This document shows positions 1 through 64,000 of a stretch of 64,000 nucleotides of DNA, in pieces. The notes under the pieces were generated by a model. It searched no databases and was not told the DNA's origin. It worked only from the letters and a program-made list of their open reading frames with translations. The stretch is from NCBI GenBank assembly GCA_918797485.1, contig CAKKNE010000003.1, positions 2,046,001-2,110,000 on the forward strand, given 5' to 3'. A program made the translations under genes and the position numbers. The DNA is from Pelagomonas calceolata. Lineage: Eukaryota. How positions within the stretch are numbered: position 1 is the first letter of the stretch; the number at the start of each line of letters is the position of its first letter.

Positions 1-1309
1 AATCTCGAAGAGCTCGTCGACCTCGTAGTTCGGGAAGTCGATGTGGTTGCCGATGCGCGACGACATGCCGGGGATGAAGGAGAAGAACTTGTCCATGCGG
101 TCCTTGTAGCCCGCCAAGACGACGACGAGGTCCTCGCGGTTGTTCTCCATGAAGGTCAGGAGGATCTCGATGGACTCCTGGCCGTAGTCGCGGTCGTTCG
201 CCGCGTTGTAGAGGTAGTAGGCCTCATCCACCAAGAGCACACCGCCGAGGGCCTGCTTGATGACCTCCTTCGTCTTGGGCGCTGTGTGGCCGACGTACTG
301 GCCGACGAGGTCGTCGCGCGTGGCCACCACGACGTGGCCGGACCGGCAGTAGCCCATCTTCGCGAGGATCTGGCCCATGCGGACGGCGACCGTCGTCTTG
401 CCCGTGCCGGGCGCGCCCGTGAAGCACATGTGGAGCGAGGGGACGGCCGTGTCGAAGCCCAGCTTGCGGCGCATCTTGTCCAGCACCAGTAAAGCGGCGA
501 TCTCGCGGACGCGCTGCTTCACCGGCAATAAACCAACTAAGTCATAATCCAACTTGTCGAGCTGGTCCTTGACGCCCTCCTTGTACATGTAGTCGCTCAC
601 CGAGCCGGCGGGCGTGTCGTCGGGCATCTCCTTCATGAAGGCGACCTTGCGGAGCTTCTCCTCGCGCTCCTGCTCCTGCCACTTCGCGCGGCGCTCGGCC
701 TCCTCGACGGCCTTCTTGCGCTCGATGTCGGCCTCCTCGAGGGCCTCGGACAGTTTTTTGGCGCCGCCCGTCGTCGTGTCCGAGCCGCCCCATTCCAACG
801 AGGGGCCCTGGCCCGTGCCGATGCCGGGGTTCGCCTGGACGACGGTCGCGGGCCTGTGTGCGTGATCGGTGATCTTCTTGTTTTTGTGCGTTTCGGCGTC
901 ATCGTGACGTGGGGTGTGTGGGCCAGGAGTCGTCGCGTGGCCGCTTTGATTGCGTCTCCTGACGACCATGTTGCTATGGTAGCGTCGTGGCGAGCGCTGG
1001 CGGGCCATACGTGCCGCTTTTGGGAAGTGCAATTTGCGTTGCCCGCGGGCGGCGCCCACCATTGCTTCCGTGAGCGACGCGCGGCGAGTTTCGCCGCGTC
1101 GCTGGCCGCAGGGGTGTGTGCGCGTACCGCTGCAGCGGGCGCACCACGGCGGCGCGCTAATAGGCGCGCGCAAGGGCCCGAGGATTCATCATTTGCGCTG
1201 CGTCGCTGTCTGACCGATTTAGACGCTGCAAAACGGACGCGCGCGGCACGGAGGGCGCGACAAGGGCCGCGGCGGGCGCCAGCGCAAGCGCGATGAGGAG
1301 CTTGTTCAT
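1..1309 (-). CDS. cbbX: Nuclear-encoded red-type Rubisco activase CbbX/CfxQ (AAA+ ATPase) with bipartite plastid-targeting presequence; 3' end runs off the window; intron 854-1214
   Basis: Manual translation of the minus strand gives [22 protein letters not shown]...[16 protein letters not shown]...[17 protein letters not shown]...[13 protein letters not shown]...[11 protein letters not shown]. Exon 1 (1309-1215) encodes [19 protein letters not shown], a signal-peptide-like leader. The GTCAGA...CACAG intron joins the exons in frame. Confidence 0.93.
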
Positions 1310-1580
1310 CTTGCTGTCGTTTATACGAGCTGAGATGCCGTCTACGTTTTGCAGAGTCAGCACCATCAAGCCAGACCTCCCTTCGGAAGGCCCACGATAC
1401 CCCTCGGGAGAGCGACGCCAGGCCTCCGGCAGTACCCCTCTGGCCAAACTGCCTTCGAAACCGGGAGGAGCGCCGGCCGCGCCGCGCTCGCGATCACAAT
1501 CGCCTCGCCTCACGCCATCGCCGCGCGACCTCCACCATACGAGGCAAGGAATCCCTCAAGAAGAAAAAACCAGAGATACC

Positions 1581-2342
1581 TTAGAGCCCCCCGCCCGCCG
1601 CCGAGTCCAAAAACCACTGCGCGCCCCCGTCCGCCGACCGCACCCAGGCGGCCGGATATGGAGGAACAGGGTAGGCGTAGTCCAGCTTGCCCTCCTTCCT
1701 TGCCAAAATCTCTTTCAACACAGGAGTCTTCGAGTCTCCTGTCGCCACGAAGCAGACCCGGACCGAATTCTGCAGCGTCGACAGCGTGAACGTCACCCGT
1801 TCCGAAGGCGGCTTCGGCGAGTCGAGGATGCAGCGCGCGACACTACCGTCGGGCTTCCGGAACAAATCATGCTCCGGAAATAAGGACGCGGTGTGCCCGT
1901 CCGGCCCCATACCCAGCAGACAGAGGTCGAAGCGCCTTCCTACACTATTAAGTTCGTCGCCGTACTTTTCTGCCGCTTGCGCTGGTGAGAGGGACGTGTC
2001 TAGCGTGTGAATGGTTGGTTTCTCGCCTTTGATTTTCGAGAACAAGTGATCCTCACAGGCCTTGTAGTTGCTATCATTCGATACCAGGGGCACGCATCGT
2101 TCGTCGGCGAAGAAGACGTCCCACTTCGACCAGTCCACGTCCAAATCCAAAAGGCCAGTGAGCAGTTTGGGCATGCTACCGCCCGACAGCGCCACCACGA
2201 ACCGATCCTTCGTGCAGGCCTTCGCTATGGTCGCGACGTACTGCGCTATTTGCTTCTTCAAGGCGTCGCCATCCGCAATGGTGACGGTGACGGCGCCCGG
2301 CAGCGCCGTGCCGGGCAGGCTCAGGTTCGCGACGGACGGCAT
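1581..2342 (-). CDS. pgl: 6-phosphogluconolactonase
   Basis: Motifs VALSGGS, FFADERCVP, SNY, DLCLLGMGPDGHTASLFP and DSPKPPSERVTFT. ATG at 2342. Confidence 0.93.
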   Translation of the reverse strand: MPSVANLSLPGTALPGAVTVTIADGDALKKQIAQYVATIAKACTKDRFVVALSGGSMPKLLTGLLDLDVDWSKWDVFFADERCVPLVSNDSNYKACEDHLFSKIKGEKPTIHTLDTSLSPAQAAEKYGDELNSVGRRFDLCLLGMGPDGHTASLFPEHDLFRKPDGSVARCILDSPKPPSERVTFTLSTLQNSVRVCFVATGDSKTPVLKEILARKEGKLDYAYPVPPYPAAWVRSADGGAQWFLDSAAGGGL

Positions 2343-2630
2343 TTTTGTGGCGGGTGTCGCGGCGACGGCGTGAAGGTGGGAGCTGTGCTCGAGCTGTGGC
2401 CGCAGCGATGGCGTATAGATGAGAGCTGTGGTGCTGTTGCGCCTCGTTCCAGCGCCGCTTCGAGCGGTGGCGACGGCGAGGGCTCTGGTCCAAAGGCAGA
2501 GCTGTGCTGAAGCTTCTCCTTCGGCTGTGGCGCAGCGATGCGTATAGATAGCGTGCGTGGCTGCAACGCCTTCGAGCACTAGCGCGTAGCGCGACAGTAA
2601 TTTGTGCAAGCAAAAGCAAGCCAAGCCGAA

Positions 2631-2648
2631 CTAGCAGTAAGACACTAG
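2631..2648 (+). promoter_or_regulatory. CTAG-box motif, shortened copy (CTAGCAGTAAGACACTAG)
   Basis: About 290 bp upstream of pgl. Regulatory role inferred. Confidence 0.5.
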
Positions 2649-2727
2649 GGGCGCGACGCCATCGACGCGACACGACAATGAAAAAATCGGTCGAATGTTT
2701 TTACTACAAAACGAAAGCGGCGGCAAG

Positions 2728-4248
2728 TCAGCACCGCTCCAGGAACGCGCACGTCGAGAGCGCGTCCTTCGCCGTGAGCCGCCGGTCGGGGTCGATGGTC
2801 AGCAGTCCCTCCAGCAATTTGTGCAGGTCGCGGTCGGGCTCGCAGTACTGGCGGAGGGGCGGCATGCGCCGCACGTGGTCCCGACCGTCGCGCGGCAGGG
2901 CCTGCTCCCACGTGCTACGAGCGTCCGAGTCGAAGTATTTCGTGGCATATCTACTCCGCTGGACCAGCGCCCGCGGGAACGGTCCCACGGCCCTCTCAAT
3001 CAACGCTAAATGCTCCGTATTGGAATGCGTCGCGAAGAGCAGCTCACCCTTGCCCAATTCGGCCACGATACAACCAGCAGACCACAGATCAGAGGGAGTG
3101 GACCAGCCCAAGTTCAGGATGACCTCCGGTGCCCGGTACTGCCGCGTATTCACGATCGAACTTTTACGTTCGTCGTCATACGTCGCCCCGCCGAAGTCGA
3201 TGACGACGATGTCGGCCTCGTCCCGACCGAGCTGGCACCGCCCGTCACTATCCGGTTGTGGTTTCTTCACCCCCAATTTACGAAGTAGGACGTTCTCGAG
3301 CTTGAGATCCGTATGCACGAGCTTCATCGCATGGAGAAACCGCAGCGCTTCCAAGAGCTGTCGTGATATCCGTCTGACAGTATCTCTAGCGAAGGGTCGG
3401 TAGCTATTGCCCTTGAGGTAGTCATACAGAGACGTCCCGGCGCGTTCGAAGGCCAGGCAGTAATGTCCGCGGAACTCGAAAGTTTCAAACAACTGGACGC
3501 ACAACCTCCCGCCCTCCTCGCCGTTCGCCCTGGCTGTCGCGTTCACGTCCCGCAGGATCTCGGCTTCCACCGCGGCACTCTCCGTGTAGCGCTCTATACG
3601 TCTCACAACTTTCAGAGCTACTCGCCGTCGATCCGGATGCCTGAGGTCGACACAGTCCACAACTCGTCCAAACGTCCCCAAACCGGCCTCGCCGACGATC
3701 TCGTAGCGCCCGTCGATCGTGTCGCCCGCCTTCCCCTCATAATGACCCTGGCTGTCGTCGCGGTTGTCGCCGTCGTCGTCCTCCTCGCGCCGTCGTCGTC
3801 GCCCTTCCTCGCCGACTCTACGTCTTTTCCGCGGCCTGTCGTCGGCGTCGCGCTCGCGCCGCCTCCGGTCGGCGTCCTCGCGGCGGCGCTCGGGCGGCCG
3901 CCGCCGCGGGTCCGGCTCGCGGCGCGGGCGGTCGCGGCGGTCGCGCTCCGGCCGCCGCGGTCGGTCCTCTCTCCGAGAATCGTCGCGGCGGCTGCGGCTC
4001 TTGTCGCCGCGCCTCGAGTCCTCGCGCCGCGACCGGCTCTTGTCGTCGCGGCGGCTCCGCGACTTGTCCTGTCGCCGGCTGTCGTCGCGCCTCGACCTGC
4101 TGTGGTCGATCCTACGGCTGTCTTCTCGCCTTGATCGTGATTTATCGTCGCGGCGGCTGCGGCTTAGGTCCTGCCGCCCGCGCCTCTCCCGGCTTGCCTG
4201 AGGCCGCCCCCTATCGCCGTCGCGCCGTCTTTCGTAGCCGCGCTGCAT
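2728..4248 (-). CDS. CLK/LAMMER-family dual-specificity kinase with RS/RD-rich N-terminus
   Basis: GLGTFGRV, HTDLKLENVLL, IDFGGA, TRQYRAPEVIL and EHLALIER (LAMMER-like). N-terminal SR-rich repeats. Confidence 0.9.
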   Translation of the reverse strand: MQRGYERRRDGDRGRPQASRERRGRQDLSRSRRDDKSRSRREDSRRIDHSRSRRDDSRRQDKSRSRRDDKSRSRREDSRRGDKSRSRRDDSRREDRPRRPERDRRDRPRREPDPRRRPPERRREDADRRRRERDADDRPRKRRRVGEEGRRRRREEDDDGDNRDDSQGHYEGKAGDTIDGRYEIVGEAGLGTFGRVVDCVDLRHPDRRRVALKVVRRIERYTESAAVEAEILRDVNATARANGEEGGRLCVQLFETFEFRGHYCLAFERAGTSLYDYLKGNSYRPFARDTVRRISRQLLEALRFLHAMKLVHTDLKLENVLLRKLGVKKPQPDSDGRCQLGRDEADIVVIDFGGATYDDERKSSIVNTRQYRAPEVILNLGWSTPSDLWSAGCIVAELGKGELLFATHSNTEHLALIERAVGPFPRALVQRSRYATKYFDSDARSTWEQALPRDGRDHVRRMPPLRQYCEPDRDLHKLLEGLLTIDPDRRLTAKDALSTCAFLERC

Positions 4249-4517
4249 TTATTCGATGCAAACGCGTGCCGCGTGCTGTTGCTGCTAGTTATGAGGCCAT
4301 TTAGGCGACGCTATATAGCCTCGACTTTGACATGCGTAGGCGCCCGCGCCCTGTCCTTTGGACCTCCTAGCTATGTACGTACCTACAGCAACACGACTCA
4401 AAACAGCGGTCCGACTCGTCGTCGGGCTGCGCGACGGCGACGGGCGAAAGGGACGCGTCGACCCGAACTTCAAATTCGCGGGCCAGCTTCAACTCAAAAG
4501 ACTACACACCATCACCG

Positions 4518-6863
4518 TTACTTCCCCTTGAGAAACATCGCCCGGAACGCGTCCTGCGAATGCCCCCCTTCAGGAACAGCAGCCGCGGGAGCAGGAGCAG
4601 CAGCGCTATCCGCGCCGACGCCGAGCCGCCCCGGCCGGCGGCCCTGCTGCGGCCTTCTCAAAACGCGCGGCACCAGTGGTCCCGACGGCGCCCGCGGCTT
4701 GCGGGGCTTCGCTTCAACAGGACGGTCCGGGCACAGGTACTTGGACGCGAAGATCTTGCACGGCGCCGACCCGCCGAGCGCCTTCCGCGGCTCCTTGCCG
4801 AGCTTCAATGCCTTGGCCCGCGCCTCACCGTCCTCCACAAATTCCACAAAACCTTTGCCCGTCGGTTGTCCACTGCGCTTGTCCTTCAGCACTCTGGTCT
4901 GGGCGACCGCGCCGCAGCCCTCGAACGCCATCCTTAATTCATCTTCCGTCGCGTCGCTCTTGAGCCCGACGAGGAAGGCCGTCCGAGCGAGGCGCCGCGC
5001 GTCGTCGCTCGGGCCCTTCTTCGGCGGCGGCGGCGTGGGCGCCGGCTCCGCGTCCGGCGCCGGCGCCTGTGCAGGGGCCGGCGCGGGAGCCGAGGCCGCA
5101 GGAGCAGAGTCCGTGGGGACCGCGGGCGCCGCGGGGGACGCCAAAGGCGCCGACGCCGTAGCCGGCTTCGCGCGCGCGGGGTCTGGAGCCGCTAGCGCCG
5201 CGGCCTTCTTCGAGCGCTTGGCGGCGGGCGCCGCCGCGGCGGGCGCCGCGGCGGGCGCCGCACGCGCGCGCTTGGCCACGGCGGGCGCTGCTGCGGGCGC
5301 TGCTGCGGGCGCTGCCGCGGGTGCCACCGGAGACACCGCTGGCCGCGCGCGCTTGGCCACCGGCGCCGCCGCGGGCGCCGCCGCCGCTCCATCGAAGACG
5401 CCCCACGCCTCCGCCTTCGCATAGGCCGCGTCAAAATCAGACAACGAGCCGGCGTCCCTTTCAAAGACGAGCCACGCCGTTGCCGCGTCCGACGCCGCCT
5501 TGCGCTGCGCCGGCGTACTACTGGAAGAGCGCGTGCGCTCCGCTCTTTTGGACGCGTGCATTTTATGTAAGCGTCGAGCCTCATCAACATCGCCTCGCTC
5601 CAACGAAGCCCGCGCGGCATCTAGCCAGGCCTTCGGCGGTAATGACGCATCCTCCAGTAGTAAACGCCAGGCCTGCTTCGGGTCCTCACTTATTTTCGTC
5701 GCGTAGGCGCGGACGGCGTAACTTGCTTTTTCGTTGCCGTCCACCAGCGCGAGGGCCCACTTTTGGACATCAGCACCGTCCCTGCGTCGTCTTTCAGCTG
5801 CCAATCGGCCCAACGCCAAGGCCGGCGCCTTGTCTCCGCAGACTTCGGCCGCTCGGGCGAACGCGTCCTCCAGAGTGTCGAGGGACAGCCTGCACCGCTC
5901 CACACACCTACAATGAGCCTCGCGCAGCCGGAAGTCGTCCGGCAATGCGTCTACAGCTCTTTTTGAGACCTCGAAGGCGTCGCCCGGCGTTTGAGCTAGA
6001 CTCAACCGCCGCCGCCACAGTCGGGACGAAGCGCAGTGCTCCAGCGCGCGCTCGCACACAGTTAAAGCTCGTTCCGCATCTTCTTCCTCTTCGAGCGTGA
6101 CGTACGCGAGCCAAGTGTCCTCATCCTTCGAGGCAGTCTCGAGCTTTCTACGTCGCTCGAAGGCGGCTAACCCCTTCGCCTTGGCCGCTCCAAACGTCGC
6201 CTTCTTCGTCGGCGCGTCGAGAAGCGCTCGCTCGAACACTACTCTAGCCTGGTCCGGTACAAGAGGTGCCGAGAGCTCGCGCCCGTACAGCGCGTCCCGC
6301 TTCTCAACGTCGTCGGTGTCGTCGGCCAGCGCGCGCGCGGCGTCGAAGAGCCTCGATAGACTCCCGGAAGCGTCCCGCTCGGCAACGGCGCAGGCCTCCT
6401 CCAACACTTTTGAGCCCGCCTCGACGCTTTGATTCAGTTTGATACGAGTGAGCTCGAGCCAGAGCTTCGCTTCGCGCGGTAGTATCGTACAAGCCGTCGT
6501 CAGCACGCTTGGATCATCTAAATCGCGGGACCGCGCGAGCCACTCGTCCGCACTGAGTGAATGCCGCTCCGCGAAGCGCGCCCAGGCCGCTTTCTGTGAA
6601 GCGCGCCAGCGGTTTGAGGGGGCGGCGGCGCGCACGGCCCGCAAACACACGACGAGCTCCTCGTGCGCGGCGCGCGGCGCGCCCGGCGTCGCCGCGGCGG
6701 CCTCGTATTCCGCTACTACGTCGGCGCTGCCGTCGTCGGCGGCGTCCTCCTCCTCCATGGCGTCGTCGTCGGACGCGTCTTCCTCGGGTTGTTCTTTCTC
6801 GTCGTCGGTGTCGCCGAACTCGCTGTGCGTCGGCGTCGCGTCGCCCCCGTCTGGTGCCTCCAT
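4518..6863 (-). CDS. SART3/Prp24-like RNA-processing factor (HAT-like helical repeats plus C-terminal RRM)
   Basis: HAT-like segments (WLAYVTLEE, CERAL). RRM with AFLVGL and KGFVEF. C-terminal SQDAFRAMFL resembles the Lsm-interaction motif SNxDFxxMFL. Confidence 0.75.
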   Translation of the reverse strand: MEAPDGGDATPTHSEFGDTDDEKEQPEEDASDDDAMEEEDAADDGSADVVAEYEAAAATPGAPRAAHEELVVCLRAVRAAAPSNRWRASQKAAWARFAERHSLSADEWLARSRDLDDPSVLTTACTILPREAKLWLELTRIKLNQSVEAGSKVLEEACAVAERDASGSLSRLFDAARALADDTDDVEKRDALYGRELSAPLVPDQARVVFERALLDAPTKKATFGAAKAKGLAAFERRRKLETASKDEDTWLAYVTLEEEEDAERALTVCERALEHCASSRLWRRRLSLAQTPGDAFEVSKRAVDALPDDFRLREAHCRCVERCRLSLDTLEDAFARAAEVCGDKAPALALGRLAAERRRRDGADVQKWALALVDGNEKASYAVRAYATKISEDPKQAWRLLLEDASLPPKAWLDAARASLERGDVDEARRLHKMHASKRAERTRSSSSTPAQRKAASDAATAWLVFERDAGSLSDFDAAYAKAEAWGVFDGAAAAPAAAPVAKRARPAVSPVAPAAAPAAAPAAAPAVAKRARAAPAAAPAAAAPAAKRSKKAAALAAPDPARAKPATASAPLASPAAPAVPTDSAPAASAPAPAPAQAPAPDAEPAPTPPPPKKGPSDDARRLARTAFLVGLKSDATEDELRMAFEGCGAVAQTRVLKDKRSGQPTGKGFVEFVEDGEARAKALKLGKEPRKALGGSAPCKIFASKYLCPDRPVEAKPRKPRAPSGPLVPRVLRRPQQGRRPGRLGVGADSAAAPAPAAAVPEGGHSQDAFRAMFLKGK

Positions 6864-7005
6864 GACTGCGGTGCTGCGCGGTGCGCGGTGAGACTTCTGC
6901 AGCGGCTGCGCTGAGAGTCAGGCAACTGCCGACGGTAATCCTGACGATGAATAAGGCCGCGTCGCGCTCTCTACGCTGTTCCAAGCTTGCAAAAACTGGA
7001 GCAGG

Positions 7006-7027
7006 CTAGCGGCATGTAAGACACTAG
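7006..7027 (+). promoter_or_regulatory. CTAG-box motif CTAGCGGCATGTAAGACACTAG
   Basis: Consensus copy in the divergent SART3-like/RABL2 intergenic region. Confidence 0.65.
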
Positions 7028-7285
7028 CAATCAAGCAAGGAGTCGCCGCAAGCCTGAATATGCATGAATTTCCACGCGAGCCTTATCATACGGCTCTCAA
7101 TCTCTCGACGGCGTTCAAACCCGCGCGCTCGTCATTTGGAATCGATTGTGTGGCGCTGCCCGTCCGCCGTACGGATCCGTGCAGGGCAAAGGGCTGCCCC
7201 ACACCACACGCTTCCAAAGCAGCGCGACGCAGGGCGAGCCCCACCGAAGGCAGGGAGCAAGCTGGGGCGCGTCGACTCCTTAACG

Positions 7286-7906
7286 ATGAGCAAGGAGCCC
7301 GAGCCCGAGGGCAAAACGGACGAGTCCAAGGACCCGGAGACGGATCCGAACGACTTGTCTCCGGCCGACGTTAAAATCATACTGTTGGGCGATAGCGCCG
7401 TCGGGAAAACGAAGCTCGTCGAGAGATTTTTGATGGACGAGTACAACCCGCAGCAGTTATCTACTTATGCCCTTACGATGTTTAGAAAAAACTTAGACAT
7501 CGACGGCAAGAACGTGAAAGTAGACATCTGGGACACGGCGGGGCAAGAACGGTTCAATAAGATGCATCCCGCTTATTACCATCGAGCGCATGCGTGTATC
7601 TTGTGCTTTGACGTCACGCGCAAAGCGACCTACCAACATCTCGGAGCCTGGTACGACGAGATGCGGGACGCGTGCGAAAATATCCCTTGTATATTGGTGG
7701 CCAATAAAATAGACATCGACTATCAAGTGACGAAAAAGAACTTTAAATTTGCCTCATCAAAAAACATTCCGTTTTATTTCGTGTCTGCTGCGGATGGTAC
7801 TAATGTCGTGAAAGTATTCAGGGCGGCGGTGGAATCAGCTTTAGATTACAAGGACAACTCGGGGGACTTCATGAACGAGGCCTACAAGCTGCTGGACGAC
7901 GCATGA
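7286..7906 (+). CDS. RABL2: Rab-like small GTPase RABL2 homolog
   Basis: GDSAVGKTKLVERFL, QQLSTYALT, WDTAGQERF, YYHRAHACIL, ANKID and FVSAADGTNVV. No C-terminal prenylation cysteines. Confidence 0.88.
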   Translation: MSKEPEPEGKTDESKDPETDPNDLSPADVKIILLGDSAVGKTKLVERFLMDEYNPQQLSTYALTMFRKNLDIDGKNVKVDIWDTAGQERFNKMHPAYYHRAHACILCFDVTRKATYQHLGAWYDEMRDACENIPCILVANKIDIDYQVTKKNFKFASSKNIPFYFVSAADGTNVVKVFRAAVESALDYKDNSGDFMNEAYKLLDDA

Positions 7907-8370
7907 CTCCTTTTGGGATTGGTGTAACACAACTATCCTATCCTACTGACCTACGCAACCGGCACTCCTTTCGCGAGTTTCTCCCCCGCAGGGGGCGACG
8001 AGCTCGCACGACGGGGGGGAGGGGAGCGACAGGGTAGGGGGCTCGGAAGTCGCTGGGGGCCCGTCGCGCTCGACTCCGACTAGTAGAAGGCCGACCCGTT
8101 GCCCAGATGTCGCTTGGACCCCCGCCGTCGGAGATTGATTTTGGCAGGCCGCCCGGCGCCGCGCCTGGGGGGACGCGATGTCAATACACGATCGGGTACA
8201 GATGCGCTTGCGCCCACACACCAGTATGTCATTTCTGCGAGTGCAAGCGATGCGGTAGCGGACAAGCGTAAAAGGCACTACCGCGTGTCCGTCGAGCGAC
8301 TCGTCGGGCGAGGAGAGAGAGAGAGCCACTTATTGAGCCCACCCCCAGGTAGTACGGACCCCGAGTTGTG

Positions 8371-8392
8371 TTAGCGGCCTGTAAGACACTAG
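8371..8392 (+). promoter_or_regulatory. CTAG-box motif (TTAGCGGCCTGTAAGACACTAG)
   Basis: About 165 bp upstream of the WWE gene. Confidence 0.6.
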
Positions 8393-8555
8393 GGATGGCC
8401 GAGGCGGCGCGCGGCACTTTTGGAAGCCGGGGCCGGATAGGGTTCACCTGGCTCATTGGGTAATTGGGTTGGGCAGCCCGCCGACTCCTTGCTGCCGGTT
8501 TGCGACCTCCAACTCCTTGGGCAGCGCAGCGCACGCCTGCCAACTCCTTATTGAG

Positions 8556-10685
8556 ATGGAGCAGTGGTGCTTCCAAGACGGGGCCAGCTGGCGCCCCTAC
8601 GATGCGAAGAGCCAAAAGGCGATCGCGTCCTGCCTACGCAGCGGCAGGAAATCCTGCATCATGTGGCCGTACAAACTCGACCTCAACCAAAATACGCAAA
8701 CGAACACTGAAACAGGCAGCGTCCGCGCCATTGCCAAAAAAGTCGTGGATTCGGTGGGGGGCTCGGCGGGGAGCGTCGGCCTGGTTTGCTGCCGTCTCGG
8801 CCCGCCGCAACCCGTATACCCGCCGAACGAGATCGCCGGGAGGCGAACGGCTCCGCTGCCCCGCGACGGCGTGAGCACGGGCGACCCAAACGCGCGCTAC
8901 GACCATTTCCGCGCGCCGCGGGCCGACCACATCCTCCGCGAGGCCGACTTCGACTACGGGACCGAGCTTGCGCAGCTCGCCGCGACCGGTCCGCCGCCTG
9001 CGGGCTTCTCGCCGCGGACGCCGCCGCCGCCCGGCGCCCTCGCGCTGGACGTCGACGCCGAGGGCCGCGTCCGGGAGCGCGAGCGCATCATGCGTCTCCG
9101 CGAGTCTTGTTACTACCAATTCTGCTGCTGCACGTGCTGTTCCGACGAGCTCTACAAGTACAGCCCGGAGCGGGACGACGCCCAGGAGCGCGCGGCGGCC
9201 GCCGCCCACGGCGCCTTCGTCGACGAGGCGCGAGGCACGCTCGTCGTGACGCGCCACGCCTACCGCGCGGTCGTGCCGAAGAACTACACGACGACGGACC
9301 AGTACGGCCACAAGTTCGCCGGCATCGGCATCGGGGCGCACGACGTGTCGGAGCGAGGCTTCGCCGTACCGCTGCGCTACTGCCGGGTCGCGGCGGTGCC
9401 GGCGGGGTCCGTCGCCCGCCGGCCCCTCCTCCTCGATCCGAAGGTTTCGGACTGCAAGGTCGAGGGTTCGGTCGTCGTCGTCTCGTGCGTGCCGACCGAG
9501 GCCGCGTCGCTGGAGGTCGTCGTGGCGTGCATCGACGTGGGGCCCGCCGGCAACGCGGGCGCGTTCGTCGCCGCCGCCGCGCGGGCTGCGGCCGCGGCGC
9601 CGCCCGTGTCCGCGGCGGACCGGGCCGCCTACGACGAGTGGTTCGTCGCGACGCTGGCGCGCTCGGGCCAGACCAAGGGCCCCGGCCAGTTCCGCAAGTT
9701 CGTCGGCGGCCTCCCGACCGGGCCGGCCGCTTACCGGTCGGCGAGCACCGACTGGTTCGGCGGTGGCGCGACGATCCGCGAGCTCGGCATCCGCCTCGGC
9801 AGCGGCAACGTCGTCTTCCAGACGAAGAGGACCAACCCTGTCGTCTTCGAGCACGTCAACACGGGCGACCAACTGCACGGCATCGACGGCCGGCAATTGC
9901 CGGCCGGCGGCAAGAAGGCCGCCAAGGCCCTAGGGTCGCCCGAGTTCTGGGGCGGCAGCGCCGCGTCGGGGACCGGCGCCGGCCTGTTCACGACGCAGAC
10001 TCCCGTGTACAACCCCGCGCGAGTCTACTCTGCGCCCCCCGTCGACGCGGGAGTGGCGAGGACGGCGACGCTCGCCGCGGCGGCGCCGCCGACGATCGTG
10101 AGCGCCGGAGGCCTCGGCGCGGTCGGCGTCGCGGACGGCGACGTCATCCTCAAAGCCGTCGTGAACGGCGCGCGCGTCGACGCGGCGGCCATGGACGGCG
10201 CGGCCTTTGCCGCGGCGCTCGCGTCCGCCGCCGGGTCCGTCGTCCTGGAGTCGGTGCTGACGCTCCGCGACCCCGTCTTCGGGCAGGACCCCTGCGTGCA
10301 GCGGTCGCTCCCGTGGTGCGACATCAGCGAGGCGAACAGGACGGCGCTGCCCACGACGATGTTGGGGGTCCAAAACGCGACCCCGGTCGATGCGAATATG
10401 CCACCACAAGCCCCCGGGTGGTTCTGGCAGGAAGCGGACGGGAGGTGGATCCCCTACCGGGCGAGGGACTCGGACGAGCTCGACCGAATGAAAGCCACTG
10501 GGCGGCCCAACGCCATCGTCGCCGGCGTATACAAAGTCGACTTCCTGACCATGACGCAGACCAACACGCGCACCGGCTTCCGGCGGCCGGTGTGTCACTC
10601 CGACGGCACCGGGGAAGCCACCGTCATCCATGCCCAGCCCGCGCCGGTCTCGGGCGTGGTCGCCGTGGGGACTGTCGTCGCATAG
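8556..10685 (+). CDS. Protein with N- and C-terminal WWE-like domains, Cys cluster and PDZ-like segments (paralog A)
   Basis: WCFQDGASWRPYD...YKLDLNQNTQTNTETGSVRAI and WFWQEADGRWIPY...YKVDFLTMTQTNTRTGFRRPV match the WWE pattern. Also FCCCTCCS, and PDZ-like GDQLHGIDG and GDVILKAVVNG. Confidence 0.7.
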   Translation: MEQWCFQDGASWRPYDAKSQKAIASCLRSGRKSCIMWPYKLDLNQNTQTNTETGSVRAIAKKVVDSVGGSAGSVGLVCCRLGPPQPVYPPNEIAGRRTAPLPRDGVSTGDPNARYDHFRAPRADHILREADFDYGTELAQLAATGPPPAGFSPRTPPPPGALALDVDAEGRVRERERIMRLRESCYYQFCCCTCCSDELYKYSPERDDAQERAAAAAHGAFVDEARGTLVVTRHAYRAVVPKNYTTTDQYGHKFAGIGIGAHDVSERGFAVPLRYCRVAAVPAGSVARRPLLLDPKVSDCKVEGSVVVVSCVPTEAASLEVVVACIDVGPAGNAGAFVAAAARAAAAAPPVSAADRAAYDEWFVATLARSGQTKGPGQFRKFVGGLPTGPAAYRSASTDWFGGGATIRELGIRLGSGNVVFQTKRTNPVVFEHVNTGDQLHGIDGRQLPAGGKKAAKALGSPEFWGGSAASGTGAGLFTTQTPVYNPARVYSAPPVDAGVARTATLAAAAPPTIVSAGGLGAVGVADGDVILKAVVNGARVDAAAMDGAAFAAALASAAGSVVLESVLTLRDPVFGQDPCVQRSLPWCDISEANRTALPTTMLGVQNATPVDANMPPQAPGWFWQEADGRWIPYRARDSDELDRMKATGRPNAIVAGVYKVDFLTMTQTNTRTGFRRPVCHSDGTGEATVIHAQPAPVSGVVAVGTVVA
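8790..10343 (+). repeat. ~1.55-kb near-identical direct repeat, copy 1 (copy 2 at ~12626-14167)
   Basis: Line-by-line identity apart from a 12-bp indel near the start and scattered substitutions. Confidence 0.95.
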
Positions 10686-10744
10686 CCCCGCCCATTTTGC
10701 ACCACTATTACTAATCTAGATGCCATACAGTGTACACAAACGGG

Positions 10745-12262
10745 CTACGTCCCCCTGGCTTTTTTGGCCTCGAGCTCCGCCCGCCTCCCGGGCGTCGCCC
10801 GCGACACCGGGTCGGAGCTCCGCCACGCGAATGGAGTCGCCCACCTGGGCCAAAGACAGCTCCAGGGGTACCTCGGCACCTGGGCGAAAATTTCCCGCGC
10901 CGTCGGGTCGCCGAGGTGTGGACCGCACACGAGCTGGAAGCCGGGGCCGGAGACGGGGTTGACCTCGAGGACGTGGAAGCCGGCGCCTCCCGCCGTGAGG
11001 GTCGCGTCCCAGCCGATCCACGGGTAGGCGTCGGCGAAGTACTCGGCGCACAGGAGGTCGTGCAGGGCCGCGCACCGCTCGACCATCGCGCGCGCCCCGG
11101 GCAGCAGTCGGCCGTCGATCGGTGCGCCCGTGTTCGGGTGACGCGCGTGCAGGTTGCCGAAGAGGTCCCGCGCCGGCCCGGCGAGCCGCTCCGCTCGCCA
11201 GTCAACGTTGCAGAATATCCCACCGTCCGAGTAATTGTCGGCGGGCACTATGGTGTTCGACGGCATGCGCATGGCGCAACCCACGACGGCCGCGCCGCCC
11301 GCCGCGCGGGAACTCGTCAGGTCGACGGGCTGCGCGGTGACGACGCGGAACGTGCACAACGCGGCATTCTCGCCGACGAGCGCGCGCACGCGGTCGGTGT
11401 TGCGCAGGCGCTCCTGCACGAGCACGCCGCCCGCGTTGCTGGCGGGCGCGAGCTTTCGCCAGAGCGCCTCGGGGCTGATCACGGGGTCGCGACCTGGGAC
11501 GCGCGTCCGCCAGCCGACGGTGCCGATCTCGTCCACGTACGCGTCGTCGCGCCACGCGTACGTCTCGACGTGCCGTCCGCCGTCGAGGTAACGCGGCTTG
11601 ACGAACAGATCCTGTCGCGGGAGCCGCCCGCGGCGTAGGTCGAAGACGCGCGGGGTCGGCACGCCGCGCGAGCACAGAAAGCGAGAGAACAGCAGCTTGT
11701 CGCCGCACTGGAGGATCACGTCAGGACGCCTGCGCTCGTACATCTTCTGCAATTGAAGCTGCCGCGCCCAGGTGAGGTACAACCTCCGCTGTGTCGCCGT
11801 CTCGCGCACAGCGGCGCCCCCCGCGATCCAAGACCCGCGCAGGATCGAGAGCATCGCCTCGTCGCTCACGGTCAATTTTGCGCGCACTAGGCTCAAGACG
11901 AGCCAACTTCGCCGCGGCTGCCACATGATCCTTCGCGCCGTCGCGCCGTCGCCCGCCCGCGCCGCGCACCACGCTAGCTTCAGGAGCTGCCGCACCACGC
12001 GGGCCCGGCCCGGCCAGTGGCTCCGCGCGTGGCCCGCATGCCAGAAGCGATCCTCGTTGTCGTCGCCCAGGATCGCGGCGCGCTGCCGCCAGCCGTTGTC
12101 GAGGGCCTCCAGCGCCCAGTCGTACCGGTGCTTGCGAGCGTCGATGGCGGCAGTGTCCGCGGGCACCGCGTCCTCGGGAATCGCGTGCCGGCGTGTAGGT
12201 GTGGGTGGGGGTGGCAGTGGCAGAGGCAGCGTCATATCCACTGCGCAGGAGACTTTTGACAT
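10745..12262 (-). CDS. ATP-grasp ligase, sugar-transfer-associated (ATPgrasp_ST / alpha-L-glutamate ligase-related) type
   Basis: DKLLF...GVPTP, LFVKP...GG, VLVQERLRN, TFRVVT, DNYSDGG, HPNTG, IGWDA and LEVN. Confidence 0.75.
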   Translation of the reverse strand: MSKVSCAVDMTLPLPLPPPPTPTRRHAIPEDAVPADTAAIDARKHRYDWALEALDNGWRQRAAILGDDNEDRFWHAGHARSHWPGRARVVRQLLKLAWCAARAGDGATARRIMWQPRRSWLVLSLVRAKLTVSDEAMLSILRGSWIAGGAAVRETATQRRLYLTWARQLQLQKMYERRRPDVILQCGDKLLFSRFLCSRGVPTPRVFDLRRGRLPRQDLFVKPRYLDGGRHVETYAWRDDAYVDEIGTVGWRTRVPGRDPVISPEALWRKLAPASNAGGVLVQERLRNTDRVRALVGENAALCTFRVVTAQPVDLTSSRAAGGAAVVGCAMRMPSNTIVPADNYSDGGIFCNVDWRAERLAGPARDLFGNLHARHPNTGAPIDGRLLPGARAMVERCAALHDLLCAEYFADAYPWIGWDATLTAGGAGFHVLEVNPVSGPGFQLVCGPHLGDPTAREIFAQVPRYPWSCLWPRWATPFAWRSSDPVSRATPGRRAELEAKKARGT

Positions 12263-12330
12263 CGGCTCCTGCCGTCCCGCAGTTCAATTAACTGTTGGAG
12301 ATTGGACTGCCGACGCCAGTGAACTGCGTC

Positions 12331-12500
12331 GCTGCAAGCATTTTGACTCAGAGCAACCAGAGAGCAGCACAGTTGGTTGGGCGTTGCGAGGGGCAGCCGC
12401 AAAGAGCTGCAAGCATTTTGACTCAGAGCAGACAGAGCAGCACGAGTTTGCGCGGGGCAGCCGCAAAGGGCAGCCGCAAAGAGCAGCCGCAACAAGAGCA
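12331..12500. repeat. Short intergenic tandem duplications (GCTGCAAGCATTTTGACTCAGAGCA x2; GCAGCCGCAA x4)
   Basis: Units seen at 12331 and ~12407, plus clustered GCAGCCGCAA units at ~12393-12492. Confidence 0.8.
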
Positions 12501-12598
12501 GTCGGGCAGGGCCCCAAAACGAGGAATTAAATAAATTCAACCACCCTGATTCGAGCGCCGCGCCGCGCGTAGGTTCAGCAGTGGAGGAGGGCGGGGTG

Positions 12599-14374
12599 AT
12601 GGCGCAGCAGGCGTGCCTCCAAAAGTGCCGCCTCGGCCCGCCGCAACCCGTATACCCGCCGAACGAGTACACGGCTCCGCTGCCCCGCGACGGCGTGAGC
12701 ACGGGCGACCCAAACGCGCGCTACGACCATTTCCGCGCGCCGCGGGCCGACCACATCCTCCGCGAGGCCGACTTCGACTACGGGACCGAGCTTGCGCAGC
12801 TCGCCGCGACCGGTCCGCCGCCTGCGGGCTTCTCGCCGCGGACGCCGCCGCCGCCCGGCGCGCTCGCGCTGGACGTCGACGCCGAGGGCCGCGTCCGGGA
12901 GCGCGAGCGCATCATGCGTCTCCGCGAGTCTTGTTTCTACCAATTCTGCTGCTGCACGTGCTGTTCCGACGAGCTCTACAAGTACAGCCCGGAGCGGGAC
13001 GACGCCCAGGAGCGCGCGGCGGCCGCCGCCCACGGCGCCTTCGTCGACGAGGCGCGAGGCACGCTCGTCGTGACGCGCCACGCCTACCGCGCGGTCGTGC
13101 CGAAGAACTACACGACGACGGACCAGTACGGCCACAAGTTCGCCGGCATCGGCATCGGGGCGCACGACGTGTCGGAGCGAGGCTTCGCCGTACCGCTGCG
13201 CTACTGCCGGGTCGCGGCGGTGCCGACGGGGTCCGTCGCCCGCCGGCCCCTCCTCCTCGATCCGAAGGTTTCGGACTGCAAGGTCGAGGGTTCGGTCGTC
13301 GTCGTCTCGTGCGTGCCGACCGAGGCCGCGTCGCTGGAGGTCGTCGTGGCGTGCATCGACGTGGGGCCCGCCGGCAACGCGGGCGCGTTCGCCGCCGCCG
13401 CCGCGCGGGCTGCGGCCGCGGCGCCGCCCGTGTCCGCGGCGGACCGGGCCGCCTACGACGAGTGGTTCGTCGCGACGCTGGCGCGCTCGGGCCAGACCAA
13501 GGGCCCCGGCCAGTTCCGCAAGGTCGTCGGCGGCCTCCCGACCGGGCCGGCCGCTTACCGGTCGGCGAGCACCGACTGGTTCGGCGGTGGCGCGACGATC
13601 CGCGAGCTCGGCATCCGGCTCGACAGCAGCAACGTCGTCTTCCAGACGAAGAGGACCAACCCTGTCGTCTTCGAGCACGTCAACACGGGCGACTGCCTGC
13701 ACGGCATCGACGGCCGGCAATTGCCGGCCGGCGGCAAGAAGGCCGCCAAGGCCCTAGGGTCGCCCGAGTTCTGGGGCGGCAGCGCCGCGTCGGGGACCGG
13801 CGCCGGCCTGTTCACGACGCAGACTCCCGTGTACAACCCCGCGCGAGTCTACTCTGCGCCCCCCGTCGACGCGGGAGTGGCGAGGACGGCGACGCTCGCC
13901 GCGGCGGCGCCGCCGACGATCGTGAGCGCCGGAGGCCTCGGCGCGGTCGGCGTCGCGGACGGCGACGTCATCCTCAAAGCCGTCGTGAACGGCGCGCGCG
14001 TCGACGCGGCGGCCATGGACGGCGCGGCCTTTGCCGCGGCGCTCGCGTCCGCCGCCGGGTCCGTTGTCCTGGAGTCGGTGCTGACGCTCCGCGACCCCGT
14101 CTTCGGGCAGGACCCCTGCATGCAGCGGTCGCTCCCGTGGTGCGACATCGGCGAGGCGAACCGGACGACCCAGGTCGCGCCGGTCTCAGGCGTGGTCGCC
14201 GTGGGGACTGTCGTCGCGCCGCCGTCAACGTTCAAGGTCCAAGTGCCGCCCGGCGGCTCTGCCGGCCAAACGATCCAGATACAAGCGCCGAACGGTGTGA
14301 CGGTGCAGGTCCAAATCCCGGTTGGCTGTGCGGCGGGCTCGACGTTCGAGGTCGCGATGCCGGAACTAGCATGA
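12599..14374 (+). CDS. Paralog B of 8556-10685: lacks both WWE domains and has a different beta-rich C-terminal domain
   Basis: Core nearly identical to paralog A. Ends in TFKVQVPPGGSAGQTIQIQAPNGVTVQVQIPVGCAAGSTFEV. Confidence 0.75.
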   Translation: MAQQACLQKCRLGPPQPVYPPNEYTAPLPRDGVSTGDPNARYDHFRAPRADHILREADFDYGTELAQLAATGPPPAGFSPRTPPPPGALALDVDAEGRVRERERIMRLRESCFYQFCCCTCCSDELYKYSPERDDAQERAAAAAHGAFVDEARGTLVVTRHAYRAVVPKNYTTTDQYGHKFAGIGIGAHDVSERGFAVPLRYCRVAAVPTGSVARRPLLLDPKVSDCKVEGSVVVVSCVPTEAASLEVVVACIDVGPAGNAGAFAAAAARAAAAAPPVSAADRAAYDEWFVATLARSGQTKGPGQFRKVVGGLPTGPAAYRSASTDWFGGGATIRELGIRLDSSNVVFQTKRTNPVVFEHVNTGDCLHGIDGRQLPAGGKKAAKALGSPEFWGGSAASGTGAGLFTTQTPVYNPARVYSAPPVDAGVARTATLAAAAPPTIVSAGGLGAVGVADGDVILKAVVNGARVDAAAMDGAAFAAALASAAGSVVLESVLTLRDPVFGQDPCMQRSLPWCDIGEANRTTQVAPVSGVVAVGTVVAPPSTFKVQVPPGGSAGQTIQIQAPNGVTVQVQIPVGCAAGSTFEVAMPELA

Positions 14375-14563
14375 TCTCCTATACTTTCTAGGAGCCTTTC
14401 CCTGTCCATATCCTAATGAGTGCTATCTACAAAATACTACATTACATCCCCGGGCAGGGCGCGCGGCAGGCTAACGTCTACGGGCGCCGCGTCTTCGGGT
14501 TTCGTCTGGCGCGCGGGCCCGGGTCTGTCCAAGTACGCCCTGCGCGCGAGGCAGAGGCCGTGA

Positions 14564-14632
14564 AAAAGGTATAAACTCCTTCCGGGTCAGCTGCCCTGAG
14601 GGCAGCTAACCCTGTAGGAGTTCATGCCTTTT
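14564..14632. repeat. Inverted repeat / hairpin (33-bp arms, 3-nt loop, 5 mismatches)
   Basis: AAAAGGTATAAACTCCTTCCGGGTCAGCTGCCC-TGA-GGGCAGCTAACCCTGTAGGAGTTCATGCCTTTT. Confidence 0.85.
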
Positions 14633-14941
14633 CCCCTGCCGGGGGCTGCTCCGCAAGGGTGCCAAATCCGGCGTGGGGGGTGATGATTCGGGTTTAAGAC
14701 TTTTTGATTCTTATAAACCACCGATTTCGGGTTTCGCGGAGGTTTGCTGAGTCTTCGTGGCGTAAGGTGCGGAGCATTCGATTCGCCGACCGGAACGTTG
14801 AATTTCTCGCGGTGAAACGTGCTGACGGAACGTCAGTACGCTTTGCCTTGGCAAAGTTTAACGCTTTGCACAGCAAAGTCGAACGTTATGTATACCCACA
14901 TCAAGTAGCCTCTCTTTAGGTCTAAGTTGCCTTCACTTAGA

Positions 14942-16345
14942 CTAGGCATACCCACGCCCCCTCCGGGGGCGTAGGCCGGCGCGAAGCGGCTTGCCCGTCG
15001 GGCCCACGGGGAGCGCCGGTGCGGTGCAGATGTACTGCGGTCGCCTCGCGGCCGCGAGATAAGGTTCTAAAAACGACCGCAGCTCCGCGAGCGTCGGCGC
15101 CGCCCCGCGCGGCACCACGAGGAGTCCGATCGCCTCGCCGAGCGCGTCGTGTGGCACGGCAAAACAGACGCACGCGGCGATGCGGGGGTGGCGCAGGCAC
15201 GCGTCCTCGACCTCCAGCGGTGACACCACCTCGCCGCCGCGATTTATGATTTCCTTCGCGCGGCCCGTGAGCGTGAGCCAGCCGTCCGGGTCGATGCGGC
15301 CGAGGTCGCCGGTCGCGAACCATTCCTTGGCGTCGTGTGAGACGAGCGGGCCGCGGATGAGGACTTCGCCCCGCTCGGATATCGCCAGCTCCGGGCCGAT
15401 CGCCGGGCCGACGCTGCCCGCCCGGTCCAGCTCGTACGAGCCGCGCGGCGAAGCAATCGGCATACATTCCGTCATCGAATACGTCGGGAGGACGACGGCC
15501 CCGGACCAGGCGCGCAGCTCCTCGGCGACGGCCGCGGGCAGCGCGGCCGCGCCGCTGCGGTAGAGGCGTACGGCGCGCGGGGGCGTCGCTCCCGGCGTGC
15601 GCGCGGCGAGAATAGCTTGCAGGTGCGACGGCACGCAGTAAATCCAGGTGACGCGCGGCGAGAGGTTGTCGAGGTTCAGGACGTCGGTGGGCGAGAAGGT
15701 TTTGACGTAGACCGCCGCCGAGCCCGACACGAGCGGCGAGTAGATGTTGGAGACGATCCCGCCGATGTGGTGGAGCGGCATGAAATTGAGGCAGCAGTCC
15801 GAGGGTCGCAGCGCGAGCGATCGCGCGATGGCTTCCCCGCCCGCGACGAGCTGCTGTCGCGTCTTCGCCACGATTTTGGGTCTTCCGGTCGTGCCCGACG
15901 TTCGTAGCAAGAGACAAGGCCGGTTGGCCGCCGGATCGGCCACGACCGCATCCGGTCCTGGGAGGTGAAACGTCGCGCCGGCCTCTCCCGCTTTGGGAAC
16001 CGCGACGACGACCGCTGTGCCGACGGCGGCCGCGGCCGAGGCCGCGGGGCCGGCGGCCGCGTCGACGACGCACCCGGCGCAGCCAGCGAGCGCAACTCGC
16101 AGCTCCACCACCGCCGCGTTCGGGTCGAGCGGCACCGCGACCGCCCAGTGCGCCACTCGCAGCAAGCTCAGGGCCAAGTCGGCGCCGTTCTGCATCGCGA
16201 TCGCCACCCGCGTCGACGCGTCGACGCCGCGCAGGTCATCGTGCAGCAGCGTGCGCAAAGCGGCAAAGGTGCAGGGGCCGCGTGCGGAGTCGAAGCCGTC
16301 GTGGGCAAAGGGCAAAGATCCCGGTGCTGCAGCACCAGGTAGCAT
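14942..16345 (-). CDS. AMP-forming acyl-CoA synthetase / adenylation enzyme (ANL superfamily, oxalate-CoA-ligase-like)
   Basis: RTSGTTGRPK, MPLHHIGG, PTYSMTE, WFATGDLG, GRAKEIINRGGE and PVGPTGKP. Confidence 0.88.
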   Translation of the reverse strand: MLPGAAAPGSLPFAHDGFDSARGPCTFAALRTLLHDDLRGVDASTRVAIAMQNGADLALSLLRVAHWAVAVPLDPNAAVVELRVALAGCAGCVVDAAAGPAASAAAAVGTAVVVAVPKAGEAGATFHLPGPDAVVADPAANRPCLLLRTSGTTGRPKIVAKTRQQLVAGGEAIARSLALRPSDCCLNFMPLHHIGGIVSNIYSPLVSGSAAVYVKTFSPTDVLNLDNLSPRVTWIYCVPSHLQAILAARTPGATPPRAVRLYRSGAAALPAAVAEELRAWSGAVVLPTYSMTECMPIASPRGSYELDRAGSVGPAIGPELAISERGEVLIRGPLVSHDAKEWFATGDLGRIDPDGWLTLTGRAKEIINRGGEVVSPLEVEDACLRHPRIAACVCFAVPHDALGEAIGLLVVPRGAAPTLAELRSFLEPYLAAARRPQYICTAPALPVGPTGKPLRAGLRPRRGRGYA

Positions 16346-16434
16346 TTTCGCCTCTGTTGCAAAGCACTTGGAAACAATGCAAGGAACGCCTCTGCATCGA
16401 TTAGCTCATGTGCCGCAAGCGGAGATGCAGCCCA

Positions 16435-16455
16435 CTCTCTCTCTCTCTCTCTCTC
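16435..16455. repeat. (CT)n microsatellite
   Basis: Run of about 10 CT dinucleotides. Confidence 0.9.
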
Positions 16456-16578
16456 GCCCCCTAGCCCAACGAGCCCGTAAGGCTGAAACTGGCTCCGTCT
16501 CAGACCTCTCTCTCGCCCCTCGGGCCTGGCCGCTGGGCTCTGCGGGGCTGCCTGCCTTCTTGGCTTTTGCCTTTTTGG

Positions 16579-16600
16579 CTAGTGCCTTTCACGACGCTAG
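16579..16600 (-). promoter_or_regulatory. CTAG-box motif, divergent copy (CTAGCGTCGTGAAAGGCACTAG)
   Basis: 18/22 match, between the divergent ligase and GT2 genes. Confidence 0.5.
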
Positions 16601-16680
16601 GGGCGCTGCGGCGCGCGCGCGCGGTGCCTTACGATGCCACACGGCACCGCAAACGGCATGGGGCAGCCCTAAGATGAACC

Positions 16681-18705
16681 ATGGAGAGCAACACACAAGC
16701 CATTCGCGTCGTGGCGCACCTGCGGTTTGACGACGACCACGAGCTACCCGCCAGCCGCGCCTACATAGATGGCGTGCTAGGGCGCGGCGGCCTGCGCAGC
16801 GAGGACGCGACGGCCGGCACGATCGGCGCGCTGGCCGCGGCGGCGCGGCGGCGCGACGTGCTCTGGGCGGTCGCAGCCGTGCCGTGCGACGCGTGGGTCG
16901 CCGCGCGGCGGCGGCGGGTCGGCGACGAGCCTGTCGACGCGACGGCGGCGGTCGCACGGAGCCGCGCCGCGTGGCATCGCGCGGTGCTCGAAACGCTGCC
17001 GCCGGACCGCGTCACGCTTCGGGACCCCGCGGACGACGAGGCGTTCCTAGATCTCGTCGCCGGGGCGGCCGGCCTGGCGCTCGGCGGGCGCGCACCGCGC
17101 GGCCGCACCCTGCGCGCCGCCAACGACAATCCGGCCGTCGTCCGGTCCCACGTGCTCGCGGCGGTGACGCTCGGCCCGGACGCGACGGCCGCGGACCGCA
17201 CGGCGCACGGCGCGGCGTGCCTGCTCCTGCCGACGGCCGCGGACCGCGCCTTCGCGGCGCGCGCGCTCGGCGGGACCGCGGCGCTCAACGCCAAGCGGTG
17301 GGTCGAGCGCGCGACGGGTGATACGGTTCGCCCCGCGGACTGGCGCGCGCGCATCGACGTCGTCGTGCCAACCGTGCGCCTCGACGCGGTCGCCGTCGCC
17401 CGCGTCGCGGCGCTTGCTGCGCCCGCGTGCCTGCCGGGCCTCACGCTCCTCGTCGTCGTCGACGAGCCCGCCGAGCAGAGCCGCGAGGGCGACCGTGCCG
17501 AGCGGCTGCGCGCGGCGCTCGCGGCGGCGCGCGCGGCGCGCGGCGGCGGCGGCCTCTACGTCCGCGTGCTTTCGACGGCCGGCCGCGCGCGGCCCGCGCG
17601 GCGGCCCTGCGAATCCGCGGCGGCGCGCCACCGCGGTACGGCCGGCGCCGCCGCCGCGCGGAACGTCGGCCTCGAGGCGTCGCGTGCGGAGTGGTGCGTG
17701 CTGCTCGACGACGACGTGGAACCGGCGCCGGACCTCCTCTACCGCTACGCGGACGCGGCGCACGCGGCCGGAGGCGACGCGGCGTGCGTCGGCCTCGCGG
17801 GCCTCACGGTCTTCCGCGACGCCGGCGACCGGTTTTCGCGCGCGGCGCGCTCGCTGGGCATGGTCGTGAACTTCGACAACGCGGCGACGTGGGCCGACGA
17901 CCCGGGCGGGCCGCCCTGGGCACCGACGGCGAACCTGATGGTGCGGCGCGTCTGGCCCGGGGGCAACGACGACGACGTCGAAGCGCCGCTCGCGGCGGTC
18001 GCGGCGCGCTTCGACGAGCGGTGCCCGCGCAACGGCGGCGCCGAGGACGTCGAGCTCGCGGCGCGCGCGCGGGCCGCGGGCCTGCGCCTCCGGGCGGCGC
18101 CGGGCGCGGTCGCGGCGCACGACCTGTGGCCCTGGCGCGGACAGCTCGCGCGCGCGTGCCGCTGGGGCCGCGCCACCGCGCTCCTTGCGGTCGCGCACCC
18201 GCGCCACGTCAAGCGGCGCCTTCCCAACGCCGTCGAGTGGACGGCCGGCGCGCTGGCGTATGGCCTCGCGCGCGCGCCGCGCCGGGCGCCCGCATACGCC
18301 CTCGCGATCCTCCTGGGACGGTTCTCGGCGTTAGCCGTCCGCCAGCATCGCAACGCGGTCGAAAACGAGCGCCTCAACAGCCATCTGCCGCCCGCGGAGC
18401 GCGTCGAAATGGGCGGCGGCGTTGGCTGCGCGGGAGCCTGGGATCGGTTTGTCGTCCACGGACTTCTGCGCGCGATTCTTGTCCTGGCGAGTGACTGCGG
18501 CGACTTCGCGGGCGCCGCAGCGCTCGTGCCGACCTTCGTCGCGTCCGGCTTCGACGGGCGCTACCTCTTCTTCGGCAGGGCATTCGACTACACGCTGGGC
18601 GCGCGCGCGCAGAAACCCCGCGGGCGGGCCGACGTCGTCACCGACGTCGCGAGCGTCGCAGGAATGCTCGCGTTCATCGTCCTGCTGGGAGAGTGGGTGC
18701 TGTAG
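16681..18705 (+). CDS. Family 2 glycosyltransferase (GT-A fold) with hydrophobic C-terminus
   Basis: IDVVVPT, GAAAARNVGL, WCVLLDDD, TANL and GGAEDVEL. C-terminal TM-like segments. Confidence 0.8.
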   Translation: MESNTQAIRVVAHLRFDDDHELPASRAYIDGVLGRGGLRSEDATAGTIGALAAAARRRDVLWAVAAVPCDAWVAARRRRVGDEPVDATAAVARSRAAWHRAVLETLPPDRVTLRDPADDEAFLDLVAGAAGLALGGRAPRGRTLRAANDNPAVVRSHVLAAVTLGPDATAADRTAHGAACLLLPTAADRAFAARALGGTAALNAKRWVERATGDTVRPADWRARIDVVVPTVRLDAVAVARVAALAAPACLPGLTLLVVVDEPAEQSREGDRAERLRAALAAARAARGGGGLYVRVLSTAGRARPARRPCESAAARHRGTAGAAAARNVGLEASRAEWCVLLDDDVEPAPDLLYRYADAAHAAGGDAACVGLAGLTVFRDAGDRFSRAARSLGMVVNFDNAATWADDPGGPPWAPTANLMVRRVWPGGNDDDVEAPLAAVAARFDERCPRNGGAEDVELAARARAAGLRLRAAPGAVAAHDLWPWRGQLARACRWGRATALLAVAHPRHVKRRLPNAVEWTAGALAYGLARAPRRAPAYALAILLGRFSALAVRQHRNAVENERLNSHLPPAERVEMGGGVGCAGAWDRFVVHGLLRAILVLASDCGDFAGAAALVPTFVASGFDGRYLFFGRAFDYTLGARAQKPRGRADVVTDVASVAGMLAFIVLLGEWVL

Positions 18706-18744
18706 GTCGCTAGACTGTTGTCATGTAGTACATACACATATTTG

Positions 18745-20940
18745 TTACACCGCCGCGTCGCCGCCGAGCAGCCGGGCCTCGTCTTCGTGGCGGCCGCGAT
18801 ACCTCCGCGGCCACGGCCACGGCCACGGCGACCACCGCGGACACGCGGCGCGCGGCGCGACGTCGGCGAGAGACGCGTCTGCGTCGCGCACGGCCCCGGA
18901 CGCGAGGTCGAATAGCCAAAAGGTGGCGCCCGCCAGAAGGTACGCCAGGAGGCGCGCGATGCGCGCGTGGGCGCGCAGGCGCGCATTGAACGCGCCGCCC
19001 GCGCGCAGGACGAGGTGGATCAAGCCGCGAACGGCCGCGTTCTCCGTCGCGGCGCGCGGCATCGTCGCGGCGACCGGCGACCGCACGCCTGCGCGCGCCG
19101 GCACGACCGCCCCGCGCTCGTCCCGCGCCCAGGGCTGCGGCGCGTTCACGATGCACCGCATTGGACTGCCCTCGACGGCGACGCTCGCGCTGTGCACCAT
19201 CAGCGGATGCAGCACGTAGACGTCGCCGGCGCGCCCCGTGGCGGCGACGACGTCCGCGGCGGGCGCCGCCGCGCGGCATGCGGCGCAGAGAGCGTGCATG
19301 CCGCGGACGTCGAGGCCCCGGGGCGCCGCCGCGAGCGCCTTCCCCATCGCGCGGTGGCTCCCCCGGAGGAGCAGCGTCGGCCCGGCATCGGGACGCACGT
19401 CCGTCAGGAGGACGAGCACGACGACGTGGGCGCTCGCGAGGTAGTCCTCGAGCTCGAAGGCGTGCGGCGCCGCGCCGCGGCGGCCGTTTCCGTGGTCGAT
19501 GTGCCACGTCGCCGCGAACTCTCCCGGCAGCGTCGCGGCCGGGTCGAGCGGGGACGGCGGCGCCCAGGTCCCGGCCGTCCCGCGGCGGTGCGTCGTCACC
19601 CACGCGCCAAAGGCGCCCGGCGGCGCGTCCGGCAGCGAGAGCGCGGCGAGCGGTGCGGCGAACAGCGGCGCGTCGATCGCCGCGGCGACGGCTCCCGCGA
19701 GCGCCGCGCCCGCGGCGCGCTCGGCGGCGCCGAAGGGCACCACCTCGCGCGACCGACCGTAGGCGCCCGCGTCGCGCGCGGCCGCGGCGCCCACCAGCGC
19801 CGCTCTAAGGACCGGCGCGTCGAAGGCGCCGGACAGCTTGGCGAAGCCGTCGTTGGCGAGGCGCCGCGCCACGTCAGCGGCCGCCGGGTCGGCATAGGCG
19901 GACGCGAGCAATGCGCCCGTCGACGGGTGGAGCCGGCGCCGCAGCGCCCAGCGCAGGGCCGCGCGTGGCGTTGGCGCGCCCCAGGTCCAGACGTCGACGC
20001 CCCGCAGCGCGACGAGAGCCGAGACGGTCGCGTCGTCGAGCGGTCGGTCGAGGTCTTCCGGCGACCTCAACAAGTCGCGGAGCTGGCGGTGCGACGTGAC
20101 CTGGACTAACGCCGAGGCGATACCCGGCGCGTGCGCGGCGAAGCGTATCGCGACGTCCTGCGGCCGCGAGCCGCAGGCGTCGGCGATGCCGCCGAACGCG
20201 GCGACGCGGCGCAGCAGCTCGCGGAACGGCACGCGCGCGCGGCCGTCGCCGCCCGCCCCGACCTCGCGCGGTAGCAGGTCGGCCCGGCCCGCGAGCAGCG
20301 CGCGCGCGACGCCGACGCCCTGCGTCGTGAGCCAGCCCTGGGCGAGGACCGACTGGGCCAACACGCCCACGCCGGCGCTGCGGCAGCCGTCGATGAGCGC
20401 GGCGTGCTCCTGCTGGAGCACGTTGAACGGCACCTGGAGTGCGTCGCAGCCCAGCGCCACGCAGCGGCGGCCGCACTCGAACGAGTGCACGCTCGCGCCC
20501 CAGCCGCCGATTTCCCCGGCAGTGACCGCGGCCTCGAGGACCTGCGCCACGGCCGGCGTGACGGCGTCCGCGGGCGGCGAGTGCAGCTGGTAGAGCGCGA
20601 GCCGCTTGCCGCGGAGCGCGGCGCGGCTCGCATCCAGCGCCGCGCGGCCCGCCGCGACGGACCAGTCGTGCTCGTATCCGTTCCGCGCGCACGGGTTGCC
20701 GTACTTCGTCGCCACGGCGACGCCGCAAGACGCCAGGCCGACGACGAACTCCGAGTGGCCGTACGCGTCAGATGTGTCGACGAGCGCGACGCCCGCGCGG
20801 CAAGCGGCCTCGAGAATGCGGGCGCCCTCTCCGTCCCCCAGCGTGGCCCCACCCAGCGAGACGGCCGCCACCGCGTCGCCCGCGCGACGCAAAAGGCGGC
20901 GTGTGCAGGCGAGCCGCCCGGGCGCTGGCGCCTCTGCCAT
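18745..20940 (-). CDS. Aldo-keto reductase fused to a PhyH-like 2OG-Fe(II) dioxygenase (copy 1)
   Basis: AKR motifs VDTSDAYGHSE, VATKYG, LYQLHSP and QVPFN. Dioxygenase motifs WHID, LLTDV...GPT...GSH and GDVYVLHPLMVHSAS. Confidence 0.8.
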   Translation of the reverse strand: MAEAPAPGRLACTRRLLRRAGDAVAAVSLGGATLGDGEGARILEAACRAGVALVDTSDAYGHSEFVVGLASCGVAVATKYGNPCARNGYEHDWSVAAGRAALDASRAALRGKRLALYQLHSPPADAVTPAVAQVLEAAVTAGEIGGWGASVHSFECGRRCVALGCDALQVPFNVLQQEHAALIDGCRSAGVGVLAQSVLAQGWLTTQGVGVARALLAGRADLLPREVGAGGDGRARVPFRELLRRVAAFGGIADACGSRPQDVAIRFAAHAPGIASALVQVTSHRQLRDLLRSPEDLDRPLDDATVSALVALRGVDVWTWGAPTPRAALRWALRRRLHPSTGALLASAYADPAAADVARRLANDGFAKLSGAFDAPVLRAALVGAAAARDAGAYGRSREVVPFGAAERAAGAALAGAVAAAIDAPLFAAPLAALSLPDAPPGAFGAWVTTHRRGTAGTWAPPSPLDPAATLPGEFAATWHIDHGNGRRGAAPHAFELEDYLASAHVVVLVLLTDVRPDAGPTLLLRGSHRAMGKALAAAPRGLDVRGMHALCAACRAAAPAADVVAATGRAGDVYVLHPLMVHSASVAVEGSPMRCIVNAPQPWARDERGAVVPARAGVRSPVAATMPRAATENAAVRGLIHLVLRAGGAFNARLRAHARIARLLAYLLAGATFWLFDLASGAVRDADASLADVAPRAACPRWSPWPWPWPRRYRGRHEDEARLLGGDAAV

Positions 20941-21015
20941 CACGAGGCTGCCCCGCGCTCGAGCCACGATGCTTGCTTGCCTAAACGCGCGGGAGCCCTG
21001 GAAGCCCCGATCGCG

Positions 21016-21037
21016 CTAGCGGCCTGTAAGACACTAG
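21016..21037 (+). promoter_or_regulatory. CTAG-box motif (CTAGCGGCCTGTAAGACACTAG)
   Basis: About 75 bp upstream of AKR-PhyH copy 1. Confidence 0.6.
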
Positions 21038-21165
21038 CAGTCAAGCATTTTCGGCCCCGTCGTAAAAGAGGAGCCAGCGGCCAGTTCCACATCCTGATGG
21101 GGGGCGTCCCGAAGAGGGGGGGGGCGTGCGAGTCCCTGCGACTCAGCCCTTGCGTCCTAGTCCAG

Positions 21166-21240
21166 CCGGACGGGTGGGCCCGGCCGCCCGGGGGGAGCGG
21201 GAGGGGTACGGGGGACCCTACGACGTAACTAGCCTGAGCC
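21166..21240 (-). repeat. Dispersed non-coding repeat, reverse complement of the unit at 57432-57653
   Basis: Reverse complement GGCTCAGGCTAGTTACGTCGTAGGGTCCCCCGTACCCCTCCCGCTCCCCCCGGG...GCCCACCCGTCCGG matches 57587-57653. Confidence 0.88.
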
Positions 21241-21311
21241 AAGCGGGTTTCCCCCAAGCTCTAAACGGGTTTTCGAGGGCCCGCGGGCCGAGAAAACAGA
21301 CACAGTCGAAT

Positions 21312-23565
21312 CTACGGGTCCCCGCCGCCGCGCTGGAGGAGCGGCGTATCATCGTCATAGCCGCTGCCGCCGACCTCCGCGTCGGGCGCGGGCGAGGGCC
21401 GGCGCCCGCGGCGTCCGAGCCATCCCCAAGCGCGGCGCGGCCGCGGCGCCTGGCGCGCGGCGGGCGCGGCGCAGCGGCAGAGGAGCGCGAAGCCGAGCGC
21501 GGCGGGCCAGTAGAGGAGCCACGCGAGGCGCGGGAAGCGCGCGCGGCACCGCTGGTGGAGCGCGCCGAAGGCCGCGGTCCACGCGACGAGCGGGACGACG
21601 AGCGGCCCGCAGCAGCCGCCCCCCCGCAACGCGTCGCGGATCGGAAGGTCGAGCGCGGAAAGCGATCCCTTCGCTGTTCGGCGCGGCCGCGCCGGGTACG
21701 GCAAGTTCAGGATCGCACGTGGCGCCCGGCGCGTCGATGCGGAGGCGGTGTGGAGCAGCAGCGGGTGGACGAGGAACGCGTCGCCCGCGGCGCCGACGAG
21801 CGTCGTCGCGTCGGCGTCGCCGAAGTACGAATCCGCCGCCGCACAGAGCGCGTACATGCGCGGCGTGTCCAGGAGGACCCGGCGCCACGGGCCGAGGCCC
21901 GCGAGGATGTTCGCCATCACCCGCTGGGATCCGGGCCACGCGACCGTCGGGCCCTGGTCCCGCGCCACGTCCGTCAGGAGGACATAAACGACGCACCAGG
22001 GCGCTAGCAGCTGATCCTCGAGCGCAAAGTCCCAGGCGGCGCCGTGCGGGCCGTGGTCGACGTGGTGGCCGTTGGCGACGCCGAGGCCCCAGGGCGAGAG
22101 GCCCGTCGCGACCGCCTCGCGGCCGCTCGGGCAGCGCCACGCCGCGACGCCCGGCGTCGCGCGGGCGTGCGCGACGACGTTTGCGGCGAAGGCCTTCTCC
22201 GCTCTCCCGGACCGACGCGGCCACGCGTCCGCGAAGCTGTCGACGGCAAACGGCGGCGTCGCGCGGCGGCAGCAGGTCGCGTCGTCGAGGATGGCGGCGA
22301 GCGCCGCCTCCAGGTCGCCCGGGAACGCGCCGGCGGCGAGCGGCGCGGCGACGTCGCGGTGGAAGTACGACGCCTGCGGTCGGCCCGGCTCGGCGACCGC
22401 GCCCGCTGCAAGCGCGCTCGCCACGTCCCGCGGGAATGCGCCACGGAAGGGCCCCGCGACGCCGCGCGTCGCGAAGTCCCGGCGCCATCTGGCCTCGTGC
22501 GGCGCGTAGCGGCCGCCCGCGTCGTAGAAGCCTGCGTGCCGCGTCGTTCGCGAACGATACGTGCGCGAAATACCATGGAAGACGACGAGGCGGACGCCGC
22601 GCCGCGCCGCCCGCGCTCCGGAGGGCCTCCGTCGCGTGCAGCTCCTCGAGCACGTCGCGTGGCGTCGGCCCCGCCCAGTCCCAGACGCGCGCGGCGCCGC
22701 CGTGGGCGCGGTCGCCCGGCGACGTTCCCAACGCAACGAGCGCCGCGCGCGCCGACTCCGGCAGCGGCTCGTCGAGACCGGCGCCGGCGACGAGGTCCGC
22801 GAGGCCCCGTGCGTCGTGCGCCTGGACGAGCGCCGAGGTCACGCCCGTCGCGTGCGCGGCAAAGCGCAGCGCGAGGTGTTCGACGCGCACGCCGCAGCCC
22901 TCGGCGACGGCCGCGACCGCGACGACGCGCTCGAAGAGCGCCCGCCGGCGCGGCGCGGATTCGTGGAGGAGACCGAGGCGAGCGGCCGCGACGCCGCGCG
23001 CCGTGAGCCAGCCGCGCGCGAGCGCGGACCTCGCGAGCACGCCGACGCCGCGCGCCGCGCAGGCGGCGAGGAGCGGCGCGAGCGACTGGTCCAGGGCGTT
23101 GAACGGCGCCTGGAGGCAGCGCGCGCCTGCGGCGACCGCGGCCGCGCCCGCCGCGTAGCTCTCGACCGACGCGCCCCACGCGCCGACGACGCCGCCCGCG
23201 ACGAGGCGCCCGAGCGTCTCGACGAGCGCCACGTCGTAGGCGAAGTCGTCGGGCGGCGAGTGGAGCTGGTAGAGCGCGATGCGCCGCCGCCGCAGCCGCG
23301 CGACGGCCTCGGCCGCCGCCGCCGTGCACCGCGACGCGGAGAAGTCGCCGCCGAACTTGGAGGCCACGTGGAGCGACTGGCCGTGCGCGCCGAGGAGCGC
23401 CTCCGAGGCGCCGTAGGAGTCCGCCGTGTCCGCGAGGCGCACGCCTAGGTCCGAGGCCGCCCGCAGCAGCTCCGCCGCCGCGCCCGGGCGCAGCGTCGCG
23501 GCGCCCAGCGAGACGCAGGCGACTTCGCAGCCCGGGTAGAGCGACCGCGTGTCGCGCAGCGCCAT
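21312..23565 (-). CDS. Aldo-keto reductase fused to a PhyH-like dioxygenase (copy 2); predicted 64-nt intron 22532-22595
   Basis: AKR motifs ADTADSYGASE, VASKFG, LYQLHSP and QAPFN lie in frame 21355-23658. Dioxygenase motifs HHVD, LLTDV...GPT..WPGS and GDAFLVHPLLLHTAS lie in frame 21312-22736. A GTCCGC...CGCAG intron joins the two frames exactly. Confidence 0.75.
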
Positions 23566-23684
23566 TACAACAGCTCCCGCAGCATGAGCTTTAGGAGAGG
23601 GCGGCGGGGGCTGCCCCGCAATAAGATTCCGCTTCCCTGGGGGCGGACAAGGCCGCAATACTCTCCGCCGCGCGCGCGCTGCTG

Positions 23685-23756
23685 CGGGTATTTAGCCCCC
23701 CCTCCCAGCACGAAAAGCTCTCGCGCGTTTCGTGCGGGGTGGGGGGCTAAAACCCG
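23685..23756. repeat. Imperfect inverted repeat / hairpin (~30-bp arms)
   Basis: CGGGTATTTAGCCCCCCCTCCCAGCACGAAA ... TTTCGTGCGGGGTGGGGGGCTAAAACCCG. Confidence 0.75.
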
Positions 23757-23805
23757 TCTAGCGGGGCGCCCAGCAAAGGTCCCTGCGGCCGGCTCTAGTA
23801 CCTCA

Positions 23806-23999
23806 CGGAACGTGTCCAATGTGACGGATATGAGTGCTATGTTTAAAAACGCAACCTCCCTCAACCAACCGTTCAATGATTGGAACGTGTCACGAATATG
23901 AGACTTATGTTTTGTAACGCAACGTCCTTCAACCAGCCGCTCGACAACTGGAACGTGTCCAATGTGCACGATATGAAATTCATGTTTAAAGAAGCATGA
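23806..23999 (+). pseudogene. Frameshifted fragment of a BspA/DUF285-type surface repeat protein
   Basis: NVSNVTDMSAMFKNATSLNQPFNDWNVS, then a frameshift, then MRLMFCNATSFNQPLDNWNVSNVHDMKFMFKEA*. No plausible start. AT-rich relative to its flanks. Confidence 0.8.
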
Positions 24000-24205
24000 C
24001 GCAAAACTCACTAGGGCCTGTGTCTCTAGAGTGTGTGCCCCGTACCGTTAACGGTACGGGGCATACGCCGCCGAGGCGCGAAGGCGACAACGTTCGTCGG
24101 GCTCCACGCCATGGACGCGACGGTCCGCTCCGTCGTCGGCGCGCGCAGGCCGCACGAGCTCGGGGCCTTGGACGGACGGTAACAAATAGCGACGAATTCA
24201 CACAA

Positions 24206-25234
24206 CTAGAACTTATAGACCTGGCTCTTCGCATAACCCAGCTTCTTCAGCAGGCCCGTCACCTCGGGGTCGCCTCGAGGGCCACACAAAGCGTTGTACA
24301 TGAGGTCCGGGCCGCAGACGAAGAGCACGCAGTCCTCCTCCGGTGGTGGCATGTGCCTTTTCACATGATCCTCGCCGATAACACCGCCTAACACATGACT
24401 GACTTTGAACCTCCAAAAATTCTCGGCCTCCCACTCATGTAATACATCGCGAGCTAGTATTCCCTCGGAAGTCTTGGAGCCGTAGACCAAACTGACTTCC
24501 GTCTCATCGTCCGGTGACCCTAGCATCGCGTGCAAGGCCTGGAGCATGGGTGTGATGCCGGTCCCGCCAGCGAGCATGCCGACCTTCTTCGCGGAGAAGG
24601 GGTATTGGGTTTTGACATTAAATTTTATATGTTTGAAGGGCATGGCTTCGTCGACTTCCATCGTCGCCAGGCGCTGGCTTAGGGCACCATTCGGATATGC
24701 TTTTACCAACAACTCGAAGCTTCCTGTTAAAGCGTTCGTGGAAATGGGCGTGTAGGGCCTTACGTCGTCCTTATGTCCTGCTAAGATGCACGCGCAGGTG
24801 CTCAGGTTCAGGGGCTTCGTCGCATCGGGTAGACCGAAGCGCACGACGAAGGAATCGTCGGTGACCCAAGTACGCTCCTCCAGCATACAGTCTGTGAACT
24901 CATCGGTGAGCTGACATAAACCAGGTGGCACTACTGCCGCGGTCGGGTCGCCGGCGGACCAGGCCGGCCGCAACTGCTCGGCGTCCACTTCCTTCGCATC
25001 GTACATTTTTATCAACGCTTCGTGCGGGCAGTCGTCCGGAATTATCTGCCCCACCGGTAGGGGTAAGGATCTGACGTAGTCCGACGGGTTGTGCTTCGCG
25101 GCGTAGATCTTACTACCGAGCCAGAAGTCGCCGGACGGCGCCAGGTGGAGAAACTGGGGCTCGGCTCTTGCGCTTGCGAGGCGGCGCGTGATTGTGCGCA
25201 GGGCTCGCGGCGCCTGGCGTCGGAGGTGGTGCAT
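24206..25234 (-). CDS. NADH-cytochrome b5 reductase family flavoprotein with mitochondrial-type leader and an extra N-terminal segment
   Basis: RPYTPIS, LLVKAYPNGALS, MLAGGTGITPMLQ, FVCGP and terminal VYKF. Confidence 0.9.
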   Translation of the reverse strand: MHHLRRQAPRALRTITRRLASARAEPQFLHLAPSGDFWLGSKIYAAKHNPSDYVRSLPLPVGQIIPDDCPHEALIKMYDAKEVDAEQLRPAWSAGDPTAAVVPPGLCQLTDEFTDCMLEERTWVTDDSFVVRFGLPDATKPLNLSTCACILAGHKDDVRPYTPISTNALTGSFELLVKAYPNGALSQRLATMEVDEAMPFKHIKFNVKTQYPFSAKKVGMLAGGTGITPMLQALHAMLGSPDDETEVSLVYGSKTSEGILARDVLHEWEAENFWRFKVSHVLGGVIGEDHVKRHMPPPEEDCVLFVCGPDLMYNALCGPRGDPEVTGLLKKLGYAKSQVYKF

Positions 25235-25376
25235 GCTGCAGAGGGCTGCAGTGCGTCAGGTCTGCCTTAGGCGTCTTGCCGTGCAAGCGCAATTGTCGCA
25301 GGAGTTCTGGTAATTATTTGGGCCGTTAAGCGGTACTGTAAAGCCACAAAACACGCTGCAGCGCTGGCAACGCGAG

Positions 25377-25398
25377 CTAGCGGCATGTAACACACTAG
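25377..25398 (+). promoter_or_regulatory. CTAG-box motif (CTAGCGGCATGTAACACACTAG)
   Basis: Midway between the divergent b5 reductase and PITH genes. Confidence 0.65.
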
Positions 25399-25550
25399 GA
25401 AGCAGCGGGGCCCGGGCCGCCGCGCGTCGTCCTGACGCTTTGTAGCCGTGCAAACCGCCACATCGGTGGACCCGTATCGAGCAGCGATCGTACGCAGCGT
25501 TTTTTCACCGCGGCACGCCGTCGCGACCACCAACAGAGACTCTCTCAGAC

Positions 25551-26171
25551 ATGGGCAAAGGCGGACATGGAGGTGGAGCAGTCGGAGGCTCGCACAGCCA
25601 TAATGAAGAATATCCCGACGACAACTGGAATTTATATCAACACGTCGATAGGGCCGAAGCTTTAAATGCCGAAGGGGACGCCAAATCTGTATTAAGGCCC
25701 TTCGTGCGGCGCCTCGAGACGGAGGGGTCCCTCGTGTCGGACGGCGACGAGGAGCTGCTCGTCAAGATCACGTTTCTGGCACCAGTGTCCCTGAGAAGGC
25801 TGATGGTCATCGGCCAGGGCGACCCCGACACGCATCCTTCGAGGGTCAAGGTCTACGTCGGGAAGGAAGACCTGGACTTCCAGTCGCTTGAAGATGTTAG
25901 ACCGACCTTCGAGACGGCCCTACCAGTAAATCAGCAGGGAGAGGCTTTTGTGCACGTGCACCCTCCGGGCGCGTTCACGAACGTCACGTCCCTGGCCTTC
26001 TTCTTCCCGGGCAACCACGGCGAGGGCGACGAGACGTCTTTACAGTACATCGGGATGCAGGGCGACCACTCCCACGACAGGAGGGAGGCCGTCGACGCGA
26101 CGTACGAGCTTGTCTGCCAGCACTCGTCCGTCGATGTGGCGGCGGAGACGCAGGGGACCATGGGCGTCTGA
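25551..26171 (+). CDS. PITH domain-containing protein (PITHD1-like)
   Basis: LYQHVD, ALN, SDGDEELL, HPSRVKVY, F.NVTSL and NHG.G...T...YIG..G. Confidence 0.85.
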   Translation: MGKGGHGGGAVGGSHSHNEEYPDDNWNLYQHVDRAEALNAEGDAKSVLRPFVRRLETEGSLVSDGDEELLVKITFLAPVSLRRLMVIGQGDPDTHPSRVKVYVGKEDLDFQSLEDVRPTFETALPVNQQGEAFVHVHPPGAFTNVTSLAFFFPGNHGEGDETSLQYIGMQGDHSHDRREAVDATYELVCQHSSVDVAAETQGTMGV

Positions 26172-26243
26172 TGTCCGCGCCGTCGCCGCGTGTTTGTGAT
26201 AAGACTTTGACCCAGACTGGGGCCGATTACACTTGAAACATAC

Positions 26244-26672
26244 TTAGTACCGGTACTTCGTCGAGTAGTCCTTCGGCGAGACCACCAATCCTCTCCCCTT
26301 CCGAGCACCTCTATACACGGTCTCGATGAGATCAATCAGCTCCTGCGTGTTCGTCAGGGCCCAGTTGATCTTGTTGTTGTTGCCCGTGCCCAGGTCGATC
26401 ATGATGTGCTTGTTGCGGAAAAACGTCATCACGGTACAAGGATCATATAATTCGTACATCGTGTTGAAGTCCGGCACCTCCGTGATGTCCACCAAATAAA
26501 CGACACAGAAGTTCTTGACCTTGTCCGCTATCTTACTGAGTGCTTCATCCATCTGCATACACACGGGGTCGTAGTCGTGGCCGAACCGGACCACCACAAC
26601 TCGGTCCTCCTCGTTCAGGATGGCCTGGTCGACGGCCCAGCCCGTCCGCAGGTGGGGGAGGAGGTAGCTCAT
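26244..26672 (-). CDS. DIM1: U5 snRNP thioredoxin-like protein Dim1 / TXNL4A
   Basis: 142 aa, MSYLLPHL...DRVVVVRFGHD...NKHIMIDLGTGNNNKINW...GRGLVVSPKDYSTKYRY. Confidence 0.98.
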   Translation of the reverse strand: MSYLLPHLRTGWAVDQAILNEEDRVVVVRFGHDYDPVCMQMDEALSKIADKVKNFCVVYLVDITEVPDFNTMYELYDPCTVMTFFRNKHIMIDLGTGNNNKINWALTNTQELIDLIETVYRGARKGRGLVVSPKDYSTKYRY

Positions 26673-26866
26673 TGCTTGTTTGCGCTTCGCGGCGACGCGT
26701 GCGGTGCTCAACAGTGTGTGAATGCAGGGAGCTACTGCGGCGCCCTCGTCGGGCGCAGTTTCGTCTTTACACGTTCGCAGGGGTCAATAGCGCTGCCAGC
26801 GCCTGTCCAGCGGTACGCGCTCGACGCTGTTGCTCCGCTCGACGCAACTAAATAATGCCGATGCAG

Positions 26867-26888
26867 CTAGCGGCATGTAAGACACTAG
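26867..26888 (+). promoter_or_regulatory. CTAG-box motif (consensus)
   Basis: Between the divergent DIM1 and EF-hand genes. Confidence 0.65.
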
Positions 26889-27257
26889 AAATCAAGGATC
26901 AGTCGCTCGAAAGCGTGAATATGCATGAATTTCCACGCGAGCTTTATCATACGACTCTCCATCACTCCCAGGTTCGACCGCGACCGCTCCGACAGGATGA
27001 GGCACAGAGAGCCAGTGCTTGAGACAAGCCTCCTGAGCGGTCTGGCCAAGCGATTCCAGCAAGCACGGCTGCCCCTGACTCGACACGTATCTGCACGTTC
27101 ACGCGCGAGCGGATGCCCGGCCTCCGCGCCGCCGGGGCTGCCCGCATCACCAGCACATAGAGTAGCAGCAGCACATAGAGCACGAAGGCGCGCCGCTCCG
27201 GCGGCTCCACCACAAGTAACCACTCCGCGGACCTCCGCAGGGTCATACTAGTACGGC

Positions 27258-28789
27258 ATGGCCCGGCTCCTCCCGGCCAAATGGGTCTGGTGGTACCGCG
27301 ACAAGCGCTGCGCGTACGGCTACTCCAAGCGCATTTACAATGATAAGAAATGGAATAAAACTATTGCACCGTTACGGCCGACCTTCGAGAGCTTAGGGTT
27401 GAAGGAGGACGACGTGGCACGACTCCACGAGCAGTTCTTGAAGATCGACAAGGATGGATCCGGCACGATAGAGCTCTGGGAGATGCTCGACCATCTCGAT
27501 CTGAAGAGGAACAGATTCGCGAAAAGGGTCTTCGCGATCTTCGATGTGGATGGTAGTAACGAAATAGATTTCAAGGAGTTCGTCGTGGCGCTGTGGCAGT
27601 ACTGTACATTAGGAAGGGCGCAGCTCATCATGTTCGCCTTTGACCTGTACGATCGGGATTCGAGCGGAGCCATCGACTTCGAGGAGTTCAATACGATGCT
27701 CAAGGAGCTGTACGGGCCTGTGTGGAAATCAACCAGTGAGTTACGTTCGTCGATGGCGTGGAAGCTCCACGCCATCGAGCAGACGCAGCTTCGGAGACAA
27801 CATCGCGTCGATGGCGTGGGGCGCCCGAAATTCGATTTCCACACAGGTACGGGCGGCGCTACGCGAAGAACCAGATCGCGCTGAATTTGCTGAGACATAT
27901 CAATGAGTTGAATAAGCGCCATGATACGGAGGAAGTGGACGTCGAGACCTTTGCGGCGTTCGTCAAAAGCCACCCGGCGTTATTACAACCCGCGTTCTCG
28001 ATGCAGCAGACTCTTAGGGAGAGAATACTGGGTGGGGCGTGGTGGGACCGGCGGTCCCACGAGCGCGTGAAAGTGAACGGCATGAATTTGAGAATCCATG
28101 ATTTGATGAAGGCGCATCTACACGAAGGCGCGTTCCACGCGTTCATGAAAGCCGTCGAGAAGAGCGACGCCAAGGAGTACAAGAAGGACGCCGAGGCGCA
28201 TCGCGACTTTAGCGTGGACTGGCACAAGACCGTTAAGGTCACGGGCATGGTCGCGCAGCGCCGCGCGAAACAAGGCATTTACAATCCTCAATCTTCCGAG
28301 ATCCTCGACAAGTACTCGAGCGGCAAAGCTAGAGAACGCCGGGGCAGCCAGGACGACCTCCGCAAGGTCTCGCCCGACCCGTCGTGCCCGGACGCACACC
28401 CCGAGCTCCGGACGACGGACGCGGTGCGCGGGCCGCGGGCCTCGCCGCCCACAAAGGGCGCCCAGGCCCTCGACGCGAAGCTCCGGAACCGCAACAATAC
28501 TGCAGGTGAAAACACGCGCCTCGGCTCCTTCGCGCACCACGGGTCGCCCGAGCGCCTCGTCGAACGCACGCCCCAAAACAAGGAAAGCGCTAGTAAGCTC
28601 GACGCCAAGAACCGCAGCAAACAGCGGAACGACAAGGCGAACTGGCTCGCCGACGTCGACCCGCGCCTCGGCGCGACGGACAAGCAGCGGAAGATCGCCG
28701 CCGTGTACGAGAAGAAGAAGAAGCGAAAGAAGAAGAGCGGCTCCTCGCCGCCGGAGAAGAAGAAGGGTGCCCCGCCGCCGGCGCCGTAG
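27258..28789 (+). CDS. EF-hand calcium-binding protein (calcineurin-B/NCS-like N-terminal half); intron 27710-27846
   Basis: EF loops DKDGSGTIE, DVDGSNEIDFKE and DRDSSGAIDFEE. Removing the introner intron gives an in-frame KELYGRRYAKNQ. Confidence 0.85.
27718..27846 (+). mobile_element. Introner-like non-autonomous DNA transposon forming an intron (129 bp, 13-bp TIRs, 8-bp TSD)
   Basis: TIRs CTGTGTGGAAATC...GATTTCCACACAG. Perfect TSD GTACGGGC at 27710-27717 and 27847-27854. Confidence 0.92.
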
Positions 28790-29330
28790 TTTGTTAGTAA
28801 GTTATTGATATGTATATGCGCGCGTCGATGGCGTGACGGCGGCTCAATCCACGCTGGTTCAGAGCCCCACTTCATCTGTTACGGTGTTAGGACCAGTGGA
28901 CCCGACTAAGTCCACGCAAAAACCCGGGGCTAGTGTGTCTACAACACTAGGCTGCTCGCGTTTTTGGTCCAAGCAGGAGGAGCGGAGAGAGAGGCCTGCG
29001 TGCGAAGCGGAGTCGATTATCACAGCTCTTAATTATAGCGAGACTGCTGGCTGCAAATTTGCGCGACGCCGTGGGTAGCGCCGCTGCTACACCGATTGGA
29101 CATACCGCAAGCGAGGCACCAATTCGCCGCCGCGGCGCACGGCGCGGCTCCCCAGCGCGACGCTGCCGTAGCACGTACCGGTCGCGACACACAGCGAACG
29201 ATTAGCGAGACGAAACGCCGCCCCAAGAGTACAGGAAGGAAAACGACTCGGACCCGACCGCGACGCCCGCCCCGCCGCAGGCCGCCCGGAGAGAGCAGAA
29301 GAGAAGAGAGAGCAGCGCCCCTCAAAAAAG

Positions 29331-29600
29331 ATGAGCGGCCTTATCCCGCACATCAAGACGACGCCCTACGACAAGCGTTTTCCCAGCACGAACCAGGCGA
29401 GCCACTGCTGGAACCGCTACAACGAGTACGTCATGTGCCTCAAGAAGACGGAGTCCGACGAGGACGCCTGCAAGCCCATGCGCCAGCTGGCCCTCTCCAT
29501 CTGCCCCGACGACTGGTGGAACAAGTGGGACGAGGAGCGCGAGGAGGGCACGTTCTCCGGCGTGAAGATGACGGACGCGGCGGCGACGTCTGGCCACTAG
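29331..29600 (+). CDS. COX6B: Cytochrome c oxidase subunit 6B (COX12)
   Basis: TTPYDKRFPSTNQASHCWNRYNEY..C...C...CP..W..KWDE.REEGTF. Confidence 0.95.
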   Translation: MSGLIPHIKTTPYDKRFPSTNQASHCWNRYNEYVMCLKKTESDEDACKPMRQLALSICPDDWWNKWDEEREEGTFSGVKMTDAAATSGH

Positions 29601-29668
29601 GGCCCCTTGTAAACTTAGTTCCATCGTGTCGTTCGTATCTCTCGTTCCGTATCGTTCGTATCTCGTTG

Positions 29669-29690
29669 CTAGCGGCCCGTAAGACACTAG
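29669..29690 (+). promoter_or_regulatory. CTAG-box motif (CTAGCGGCCCGTAAGACACTAG)
   Basis: About 325 bp upstream of the AlkB-MBD gene. Confidence 0.6.
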
Positions 29691-30015
29691 CAAGGCACAG
29701 TGCTCGGCACCGAATCGCGCCTCCTCGCACGTGCAGGAATTGAGCGTGAGGGCGCTGAGAAGAAGGCTAAAACACTTTTTCCAGCCCCTTGCAGCGATTA
29801 GACTAGCATCGGGAGCGAAACGCGCCGAGGGCTCTCTCTGAACCGGAAAACCCCTGCACGCGCGAAACGCGCGCAGAGCGCTGCGAGGCGGCAGCGAGCG
29901 CTGTCAGAAAGCTCCGCGGACAGCCAAAAAAAACAAACGCGCGCCAACACGTAAAAAAACCGGACCCGCGGGCGAAACTCGAGCGCCGCGGCGGAAGGAA
30001 GCAAAAAAATAGACC

Positions 30016-33000
30016 ATGTCGCGGCGCCGCAGCCGGGCCAACGAGCCGCCGGCGCCCGAGAAGGTCGAGGACGCCTTTTCGACGGAGACGTTGAACCAGC
30101 TCGCCGAGGAGCGCATGCGCGACATCAAGCACATCGTCGTGTACCGGCGGCGCGTGCCGTCGCGCGAGACCGTCGAGGCGCACCCGCAGACCGTGCACGT
30201 GTCGCTGGACGCGGGCGGCGTCGTCGGACGCATGCTCGTCGACAACGCCATCTCGCCGAACGAGCACGAGGCGCTCCTCGGCTGTCGGCGCCCGGCGTCC
30301 TCTAAGCTCCTTTGACGGCGTGGAGGATCTGTGCCGCTCGTAGTAGGACGTCACGCTCGCTTCCCGCGCAGGGTACGACCGGGGCTTCGACAAGGGCTTC
30401 GCGCGCGAGTACGCGGGCGACGCGACCGACAGCTTCTCGGGCAACCTCTCACAGCGGCTCACGGTCGACCGCTGGGACTTGACGCGCCAAAAATGCTCGT
30501 ACAAGACCGAGGGCGACCAGCGCGACAAGACGACCTACGTCATGGAGTTCGACGGCGCGCCGCGGCGTCGAAGTCGACCGCTCGTCCGCGATTCGTCGAC
30601 GCGAAGTATTAATCACCGGCACTCTCGACGCAGGCGTGAATACGACGATCGCCGAGACCGTGCTGCGGCTCTACGCCGCTCGCATCCGCAAAATCATGGA
30701 CCTCGTCGTGAACGAGGACCCGCGCGTGCGCTACGCGGAGGACGGCGAGGGCGACGCGGCCGAGCCGATCGGCGAGCCCTGCGACAAAGCGTCCGCCAAC
30801 GACGCGCGCTCGGGCGGCGGCGACGGCGTGCGGGCGCGCGCCACGGCCCTCACGGACGACCTCGCGGAGAATTTCGAGGACCCCGAGGCCATCCAGCTCA
30901 CGACGTACCAGCCGCGGCCGCAGTCTCGCGCGGCGTCCTAATCACCACGCCTCGACCGGCCGTCGACCGACGACTCGCGCTCACCTTTATCGGCGCGCAG
31001 GTCCGGCATGGCGCAGCACTTCGACTCGCGGTCGCGCTTCCTCTCGATCGCGACGATGTCGCTGCGCGCATCCGTCAAGCTCGTCCAGATCCGCGCTGCG
31101 AGCCGCGGCCCGAAGGACGGCATGCAGCGCTCCGAGATCCGGCTGCTGCCGCGCTCGATCTACCTCATGTCCGGGCCGGCGCGCGCCAACTGCCACCTCA
31201 AGGACGAGCCGAACGTCCAGGCCCAGGGGAACCACAAGGGCTGCCCGTGCTGCTGGACGCACGGCATCGACACCGACCAGACCGAAGCGCAGGGCCGCAT
31301 CGGCGTCACGTTCCGCCAGCTCGCGCCCTGGGCGCTGCACGAGGCCGAGCTCAAGCGCCTCGCCGACGAGCGCGCCGAGCGCGACAAGGCGGCCGAGGAG
31401 GGCGCCCTCCAGCCGCGGCGGCGCTCGACGCCGGCGACGAAGCGCGACGCGCCCACGGGTCCTGCGACGTGGCTGTCCGGCGAGGGCGCGGACGCCGTGC
31501 GCGCGTGGCGCTCGACGCTGGCGCCCGACGCGTGGGACGCGCTCGCGGCCGCGGACGGCCTGACGCTCAACAACGTGCCCGCGCGCGGCTGGCACCGCGA
31601 GGTGAAAGGAGCGGCGCCCGCGGCCGCACCGCTGCCGCCCGCGCCGAAGCCGCGCGTCGCGTCGACGGCGTCGGCCTGGGTCGCCGCCTGCACGGACCTG
31701 CTGGAGCTCGCCGGCAAGGAGAAGGGCGGCCTCACTGGTCTACGCGGGGCGCTGCAGAGCAGCGGCTTCCGCTGCGGCGAGCCAGCCCAGGGGCGAACCG
31801 AATTCCAAGTTTCGATGCCGCAGGAGTTCCCCTGCTACTACGACATCGTCGGCAAGGGCTACTCCGGCAGCAACCGACAGGACCTTATGACTTCAAGACC
31901 AGGACTCATGGCGTATTTAGAAGGCTGCCTCGCCCTCGCGCAAGCCGGCGGCGCCTACCGGACCACGGCCGACCGCGACGCGGACGGCGACGAAGCCGCG
32001 CGCCGCGCCGCCGAAAGGCCGAAGAAGGCACCGGACATCTGCTTCCACCACCCGGGCCAGTTCAAGGCATCGGATGCCCTGCGGTCCCGAAGCGACGTCG
32101 AGCGCTACCTGGCCGCGGACGCGACGCCGCTCTTCGAGTCGCCGCCGCTCGACGCCTTTTCGTTCGATAATGACGTCGCGGGCGACTTCCCGAGCCCGCC
32201 GCCGGGTTACTACTCGCGACTGAGTGCGAAGGTCGTCGAGCAGCTTCGGCCGGCGGCTCCAGCGTTGACGGCGGCGTCGCCGGCCGTCGTGTCGCGGCCG
32301 GCCGCGGCGCCGCCGGCCGTCGGCGCCGAGAGCGAGTCCGAGATCGACGAGTCCGTCGCCGATTCGGACGGCGAGGGCGACCCCGACTGGGACGGCGGAG
32401 TCCCGGCGAAGGAGCCGCGCGGCGCGCCCAAGGGCCGCGCGCCGAAGGGCTCGCCGGCCAACAGAGGGCCGCTGAATTACAAGTCATTTGAACCCCTCGG
32501 TGGCGCGGAGGCCGTGCGCTCGTGGCGCTCGACGCTGACACCCGACGCGTGGGACGCGCTCGCGGCCGACGACGGCCTGGCGCGCAACAACGTGCCCGCG
32601 CGCGGCTGGCACCGCCAATTGAGATTTCGCAAGGCTGCACCAGAGCCTGGACTCGGCGGCCACAAGTGCGACGTCTTCTTCCACGCCCCGGGCCAGCTCG
32701 TCGGCAACGAGACTCTGCGGTCCAAGCCCGATATCTTGAAACATCTGGCCGCGAAAACGACGCCGCTCTTCGAGGCGCCGCGGATCGACGACTTTTCGTT
32801 TGGGGGGAGCCAAGGTAGCCCGGCAGACTTCCCAAGCCCGCCGGAGGGTTACTACGCGCGGCTGCGCTCGCGGGTCCAGGAGCTGCTCCGTCCGGCGTCC
32901 GCCGCGCCCCCACCAGCTGCTCCTGCGCTGCCGCCATCGGCCATGGCGCTACCACCTGCGGCTTCTGCGCCGCCGCCGCCGCCGTCAGTCGCTGTTGAGG

Positions 33001-36000
33001 ACGCGGCGGCCCCGTTACTGCAGCGTGTTGCTGTGCCGGCCGGCGATTGGCGCATCGTCGGCGCACAAGTACAGGACGTCGACGATGCGACGGTGCGCGG
33101 CGTCGTAACTGATTGCCTAAAAAAGAAGGGCTCTAAGGAAGTGACGACGACGGCAGGCTACGTGGTGATGATAAAATCCACGCAATTGACGCAAGCGACG
33201 CTAACCGACGAGGAGGCCGCGCTGTGCGTCCGCCCGGCCTCGCGTAAGGACTACATGCAAGCGCGGATCGACGGCGCGATACGGTTCAGCCACGGCGGCT
33301 CCGAATTCAAGAACTGTTACACGTGCGCGGATGGCACGGAGCGGCGTCAATTCGAGGTCACGGCTACTCATGTCCGGTGCGTCCTCTGTGGTGATGCGCG
33401 GTCGTGGTCTTTGGAGACCGACTCGAAGATTCTCTTGAATTCTCTCAAGAAGCACTGTGGCGCGCAGAAGCACCTCGACCGCCTCGTCCAGTCCGTGGGC
33501 GCGCCGGCGACCGCCGAGGCCTCCACTACGCCCGCGCCGGCGCCGGCGGCTCCTGCGCTGCCGCCGCCGCAACCACAGAACGTGCGGCCGCAAGCCGTCG
33601 CCGCGTCGCAGCGCTTCGCCGTCGACGACCTCGTCCAGGCCGACTTTCATGCTCAAAACGCATACTACGACGGCGTCGTCGTGACCGCGCGCGCCGACGG
33701 CGAGAAAGGTTTCCTGTACCGCATCGAGTACGACGACGGCGACGACGAGGACGACGTCCCGGAGGAGCGCATTCGGCCGGCGCCGAAAAAGACGCTACGC
33801 ACACGCGGAAGCGTATGGGTCGGGCGGCGGCTCAAGGCCAACGCCAACGCGAGGTCACTTCGATCCCGCAGCGAGGGCCGCATCGTGGGATGGCTGCCCG
33901 TGCGCGGCGTCAAGGAGCCGTTCCTCAACGCCGCCGGCCGGCCGGCGCCCATCTACCGCGTCGACTACGGCGGCGGCCGTCCCGACGAGCTGGAGACCTA
34001 CGAATTGCTCGACGAGAGCACGCTGCTACCACCGCAAACCTCCGAGGAGTGGCAGCGCGAGACGGCCTTCGCGGAGTTCCTGCGCGAGCGCGACGTCGCC
34101 TGCAAATTTAGCTCATCGCGACCGCGCGAGTTGACCGCGCGCGCGCTGTACGACAAGTACGCGGGGGCCGAGACCGTGCGGGCGTTCTTCGAGCTTGGAG
34201 GTACCGCGGAGGCGCTCGTGAAGGAAATCTGCCAGGAGCGCTGCACGATAGAGAACGTCGACGCCCTCTGGAGCGAGTACTGCGCCCAGACGCTAGACGA
34301 AGGCGCGGAACGGGAGAAGCCCGAGCCGGTGAAGAAGCCCAAGGCGAAGAAGCGCGCGCGAAAGCCGGCCGCGGCACCTCCAGCTTCAATCGTCGTCGGC
34401 GCGCCTGTGCAAGCTGCCGACGAGGAGCCGTCGTCCGCGCGGCGCGTCGGCGGCGTGGTTATTCCGGCGAAGAAGGTGCGCGGCCCCCCGGAGCCCTGGG
34501 AAGGTTTGGTGTCGACGACGCCGGCGCCCAAGCCGTCGGTCAAGCGCGAACCAAAGCCGGCTCCTTCACCACACGATTGGGTGGCCGTCGGCTCGCACGT
34601 CCAGCACAGCAATGGGTTGCGGGGGGTCGTGACGAAGAGCGGAGGTGCCGGTTTCACCGACGTTACGACGAAGACGGGCTACGTAGCGACGGTTCATCGC
34701 CAGGATCTGACGAAAATTACTCTTACGGCCGAGGAGGCGGCACTCTGCGACCGGTTCCGATTACAGCCCCACGAGTGGCTCCAAGCACAGATGGATGGCG
34801 CTATCTGCGCAGTATATGAGGGTCGAGAGTTTGGGAACTGCTTCGCGACAAAAACCGGTAGGCCGCAACGGATGTTTACAGTCGAGTCGAACGGCGACGT
34901 GCGGTGTGCGCTCTGCGACTGGACCGCACCTGAGAGAGCGTCCACGGCAATGCAGAATGACTTGTCCACTTGGAAAAGATTGTTTCCTTCCCTCAAAACT
35001 CACTGCGGCCAGACTCCGAGCTCATTGAGTAAACCGGCAGTAAAGCGACACGTCGAGCGCGTCCTAGCCATGGCCGCGGAGCCGTCGAAGCCGCCCACAG
35101 CGACCATCGATACCGACGACGGCGAGACGCCGGAGCCGCGGCGCCCTTCGAAAAGGCCGCGCGGCGCGCCGCCTGTGCATGCTGCTGCCGCGTTAGATGC
35201 GGAGCCGCCGCAAGCTGCGTCGGACGCGGTTGTCCCGGCGAAGAAGGCGCAAGGCCGCCCGCGGAAGGTCCAGGCGCCGCCGCCGCCGCCACCTCCTCCG
35301 GCTGCGGGTTACGACTGGATCGTCGTCGGCGCACAGGTGCAGACCGTCGAGGTAGCTTACGGCGAGGCGGTTCGCGGTATTGTGACGGAGATTGGCACTG
35401 CATGGGTCACCGTGCTCTCGACGGAGGGCTACGAGGTCAAGTCGAGACGAGCGTGGCTGGCGCCCGCGACGCTGACGGACGAGGAGGCCTCGCGATGCGC
35501 CCGGGGGCCGCAGCGGCCAGCCGAGTGGCTCCAGGCCCGGATCGACGGCTCAATCTGTGTTCGCTACGGCCAGCGCGAGTTCCAAAATCGATTCTCCACC
35601 ACCGATGGCAGGGTCATCCGGCAGTTCGTCGTCGACTCCGGCACGACGAATGTGCGCTGCGCCCTCTGCGACTGGAAGCCGACGCAGGACCGGCTTAATT
35701 TGCGGAGCGGCCCGGGTTGGAACACGTTACTCAACGCCCTCAGAACTCACTGTGGTCAGAGCAAACAAGGGAATGGTGAAAGAGCACCAAAACAGCACAT
35801 GGAGCACGTCCTCAGCGTGGCCGCGGCACCGACCGCGGTCTCTTCCACGCCCTTAGCGCCGCCGCCGCCAGCCGTCGTTGAGGTCGCGGCGGCCCCGTTA
35901 CTGCAGCGTGTCGCGGCACCGGCCGAGGCGGCGCCGGCACTGGCCCGCCGCGGCAGACCACCGGCCAAGGCCGACCACAAGGCCAGTCGCTTCGCAGGCG

Positions 36001-38624
36001 TGACCTGGGACCCTTATAAGGGCGGCAAGTGGAGAGCGGCGATCATGGTGCAAGGGCACACGATACCCCTCGGCGACTTCGACGTCGAGGAGGACGCCGC
36101 ACGGGCCTACGACGCCGCGCGGGCGAAGTGGGGGGCGCTGACAAGGAACGTCAGAATTCCGCTCAACTTCCCCGGCGAGGCACCGCTCGCGTCGGCGCTG
36201 GCCGCGCTGCCGCCGCTGCCCCGGGAGCTGCAGCCGCCGGCGCCGCTGCCGCCGCGCCGCCGATCTACGCCGCCGCCCGCGCCGGCGCCCGCGGTCTCGC
36301 CGGCGCCGGCGCCCGCGGAGCCGCCGCGCGCACCGGCGCCGGACGAGCGCATTCGTGTCGGCATGGTCGTCGAGGCCTCACCACATGTGTGGGGTGCCGA
36401 GTACGCGGAGAAGGTCGGATCTGCGAAACGGTACCGCGGCACTGTTAAGGCGCGCGACAGCGGAGAAAGGTTGCCGGCCGGCTGCCCTGCACCGATGCCG
36501 GATGAGCCTGTCTGGCTCGTGAGCTACGAGGACGATGGGAAGGATTGGGCGACGCCCGAGCGCTTCCTCAGCATCGTCGCGCCCGTCGACGGCCAGCGCG
36601 CGGGGCGGGAGCGGACGAAGCCGCAGTTCCTGTCAGGCTGCGTTGATGCGGACCGGGCTTACGTGCCGACGCAAGATGAGGACGACGCGCCTGGGGCGCC
36701 GGTGCCGCCGGCCGCGCAGCTGCCAACGCCGCCGCCGCCCACCGCGCCGGCGCCCGTGGTCTCCCCGGCGCCGGCGCCCGCGGTGCTGCCCGCGCCGTCG
36801 CCTCCACGCGTGCCTTCGCCACCGGCGGCCGGGCGCATCTGCGTCGGCGCGGTCGTCGCGGCCGAGTCCCAGGTGTGGGGCGCCGGCTTCGCGAGGAAAG
36901 TAGGAGCTACGAAACGATACTGCGGCACTGTGAAGGCGCGTGGCAACGGAGATATTTTGCCGGTGGGCTGCCCGCCGCCGAAGCCAGGTGAACGTATCTG
37001 GCGCGTGCTCTACGACGACGACGGCCAAGATTATGACACGCCCGAGCGCTTCCTCTCCTGCATCGTCGTCGGCGCGGTCGTCGAGGCCGCGCCAGAGGCG
37101 TTCGGCCACGACCCTACGAATAGCGTGGCCGCGCGGTACCGCGGCACTGTTGTCGAGCCCGGCGAGGCTTTTAATTTGCCGTTAGGATGCCCTCAAATCG
37201 AGGCGGGTGAGCCCGTCTGGAACGTGCACTACGACGACGACAACCGCGTCTGGGCGACGCCCGAGCGCTTCCTTTCCTGTGTCGTGGTCGCATCGGGCAG
37301 CAGCAAACGCAGGCGCTGCAGCGACAATTCGACGGCGGTTGCCGCCGCCGAAGCGGCGCCGCTCCCCCTGACCGCGCGGCGCGTCGGCGGCGAGGTCATG
37401 CCGGCGAAGAAGGCGCGCGGCCCTCCGGAGGGTTGGGAAGATTTGGTGTCGACGACGGCGGCGCCCAAGCCGTCGGTCAAGCGCGAGCGAAAGCCAGCTC
37501 CTCCACCAAACGATTGGGTGGCCGTCGGCTCGCACGTCCAGCACAGCAATGGCTTGCGGGGCGTCGTGACGAAGCTCGGAAATACCGGTCACGCAGAGGT
37601 GACGACGAAGACGGGCTACACCGTTAACGTTTTTCGCACGGATCTGACGAAAATAACGCTTACGGCGGAGGAGGCGGCGCTCTGCGACCGGAGCCGCTTG
37701 ACGCCGAACGAGTGGCTCCAGGTCCAACTAGACAGCGCCGTCTGCGCGGTATATGAGGGTCGAACGTTCGGGAACTGCTTCGCGACCAAGGACGGGCGGA
37801 CGCAGCGGATGGTCTCGGTCGAGTCGAACGGCGACGTGCGGTGTGCGCTCTGCAATTGGACCGCACCGTCAGGCGCGTCACGCGCGCTACAGAACGATCT
37901 GTCGGCTTGGGGAATATGGTCTCATCCCATCAAAACCCACTGCGGCCAGTTTGCGAGCACATTGAAGGATCCGGCGACACAACAACATGTCGAGCGCGTC
38001 CTAGCCATGGCCGCGGAGCCATCGACGCCGCCCATAGCGACCACTGATGCTAACGACGACGGCGAGACGCCGGAGCCGCCGCCACTGACCGCGCCGGCCG
38101 CGCCGGCCGCGCCGCCGCGCCCGCCCACGCCGTTCCGCCTGCCGACGCGCTCCGACTACGGCGAGGTTCCACCCACGACGCGGCTCCGCAAGCGCTCGCC
38201 GCCGCCGCCGGACGAGGCCTGGAACCCGCCGCCGCGCGCCGAGCATGCCCGGCAGACGAAGAAGCCGAGGCGATTCGCCGAGGTGGATCAAGACGTCCCC
38301 GCGCGGGCGTGGCGGGAGGGCTCACCCCGGGCGGCATCGCCCTCGCCTGTCTTCGCGGCGCCGTCGTCGGCACCCTTCGTATGTGCGACGCGGTGGCCCG
38401 AGGTTGGCGAAGAGTGCGAGTTCCTTGTCGTAGATGACCATACCCACCAGTGGTACTTGGGTCACTGCGTTGAGGCCACCGAGGTGCGCGTCGTGCTCAA
38501 CTACAACGCTTCGAAAAATAGGTGGAAGGGCGTGGTGCACGAGTTCTACAAGGACGACGACAAGCCGGCGGAGTGCATCCGGCTCCGCGAGGACGCGCCA
38601 GAGCTGCCGGCGAACATCGTGTGA
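30016..38624 (+). CDS. Giant chromatin-type protein: AlkB-like 2OG-Fe(II) dioxygenase, 2 MBD-like, Tudor/SH3-like, AP2 and 4 Zn-finger-bearing repeats; predicted introns 30284-30371, 30567-30633 and ~30920-31000
   Basis: AlkB-type Y.P..G...HFD, L.PRS..LMSG.AR, WTHGI and RIGVTFR. MBD-like RGWHR...K.DVFFHAPG...LRSK. AP2-like SRFAGVTW...KWRA.I...LG.F..EE.AARAYD...LNFP. The first two GT-AG introns restore frame; the donor of the third is ambiguous. Confidence 0.75.
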
Positions 38625-38689
38625 CCCGGGAGTAAGTCGATATCGTGTGACCTGGCTAGCCGATACACATGTAGTTCGTTACTAGGCCC

Positions 38690-41600
38690 TCAGGGAGGAC
38701 TCGCGTTGCGCTCCCCGGGCGCGGGCGCGGGCGCCGGCGCCGGCGCGAGCGACAGCAGGTCGCTCTCGACGAAGGACGCCGACGCCGACCCCGCCGGCGA
38801 CCGCGGCGAGGGCTCCGGCGTGGGCACGGTGTTGTCGTATTTCACGGGAATCGGACTGGATGGCGGCGACGGCGGCGGCTCTATTACTTCAGAACCGGTC
38901 CAGGGTCCCGCGTAGGAGGGGTGGTCCGGGTTCTCGCAGTCGTACGAATACTTCTTGCTGTTGCGGTCGTCGGGGTCCGACAATCGCGGCGACGGGTCCG
39001 GCCCGTAGAACGTGTCCTGGACGCCCTGGGCGCGCAGTTTCTTCGGTATTCTAGCGATCGTTAACTGCAACCCACCCACCGGCGACGCTTCCACGATCAA
39101 GCGCTTGAGGATGTAGCGCGACACCGTCGCCTGGACCAGTTCCGGGTCCGTCATCCGAGATTCGTCGAACTCGATGAGCTTGATGATTTCCCTCGCACCT
39201 AAGTGCAATTTCGCGGTGTAGGACGTGACCGGATCGTAGGCCTGGATCACCAAGCCGTGGACCGCGGGCTCGCCCGGCGCTCGCGTCGTCACCGTAACCA
39301 CACAATCGCCACCGTGCGGCAGAGCCATGCCCTTGCGCATCACTAAGTCTCCCACAGTTTGTAAAGGTATAAAAGCCAAAGGCACGCCGTGGGGCCGGCC
39401 CTCGCCTTTTATTGGGTCCACTTTTATAGTGGTATCTAGACCTTGATAGGCAGATAACCAGGGCTTCTCGGGCTTGGCTTCTAGCGACAGGGTCATGTCC
39501 GGCAATGGTTCAGGCGCTTCCTCCTCCAAGTCCTTGACGAAGTCCGGGGCCTCCCTTCTTTCATTCCAGTCGCGCTCGGTTTTCAGTTGTTCGGGTGAGG
39601 GGACGTCTTTCAACCGCAAGTGGCGAATCAACCAGTCGATGGCCGCCTTGCGCGGCTCGCCCTGGGCGTGCTCGAGGCAAGGCCGGCCCATGCAGTGGCG
39701 CTGCTCGGCGCCCGTGATTCTTATTTCACACGCTCGCCGGATCCTAGGCACATAGACGTTAAAGTCCAGATCCAACTCCGTATCAATGGCGTGGAATACA
39801 CTGACCACACATTCCGTCCTCCCGACTCGTGTCGAGACTCGGAACAAGCGTCTCCTTTTGGATCGGCGATTAATCCGATCTTCCGCCTTCCTCGGCTTCG
39901 CGCCGTACTGCAACCGCCGATTCCGCTTGTCCTTGGTCTTGTCATGGAGGCGGTAGGGGTCGTCCTCGTCCTCCGTGAGGCCACCGTCGTAGTCGTGGAC
40001 GCCGTCGTCGTCGCCCATGGGCTCCGGCTCGGGACCGTGTAAGAGTGGTGCGGGCCGTCCGCCGGACCAGGGCAGGAAGCAGTCCGGCGGCGCCCGATGC
40101 GAGCACGACAACCGTAATCTCTTCGTGATAGCTAACGCTAAATCGAACCTATGCTTCGGGTTCGCTAATCTAAATGAAGGCGGCGTCCGGTTGGCCTTCG
40201 CACCGTAGTGGGCCAAAGAATCGGCGTCCTCCAGTTGTATAACTTCCCTGCACGCTTCCGGCGGTATGATGAACATGGTACGGTGCTTCGCCAGCGGGTT
40301 CCAGCACACAAACCTCAAATGAGGTAGGGGCAGGCCTTCGTCGAGACCCGACGGCGCGGGCGCCGGCGCCCCGGCGGGCGCTGGCGCCGGCGCCGGCGCC
40401 GGCGCCGGTCCTGAAGCGGGCGTCTCCGGTAATTCAAAGACGTTGACGTGGACCAAGGCGCCGTCGATGGCCTGCGCATGTCTCAAAATCTTCTTGCCTC
40501 GGTGTAAGGCGCCCTGGTCGAAGAGGCGATGCGCGTTCGCGTCCTCGTCATCAGACCCACCCAAGCCGAGAGGCGTCACCTTGAACCGCGCGTCGAAGAT
40601 GCGGTCGGTCGTCCACTTCATCGTGAAGCGATCTTCCTTCTTCACAAATTTATCGGTCTCCTCATCTACTAAACCTTCGCACAGAATCATCCGGTTCTTG
40701 ATCAGGTAGAGGATCATCTCTTCCTCTCTCTCCTGTGCAAGGAGGTGTTGCGCGTCCGGTCCGAGCGTCATTCTGAGATGCTTCAAATCTTCGATAATCG
40801 CACATTCGGCGCCCGACGTCGTATGTCGGTACGCTTCGAATCGCAACTGCCTCACGGCAACGCCCGACGTGTACTGCTCGAAGACCTTGACAAAGACGAG
40901 CTCCTTGGCCAGTCCCAAATCATCTACCGAAGGCCACGTCTCGGGCTCGAGCGGCTTTATAGATGTTCTGACACCTTGCTGGAAGATGAGGCGCATGTCC
41001 GTGATGACCGTTTCTTCTATTTCCGGAGGCGCCTCGGCCTCCGCGACCTCGATGGCGGCCGCCGGCGCTGGTGCTGGTGAGGGTGCGGGTGCTGGTGCGT
41101 CTGAAACCTCTTCAGGTGGAGGTGGTAGCTGACTCGGGTCGTCGAACCAGACCAACTGCGAAAAGTCGCCCTTCGGCGGTGGTGGTGGGAGTCGGTGTTC
41201 ATAAAATACAGTAGGAGGCGGTCTCCGGAACTTGACACTATGTTCCAATGAACCATCGTGCTCCTCGACGACTCGCTCCCTAGGATGGCCGAAGGTCGAC
41301 TGTTCGCCCGCGAAGCGTCGATGGAACGGCGCGTCACTCCCTTCTAACTCCTCGCGCGACGGCGGCCGTCTAGGTTTCAGTTTCAGAGGCGAGCCCTGTT
41401 TCTTCTTGCGCCGCAGTTCATTCGATACGGCCCTTAGTAGAACTTCGCCCGACTCCTTATCTCTAGTTAATCCATCAACCAGCTTCTGGATGCCTTCTTC
41501 TCTCGTATCTTTATTCCCTAGGACCGTAAAGACGGGCCTCGCTGGGTGCAGGTCCGTGTCCTCGAGCTCCCAGAGCTCGATGAGCCGCTCGCGCGTCACG

Positions 41601-44600
41601 CAGATCTCCGTTTGTTTGGCCGGTCGTAGCTCCATCACTTTGACAATCAAACCTTCCCCATCGCCGGCTTTCAGTTCTATCGTGAGTCGACACCGCAGAC
41701 CCTTGATCTTGCACGCCTTGTGGACGACGGTGCTGTCGAAGGTCACGCCGTCCTGATCTAAGATAGCGCCGCTGTCCGCCCCCGGGTGCTCCGTCGGCAG
41801 ATATTTTATCGTTCGTTCACCATCCTCTTCATCAGAATTGTAGCCTTCTAGCAAGCCCGAGACGCGCTTCCGTCGCAGAGATAATCTCTTGATGAGTGAT
41901 TCCCTCCAGAGACGCCAGTCGCCACCGATCGAATCCAACAGTACGGCTCGATGCGTGTCCGCCAAGCGCAACTCGCGCGTCTCCGCGGACATGGGGTCGT
42001 AGAGCACGATCCGCAATATTCGCTTGGCCGCACCGCCGGCCTCCATGACACTCAGAACAACTTTCATGTTCGAGATCGTGGCGAACTGCTTGAAGATCGT
42101 CCGGCCGGGGCCCTTGCACTGTCTCAACCGCAGCTTGAAGCCCGCACTCCGCTTGGCCCCGCCCGCGTCCTGCGAGGCCAATCGTAGATAATGAGATAAA
42201 GACCCCATGTCCTCGGCGGAGGCCTTCGAGGGCACGATCTCCATGCGGTCCGCGATGTAGGGCAGCATGGTCTCGGCGTCGTGCGACTCGAGCGCGGACA
42301 TCTCCCTTATCTTGGGATCCGCATTACCAGTGGCCACATCATGTAACAAATCCATGCCGACCGCCGTTTCCAATGATGCTGACCTTTCTGGCAGGTAGGC
42401 GTGCACTCTCAACTCCCCTCGCGCTTCCTCGTAGACTGTGAGCGTGCATAGGTAGCCCGAGATCCTTCGCGTTTCTCGCATGAGTCGTCGTAGTCTCCTA
42501 CGACATAGTAGTTGGGGCGGTGTGACCTTCTGCAGCTTCTTCGAGCGCGGCGGCTTCGCCAATAACGACAGCTTGGACTTTGCTACTGGTCTATTGGCTA
42601 ACGCCTGATTCGCGCCGCGCTTCACGACGAGTAATTTGACCAAGCGCGCGTACATCTCCTTGAGGGAGCGGGGTGGTAATTTTGCGGTGTGTTCCCGGTG
42701 CTCGATGGAATTCGGTGCTAGTAACCGATCGACATCACGTTCGTGGATAGACGTGACGAGACGAGTCGACGTCGACGGATCATAGGCGCTGAAGAAGATC
42801 CTACCACAATCATGAGCAACGTTGACGTTGTAGATGCAGTCCGGCGCGATCGTGCCGTCGTCGTGAGGTATTCTCGTTGATGCTAACTTAGCAGCACATC
42901 TATAACCTCGGCAGTCCTCCAAAGCAGCATCGAGCAACTGCGCCGACGCGGCCTTGTAGCCGCGGCCCGCCGCTTCCGACTCCTCCTCGAGCTCCGTGTG
43001 GCCATCCGACACGGTAACGACCGAAGACACCAGGTCGGGCGGTTCCTGCCGCGAGATCGTCGGCGCCGCACCACCGTTCTTCGCGAGGTAATCGCCCGCA
43101 CTCACGACGGCCTTGATCCAGTTGATCAGAGGCCCGAGAGCGTGTTCTACCGTCGGGCCGCCCGTGTCGTTGGAGACATAGGTGTCCTCGTCCGGAGCTT
43201 CGGGATCCGTGATGAGCGAAGCGCCCTCGTGCACAATAATCTCCGTGATGGGCCAGTTCTCGTGGGCGATGTATTCCTTGAGGACGAACAGTGTCTGGGG
43301 CGGGATGGTCGCCGCGTCGAAGTCTCTTAATTTGGCCACTAACTCAACAGGTCTCGCTAACAATCTTCGAGCAGCCAGCCAGGCCACGGCGGTCACCGTC
43401 CGGTCCGGACCTCGGAACTTTCGGGACCTCGTTAGCAATATGATAGCGGCCTCCATCGCTAAAGCATGACCTAAGGACGGCGGCCGCTCTTGGGTGCTCC
43501 ACGACGCTAGATTCTCAAGCGCTTCATTTTCAGTTAAACGCGCAAGATGCTCCGCCGCGTCCTGCAAGTCGCATTTCAAGTTCCGGTCGTGCATCTTATC
43601 TAGGTCTTGGATACTAACACCGTAGTGGCCCGAGGGACTCGGTGCGCACGCGCCTCGTCGGTTGCGCGCGTCGCCCAGCACCAAAATAACTCTGGGAGTG
43701 GGGAACAACGCCGCCTTGCAGAACGCCAACGCGTCGATGAACATGTGTCTACAGTCGTGGGCGACACCAGAGTCAACATCCGCCAAAACGGATTTACCCA
43801 CACTGAGAGGTGCTTGAAACGCCTCCGGATCAATACCCTGCGGCAGATCCGAACAAACGCGAACAAATTCGCCCTCGAGTTCGTTACATAGTCTATCGAC
43901 AATCTTCCGCTTGGCCACCGACGGAATGTCCCGCGCGACCAGCACGAGCAGAGGTCGAGGCCTCGGAGGCGGGCTCTTTTCGTGCTCCTCGAGCTCGTGT
44001 TCAGCCTTCGGCGGTCCCGTATCATCATCCAAAGCTTTCTCGTAGATCTCGATGCCCTGTTTGCGGACGTGAACTGCTCCTAACTGTTGAGCCAATTCCT
44101 CCTCGGCCTGTCTAGCTTTACGTTTTGCCTCCGCGGCCCGTTCCATGGCGAGTTGCGGCAGGAACGGCTCGGGCACGAAGCGCTTGTCGAGCATCAGCTC
44201 CTCGACGGCGCAGAACTCGTCCTCGCGGCAGTCTTCGGCCTTTTCCTCGTCCGTGGCGTCGAGCGCGGCGACGGGTTTTTGATCTCTGGCCCGCTCGTCG
44301 TCCTCCGTCTTGGTTATTTCACATTCTAATTCTTCCCGTACTCGTTTTAGCGCTTCTTCCGCGTCCCGCAGCCGCGTCGCGCAGTCGTCCATTTCGGCGT
44401 CGAAGGCCTTTAACTCAGCATCATCTTGCTCATTTAGTCTTGCTAAGTCACTTCCACGTTGTCGAGACCAGACCTGCTGCTGTTTATTGTCGATTGATGA
44501 GGCAGATGCTCTTACTGCTTTCGCGGCCATCTTTCGCACATGGGTCTCTCCTCCTCGCGCGCGGAACCACAGTAGCAGCTTCTCCTTGGCGAGAGCGGCG

Positions 44601-47600
44601 GCACACCGCGCTTCGCCGCAGGCCGCGGCTCGATACTTAACTTCCGGGGGCAGCTCGACCACAATCGTCTTTCGTCGCTTGGCCGCGACGGACGCGTTCC
44701 TCCGCACCAGCGCCAATTTCGCGCGAGCCTCCCGCTCGTCGATCCGAGCCTCGGTACAATCACCTCGCATTTTTGGGAGGCGAGATAAAGTGATAGTACT
44801 CCCGGACGTCCGGGCGTCGTGCATGGCCTGCGTCAACGCGTCGTCCGCGTACCTCACACGTTTGAGTGTTTGTTTACAGTCGGCGACGCGCTCGACTTCT
44901 TCTTCCCGGATCTTGATTTCGTCCCTCATACTATGAGCCGCCTCCGCGGCATCATGAGCATTGAGCTCGTCATCAGAAGCTTGGAACCGTAGGCGAGCTT
45001 GTTCTAAACAAGTGGACTCCACCGGAAACTTCTTACCTTCACTCTTCTTCTGCCTCAGGGCGGCCCCACACGCCTCGACGTCGTGCTTGTCGACTAGTTG
45101 CTGGGCTTGCAGCGTGCGTCTTCTGGAGGCACCGAGCCGTCGCCGTATCAACCAATTCGGCGTGCTTTCATCACCACCCAATTGCTCGAAGAAGTCGGCC
45201 TGCACCTCATACACAATTCGTAGGGACTGGACATATGTTAAAAGTTGGACACACGCCTTCCGGCCGACCACTACTCTCTCCATGGCTTCTATCGTCATCG
45301 TCGGGTCATTGTCGTAGGCTCGGAGGAGCTCTAGCGACTGGAGAGGTAGTGATAATAAACGAGGCGGCACGGAAGCGGGCCCCGCCGCCAGGAACCGTAG
45401 TCTCCGCAGCAGCCAGTTGCCCCGTCGCAACACCTTGACGGCCCCGGTCCACGACAGGTCGTTCCGCTCGACCTCCATGGGGTGCTTCGTCCCTATCGCC
45501 GTGTAGTCTGACAGTGTGGTGCCTAGGGCGCCGCCGCCGTCCTCGCTCAGCATGAGCATGACGATGCGGATGAGTCCTAATACAGCCGCCGGCGGGAAGG
45601 CTAGCCGAGCGTCGACCTGGGCCTCTTGGATTGCGGTTGCTAATTCTTTTAAGTCCTGGGCGAAGAGCTTTCTTACAGAAACTGCTTCCGCGGCAGCTAG
45701 GGCCTTCCTTCTTAATTCTTTCCGTCTCGAGACGCGTCGACGAGCCGATCTGCCCCTTTGAGCGGTCTGGATCTTAACGGCCGCCTTTTGCTGGTGGCTG
45801 CGTTCCCGCAACACATAATATCTAGCGCGAGCTTGCCTCCCGCGTGTAACTCTCTGTATATTATTCGCGGCGTACCTCGCGGTTCGTATCTTCTTCGCAT
45901 AGATACGGGATAACTTCCCGCGGATCCCCGCGGCGATGATCGTCGCCGCGCGCGCGTAGACCCGTCTTAATCGCTTAGCGTACAACCGTGCCAGCTTCCC
46001 GCGGACCATGCGAGTGATCGAGGTGGCCGACACGTCTTCGAGCGTGCGCGCCTTGCGCTCGTCCGCGGGATGGACGCCGCCCGGCGGCAACAACCGCCGC
46101 GCCCGCTCCAACTCCACGGCGCGACGCTTGTCCTCGATCTCGCGTTCACTCCTTTTGAGGGACTGCCTTTCTTTTTGTCTTTTTTCGTAGTCGTGCGTCC
46201 TTAGCTTGAAAGCTTGTTCTAACTCTTCAACGCGCTTCTCGGCCTTCCTGACGTCGTCTCTCAACTCCTGGGCGCGGCGCCGAGCCTCTTCCCTAGCGGC
46301 CTTGCCGCGCTGCGCTCGCTGGATCTCCGCGGCCGACTTCTTTTGTGTAGCAGCATCTCGCGCCGCGGCCTCCGCTTCCAAGCGATCCGCATCTCTTTCT
46401 AAGAGTTGGATCTCCTCCAAATCAGCCTTCATCTCGACTCGGACGGCTTTGGCCTCTCTTTCTAACCGAGAAGCTTCCCGTTTGAGTCGTCCGATGTCCG
46501 CGTCGAGAGCAGCACCTCTTGATCTACGAGTCGGTGCTCTTCTCCGACCCATCGTCGAGGCCGATTGCAGCGGCCCCAGCGCACCCGACGCGCGCATGGC
46601 GCCGCTCCGCGCGTTCTCCTCGTCCTGCTCCGACTTCACGGGTGCTTTTTGCGGGTCGTCGGCGATCGCCCTTCTAGACCATCTTCTTTTACCTTCTTCG
46701 ACTTCGTCTCCGGAACTTACATCTTGGTAGCCGATGCCGGCGGGGCCCGCGTAGGGCGCCATATGTTTAGGTGCCCGCGCCGGCTCGTCGAGCGGTCTAC
46801 CTCTATCCAACTCTAAACGTTTGCGATGTTCCTCCTCTTCTACTTGTAGAGCTGGTACTAACTGCCCGTCGTGGTTCCGCGCGAAGCGGCCTTCCCTGCC
46901 TTCCTCGTCGAGAATCACTAATTCAGCGGCTCGGACGCGCTTCAAATCAGCGTCACCAACTAAAACTTTCAGCGGTGCTGATTCACCTTTCCGTTGCGGC
47001 TTCTGCGGCTCATCTTCAACAATAACGCGAGTCTTCTTTTTCTTCGTATCCGTAGCTAGGAGAGCGGGATCATTGACCACCGGAGTCCTATAAGGTCCCT
47101 TCGTTTGTTTGGGCCGCACGCCCATGCCCGGTCGCGGACCTGTCATGGGGTCGTCGCCGTACAGGATCGAATCCTCGTCCTCCTCGTCCTGTGCGGGAAT
47201 CACGTCTCTCTCTGTGCTTGATAACGTACGATGGTCCAAAGGTAAAGGCATCAAAAAAGGGTTCCTTTGTAACGTAAAACCGGCCCACCTCCGTAATGCC
47301 GGTAGCAAGTTCAAATCATCGAGATCCGACGGTATTTTGAGTAAGTAATTAATCCCATTCCACAGGAACGGCATCGGCTTCCCGTCATCAGCGTCGCCGA
47401 TGGCCAAACGCCACCTCACGACGTGCTCGACGACTTCCGTCGTCGAGGTTCTTAACAAGTCGAACAGATCCCCGAGACCCTTGGGGACCCTTTTCAGATC
47501 ATTGGTCTGCAACCAAGAGTTGATGACGCTCTCGAGCCTCTTTAGGTAGCCCTCCCTTAACAAGATCGTCTTGAGCACTTCGAGCTCCTGGCCGGGCTCC

Positions 47601-48142
47601 TTGCCCGCCTTCGCCTGCCACTCCTCCTCAGGAGCAGGTGGTGGCGTTCTAGGGGATCTTCTCAAAGCAGTGGACGTCTCGCCCGTCAAAGGCCGTAAGC
47701 GCTCCGTGTTCGGCAGCGTGTCGCCCGGAGAAATAATAGGTGGGGCGCCGCCGTACGTAATCCCTCCTGATAATGTAGACAGCGTAAAGTTCGTCCGCGG
47801 CAGGTCCACGGCCGGCAGGGACCGCTGCCGCGTCGACCGCTCGGGCGTCCGCACTCTACCAGTAGTAGGCTCCGTCACGGGCTCTAACCGCCGCGGCGTC
47901 TTCGCGCGGCCCTGCTGCTGCCGCCCCGGCGCCGTCTTCGACAATTGGTCCTGCCGCACGCGGCGTGCTACTTCTTTTTGGCGGCGCCTGTACTGAGCCG
48001 TTTGCGCGCTCGGGCAGTACTTGTCGCCGCTGGGGTCGTAGTCGGGGATCCGCGCCCGCGTCGTGTCGAAGGTCGTCAGGTCGTCCCTAGCATCGGCGCC
48101 GACGGTCTTGGCCTTGTCCTTCTTGTCGGCGCGGCGGCTCAT
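38690..48142 (-). CDS. 3150-aa coiled-coil/IQ-motif protein with two dynein-stalk microtubule-binding-like segments (probably flagellar/cytoskeletal)
   Basis: Uninterrupted ORF. IQ-like IQRVTRGRQAR and IQTAQRGRSAR. MTBD-like PP...AMEAAIILL...W.AARRLL...LRDFD...I...LINWIKAV. Confidence 0.75.
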   Translation of the reverse strand: MSRRADKKDKAKTVGADARDDLTTFDTTRARIPDYDPSGDKYCPSAQTAQYRRRQKEVARRVRQDQLSKTAPGRQQQGRAKTPRRLEPVTEPTTGRVRTPERSTRQRSLPAVDLPRTNFTLSTLSGGITYGGAPPIISPGDTLPNTERLRPLTGETSTALRRSPRTPPPAPEEEWQAKAGKEPGQELEVLKTILLREGYLKRLESVINSWLQTNDLKRVPKGLGDLFDLLRTSTTEVVEHVVRWRLAIGDADDGKPMPFLWNGINYLLKIPSDLDDLNLLPALRRWAGFTLQRNPFLMPLPLDHRTLSSTERDVIPAQDEEDEDSILYGDDPMTGPRPGMGVRPKQTKGPYRTPVVNDPALLATDTKKKKTRVIVEDEPQKPQRKGESAPLKVLVGDADLKRVRAAELVILDEEGREGRFARNHDGQLVPALQVEEEEHRKRLELDRGRPLDEPARAPKHMAPYAGPAGIGYQDVSSGDEVEEGKRRWSRRAIADDPQKAPVKSEQDEENARSGAMRASGALGPLQSASTMGRRRAPTRRSRGAALDADIGRLKREASRLEREAKAVRVEMKADLEEIQLLERDADRLEAEAAARDAATQKKSAAEIQRAQRGKAAREEARRRAQELRDDVRKAEKRVEELEQAFKLRTHDYEKRQKERQSLKRSEREIEDKRRAVELERARRLLPPGGVHPADERKARTLEDVSATSITRMVRGKLARLYAKRLRRVYARAATIIAAGIRGKLSRIYAKKIRTARYAANNIQRVTRGRQARARYYVLRERSHQQKAAVKIQTAQRGRSARRRVSRRKELRRKALAAAEAVSVRKLFAQDLKELATAIQEAQVDARLAFPPAAVLGLIRIVMLMLSEDGGGALGTTLSDYTAIGTKHPMEVERNDLSWTGAVKVLRRGNWLLRRLRFLAAGPASVPPRLLSLPLQSLELLRAYDNDPTMTIEAMERVVVGRKACVQLLTYVQSLRIVYEVQADFFEQLGGDESTPNWLIRRRLGASRRRTLQAQQLVDKHDVEACGAALRQKKSEGKKFPVESTCLEQARLRFQASDDELNAHDAAEAAHSMRDEIKIREEEVERVADCKQTLKRVRYADDALTQAMHDARTSGSTITLSRLPKMRGDCTEARIDEREARAKLALVRRNASVAAKRRKTIVVELPPEVKYRAAACGEARCAAALAKEKLLLWFRARGGETHVRKMAAKAVRASASSIDNKQQQVWSRQRGSDLARLNEQDDAELKAFDAEMDDCATRLRDAEEALKRVREELECEITKTEDDERARDQKPVAALDATDEEKAEDCREDEFCAVEELMLDKRFVPEPFLPQLAMERAAEAKRKARQAEEELAQQLGAVHVRKQGIEIYEKALDDDTGPPKAEHELEEHEKSPPPRPRPLLVLVARDIPSVAKRKIVDRLCNELEGEFVRVCSDLPQGIDPEAFQAPLSVGKSVLADVDSGVAHDCRHMFIDALAFCKAALFPTPRVILVLGDARNRRGACAPSPSGHYGVSIQDLDKMHDRNLKCDLQDAAEHLARLTENEALENLASWSTQERPPSLGHALAMEAAIILLTRSRKFRGPDRTVTAVAWLAARRLLARPVELVAKLRDFDAATIPPQTLFVLKEYIAHENWPITEIIVHEGASLITDPEAPDEDTYVSNDTGGPTVEHALGPLINWIKAVVSAGDYLAKNGGAAPTISRQEPPDLVSSVVTVSDGHTELEEESEAAGRGYKAASAQLLDAALEDCRGYRCAAKLASTRIPHDDGTIAPDCIYNVNVAHDCGRIFFSAYDPSTSTRLVTSIHERDVDRLLAPNSIEHREHTAKLPPRSLKEMYARLVKLLVVKRGANQALANRPVAKSKLSLLAKPPRSKKLQKVTPPQLLCRRRLRRLMRETRRISGYLCTLTVYEEARGELRVHAYLPERSASLETAVGMDLLHDVATGNADPKIREMSALESHDAETMLPYIADRMEIVPSKASAEDMGSLSHYLRLASQDAGGAKRSAGFKLRLRQCKGPGRTIFKQFATISNMKVVLSVMEAGGAAKRILRIVLYDPMSAETRELRLADTHRAVLLDSIGGDWRLWRESLIKRLSLRRKRVSGLLEGYNSDEEDGERTIKYLPTEHPGADSGAILDQDGVTFDSTVVHKACKIKGLRCRLTIELKAGDGEGLIVKVMELRPAKQTEICVTRERLIELWELEDTDLHPARPVFTVLGNKDTREEGIQKLVDGLTRDKESGEVLLRAVSNELRRKKKQGSPLKLKPRRPPSREELEGSDAPFHRRFAGEQSTFGHPRERVVEEHDGSLEHSVKFRRPPPTVFYEHRLPPPPPKGDFSQLVWFDDPSQLPPPPEEVSDAPAPAPSPAPAPAAAIEVAEAEAPPEIEETVITDMRLIFQQGVRTSIKPLEPETWPSVDDLGLAKELVFVKVFEQYTSGVAVRQLRFEAYRHTTSGAECAIIEDLKHLRMTLGPDAQHLLAQEREEEMILYLIKNRMILCEGLVDEETDKFVKKEDRFTMKWTTDRIFDARFKVTPLGLGGSDDEDANAHRLFDQGALHRGKKILRHAQAIDGALVHVNVFELPETPASGPAPAPAPAPAPAGAPAPAPSGLDEGLPLPHLRFVCWNPLAKHRTMFIIPPEACREVIQLEDADSLAHYGAKANRTPPSFRLANPKHRFDLALAITKRLRLSCSHRAPPDCFLPWSGGRPAPLLHGPEPEPMGDDDGVHDYDGGLTEDEDDPYRLHDKTKDKRNRRLQYGAKPRKAEDRINRRSKRRRLFRVSTRVGRTECVVSVFHAIDTELDLDFNVYVPRIRRACEIRITGAEQRHCMGRPCLEHAQGEPRKAAIDWLIRHLRLKDVPSPEQLKTERDWNERREAPDFVKDLEEEAPEPLPDMTLSLEAKPEKPWLSAYQGLDTTIKVDPIKGEGRPHGVPLAFIPLQTVGDLVMRKGMALPHGGDCVVTVTTRAPGEPAVHGLVIQAYDPVTSYTAKLHLGAREIIKLIEFDESRMTDPELVQATVSRYILKRLIVEASPVGGLQLTIARIPKKLRAQGVQDTFYGPDPSPRLSDPDDRNSKKYSYDCENPDHPSYAGPWTGSEVIEPPPSPPSSPIPVKYDNTVPTPEPSPRSPAGSASASFVESDLLSLAPAPAPAPAPGERNASPP

Positions 48143-48531
48143 GGCTCTATGCCTCTGGGGCTGGCTCTTCCTTCTTGGGGCGCTGGGCTGCCTCCGATGC
48201 CCGTCCGCCGTCGAGCCGCAGACGTGCGCTTCGCCGGGCTAGCCCGAGGCCTGGCTCGCGCTTCGCAGGCCGGCGGCGTCTGGCGCTGGGCTTGGCAATG
48301 GGCAGCCCTACTAGCCTGCCGGGCCTGGGACCGGTGCGTTGAGTGGTCGGATCGCTGGCGAGCGGTCCTCGGAGCGAGAGTTGACTGTGGTATCGTAATT
48401 ATGTATAGCGTGCGGGGCTCTCGTGCGGGCGCGCGCCCGCAGCGCGCAAGAATTGCCAGTATAAATCTGCAGTAGTAGCTTGAGGATCGCCACCAAGGCA
48501 GCCCGGGACGGCGTGAGAAGGTTGGCACACA

Positions 48532-57933: not shown

Positions 57934-58917
57934 ATGTCCGCCCACGACTTCCGCACGTGGCAGACCGCCGGCGAGGACAACAAGGCCAGCGCGCAGAGCA
58001 ACAAGCGCGCCGTGGACTCGGACAAGGGCCCGTACGCGCCGCCGCCCCCGGCACAGGAGCAACCTTTGATGTACCTCCCCGGCGCCGACGACCCCTTCGA
58101 CCCCGAGGAGTGCAAGGCGCGAGCGCTGGGCCTCATGGCGCACTTCCGGGGGACGCCCCTCGAGAAGCCGATGAGGCTCGACGAGATCCGCGCGAAGCTC
58201 GGGCAGAAGCCGCCGAGTGAGGACTACATGGATATGGAGTTCGATGCGGGGGCGCCAGCACCTGCACAAAAGGCGGACGACGAGGCATCGAGGCGACAGC
58301 GCGGCCTCGAGACGCCCCTCGACGCGTCGAACAAGGGCTTCGAGATGCTCCGGAAGATGGGTTATGAAGGAGGCGGCCTCGGCAGGGACGGCGCCGGCAT
58401 CGAGGCGCCGTTAGCGACAGAAACAAGGAAGCCGCGCGACACGCAGGGCGTCGGCATCCCGCAGGCGGCGCGGCGCGCGCAGCTCTCCTGGGAGGCCGCG
58501 CGGCGCCACGTCGAACAACGGGAGCGGGCGGACTTCGCGCAGCACAACCAGCGCCGGTTCTCGGACCGCGCGTGCCTGAAGGCGTCGCGGCGCGCGCGCT
58601 CGGCCTGCCGGGACCTCGACGAGCGCCAGGGGCTGCGGTGGACGCCCATCTGGCCGAGCGACGAGGCGCACCCGCAGCGGTCCTTCGCCGACGCGTCCGG
58701 CGCCGTCTACGCGCAGCCCGGCACCTACCTGGAGACGGGCCAGAACGACGGCATCGGCGGCCTCGACGAGGAGGCGCCGGAGGTCGCGCTGCGCACGGCC
58801 GTCGCCTACCTCCGCGACTGCCACGGCTACTGCCTCGTGCACGGGTGCACGCTCGACGACGGCTCGCCGGACCTCGAGGCCGAGCTCGCGGAGCTCGTCG
58901 ACGACGCCGAGGACTAA
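57934..58917 (+). CDS. G-patch domain protein (GPATCH11-like)
   Basis: SNKGFEMLRKMGYEGGGLGRDGAGIEAP. C-terminal YLRDCHGYCLVHG resembles the GPATCH11 C-terminal motif. Confidence 0.8.
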   Translation: MSAHDFRTWQTAGEDNKASAQSNKRAVDSDKGPYAPPPPAQEQPLMYLPGADDPFDPEECKARALGLMAHFRGTPLEKPMRLDEIRAKLGQKPPSEDYMDMEFDAGAPAPAQKADDEASRRQRGLETPLDASNKGFEMLRKMGYEGGGLGRDGAGIEAPLATETRKPRDTQGVGIPQAARRAQLSWEAARRHVEQRERADFAQHNQRRFSDRACLKASRRARSACRDLDERQGLRWTPIWPSDEAHPQRSFADASGAVYAQPGTYLETGQNDGIGGLDEEAPEVALRTAVAYLRDCHGYCLVHGCTLDDGSPDLEAELAELVDDAED

Positions 58918-58918
58918 G

Positions 58919-59314
58919 TCATGTTACATTACTGTCTGGCATGACGGTCCAGGGCCCGATGGCGCTGTCCGGGACGAGCGGGTCCAGCGGCGGCGGCGCG
59001 GGTGCGGGCGCCAGCAGCGACAGCGGCGCGGCCACGGGCGCCGGCGGCGCCGACCGTGGCGCGGCCGCGGGCGCCAGCGGTGCCAAGAGCGGCGCGGCGC
59101 CGAGCGGCGACAGCGCCGGTGGCGCCGGCGCCGGAGCGGGCGCGGCGGCGCGGCCCTCGCGCGCCGCCTTCTCGCGGCGCGCGGCGATGACGCGCGCCCG
59201 CGCCGACGGGCGGCTGTGCTTGACGACGACCGGACCTTGCTGCGGCTTGGCGCCGGCGGCCTTGCGCAGGTCCTTGATCGTGTTCTGCGACTTTGGACCT
59301 TGGGCTTTGCCCAT
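58919..59314 (-). CDS. Small basic, Ala/Pro-rich hypothetical protein
   Basis: ORF MGKAQGPKSQNTIKDLRK... with coding-like codon use, convergent with the G-patch gene. No recognisable domain. Confidence 0.45.
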   Translation of the reverse strand: MGKAQGPKSQNTIKDLRKAAGAKPQQGPVVVKHSRPSARARVIAARREKAAREGRAAAPAPAPAPPALSPLGAAPLLAPLAPAAAPRSAPPAPVAAPLSLLAPAPAPPPLDPLVPDSAIGPWTVMPDSNVT

Positions 59315-59782
59315 GATGAGTGATTTCTCACGTGAGTGGTGTAGTGCCAGCCACGAGCTCGTCCGTCTTCGTCGTGAGATAGCTAAGTTGCTGCGTCTGG
59401 CTAAGGTATGCGTGATGGACCCAGCCCACCACAAGAGATAGCTCTACGCAGCTGCAGCGTAACGCCAGCGGGCCAAAAAATACTACTACGCGTGCTATTG
59501 ATAATAAGCTGCGTGTAACGACTCTCTACGTGTTATGTGGCCGTCTTTTGCGGCCGTAAATGGCTCCAGAGCAAATGCGCTGCGTCGCTAAATTGCGAAG
59601 GTAAACGGGTTTTCAAAGTCTGCGTGCGGGTACCTCTCGCGACCCCTCGTACAAGGTAGGACAGCTACCGAGCCGTTCAGGCACGCGTAACGCATCCCAA
59701 GCCAGGCTGCCCATGGGCCATCGTTGCTCGCGGCGCTGCGCGAAGCAACGCTGGAAGGGCTGCCCAAGCATGCGCACCTAGG

Positions 59783-62700
59783 ATGGCGCTCCTGCAATGG
59801 GGCCCCGACATCACGGGAGGCAGGCGCTTCCACATCGAGGACCCGAACCATGAGTACCAAGAAGTAAGACGAGCTTTGCACTTCGACCGCGGCTGGGCGC
59901 GCGTGGGAAAGAAGGAGGACTGCGAGTTAAGATGGACGTTAGATGAGAGAGCGATCGACTTCGACAAGCTGCGCGACGCGCAGATGGTCAATCATTATAG
60001 AGACATTCGCTGCCTCACCACTAAAGCGGGCCTCACGCGGACGCTCGACGAGGAGCTCAAGTGGACCGCTTCTGCAGAGTCGTCAGAGTTCTTTCCTCGG
60101 TCGTATGCGCTGGATGATGATGCGAACCGAGCAGCTTTTGTGCAAGACTTTCGGAGGACGGCTTGTTGTGCAGCTCTTAAGGCGTTTGTCAGTGGCCTGC
60201 CGGCTCTGAAAAAAGAACTTACCGTTTGTCTGAGGGTGTGCCAGGCCTGGGCCCATGACCTAGGTGATACTGATTATCCGGGAGACGACTTGAGTGACAT
60301 AGTCTGGGATACGCTCCTCGCGTATACCTATAAGTGTACCTCGAAGCAAAAGGCCTCGACGCCATCCCTGTCAGGATCAGCAACGAAGCTTGTAGAGGTG
60401 GAGGACCCGATCCTAAAACAAGCTTGTCATAGAGTCCTAGCATCACTCAAGGCGAGGCATGGACAGTTCTCGATGGACGGCAGCAGAAACATCTGGCTGA
60501 CCAAGGCGCCGGAAGCTTGTAGGGGTGTAGGCATCTCCTTACACCGAAAGCTCGAGGAGATCCTGGAGGTGGCCGATAGATTTCCGGGGCGCGTGGCGCA
60601 AAAATACGTTGAGAATAGTAAGTTATGGGATAAGCGGAAGTTCGATTTGCGGTGCTGGGTGTTACTAACGGGCGGCGGTGCGTCCGACTTCGACGCCTAT
60701 ATTTATGAACCGTTGTACGCGCGGCTGTGTGCTAAAGCTTGGTCGCTCGACGATCATTTGCTCTTGGACGAGAAGCGCCATTTGTCGAACCTCGCCGTGA
60801 ACAAAGGGAGTGCGGACAACTTACTCGGGACGCAGAGTGACCTTGAGTCCATGGTCGATTTCGAGAAGGTGAAAAGAGGTATCCGTAAAATTGTGAAAGC
60901 GTTGGCTCGAACAGCACACCAGTTAGCAAGTACACGGTCGCGGTCGTTCGAGTTTCTGGGCGTCGACATCATTCTGGATGAGGCCGCGAAGCCGTGGTTA
61001 TTAGAGTGCAATTTATCCCCAGCACTCGCGCGACGGAACGACGCGCAGTCGCGATTGATCGACAGCGCGTTACGAGGGTGTATTAAGCGTACGATTGATC
61101 GATGGTGCCCGGAGACCGCGCCGCCTCCCCGGGACGACGGCTGGCGCCATCTACTAACCATCGAGCCGGCGCCGAAATTGCCAAAACGGAACCGTGCCCT
61201 CCACCTGAATGTCGACGCGACGGCGTTAGATCGGTCCTCTCTCGTGAAGATGGACCGGGGATCGAGCTGGTTATCGGCCTACGCCGTCCTCAGGGCGTGG
61301 TGGCCCTTTGCTATGTTGAGGCGGCGCGCGCTCGTGGTCCGCCGCGGCGTCGCGGCGTTGTTCATTCAGTCAACGGTGAGGCGGTGGCGGGCCGTGTGCG
61401 AGTTAAGGAGGCGACAGATGGCGCGACGGCGCTTCCTCGGCGCGATGCAGGCGCTCATCGCCGGTATAACAAGAAGGCGCCTCGCGTTCACGCGGTTCCG
61501 GCGCCTCCGGGCCGCCGCGTCTCTTTGCAGTCGCGTCGCGGCGCCGCGCTTCTACGTGCGGTTGTATGCGCGGCGGCTGCGGGCGGCGCGCGTCGCGTAT
61601 GATGTCGCGTGCGACGCGGCCGCCGCGACCGACACGACGCCAGCTATCAATGCCGCGGCCCGCGCAGCCGCCGCCGTCGCCGTTTGGCAGGCGGCGCGCG
61701 AATCCGCGGCGCGGCCGCTCCGCAACATGATGATGAAGGCGCTGTGCCGGCGCCGCGTCGCGCGGGCCTTTCATATGCAACGCCGCGAGCGCCACCGGCG
61801 CGCGGCGACGCGGCTCCAGACTTGCTGGAGACGGAGCCGCGCCAGGAGACGCTTCCTTCGCAACCGCGCCGCGGCGCGCCTCGCGCGCTTCACGCAAACA
61901 AGGTACCGGGGCGCCGTCGGCCACGCGGCATTCATGACGGTGCGGAACGGCGCCGCGGCGTTGCGCCTGCAGACGGCGATGCGATTCAGGAGGGCGCAGT
62001 TCATCTGTCAACGGCGCCGAGCTTTGAGAATAGAACGAGCTCGCGTCGCGCGGGAGTTGAGGGCAGTTCTCCGACTGCAGGCAATGGCTCACAAACGGCG
62101 CCGCTACGTGCGAGCACGAGCAAGAGCTCTCCATGAATCCGAGGTGAGGGCCTCGACAAAGCTACAGGCCCATCGACGCCGTCTGAAGGCCCTTGATAAA
62201 GTAAGGACGCTCCGCGCGCGAATATATATAGTGACGTGGTCGCAGAGGCGCTACCGCGGTTCTATTGGGCGTTGTGAAGGCGCTCTTTACTACATAGTGC
62301 GCTGGTGTCAACGAACCTACCGGGGCCGGCGCGGCCGCGCTATTTACGCCCTCCGCCGGAGGCTCAAGAGAAAACACGACGCGCGCGTCGCGACCGCTAT
62401 ATATCTACAGAAGCGGTGGCGCGGGCGGACGGGCCGCGAGTTTTACAGGAGGAAGCGCTCAGCAAAATTACTCGTGGACTTCGTGCGGCGCGGGCTCTGG
62501 GAGAAGCTCCAGGACCGCGCGTTCGGCGGCCGGCCGCTGCCTCGTATGAAGCGGAGCGGCCCGGGCAGCCGATCGGGCGAGCCCTACGCGCTGCCTCCTT
62601 CAGAACCGGTCGACGAGCCGACGGCCGAGACGGCGTCGGTGCGCACCGACGACGGCGAGGAGATGGTCGCCGTGCGCAGCGACGACTCGGACGAGGAGTT

Positions 62701-62860
62701 TATACAGTACCTCAAGAGGTTCGAGGACCCGGGCGCCTTCATCGACTTCCACACCATCGGCCAGCCCGCCTGGAAGCTCGGCGAGCCGCCCAAGAAGCGC
62801 AAGGGGAAGAGGAAGAAGAAGCAGGTCGATGGCTTCATCAACGTGCCCTGGAATTTATAA
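59783..62860 (+). CDS. Tubulin-tyrosine-ligase-like enzyme (TTLL3/8 glycylase-like) with an IQ-rich basic C-terminus
   Basis: NHY...LTTKAGL, FFPRSY, FVQDFRRTAC, MDGSRNIWLTK, VAQKYVE, KFDLRCWVL and FEFLGVD...PWLLECNLSP. Confidence 0.85.
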   Translation: MALLQWGPDITGGRRFHIEDPNHEYQEVRRALHFDRGWARVGKKEDCELRWTLDERAIDFDKLRDAQMVNHYRDIRCLTTKAGLTRTLDEELKWTASAESSEFFPRSYALDDDANRAAFVQDFRRTACCAALKAFVSGLPALKKELTVCLRVCQAWAHDLGDTDYPGDDLSDIVWDTLLAYTYKCTSKQKASTPSLSGSATKLVEVEDPILKQACHRVLASLKARHGQFSMDGSRNIWLTKAPEACRGVGISLHRKLEEILEVADRFPGRVAQKYVENSKLWDKRKFDLRCWVLLTGGGASDFDAYIYEPLYARLCAKAWSLDDHLLLDEKRHLSNLAVNKGSADNLLGTQSDLESMVDFEKVKRGIRKIVKALARTAHQLASTRSRSFEFLGVDIILDEAAKPWLLECNLSPALARRNDAQSRLIDSALRGCIKRTIDRWCPETAPPPRDDGWRHLLTIEPAPKLPKRNRALHLNVDATALDRSSLVKMDRGSSWLSAYAVLRAWWPFAMLRRRALVVRRGVAALFIQSTVRRWRAVCELRRRQMARRRFLGAMQALIAGITRRRLAFTRFRRLRAAASLCSRVAAPRFYVRLYARRLRAARVAYDVACDAAAATDTTPAINAAARAAAAVAVWQAARESAARPLRNMMMKALCRRRVARAFHMQRRERHRRAATRLQTCWRRSRARRRFLRNRAAARLARFTQTRYRGAVGHAAFMTVRNGAAALRLQTAMRFRRAQFICQRRRALRIERARVARELRAVLRLQAMAHKRRRYVRARARALHESEVRASTKLQAHRRRLKALDKVRTLRARIYIVTWSQRRYRGSIGRCEGALYYIVRWCQRTYRGRRGRAIYALRRRLKRKHDARVATAIYLQKRWRGRTGREFYRRKRSAKLLVDFVRRGLWEKLQDRAFGGRPLPRMKRSGPGSRSGEPYALPPSEPVDEPTAETASVRTDDGEEMVAVRSDDSDEEFIQYLKRFEDPGAFIDFHTIGQPAWKLGEPPKKRKGKRKKKQVDGFINVPWNL

Positions 62861-62869
62861 CTACATGTA

Positions 62870-64000
62870 TTAGTCTGGATTATATAACGACATCTCGTTG
62901 CGCTTTTCTTTGGTTGTGTAGAACTCCAGGCCCGGCTTCTTCAGGAAGGGGTACTCTTGACTATCAACCAATCCAGGTTCGCCCGCCGCGAACTGGTCGT
63001 CGACCCTTGCTAATTTCTTGGCACCTCTACGAGGCAAAGGCGCCCGTCTTTGCTGCGTCGCCTTCGCCTCGGTCTCGCCGCTCTGGCGTTTCTCGTCCAT
63101 TTTTGTGAGTTTGATGGAATGCAACTGCTCGTTCGTCCAGATCGCTCTCAACGGCAGAGGTAATGCGATCTTCTGCTCCGGCGCGACGGTGCGATCCTCG
63201 AGTCTTGTCACGACGTCCTGCACGAGCGTGTACATATTGGCTCTTTTAGTCCTTTCAACATTGGCCGGCACGTTCAGCATGCTCCCGATGGCCCAGACGG
63301 CCTGCTGGCGCACTTCCCGGTCGTCCTTGTAGTCCTCGTAGACCTGTTTTAGGGCTGATAGAGCTTGGGCTTTGCCCAACTCTGAAGACAGACTAAGTTT
63401 GCGACACATCGTCTGGACGGCGACGCAGCCCTTCCACGAGACGTTATAGGCTTCCGGGTGGGCCTCTATCGCCAGAACGACGCACTTCGCCGCTCTGTCT
63501 TGGAGTAGAGCGCCGCCGTCGTCGTGGTCGGAAGCGAACTCTATGATTGCCTCGAGGCCGAATTCCTGGACCCCTTCATCTTTGAGATGTTCGCGCATGT
63601 GGTTCAGGACTCTTTTGACCAATGCAGATATATCAGCAGACCCTTTCTTCTTATGGACCATCGCGTCCTTCCTCGAGTAGCCTAACCCAGCATCGCGCTG
63701 GAAGGGATTGACCAACTGCCCCAACCGCTTCGCCGAGTCCATGTCCATGTTGTTCACGGCGCAGAACTTGCAGATGCGGATTTCTTTACATGCTAGCGCT
63801 CCCGCTCTAGTTTGTAGCATCTTCATCAATTCCTTCGCGGACTTTTGGAGCTCGAGGTCGTCCTGGTGCAGACCCTTCAATCGCTCCGCTAATTTCAAGC
63901 CACCCAGCTCCAGCAGTTGGTCCGCTTCACTATCGGTCGGCGACTTCCGCACGATCCACATGAGCGCTTTCGCGCACCTGCGCGGAGCATCGCGGTCGCT
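62870..64000 (-). CDS. Armadillo-type repeat protein, 5'-partial
   Basis: ARM-like units (MREHLKDEGVQEFGLEAI; YKDDREVRQQAVWAIGSM). Frame stays open toward the window edge. Confidence 0.65.
   Translation of the reverse strand, partial: SDRDAPRRCAKALMWIVRKSPTDSEADQLLELGGLKLAERLKGLHQDDLELQKSAKELMKMLQTRAGALACKEIRICKFCAVNNMDMDSAKRLGQLVNPFQRDAGLGYSRKDAMVHKKKGSADISALVKRVLNHMREHLKDEGVQEFGLEAIIEFASDHDDGGALLQDRAAKCVVLAIEAHPEAYNVSWKGCVAVQTMCRKLSLSSELGKAQALSALKQVYEDYKDDREVRQQAVWAIGSMLNVPANVERTKRANMYTLVQDVVTRLEDRTVAPEQKIALPLPLRAIWTNEQLHSIKLTKMDEKRQSGETEAKATQQRRAPLPRRGAKKLARVDDQFAAGEPGLVDSQEYPFLKKPGLEFYTTKEKRNEMSLYNPD

What the first reader, a model, noticed from the sequence alone, without database searches (positions are those of the whole stretch)
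14942..23565. Candidate algal biosynthetic gene cluster / acquired island
Seen: four contiguous small-molecule enzyme genes (adenylate-forming ligase, GT2 glycosyltransferase and two AKR-dioxygenase fusions). They are visibly more GC- and GCG/CGC-rich than the flanking housekeeping genes and nearly intronless. Hairpins (14564, 23685) and a DUF285 relic bracket them, and an ATP-grasp ligase lies ~2.7 kb away. Inference: a pathway that activates an acid, then hydroxylates, reduces and glycosylates a metabolite or surface lipid/glycan. There is no PKS/NRPS core, so standard cluster finders could miss it. The substrate cannot be read from the sequence.
Basis: inference. Interest (0 to 1): 0.7.

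Follow-up and report, generated by a model that had tools for sequence, protein, structure and literature searches.

The report
Broken self-loading acyltransferase in algal cluster
In wild populations of an abundant ocean microalga, the ligase in this gene group is a longer fusion enzyme that likely activates a small acid, carries it on its own arm and attaches it to a membrane lipid or sugar, but in this genome a small repeat element has replaced the middle of that gene.

Summary
The 467-aa 'ligase' is a broken allele. Wild contigs encode an 837-aa NRPS-like protein: adenylation domain, carrier domain (GVDSL, Ser506) and a GPC1/GPCAT-like (DUF2838) membrane acyltransferase. Here a 410-nt hairpin-ended repeat replaces 1,015 nt (codons 459-796), and the last 41 codons remain at 14437-14562. 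The '14564 hairpin' therefore lies inside the gene, and a transcript from cultured Pelagomonas calceolata ends the same broken way. The right-hand 'bracket' is absent from two wild contigs. An acquired bacterial island is not supported: the A domain falls in a clade with eukaryotic and no named bacterial members, a paralog sits on another contig, cluster genes carry the host's 23-nt upstream motif, and host genes match their GC3. The enzyme likely loads a small non-oxalate acid and transfers it to a membrane acceptor. Whether the GT2 and two AKR-dioxygenase fusions serve the same product is open (about 45%). I found no A-T-GPC1-like fusion in print or in another organism.

The parts
14973..16345 (-). 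Codons 1-458 of an NRPS-like gene: complete adenylation domain of the eukaryotic 'TECMP' clade. In this genome the frame runs 9 codons into the inserted element and stops at 14942-14944 (467 aa).
   Evidence: Pfam AMP-binding and AMP-binding_C; 98.7% identical to residues 1-458 of the wild 837-aa protein P0053; tree; same broken C-terminus in transcript proteins P0222/P0373, the latter named P. calceolata
14563..14972 (.). 410-nt hairpin-ended dispersed repeat (GC 0.53) that replaces 1,015 nt of the gene (carrier domain and most of the membrane acyltransferase); no target-site duplication seen; family unresolved
   Evidence: junctions against wild contig L001; fold and inverted repeats; divergent copies, loose ends and raised depth in RNA and metagenome data; no Rfam match at gathering level
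14437..14562 (-). Orphaned last 41 codons and stop of the same gene
   Evidence: 97.6% match to P0053 residues 797-837; translation
16579..16601 (+). Host 23-nt CTAG-flanked upstream motif in the divergent intergenic stretch of ligase and GT2 (80 nt before the GT2 ATG)
   Evidence: PWM score 22.3 here and 24.5 in L001; 0-1 hits at or above 12 in each of 5 shuffles
16681..18705 (+). GT2 glycosyltransferase, 674 aa: unannotated N-terminal 220 aa, GT-A domain (LDDDV 342, GGAEDVEL 452, RWGR 494), hydrophobic C-terminus
   Evidence: Pfam PF00535 above cut-off; weak EpsD and MftF matches; ESM look-alikes are GT2 clusters; hydropathy; motifs
18745..20940 (-). AKR1: aldo-keto reductase (D55, Y60, K79, H120) fused to a PhyH-type Fe/2-oxoglutarate dioxygenase (H480, D482, H583, R595) and a hydrophobic tail ending in an acidic dileucine-like motif
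   Evidence: residue roles from established family knowledge
21015..21037 (-). Host 23-nt motif, 75 nt upstream of the AKR1 ATG
   Evidence: present in L001-L003
21047..21245 (.). Polymorphic repeat insertion, absent or replaced in wild contigs
   Evidence: L002, L003; partial copies near 57440-57650; very high metagenome depth
21312..23565 (-). AKR2: tandem paralog of AKR1, 725 aa, with one 76-nt GC-AG intron (22532-22607)
   Evidence: RNA contig joint; open spliced frame with intact motifs
23621..24020 (.). Hairpin repeat and DUF285 relic; not present next to AKR2 in wild contigs L002 and L003
   Evidence: metagenome contigs also leave the window at 23609-23620
10745..12262 (-). Sugar-transfer-associated ATP-grasp ligase (505 aa), possible fifth member; lies between two near-identical copies of an unrelated gene
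   Evidence: Pfam ATPgrasp_ST; duplication with 3,824-nt spacing

Best explanation
The core of this locus is a gene of the alga's own lineage that in wild alleles encodes an adenylation-carrier-membrane fusion, which likely works as a self-loading acyltransferase, and in this genome a 410-nt repeat has replaced its carrier and most of its membrane domain. Shown: the architecture, the break, the neighbours and the intact catalytic motifs. Inferred mechanism: (1) the A domain adenylates a small, neutral, non-oxalate acid; (2) the acyl group goes to a phosphopantetheine on Ser506; (3) the GPC1-like six-helix domain takes it on Cys625, assisted by His674, and passes it to a hydroxyl on a membrane-side acceptor (glycerophospho head group, lysolipid or lipid-linked sugar), with no free acyl-CoA needed. 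The head-to-head GT2 most likely adds a sugar to the same lipid acceptor, and the membrane-anchored AKR-dioxygenase fusions would hydroxylate or oxidise-and-reduce it. This one-pathway reading is the weakest step (about 45%). The confidence given is for the enzyme mechanism plus host-lineage origin.
For: 15 of 15 other listed members of the ligase's 260-member cluster are 837 aa. Wild contig L001 encodes all 837 residues, and AKR1, GT2 and the ligase in the same order; two further metagenome contigs leave the window at 14973. PP-binding match at 480-546 (E 0.006) and DUF2838 at 589-661 (E 4.6e-5). ESM feature search: 29 of 30 hits are DUF2838 clusters, top score 0.91. A 68%-identical membrane domain (P0227) keeps Cys and His and also matches DUF2838. 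GPC1 is reported to have a predicted Cys/His dyad in a six-helix core (10.1101/2022.07.06.498872, passages). The same A-T module is fused to a different membrane acyltransferase (AT3, PF01757) in a P. calceolata paralog family and other sequences, so an acyltransferase has been placed behind this module at least twice. The oxalate-specific Ser289 and His319 of AAE3 (PMC8905533, passages) are Ala266 and Pro296 here. The A domain sits in a 100/100 clade with a diplonemid, an MMETSP sequence and the paralog, with 0 of 12 named bacterial rows. pN/pS against wild alleles is 0.23-0.48 in 7 of 7 comparisons, on small counts.
Against: Both domain matches fall just under the Pfam cut-offs (17.3 vs 20.8 bits; 24.1 vs 25.2). 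Mapping Cys625/His674 onto the GPC1 dyad rests on recalled GPC1 motifs; no GPC1 sequence was fetched and both folds failed (pLDDT 37). Hydropathy found only 3 windows at or above 1.5 in the membrane domain. The gene is dispensable in culture. Against one pathway: AKR1 sense depth is 0.1-0.3 against 10-16 for the ligase in 4 of 4 runs (GC and 3' bias confound this); orthologous AKR-PhyH loci of other algae (7 loci, 0.2-1.6 kb upstream flanks) show no GT2, ligase or ATP-grasp; pelagophyte biosynthetic genes are reported to be little clustered (PMC10366177). Most rows of the tree have no taxon label.
Confidence: 0.62

Rival explanations
1. Chance neighbourhood: non-essential, fast-evolving enzyme genes have piled up in a plastic GC-rich region and serve different products.
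For: Only three independent units, since AKR1 and AKR2 are paralogs. The region has a 99% tandem duplication and at least three polymorphic insertions. Expression is uneven. Orthologs elsewhere have other neighbours. The A-T paralog is on another contig.
Against: No housekeeping gene interrupts 8.6 kb of rare, membrane-anchored tailoring enzymes. Ligase and GT2 are head-to-head around one host motif. The order is kept in wild contigs.
Confidence: 0.4
2. Recently acquired island, as the first reader proposed (bacterial source, hairpins as borders).
For: Highest GC and NCG use in the window; GT2 look-alikes in the ESM atlas are mostly prokaryotic; about 3.5% of P. calceolata orthogroups are reported as recent transfers.
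Against: DUF2838 is reported only from eukaryotes. The A domain groups apart from the bacterial rows. No close prokaryotic GT2, ATP-grasp or PhyH relative was found (low sensitivity). There is a spliceosomal intron and the host upstream motif. The hairpins are later insertions. Older alga-to-alga transfer of the AKR-PhyH gene is not excluded.
Confidence: 0.08
3. The genes make the 19'-butanoyloxy group of fucoxanthin: the dioxygenase hydroxylates C19', the AKR keeps it as an alcohol, and the A-T-acyltransferase adds butanoyl.
For: The pigment is abundant in P. calceolata and its biochemical basis is stated as unresolved (10.64898/2026.09.29.755320, section 23). The A pocket looks neutral and small. 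AKR-PhyH fusions were found only in this alga and in other GC-rich eukaryotes that look like haptophytes (taxon is recalled from intron repeats, not tested).
Against: No hydrophobic signal segment appears at the N-terminus of the ligase, AKR1 or AKR2, so plastid import is unlikely. AKR reads are very low. A cultured strain carries the broken gene. A GT2 is not needed.
Confidence: 0.04
4. The short 467-aa product is a working stand-alone acyl-CoA ligase and the loss is neutral or selected.
For: The whole A domain including Lys452 is kept, and it is transcribed at about the level of cytochrome b5 reductase in another culture sample whose allele is not known.
Against: It appears only in culture-derived records; the break is a recent replacement by a repeat.
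Confidence: 0.15

Closest known systems
GPC1/GPCAT (PF10998, DUF2838) of yeast and plants; ATGY superfamily with TMEM164 and AIG1
   Same: Multi-helix membrane domain matching PF10998, with candidate Cys/His dyad
   Different: Known GPCATs are stand-alone and use acyl-CoA or lysolipid donors, and were reported absent from heterokonts (PMC5122774). Here the domain is fused behind an A-T loading module and scores just below the family cut-off.
Eukaryotic NRPS-like A-T-X enzymes ('Other(A)' in PMC7073580; A-T-AT3, A-T-LbH and A-T-FSH1 types seen)
   Same: A domain of the same clade plus a carrier domain and one terminal domain; no condensation domain
   Different: The terminal domain is GPC1-like. 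Only 1 of the best 150 library hits matched this domain, and it was a separate 262-aa ORF.
Dlt system (DltA, DltC, DltB) of Gram-positive bacteria (recalled)
   Same: Logic: adenylate, load a carrier, transfer through a membrane acyltransferase to a surface polymer or lipid
   Different: One polypeptide, unrelated acyltransferase fold, acid rather than D-alanine; no homology claimed
Oxalyl-CoA synthetase AAE3/PCS60
   Same: Best solved-structure matches, E about 1e-46
   Different: Ser289 and His319 replaced by Ala and Pro, His216 by Gly; carrier domain present

Membership tests
NRPS-like A-T-X enzyme (wild allele) | Adenylation domain with core motifs and catalytic Lys | tested here: met
   TSGTTGRPK 149, TGD 345, Lys452; Pfam
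NRPS-like A-T-X enzyme (wild allele) | Carrier domain with G-x-D-S-L serine | tested here: met
   GVDSL, Ser506; Pfam E 0.006 but below cut-off; the paralog passes the cut-off
NRPS-like A-T-X enzyme (wild allele) | Phosphopantetheinylation and self-loading | not testable with these tools
   needs biochemistry
NRPS-like A-T-X enzyme (window allele) | Carrier domain present | tested here: not met
   codons 459-796 absent from the window
Canonical NRPS | Condensation domain | tested here: not met
   none in P0053 at E up to 1
GPC1/GPCAT (PF10998) | PF10998 match at the curated cut-off | tested here: inconclusive
   24.1 vs 25.2 bits, E 4.6e-5; P0227 23.7 bits; ESM 29 of 30 hits DUF2838
GPC1/GPCAT (PF10998) | Cys/His dyad in a six-helix core | tested here: inconclusive
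   Cys625 and His674 conserved with P0227; mapping to GPC1 is recalled; models unusable
GPC1/GPCAT (PF10998) | Acylates glycerophosphocholine | not testable with these tools
   needs an assay
Oxalyl-CoA synthetase | Ser289 and His319 equivalents | tested here: not met
   Ala266 and Pro296
GT2 glycosyltransferase | GT-A domain with DxD motif | tested here: met
   PF00535 31.6 vs 23.3 bits; LDDDV 342
Aldo-keto reductase | Asp-Tyr-Lys-His tetrad | tested here: met
   both fusions
Fe/2-oxoglutarate dioxygenase (PhyH-type) | HxD...H triad and downstream Arg | tested here: met
   both fusions
Eukaryotic biosynthetic gene cluster | Three or more enzyme classes adjacent | tested here: met
Eukaryotic biosynthetic gene cluster | Co-expression | tested here: inconclusive
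   4 runs of one sample, uneven and GC-biased depth
Eukaryotic biosynthetic gene cluster | Linkage conserved in other species | tested here: inconclusive
   not seen in 7 other-alga loci, but flanks are short and no related genome was available
Eukaryotic biosynthetic gene cluster | One shared product | not testable with these tools
   needs knockouts and lipidomics
Horizontally acquired island | Composition unlike host genes | tested here: not met
   GC3 matched by host genes; NCG use is only moderately higher
Horizontally acquired island | Nearest relatives in a donor lineage | tested here: not met
   ligase tree; no close prokaryotic GT2, PhyH or ATP-grasp; GT2 and ATP-grasp trees not built
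Horizontally acquired island | Mobile-element borders flanking the block | tested here: not met
   left hairpin is inside a gene, right one is polymorphic

The most novel reading that the evidence does not exclude
A true algal biosynthetic cluster, built around a previously undescribed self-loading GPC1-family acyltransferase (a one-protein, eukaryotic counterpart of the Dlt logic), makes an acylated, hydroxylated glycolipid or wall component in wild Pelagomonas calceolata, one of the most abundant ocean eukaryotes. The cultured strain behind this genome has lost it through a repeat insertion, giving a ready natural mutant.
Probability: 0.33. Interest if true: 0.8.

Novelty: new variant of a known kind. 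Interest (0 to 1): 0.6.

Why it matters
It adds a new terminal domain to eukaryotic NRPS-like enzymes and places a GPC1-like acyltransferase in a heterokont, where the family was reported absent. It suggests that this acyltransferase fold can take acyl groups from a built-in carrier. It also warns that the reference genome of a globally abundant alga lacks a gene that wild alleles keep intact, so cluster finders miss it. Comparing lipids of strains with the intact and the broken allele would test the product directly.

Tried and rejected
No whole genome was held, so genome-wide repeat counts and paralog screens were not possible. Two AlphaFold jobs gave unusable models (pLDDT 37.6 and 37.2), so no fold search was run. 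Viral contigs held no relative of the ligase, of the AKR-PhyH alignment or of a 19-nt piece of the repeat. The idea that the 410-nt element is an omega-RNA-type element was not supported by Rfam (7 weak chance-level hits). PDB searches with the membrane domain and with a PhyH part found nothing meaningful. The 13 distant AKR loci L011-L023 are stand-alone AKRs at about 30% identity; the 6 whose ORFs I listed showed no similar gene group. A frameshift in AKR2 was rejected in favour of an intron. An assembly error for the ligase break was rejected because transcript-derived proteins end identically; those transcripts are paralog chimeras at their 5' end. The allele of the RNA sample could not be told. 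The word-indexed homolog searches scored only about 8,000 candidates each, so few hits are no proof of rarity. Three look-ups of earlier findings returned nothing. A pairwise GT2-ligase comparison showed no similarity.
Full report
Source. No genome was held. The window's proteins lie on a 5,385,517-nt contig, window GC is 0.652, and matching runs are one cultured organism and marine metagenomes. A transcript protein named Pelagomonas calceolata ends with the same C-terminus as the window's ligase, and a 66-68% identical paralog is CAH0377258.1 of that species on a 5.29-Mb contig. I infer that the window is P. calceolata.

Genes. Pfam confirms an AMP-binding ligase, a GT2, two AKR-PhyH fusions and an ATPgrasp_ST ligase 2.7 kb away. 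The second fusion changes frame near 22600. A wild protein called without splicing reads on in the same frame (P0004), so this is no sequencing error. An RNA contig skips 76 nt there, and a GC-AG intron at 22532-22607 gives a 725-aa protein with intact motifs. About 14% of P. calceolata introns are reported as GC-AG.

The ligase is broken. Its 90%-identity cluster has 260 members; the 15 others listed are all 837 aa. Residues 1-458 map to 16345-14972 and residues 797-837 to 14562-14440. Wild contig L001 carries the full gene and shows that 1,015 nt were replaced by 410 nt (14563-14972) with no duplicated target site. Two more metagenome contigs leave the window at 14973. The inserted piece has GC 0.53, a long hairpin at one end and a short GC hairpin at the other, and divergent copies elsewhere. 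Transcript proteins P0222 and P0373 end in the same read-through tail, so the break exists in culture and is transcribed.

What the intact protein is. The missing part holds a carrier domain (PP-binding, E 0.006, GVDSL with Ser506) and a membrane domain matching DUF2838 (E 4.6e-5), both slightly under the curated cut-offs. The ESM atlas returned DUF2838 clusters for 29 of 30 hits. DUF2838 is the domain of yeast Gpc1 and plant GPCAT, acyltransferases reported from eukaryotes only and not from heterokonts (PMC5122774, passages). A preprint places GPC1 in a six-helix superfamily with a Cys/His dyad (passages). P0053 has Cys625 in FEACY and His674 in FLHLAP, both kept in a 68%-identical ORF of unknown origin (P0227); that these are the dyad is inferred from recalled GPC1 motifs, since both structure predictions failed. 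The A domain is nearest to oxalyl-CoA synthetases among solved structures but lacks their two specific residues. In a 32-row tree it falls in a 100/100 clade of 16 rows that holds a diplonemid, an MMETSP sequence and the Pelagomonas paralog and none of the 12 named bacterial rows; most other rows are unlabelled. Members of this clade end in AT3 acyltransferase, LbH or hydrolase domains. Of the best 150 among 91,408 library hits, one matched the membrane domain and none had the full architecture; the list is dominated by A domains, so rarer fusions could be missed.

Island or not. The block is the GC peak of the window (0.753), but the neighbouring 8556-14374 is 0.709, and CbbX, a G-patch gene and the WWE-like pair have equal GC3. 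GT2, AKR1 and AKR2 do have the highest NCG use. A 23-nt motif occurs 8 times in the window against 0 in 100 shuffles. It lies 75-194 nt upstream of start codons of housekeeping genes and of AKR1, and a variant lies between the ligase and GT2; RNA molecule ends lie about 26-28 nt from it at two genes. The region takes up insertions often: the repeat at 21047-21245 and the sequence right of 23620 differ in L002 and L003, and L001 differs upstream of AKR1. No close prokaryotic or viral relatives were found. I therefore reject a recent bacterial island; older transfer between algae stays open.

One pathway or not. For: uninterrupted adjacency, head-to-head ligase and GT2, hydrophobic tails on all four proteins, the same order in wild contigs and pN/pS of 0.23-0.48 in 7 comparisons with few changes. 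Against: AKR1 and AKR2 are paralogs; AKR-PhyH fusions of other algae (39-50% identity) showed no GT2, ligase or ATP-grasp in 7 short loci; sense depth per 1,000 million letters is 10-16 for the ligase, 2-5.5 for the GT2 3' end, 1.8-6.9 for the AKR2 3' end and 0.1-0.3 for AKR1 in 4 runs of one sample, with strong GC and 3' bias; and another pelagophyte is reported to have little clustering (PMC10366177, first part and passages). I put one pathway at about 45%.

Mechanism. Most likely the intact enzyme adenylates a small neutral acid, loads it on its carrier and transfers it through the Cys/His membrane domain to a lipid or lipid-linked sugar. The GT2 would glycosylate, and the AKR-dioxygenases would hydroxylate or invert a hydroxyl on, the same acceptor. 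A role in 19'-butanoyloxyfucoxanthin, whose enzymes are unresolved (outline, passages and section 23), is attractive but unlikely without plastid leaders.

Literature. Searches for DUF2838 (6 papers), Gpc1 catalytic residues, algal NRPS-like acyltransferases and GPCAT-adenylation fusions (10 of 167 listed) showed no such fusion in titles or abstract starts. I read passages of PMC7073580, PMC13027849, PMC9481584 and PMC8905533, and the outline and two sections of 10.1101/2024.10.30.620910. No supplements were read.

Verdict. The genes are real and the locus is more specific than first described: a new variant of NRPS-like enzyme, intact in wild alleles and broken here, among candidate tailoring genes. 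Interest 0.6.

Noticed in passing
window 7005, 8370, 16579, 21015, 25376, 26866, 29668, 53826, 55407: A strongly conserved 23-nt CTAG-flanked motif lies 75-194 nt upstream of many start codons, and about 26-28 nt from RNA ends at DIM1 and the PITH gene; likely a core promoter element of this alga. One literature search found no paper holding all five terms.
   Followed up: partly
window 8556-10685 and 12599-14374: Two about 99% identical copies of an unannotated gene, 3,824 nt apart, flank the ATP-grasp gene; the first has two WWE domains, the second none. Wild contigs at the second position carry indels like the first copy.
   Followed up: no
window 14563-14972: Repeat with a different hairpin at each end and no target-site duplication, tied to a 1-kb deletion; resembles rolling-circle-type non-autonomous elements (recalled, untested).
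   Followed up: partly
L001 1-142: Upstream of the AKR1 motif this wild contig has a different sequence that looks like the end of a retrotransposon ORF (recalled), so the spot next to the motif may be an insertion hotspot.
   Followed up: no
C-termini of AKR1, AKR2, P0002, P0003: All end with an acidic dileucine-like motif after hydrophobic helices, a possible sorting signal for endomembranes.
   Followed up: no
P0201 (CAH0377258.1), P0234, P0241: A-T-AT3 acyltransferase fusions with the same A-domain type; the Pelagomonas paralog shares the pocket residues and might cover for the broken gene.
   Followed up: partly
window 1-858: Nuclear CbbX-like AAA gene (name from the sequence, Pfam gives AAA) with the highest GC3 in the window (0.95).
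   Followed up: no
window 38693-48142 (-): Single 3,150-aa ORF with no Pfam match at E 0.01.
   Followed up: no
window 12331-12405: 75-nt tandem duplication upstream of the ATP-grasp gene, absent from a wild contig.
   Followed up: no

Follow-up and report, generated by a model that had tools for sequence, protein, structure and literature searches.

A gene of Pelagomonas calceolata encodes, in one transcribed frame, an AlkB-family Fe(II)/2OG dioxygenase joined to a long tail of MBD, Tudor, AP2 and finger-like modules. Because of this combination, the enzyme may well strip methyl groups from DNA at marked chromatin; to the specific reading that it is an oxidative N-demethylase of a DNA base near methylated CpG we give about an even chance. 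No enzyme acting on or around pelagophyte DNMT5 linker methylation was found named in the literature searched. The gene is a concrete candidate, with a catalytic domain of ~360 aa, intact active-site residues and compact stand-alone homologues of 349-391 aa. A new active-site insert marks an AlkB subfamily that gained chromatin readers several times, and one substrate assay would therefore give function to the some 46 distinct sequences of the family.

Gene structure and transcription

The locus lies on contig CAKKNE010000003.1 of assembly GCA_918797485.1 (2,046,001-2,110,000, forward strand); coordinates below are those of this window, the whole stretch of 64,000 nt that was analysed. RNA runs revealed three introns (Table 1), whose removal gives a frame of 2787 aa without internal stop. 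Introns 1 and 3 were also visible in raw polyA reads. The splice donors are GT at 30284 and 30923 and, once slid by 1 nt as the reads permit, GC at 30555. A reading of the sequence alone had joined upstream exons to the 2538-aa open reading frame of exon 4 (ATG 31008 to stop 38624). This chain was borne out, with two splice sites corrected, by transcript contigs of X6 and X7 that skip all three introns within single records, which speaks against a separate transcription of the dioxygenase exons, the case in which that reading would have fallen. An in-frame stop lies just 5' of the ATG at 30016, and transcript contigs start at ~29694. X1 contigs tile exon 4 (31001-31597, 31569-32614 and 32586 onward), and no splice-type joint was seen inside this exon in RNA reads or contigs.

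Table 1. Features of the gene, in window coordinates.
Feature	Position	Strand	Evidence and remarks
Coding exon 1	30016..30283	+	RNA joints; ATG at 30016
AlkB-family Fe(II)/2OG dioxygenase domain, aa ~42-360/2787	30139..31340	+	Pfam, profile matches, fold of homologue P0009
Intron 1, 88 nt, GT-AG	30284..30371	+	Joint in X21 reads, X6 and X7 contigs; missing from L006 (open frame)
Coding exon 2	30372..30554	+	RNA; predicted substrate-recognition lid region of the AlkB domain (homologue model)
Intron 2, 79 nt, GC-AG	30555..30633	+	Joint in X6 and X7 contigs, whose position may shift by up to 4 nt; missing from L006
Coding exon 3	30634..30922	+	RNA; ends in first core strand, QLTTY 30894-30908
Intron 3, 78 nt, GT-AG	30923..31000	+	Joint in X21 and X23 reads and X6, X7, X1, X5 and X8 contigs; position matches L006
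Coding exon 4, single open frame to stop	31001..38624	+	Transcript 3' end ~38642-38646
Subfamily-specific Cys/His insert (C311, H325, C328, C330, C331), predicted zinc site	31191..31253	+	Family alignment; putative zinc binding
MBD-like unit 1, split by ~145-aa fast-evolving insert	31470..32256	+	Similarity to unit 2; weak Pfam match
MBD unit 2, core 32601-32750, conserved flanks	32487..32898	+	Pfam MBD; alignment to MBD2 chains
Repeat module copy 1: small beta-barrel-like half (KOW/SH3-like by eye) and zinc-finger-like half	33042..33491	+	Self-similarity
Tudor domain	33612..33776	+	Pfam PTM_DIR17_Tudor E 1.3e-5, Tudor_3 E 8e-5, both below cut-off
Second Tudor-like segment, by eye only	33810..34010	+	Conserved in L006; no Pfam match
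Repeat module copy 2	34572..35069	+	Self-similarity
Repeat module copy 3	35310..35816	+	Self-similarity
AP2 domain	35985..36176	+	Pfam AP2 E 1.5e-6, 49/54 positions, below cut-off
Three ~78-aa repeats, SH3/Tudor-like by eye	36345-36578, 36831-37064, 37059-37283	+	Self-similarity
Repeat module copy 4	37509..38006	+	Recent duplicate of copy 2, 82% DNA identity over 713 nt
Conserved C-terminal domain	38376..38621	+	61% to P0001 (79 aa), 56% to L006; no Tudor/Agenet match

The dioxygenase domain

The N-terminal ~360 aa are an AlkB-family Fe(II)/2OG domain, completed by the upstream exons as the sequence-only reading had proposed, with HFD at 31017-31025, WTHGI at 31254-31268 and RIGVTFR at 31296-31316. 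Alignment to ALKBH8 shows the HxD...H iron triad to be intact (H253, D255, H334), and the two 2OG-binding arginines of the C-terminal RxxxxxR pair (R346, R352) are present as well. Pfam 2OG-FeII_Oxy_2 (PF13532) matched the exon-4 half with E 0.006; this half alone and the homologues scored 17-22 bits, where the cut-off is 31.2. Among solved structures, PDB profile searches placed ALKBH8 (E 9e-5), NMAD-1 (E 8e-4) and ALKBH7 (E 0.006) nearest in sequence; the three have no common substrate class. These best matches fall outside the ALKBH2/3 repair clade, an observation that speaks against a DNA substrate.

Evidence for the fold comes from a model of the homologue P0009 (pLDDT 85.7, pTM 0.88), which is 42% identical to exon 4 of the window gene in the best local alignment and ~35% identical to the homologue P0001 over the whole domain. 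The model has a double-stranded beta-helix core and an AlkB-type N-terminal lid, with a lid-like hairpin (strands 97-100 and 113-120). All 50 matches listed in the structural comparison (VIA) were AlkB-family entries with tied Z-scores of 14.0-15.8, those listed by Foldseek were likewise all AlkB-family, and 26 of the 30 Atlas matches were PF13532 clusters. Lack of a 2OG-Fe(II) fold, which would have spoken against the earlier reading, is thus contradicted by this homologue. No TET/JBP catalytic domain appeared among the structural matches listed for P0009. For the named AlkB clades (ALKBH1-16, FTO), profile matches were weak and mixed and structural scores tied; because of these ties, the structural ranks pick out no substrate.

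ALKBH8, ALKBH4/NMAD-1 and ALKBH7 have the HxD...H triad, the C-terminal arginine pair and the fold in common with the window enzyme, at ~15-22% identity. ALKBH2 and ALKBH3 gave the top structural scores to P0009 (Z 15.8, rmsd 3.0-3.1 over ~190 residues), tied with ALKBH1/6. They are 12-16% identical, gave no sequence-profile match in the PDB search, and have neither the insert nor an MBD; a common job on 3mC/1mA is plausible.

As ALKBH8 is the best profile match and stand-alone members exist, the enzyme might modify RNA in the manner of ALKBH8 or ALKBH7, acting for instance on tRNA or nascent transcripts while the tail tethers it to chromatin. The CxxC...H...H fingers of the tail also resemble, by eye, fingers of the U1/matrin type. 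ALKBH8 is reported to hydroxylate tRNA (PMC3265494). Against this stands the lack of any RNA-binding Pfam domain (RRM, methyltransferase or other) in the family proteins and locus ORFs scanned, and we regard an RNA substrate as improbable. Unlike ALKBH8, the window gene showed neither RRM nor methyltransferase when exon 4 and the exons before it were scanned with Pfam, and it has a reader tail of 2400 aa.

An algal subfamily with a Cys/His insert

A segment of ~20 aa, immediately N-terminal to the distal iron histidine, is an insertion relative to ALKBH8 and the Pfam model. The Cys-rich motif HKGCPCC noticed earlier was found from 31233. CxCCWxH occurs in 71 of the 72 family proteins, a count partly due to the selection of members, and the full C..H..CxCC pattern in 66 of 72. 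HxD/N is present in 60 of the 64 proteins long enough to show it, and RxxxxxR in 69 of 71. No AlkB subfamily with this insert was found in the literature searched, and by its sequence the dioxygenase belongs to an apparently undescribed algal subfamily. Its catalytic half is, judging from substitution rates, under purifying selection: L003 and L004 had 0 amino-acid changes at dS 0.11 and 0.14, and L002 had a dN/dS of 0.12.

P0001, which is 76% identical, has the same fusion in one ORF of 2692 aa, and the syntenic L006 conserves it with an additional zf-CXXC (E 4e-12) behind a frame change. DNA-binding partners in the clade of the window gene are MBD, AP2, Myb and zf-CXXC. The other clade has Tudor pairs with a weak likeness to the KDM4/53BP1 methyl-lysine readers (E 0.03-1.9), and L008 carries zf-CW. 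The same catalytic subfamily has been fused independently to Tudor pairs, zf-CW and zf-CXXC. Because of the MBD and these repeated fusions, action at chromatin, as supposed in the earlier reading, is well supported at the level of sequence.

Several features of the family count against a DNA substrate: fusion to DNA readers is seen in no more than three distinct sequences, of which P0001 and L006 are 95.6% identical in the catalytic domain; there are Tudor-pair and zf-CW relatives; several pelagophyte-clade members (349-391 aa) are without any reader; and the MBD has Phe or Ser at a key position (see below). In addition, the tail of a close paralogue (P0007/L001/L017) is short and contains no MBD.

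The Tudor and CW partners would suit a protein (histone) substrate no less than DNA. An AlkB-fold lysine demethylase or hydroxylase of histones or other chromatin proteins, a counterpart of the JmjC enzymes KDM4/KDM2, would agree with the presence of the NMAD-1/ALKBH4 clade among the nearest relatives, ALKBH4 having been reported as an actin demethylase. Moreover, the partners of the subfamily (Tudor pair, PHD-like, CW, CXXC, MBD) mirror the set of KDM4, for which PHD, Tudor, C2H2 and MBD fusions are described along with a Cys/His zinc cluster (PMC2938197). However, the enzymes matched by fold act on nucleic acids and have a lid hairpin, to which that of the P0009 model is comparable, AlkB is described as base-specific in origin (PMC2938197), and the likeness of the Tudor pairs to KDM4 is weak. 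We consider a protein substrate unlikely.

The MBD units

Two MBD-like units had been proposed. The contiguous unit 2 passes the cut-off of Pfam MBD (PF01429; 24.6 bits, cut-off 21), as do its counterparts in P0001 and L006, whereas the split unit 1 matches weakly, in its C-terminal half only (E 0.11). The two halves of unit 1 each share ~50-55% identity with unit 2. The first arginine finger of unit 1 is missing at the usual offset, and its aspartate is lost in P0003, L002 and L003. By these signs the split MBD is degenerate.

In unit 2, R790, D804 and R820 align to both arginine fingers and the aspartate of MBD2/MBD3, whose roles have been described (bioRxiv 10.1101/338061). Position 806 is Phe, as in MBD3, where strong binders have Tyr; P0001 also has Phe and L006 has Ser. 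MBD3 with Phe is reported to bind ~tenfold more weakly, yet still to bind mCG (bioRxiv 10.1101/338061). Compared with MBD2/MBD3, the window MBDs further have longer loops, extra conserved flanks and a second copy with a ~145-aa insert. Since unit 2 has the Tyr-to-Phe change and unit 1 lacks its first arginine finger, methyl-CpG reading would fall to unit 2 alone.

Other modules of the tail

The AP2 domain, earlier placed at ~35985-36173, was recovered at nearly the same position, and matched WRI1 (E 2e-7), TEM1 (E 0.0016) and ERF096 (E 0.003) in the PDB; in all, five plant AP2/ERF sequences matched, with E between 2e-7 and 0.03. For the proposed Tudor-like domain (~33615-33775), several Tudor-type Pfam families did match (E 1e-5 to 0.08), but all below cut-off. 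Both assignments are credible, sub-threshold sequence matches. The C-terminal segment is conserved in relatives, yet its Tudor/Agenet label is unconfirmed, because Pfam gave no such match at E up to 10.

Two kinds of repeat had not been located before. A module of ~150-170 aa occurs in four copies, each ending in a CxxC...H...H finger; for copy 1 no family or fold match was found. The three ~78-aa repeats gave no family or PDB match.

The tail could be an assortment of modules shuffled within the lineage that matters little to the enzyme, which would keep the job of the stand-alone members. P0001 and L006, for all their catalytic identity, diverge strongly in how many modules they have and in what order; the insert of MBD unit 1 has a dN/dS of 0.67-0.82; and GC3 is 0.97 over the first 600 nt of exon 4 but drops to 0.69-0.85 further on. 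Nevertheless, all three long homologues keep the MBD, the AP2, both repeat types (finger and SH3-like) and the C-terminal domain, and chromatin readers were gained independently in other lineages, which makes a tail of little bearing very improbable.

Substrate and proposed mechanism

In the favoured DNA N-demethylase reading, the protein would be nuclear, and MBD unit 2 would bind CpG, methylated or not, to which the Tudor and AP2 modules would add contacts with histones and DNA. The Cys/His insert would bind zinc and shape the substrate entrance, and Fe(II)/2OG chemistry would hydroxylate an N-linked methyl group, which leaves as formaldehyde. A pelagophyte is reported to carry dense linker methylation by DNMT5 (PMC9998398), and 3mC is described as made by DNMTs and repaired by ALKB2 (PMC9246332). 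Repair of 3mC/1mA at heavily CpG-methylated linkers is a tentative assignment, slightly ahead of 6mA erasure, which we hold to be doubtful.

A TET-like role on an AlkB scaffold, with oxidation of 5mC or writing of another new base in algae with periodic linker methylation, would fit the MBD and the CXXC of L006, a combination of readers typical of 5mC systems; structurally, the insert adjoining the active site is a novelty, and DNMT5 is reported to be present in pelagophytes. However, the CXXC of L006 sits behind the frame change, the characterised 5mC oxidases are described as TET/JBP enzymes (PMC4738411), and the structural matches listed are all AlkB-family, mostly acting on N-methyl groups. 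Such a role is quite unlikely. There is similarly little to be expected of the wider proposal that zinc-insert AlkBs of marine algae are MBD/CXXC/Tudor-recruited erasers or re-writers of periodic DNMT5 linker methylation, in which 5mC would be oxidised or a new base made while the targeting tail is rapidly re-shuffled. If true, it would mean a TET-independent 5mC oxidase on an AlkB scaffold.

TET1 and KDM2/KDM4 follow the same design logic, a 2OG oxygenase with CXXC, MBD or Tudor readers, but TET/JBP and JmjC are other catalytic families, neither being among the P0009 structural matches listed. AlkB is likewise tethered to chromatin or DNA readers in the fusions of Iyer et al. (PHD, AT-hook, SAD/SRA) and in ciliate DMT3/ALKBH5. 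The architecture notes in the part of the Iyer et al. supplement covered here mention no MBD, AP2, Tudor, CXXC or CW fusion and no insert-bearing clade. For the clades fused to PHD, AT-hook or SAD, DNA 6mA demethylation has been proposed (PMC4738411), and long ciliate ALKBH5 is reported as shown to be a DNA 6mA demethylase (PMC12974511).

Gene structure and transcript

The sequence-only reading had joined three short upstream exons to a 2538-aa ORF, and both parts of this proposal held. In the window, the stop-to-stop frame at 30942-38624 comprises 2560 aa, of which 2538 aa follow ATG 31008, and the spliced frame from ATG 30016 encodes 2787 aa with zero internal stops. Four public RNA runs were mapped over 29000-39000. 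They skip 30284-30371, 30555-30633 and 30923-31000; the position of the second skip may slide by up to 4 nt, and a slide of 1 would make it GC-AG. An initial exon model with GC donors at all three introns was discarded, as the RNA shifted two of them to GT. All three skips occur within single contigs (runs X6 and X7), raw polyA reads support introns 1 and 3 (2 reads per run where listed), and the residues at the exon junctions agree with the homologous protein P0001.

No splice-type joints were seen within exon 4 in the RNA runs. Contigs of run X1 tile 31001-31597, 31569-32614 and 32586 onward and overlap one another by ~30 nt where a 114-nt internal repeat lies. The full gene length is not covered by any single RNA record and raw reads are strongly 3'-biased (run X21: depth >100 at the 3' end but ~1-4 at the 5' end), which means that transcripts confined to the 3' part may also exist. 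The 3' end of the transcript likely lies at 38642-38646, where minus-mate side molecules start.

All three introns share a 7-mer located 8-9 nt past the donor. The syntenic metagenome locus L006 has neither intron 1 nor intron 2, and its intron 3 (~3700-3775) starts with an 8-nt copy of the start of the following exon. These features resemble what has been reported for Aureococcus, where introners insert with 8-bp target duplications (bioRxiv 10.1101/2022.06.06.494994; PMC9481584).

A catalytic domain of the AlkB family

The catalytic half encoded in exon 4 matched Pfam 2OG-FeII_Oxy_2 weakly (E 0.006). A single-sequence search of PDB with this half gave zero matches, and NCBIfam yielded nothing relevant. 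A search of 1.84 billion representatives yielded 16 proteins, and a 10-row profile retrieved 63 of the 7996 scored candidates. The 72 collected proteins form 46 clusters at 90%. Of the 64 that are long enough to show the HxD/N motif, 60 have it; RxxxxxR occurs in 69 of 71. In PDB, profiles matched ALKBH8 (E 9e-5), NMAD-1 (E 8e-4) and ALKBH7 (E 0.006).

Structure was predicted for the stand-alone homologue P0009 instead of the window's own domain (pLDDT 85.7, ~74-80 in the insert; pTM 0.88). All 50 matches listed by the structural aligner were of the AlkB family, with ALKBH2 at Z 15.8 (rmsd 3.0, 191 aligned) and ALKBH3, ALKBH1, ALKBH6, FTO and NMAD-1 within ~1. Foldseek ranked NMAD-1, ALKBH6 and E. 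coli AlkB at the top, and PF13532 clusters accounted for 26 of the 30 Atlas matches. The fold and profile matches therefore place the domain in the AlkB family, without assigning it to any named clade.

A Cys/His insert immediately precedes the distal iron histidine H334. CxCCWxH was found in 71 of the 72 proteins and the longer C...HxxCxCCWxH in 66, counts that are partly circular since the searches themselves used that region. From the conservation of the insert, we infer that it binds zinc.

Purifying selection acts on the catalytic half among close relatives: two of them, at dS values of 0.11 and 0.14, differ in 0 amino acids over 109 codons, and in a third dN/dS was 0.12. The dN/dS of 0.45-0.52 against L006 is probably inflated, because a GC3 of ~0.97 depresses dS.

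The reader tail

MBD unit 2, the contiguous copy, scored above the Pfam cut-off. Aligned with MBD2, it keeps both arginine fingers and the aspartate, and Phe replaces Tyr. The same Phe occurs in MBD3, where the change reportedly cuts mCG binding about tenfold while binding persists (bioRxiv 10.1101/338061). MBD unit 1 is a duplicate interrupted by a fast-evolving insert of ~145 aa; its first arginine is absent at the usual offset and the aspartate is gone in three of the six copies examined. A nested third MBD within this insert found no support (hhalign probability 0.9%; no Pfam match). A fold prediction for the two units failed, at pLDDT 37 from nine shallow alignment rows.

Further along, the tail holds an AP2 domain below the Pfam cut-off yet supported by PDB matches, one Tudor domain likewise below the cut-off, four mapped copies of a module of 150-170 aa with CxxC...H...H at its end, three repeats of ~78 aa and a conserved C-terminal segment without a family assignment. 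Neither the finger nor the SH3-like repeats matched anything informative in Pfam, PDB or Atlas, and the family labels of the finger modules and ~78-aa repeats were assigned by eye.

Relatives and turnover of the tail

Those relatives that carry a species or strain name belong to the pelagophytes (Chrysophaeum taylorii, Pelagophyceae sp. CCMP2097). P0001 (2692 aa), whose catalytic domain is 76% identical to that of the window, has the same head and two MBD units, followed by AP2, Myb, finger and SH3-like repeats in a changed order. Among 44 metagenome loci, a full gene occurs in L005/L006. L006 shares with the window an upstream ORF and the convergent IQ-motif gene. It encodes a finger, one MBD, AP2, Tudors, two repeat modules, one SH3-like repeat and a zf-CXXC above the cut-off (E 4e-12); since the reading frame changes at a Pro/Ala micro-repeat that lies between the MBD on one side and AP2 and CXXC on the other, its single polypeptide is putative. 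The catalytic domains of P0001 and L006 are 95.6% identical, and their modules differ in number and order. In this pair, a stable head sits on a tail that is shuffled fast.

One close paralogue ends in a short, MBD-free tail, and several members stand alone. A second clade, with an SH-aLRT of 99% in a quick tree of 33 rows without reference clades, carries sub-threshold N-terminal Tudor pairs together with HTH segments and segments of zinc-ribbon or PHD-like type. In metagenome locus L008 (7820-8245), on a contig of lower GC (0.51), the family domain is followed by a zf-CW above the cut-off (E 4e-11), an independent reader fusion. The annotated fusion of P0011 (Chrysophaeum taylorii) to a SLAC1 anion-channel domain is possibly a gene-model merge.

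None of eight viral pattern matches was a relative; of 16 such matches in prokaryotic genomes, 2 held up in tblastn and no locus was returned. A search restricted to proteins of 1118-3190 aa scored 7984 candidates and yielded P0001 alone, a faint hint of rarity.

Reader-fused AlkB enzymes are already known as a kind, and one family member is auto-named 'AlkB-like domain-containing'. The subfamily, its Cys/His insert and the MBD-bearing tail appear to be new. Across the literature covered by full-text searches, no title or opening of an abstract described an AlkB-MBD fusion or this insert, a provisional absence. As far as the excerpts extend, the AlkB architecture notes in the supplement of PMC4738411 give PHD, AT-hook, SAD and other fusions and no MBD, AP2, CXXC or CW, and the main text of PMC3265494 names AlkB groups 9-16, none with such a motif.

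Predicted site of action and substrate

The domain has been fused independently to MBD/CXXC/AP2, to Tudor pairs and to zf-CW, and the enzyme therefore likely acts at chromatin; that the tail is incidental to the enzyme is very improbable. Among the predicted activities we favour N-demethylation of a DNA base, at about even chances, because a pelagophyte is reported to carry DNMT5 linker methylation (PMC9998398; PMC3145265), DNMTs produce 3mC that ALKB2 repairs (PMC9246332), reader-fused AlkB proteins have been proposed as 6mA erasers (PMC4738411) and a long AlkB protein was shown to erase 6mA (PMC12974511). Pelagophytes go unmentioned in the main text of a 6mA survey (PMC12695648). A protein substrate, suggested by the similar partner-domain set of KDM4 (PMC2938197), is unlikely. 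Oxidation of 5mC we consider less likely still. TET/JBP and JmjC entries were missing among the fold matches listed, an absence that is not decisive against either family. An RNA substrate is slightly less probable again.

Neighbourhood of the gene

Features of the window around and within the AlkB-family gene
Feature	Position	Strand	Remarks
Dispersed repeat, ~105 nt	7001-7106 and 26863-26967		88% identity
Direct duplication, 1.55 kb	8790-10343 and 12626-14167		98% identity
Two adjacent aldo/keto reductase ORFs	18745-21015 and 21355-23691	-	One fused to PhyH dioxygenase domain
COX6B gene, directly upstream	29331-29600	+	Highly expressed; Pfam E 4e-16; polyA at 29627
AlkB-family gene	30016-38624	+	Exon 4 at 31001-38624
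MBD unit 1 (split)	31470-32256	+	
MBD unit 2 (core)	32601-32750	+	
IQ-motif ORF, intron-free, 3182 aa	38690-48238	-	IQ E 5e-6 on fragment; no Pfam match whole
NACHT-type (NPHP3_N) and WD40-repeat ORF, 1495 aa	48517-53004	+	Internal DNA repeats

The first copy of the 1.55-kb duplication lies inside an ORF with two WWE domains. By architecture, the 1495-aa ORF would be NLR/HET-E-like. The IQ-motif ORF converges on the AlkB-family gene and is kept downstream of it in L006 at 77%.
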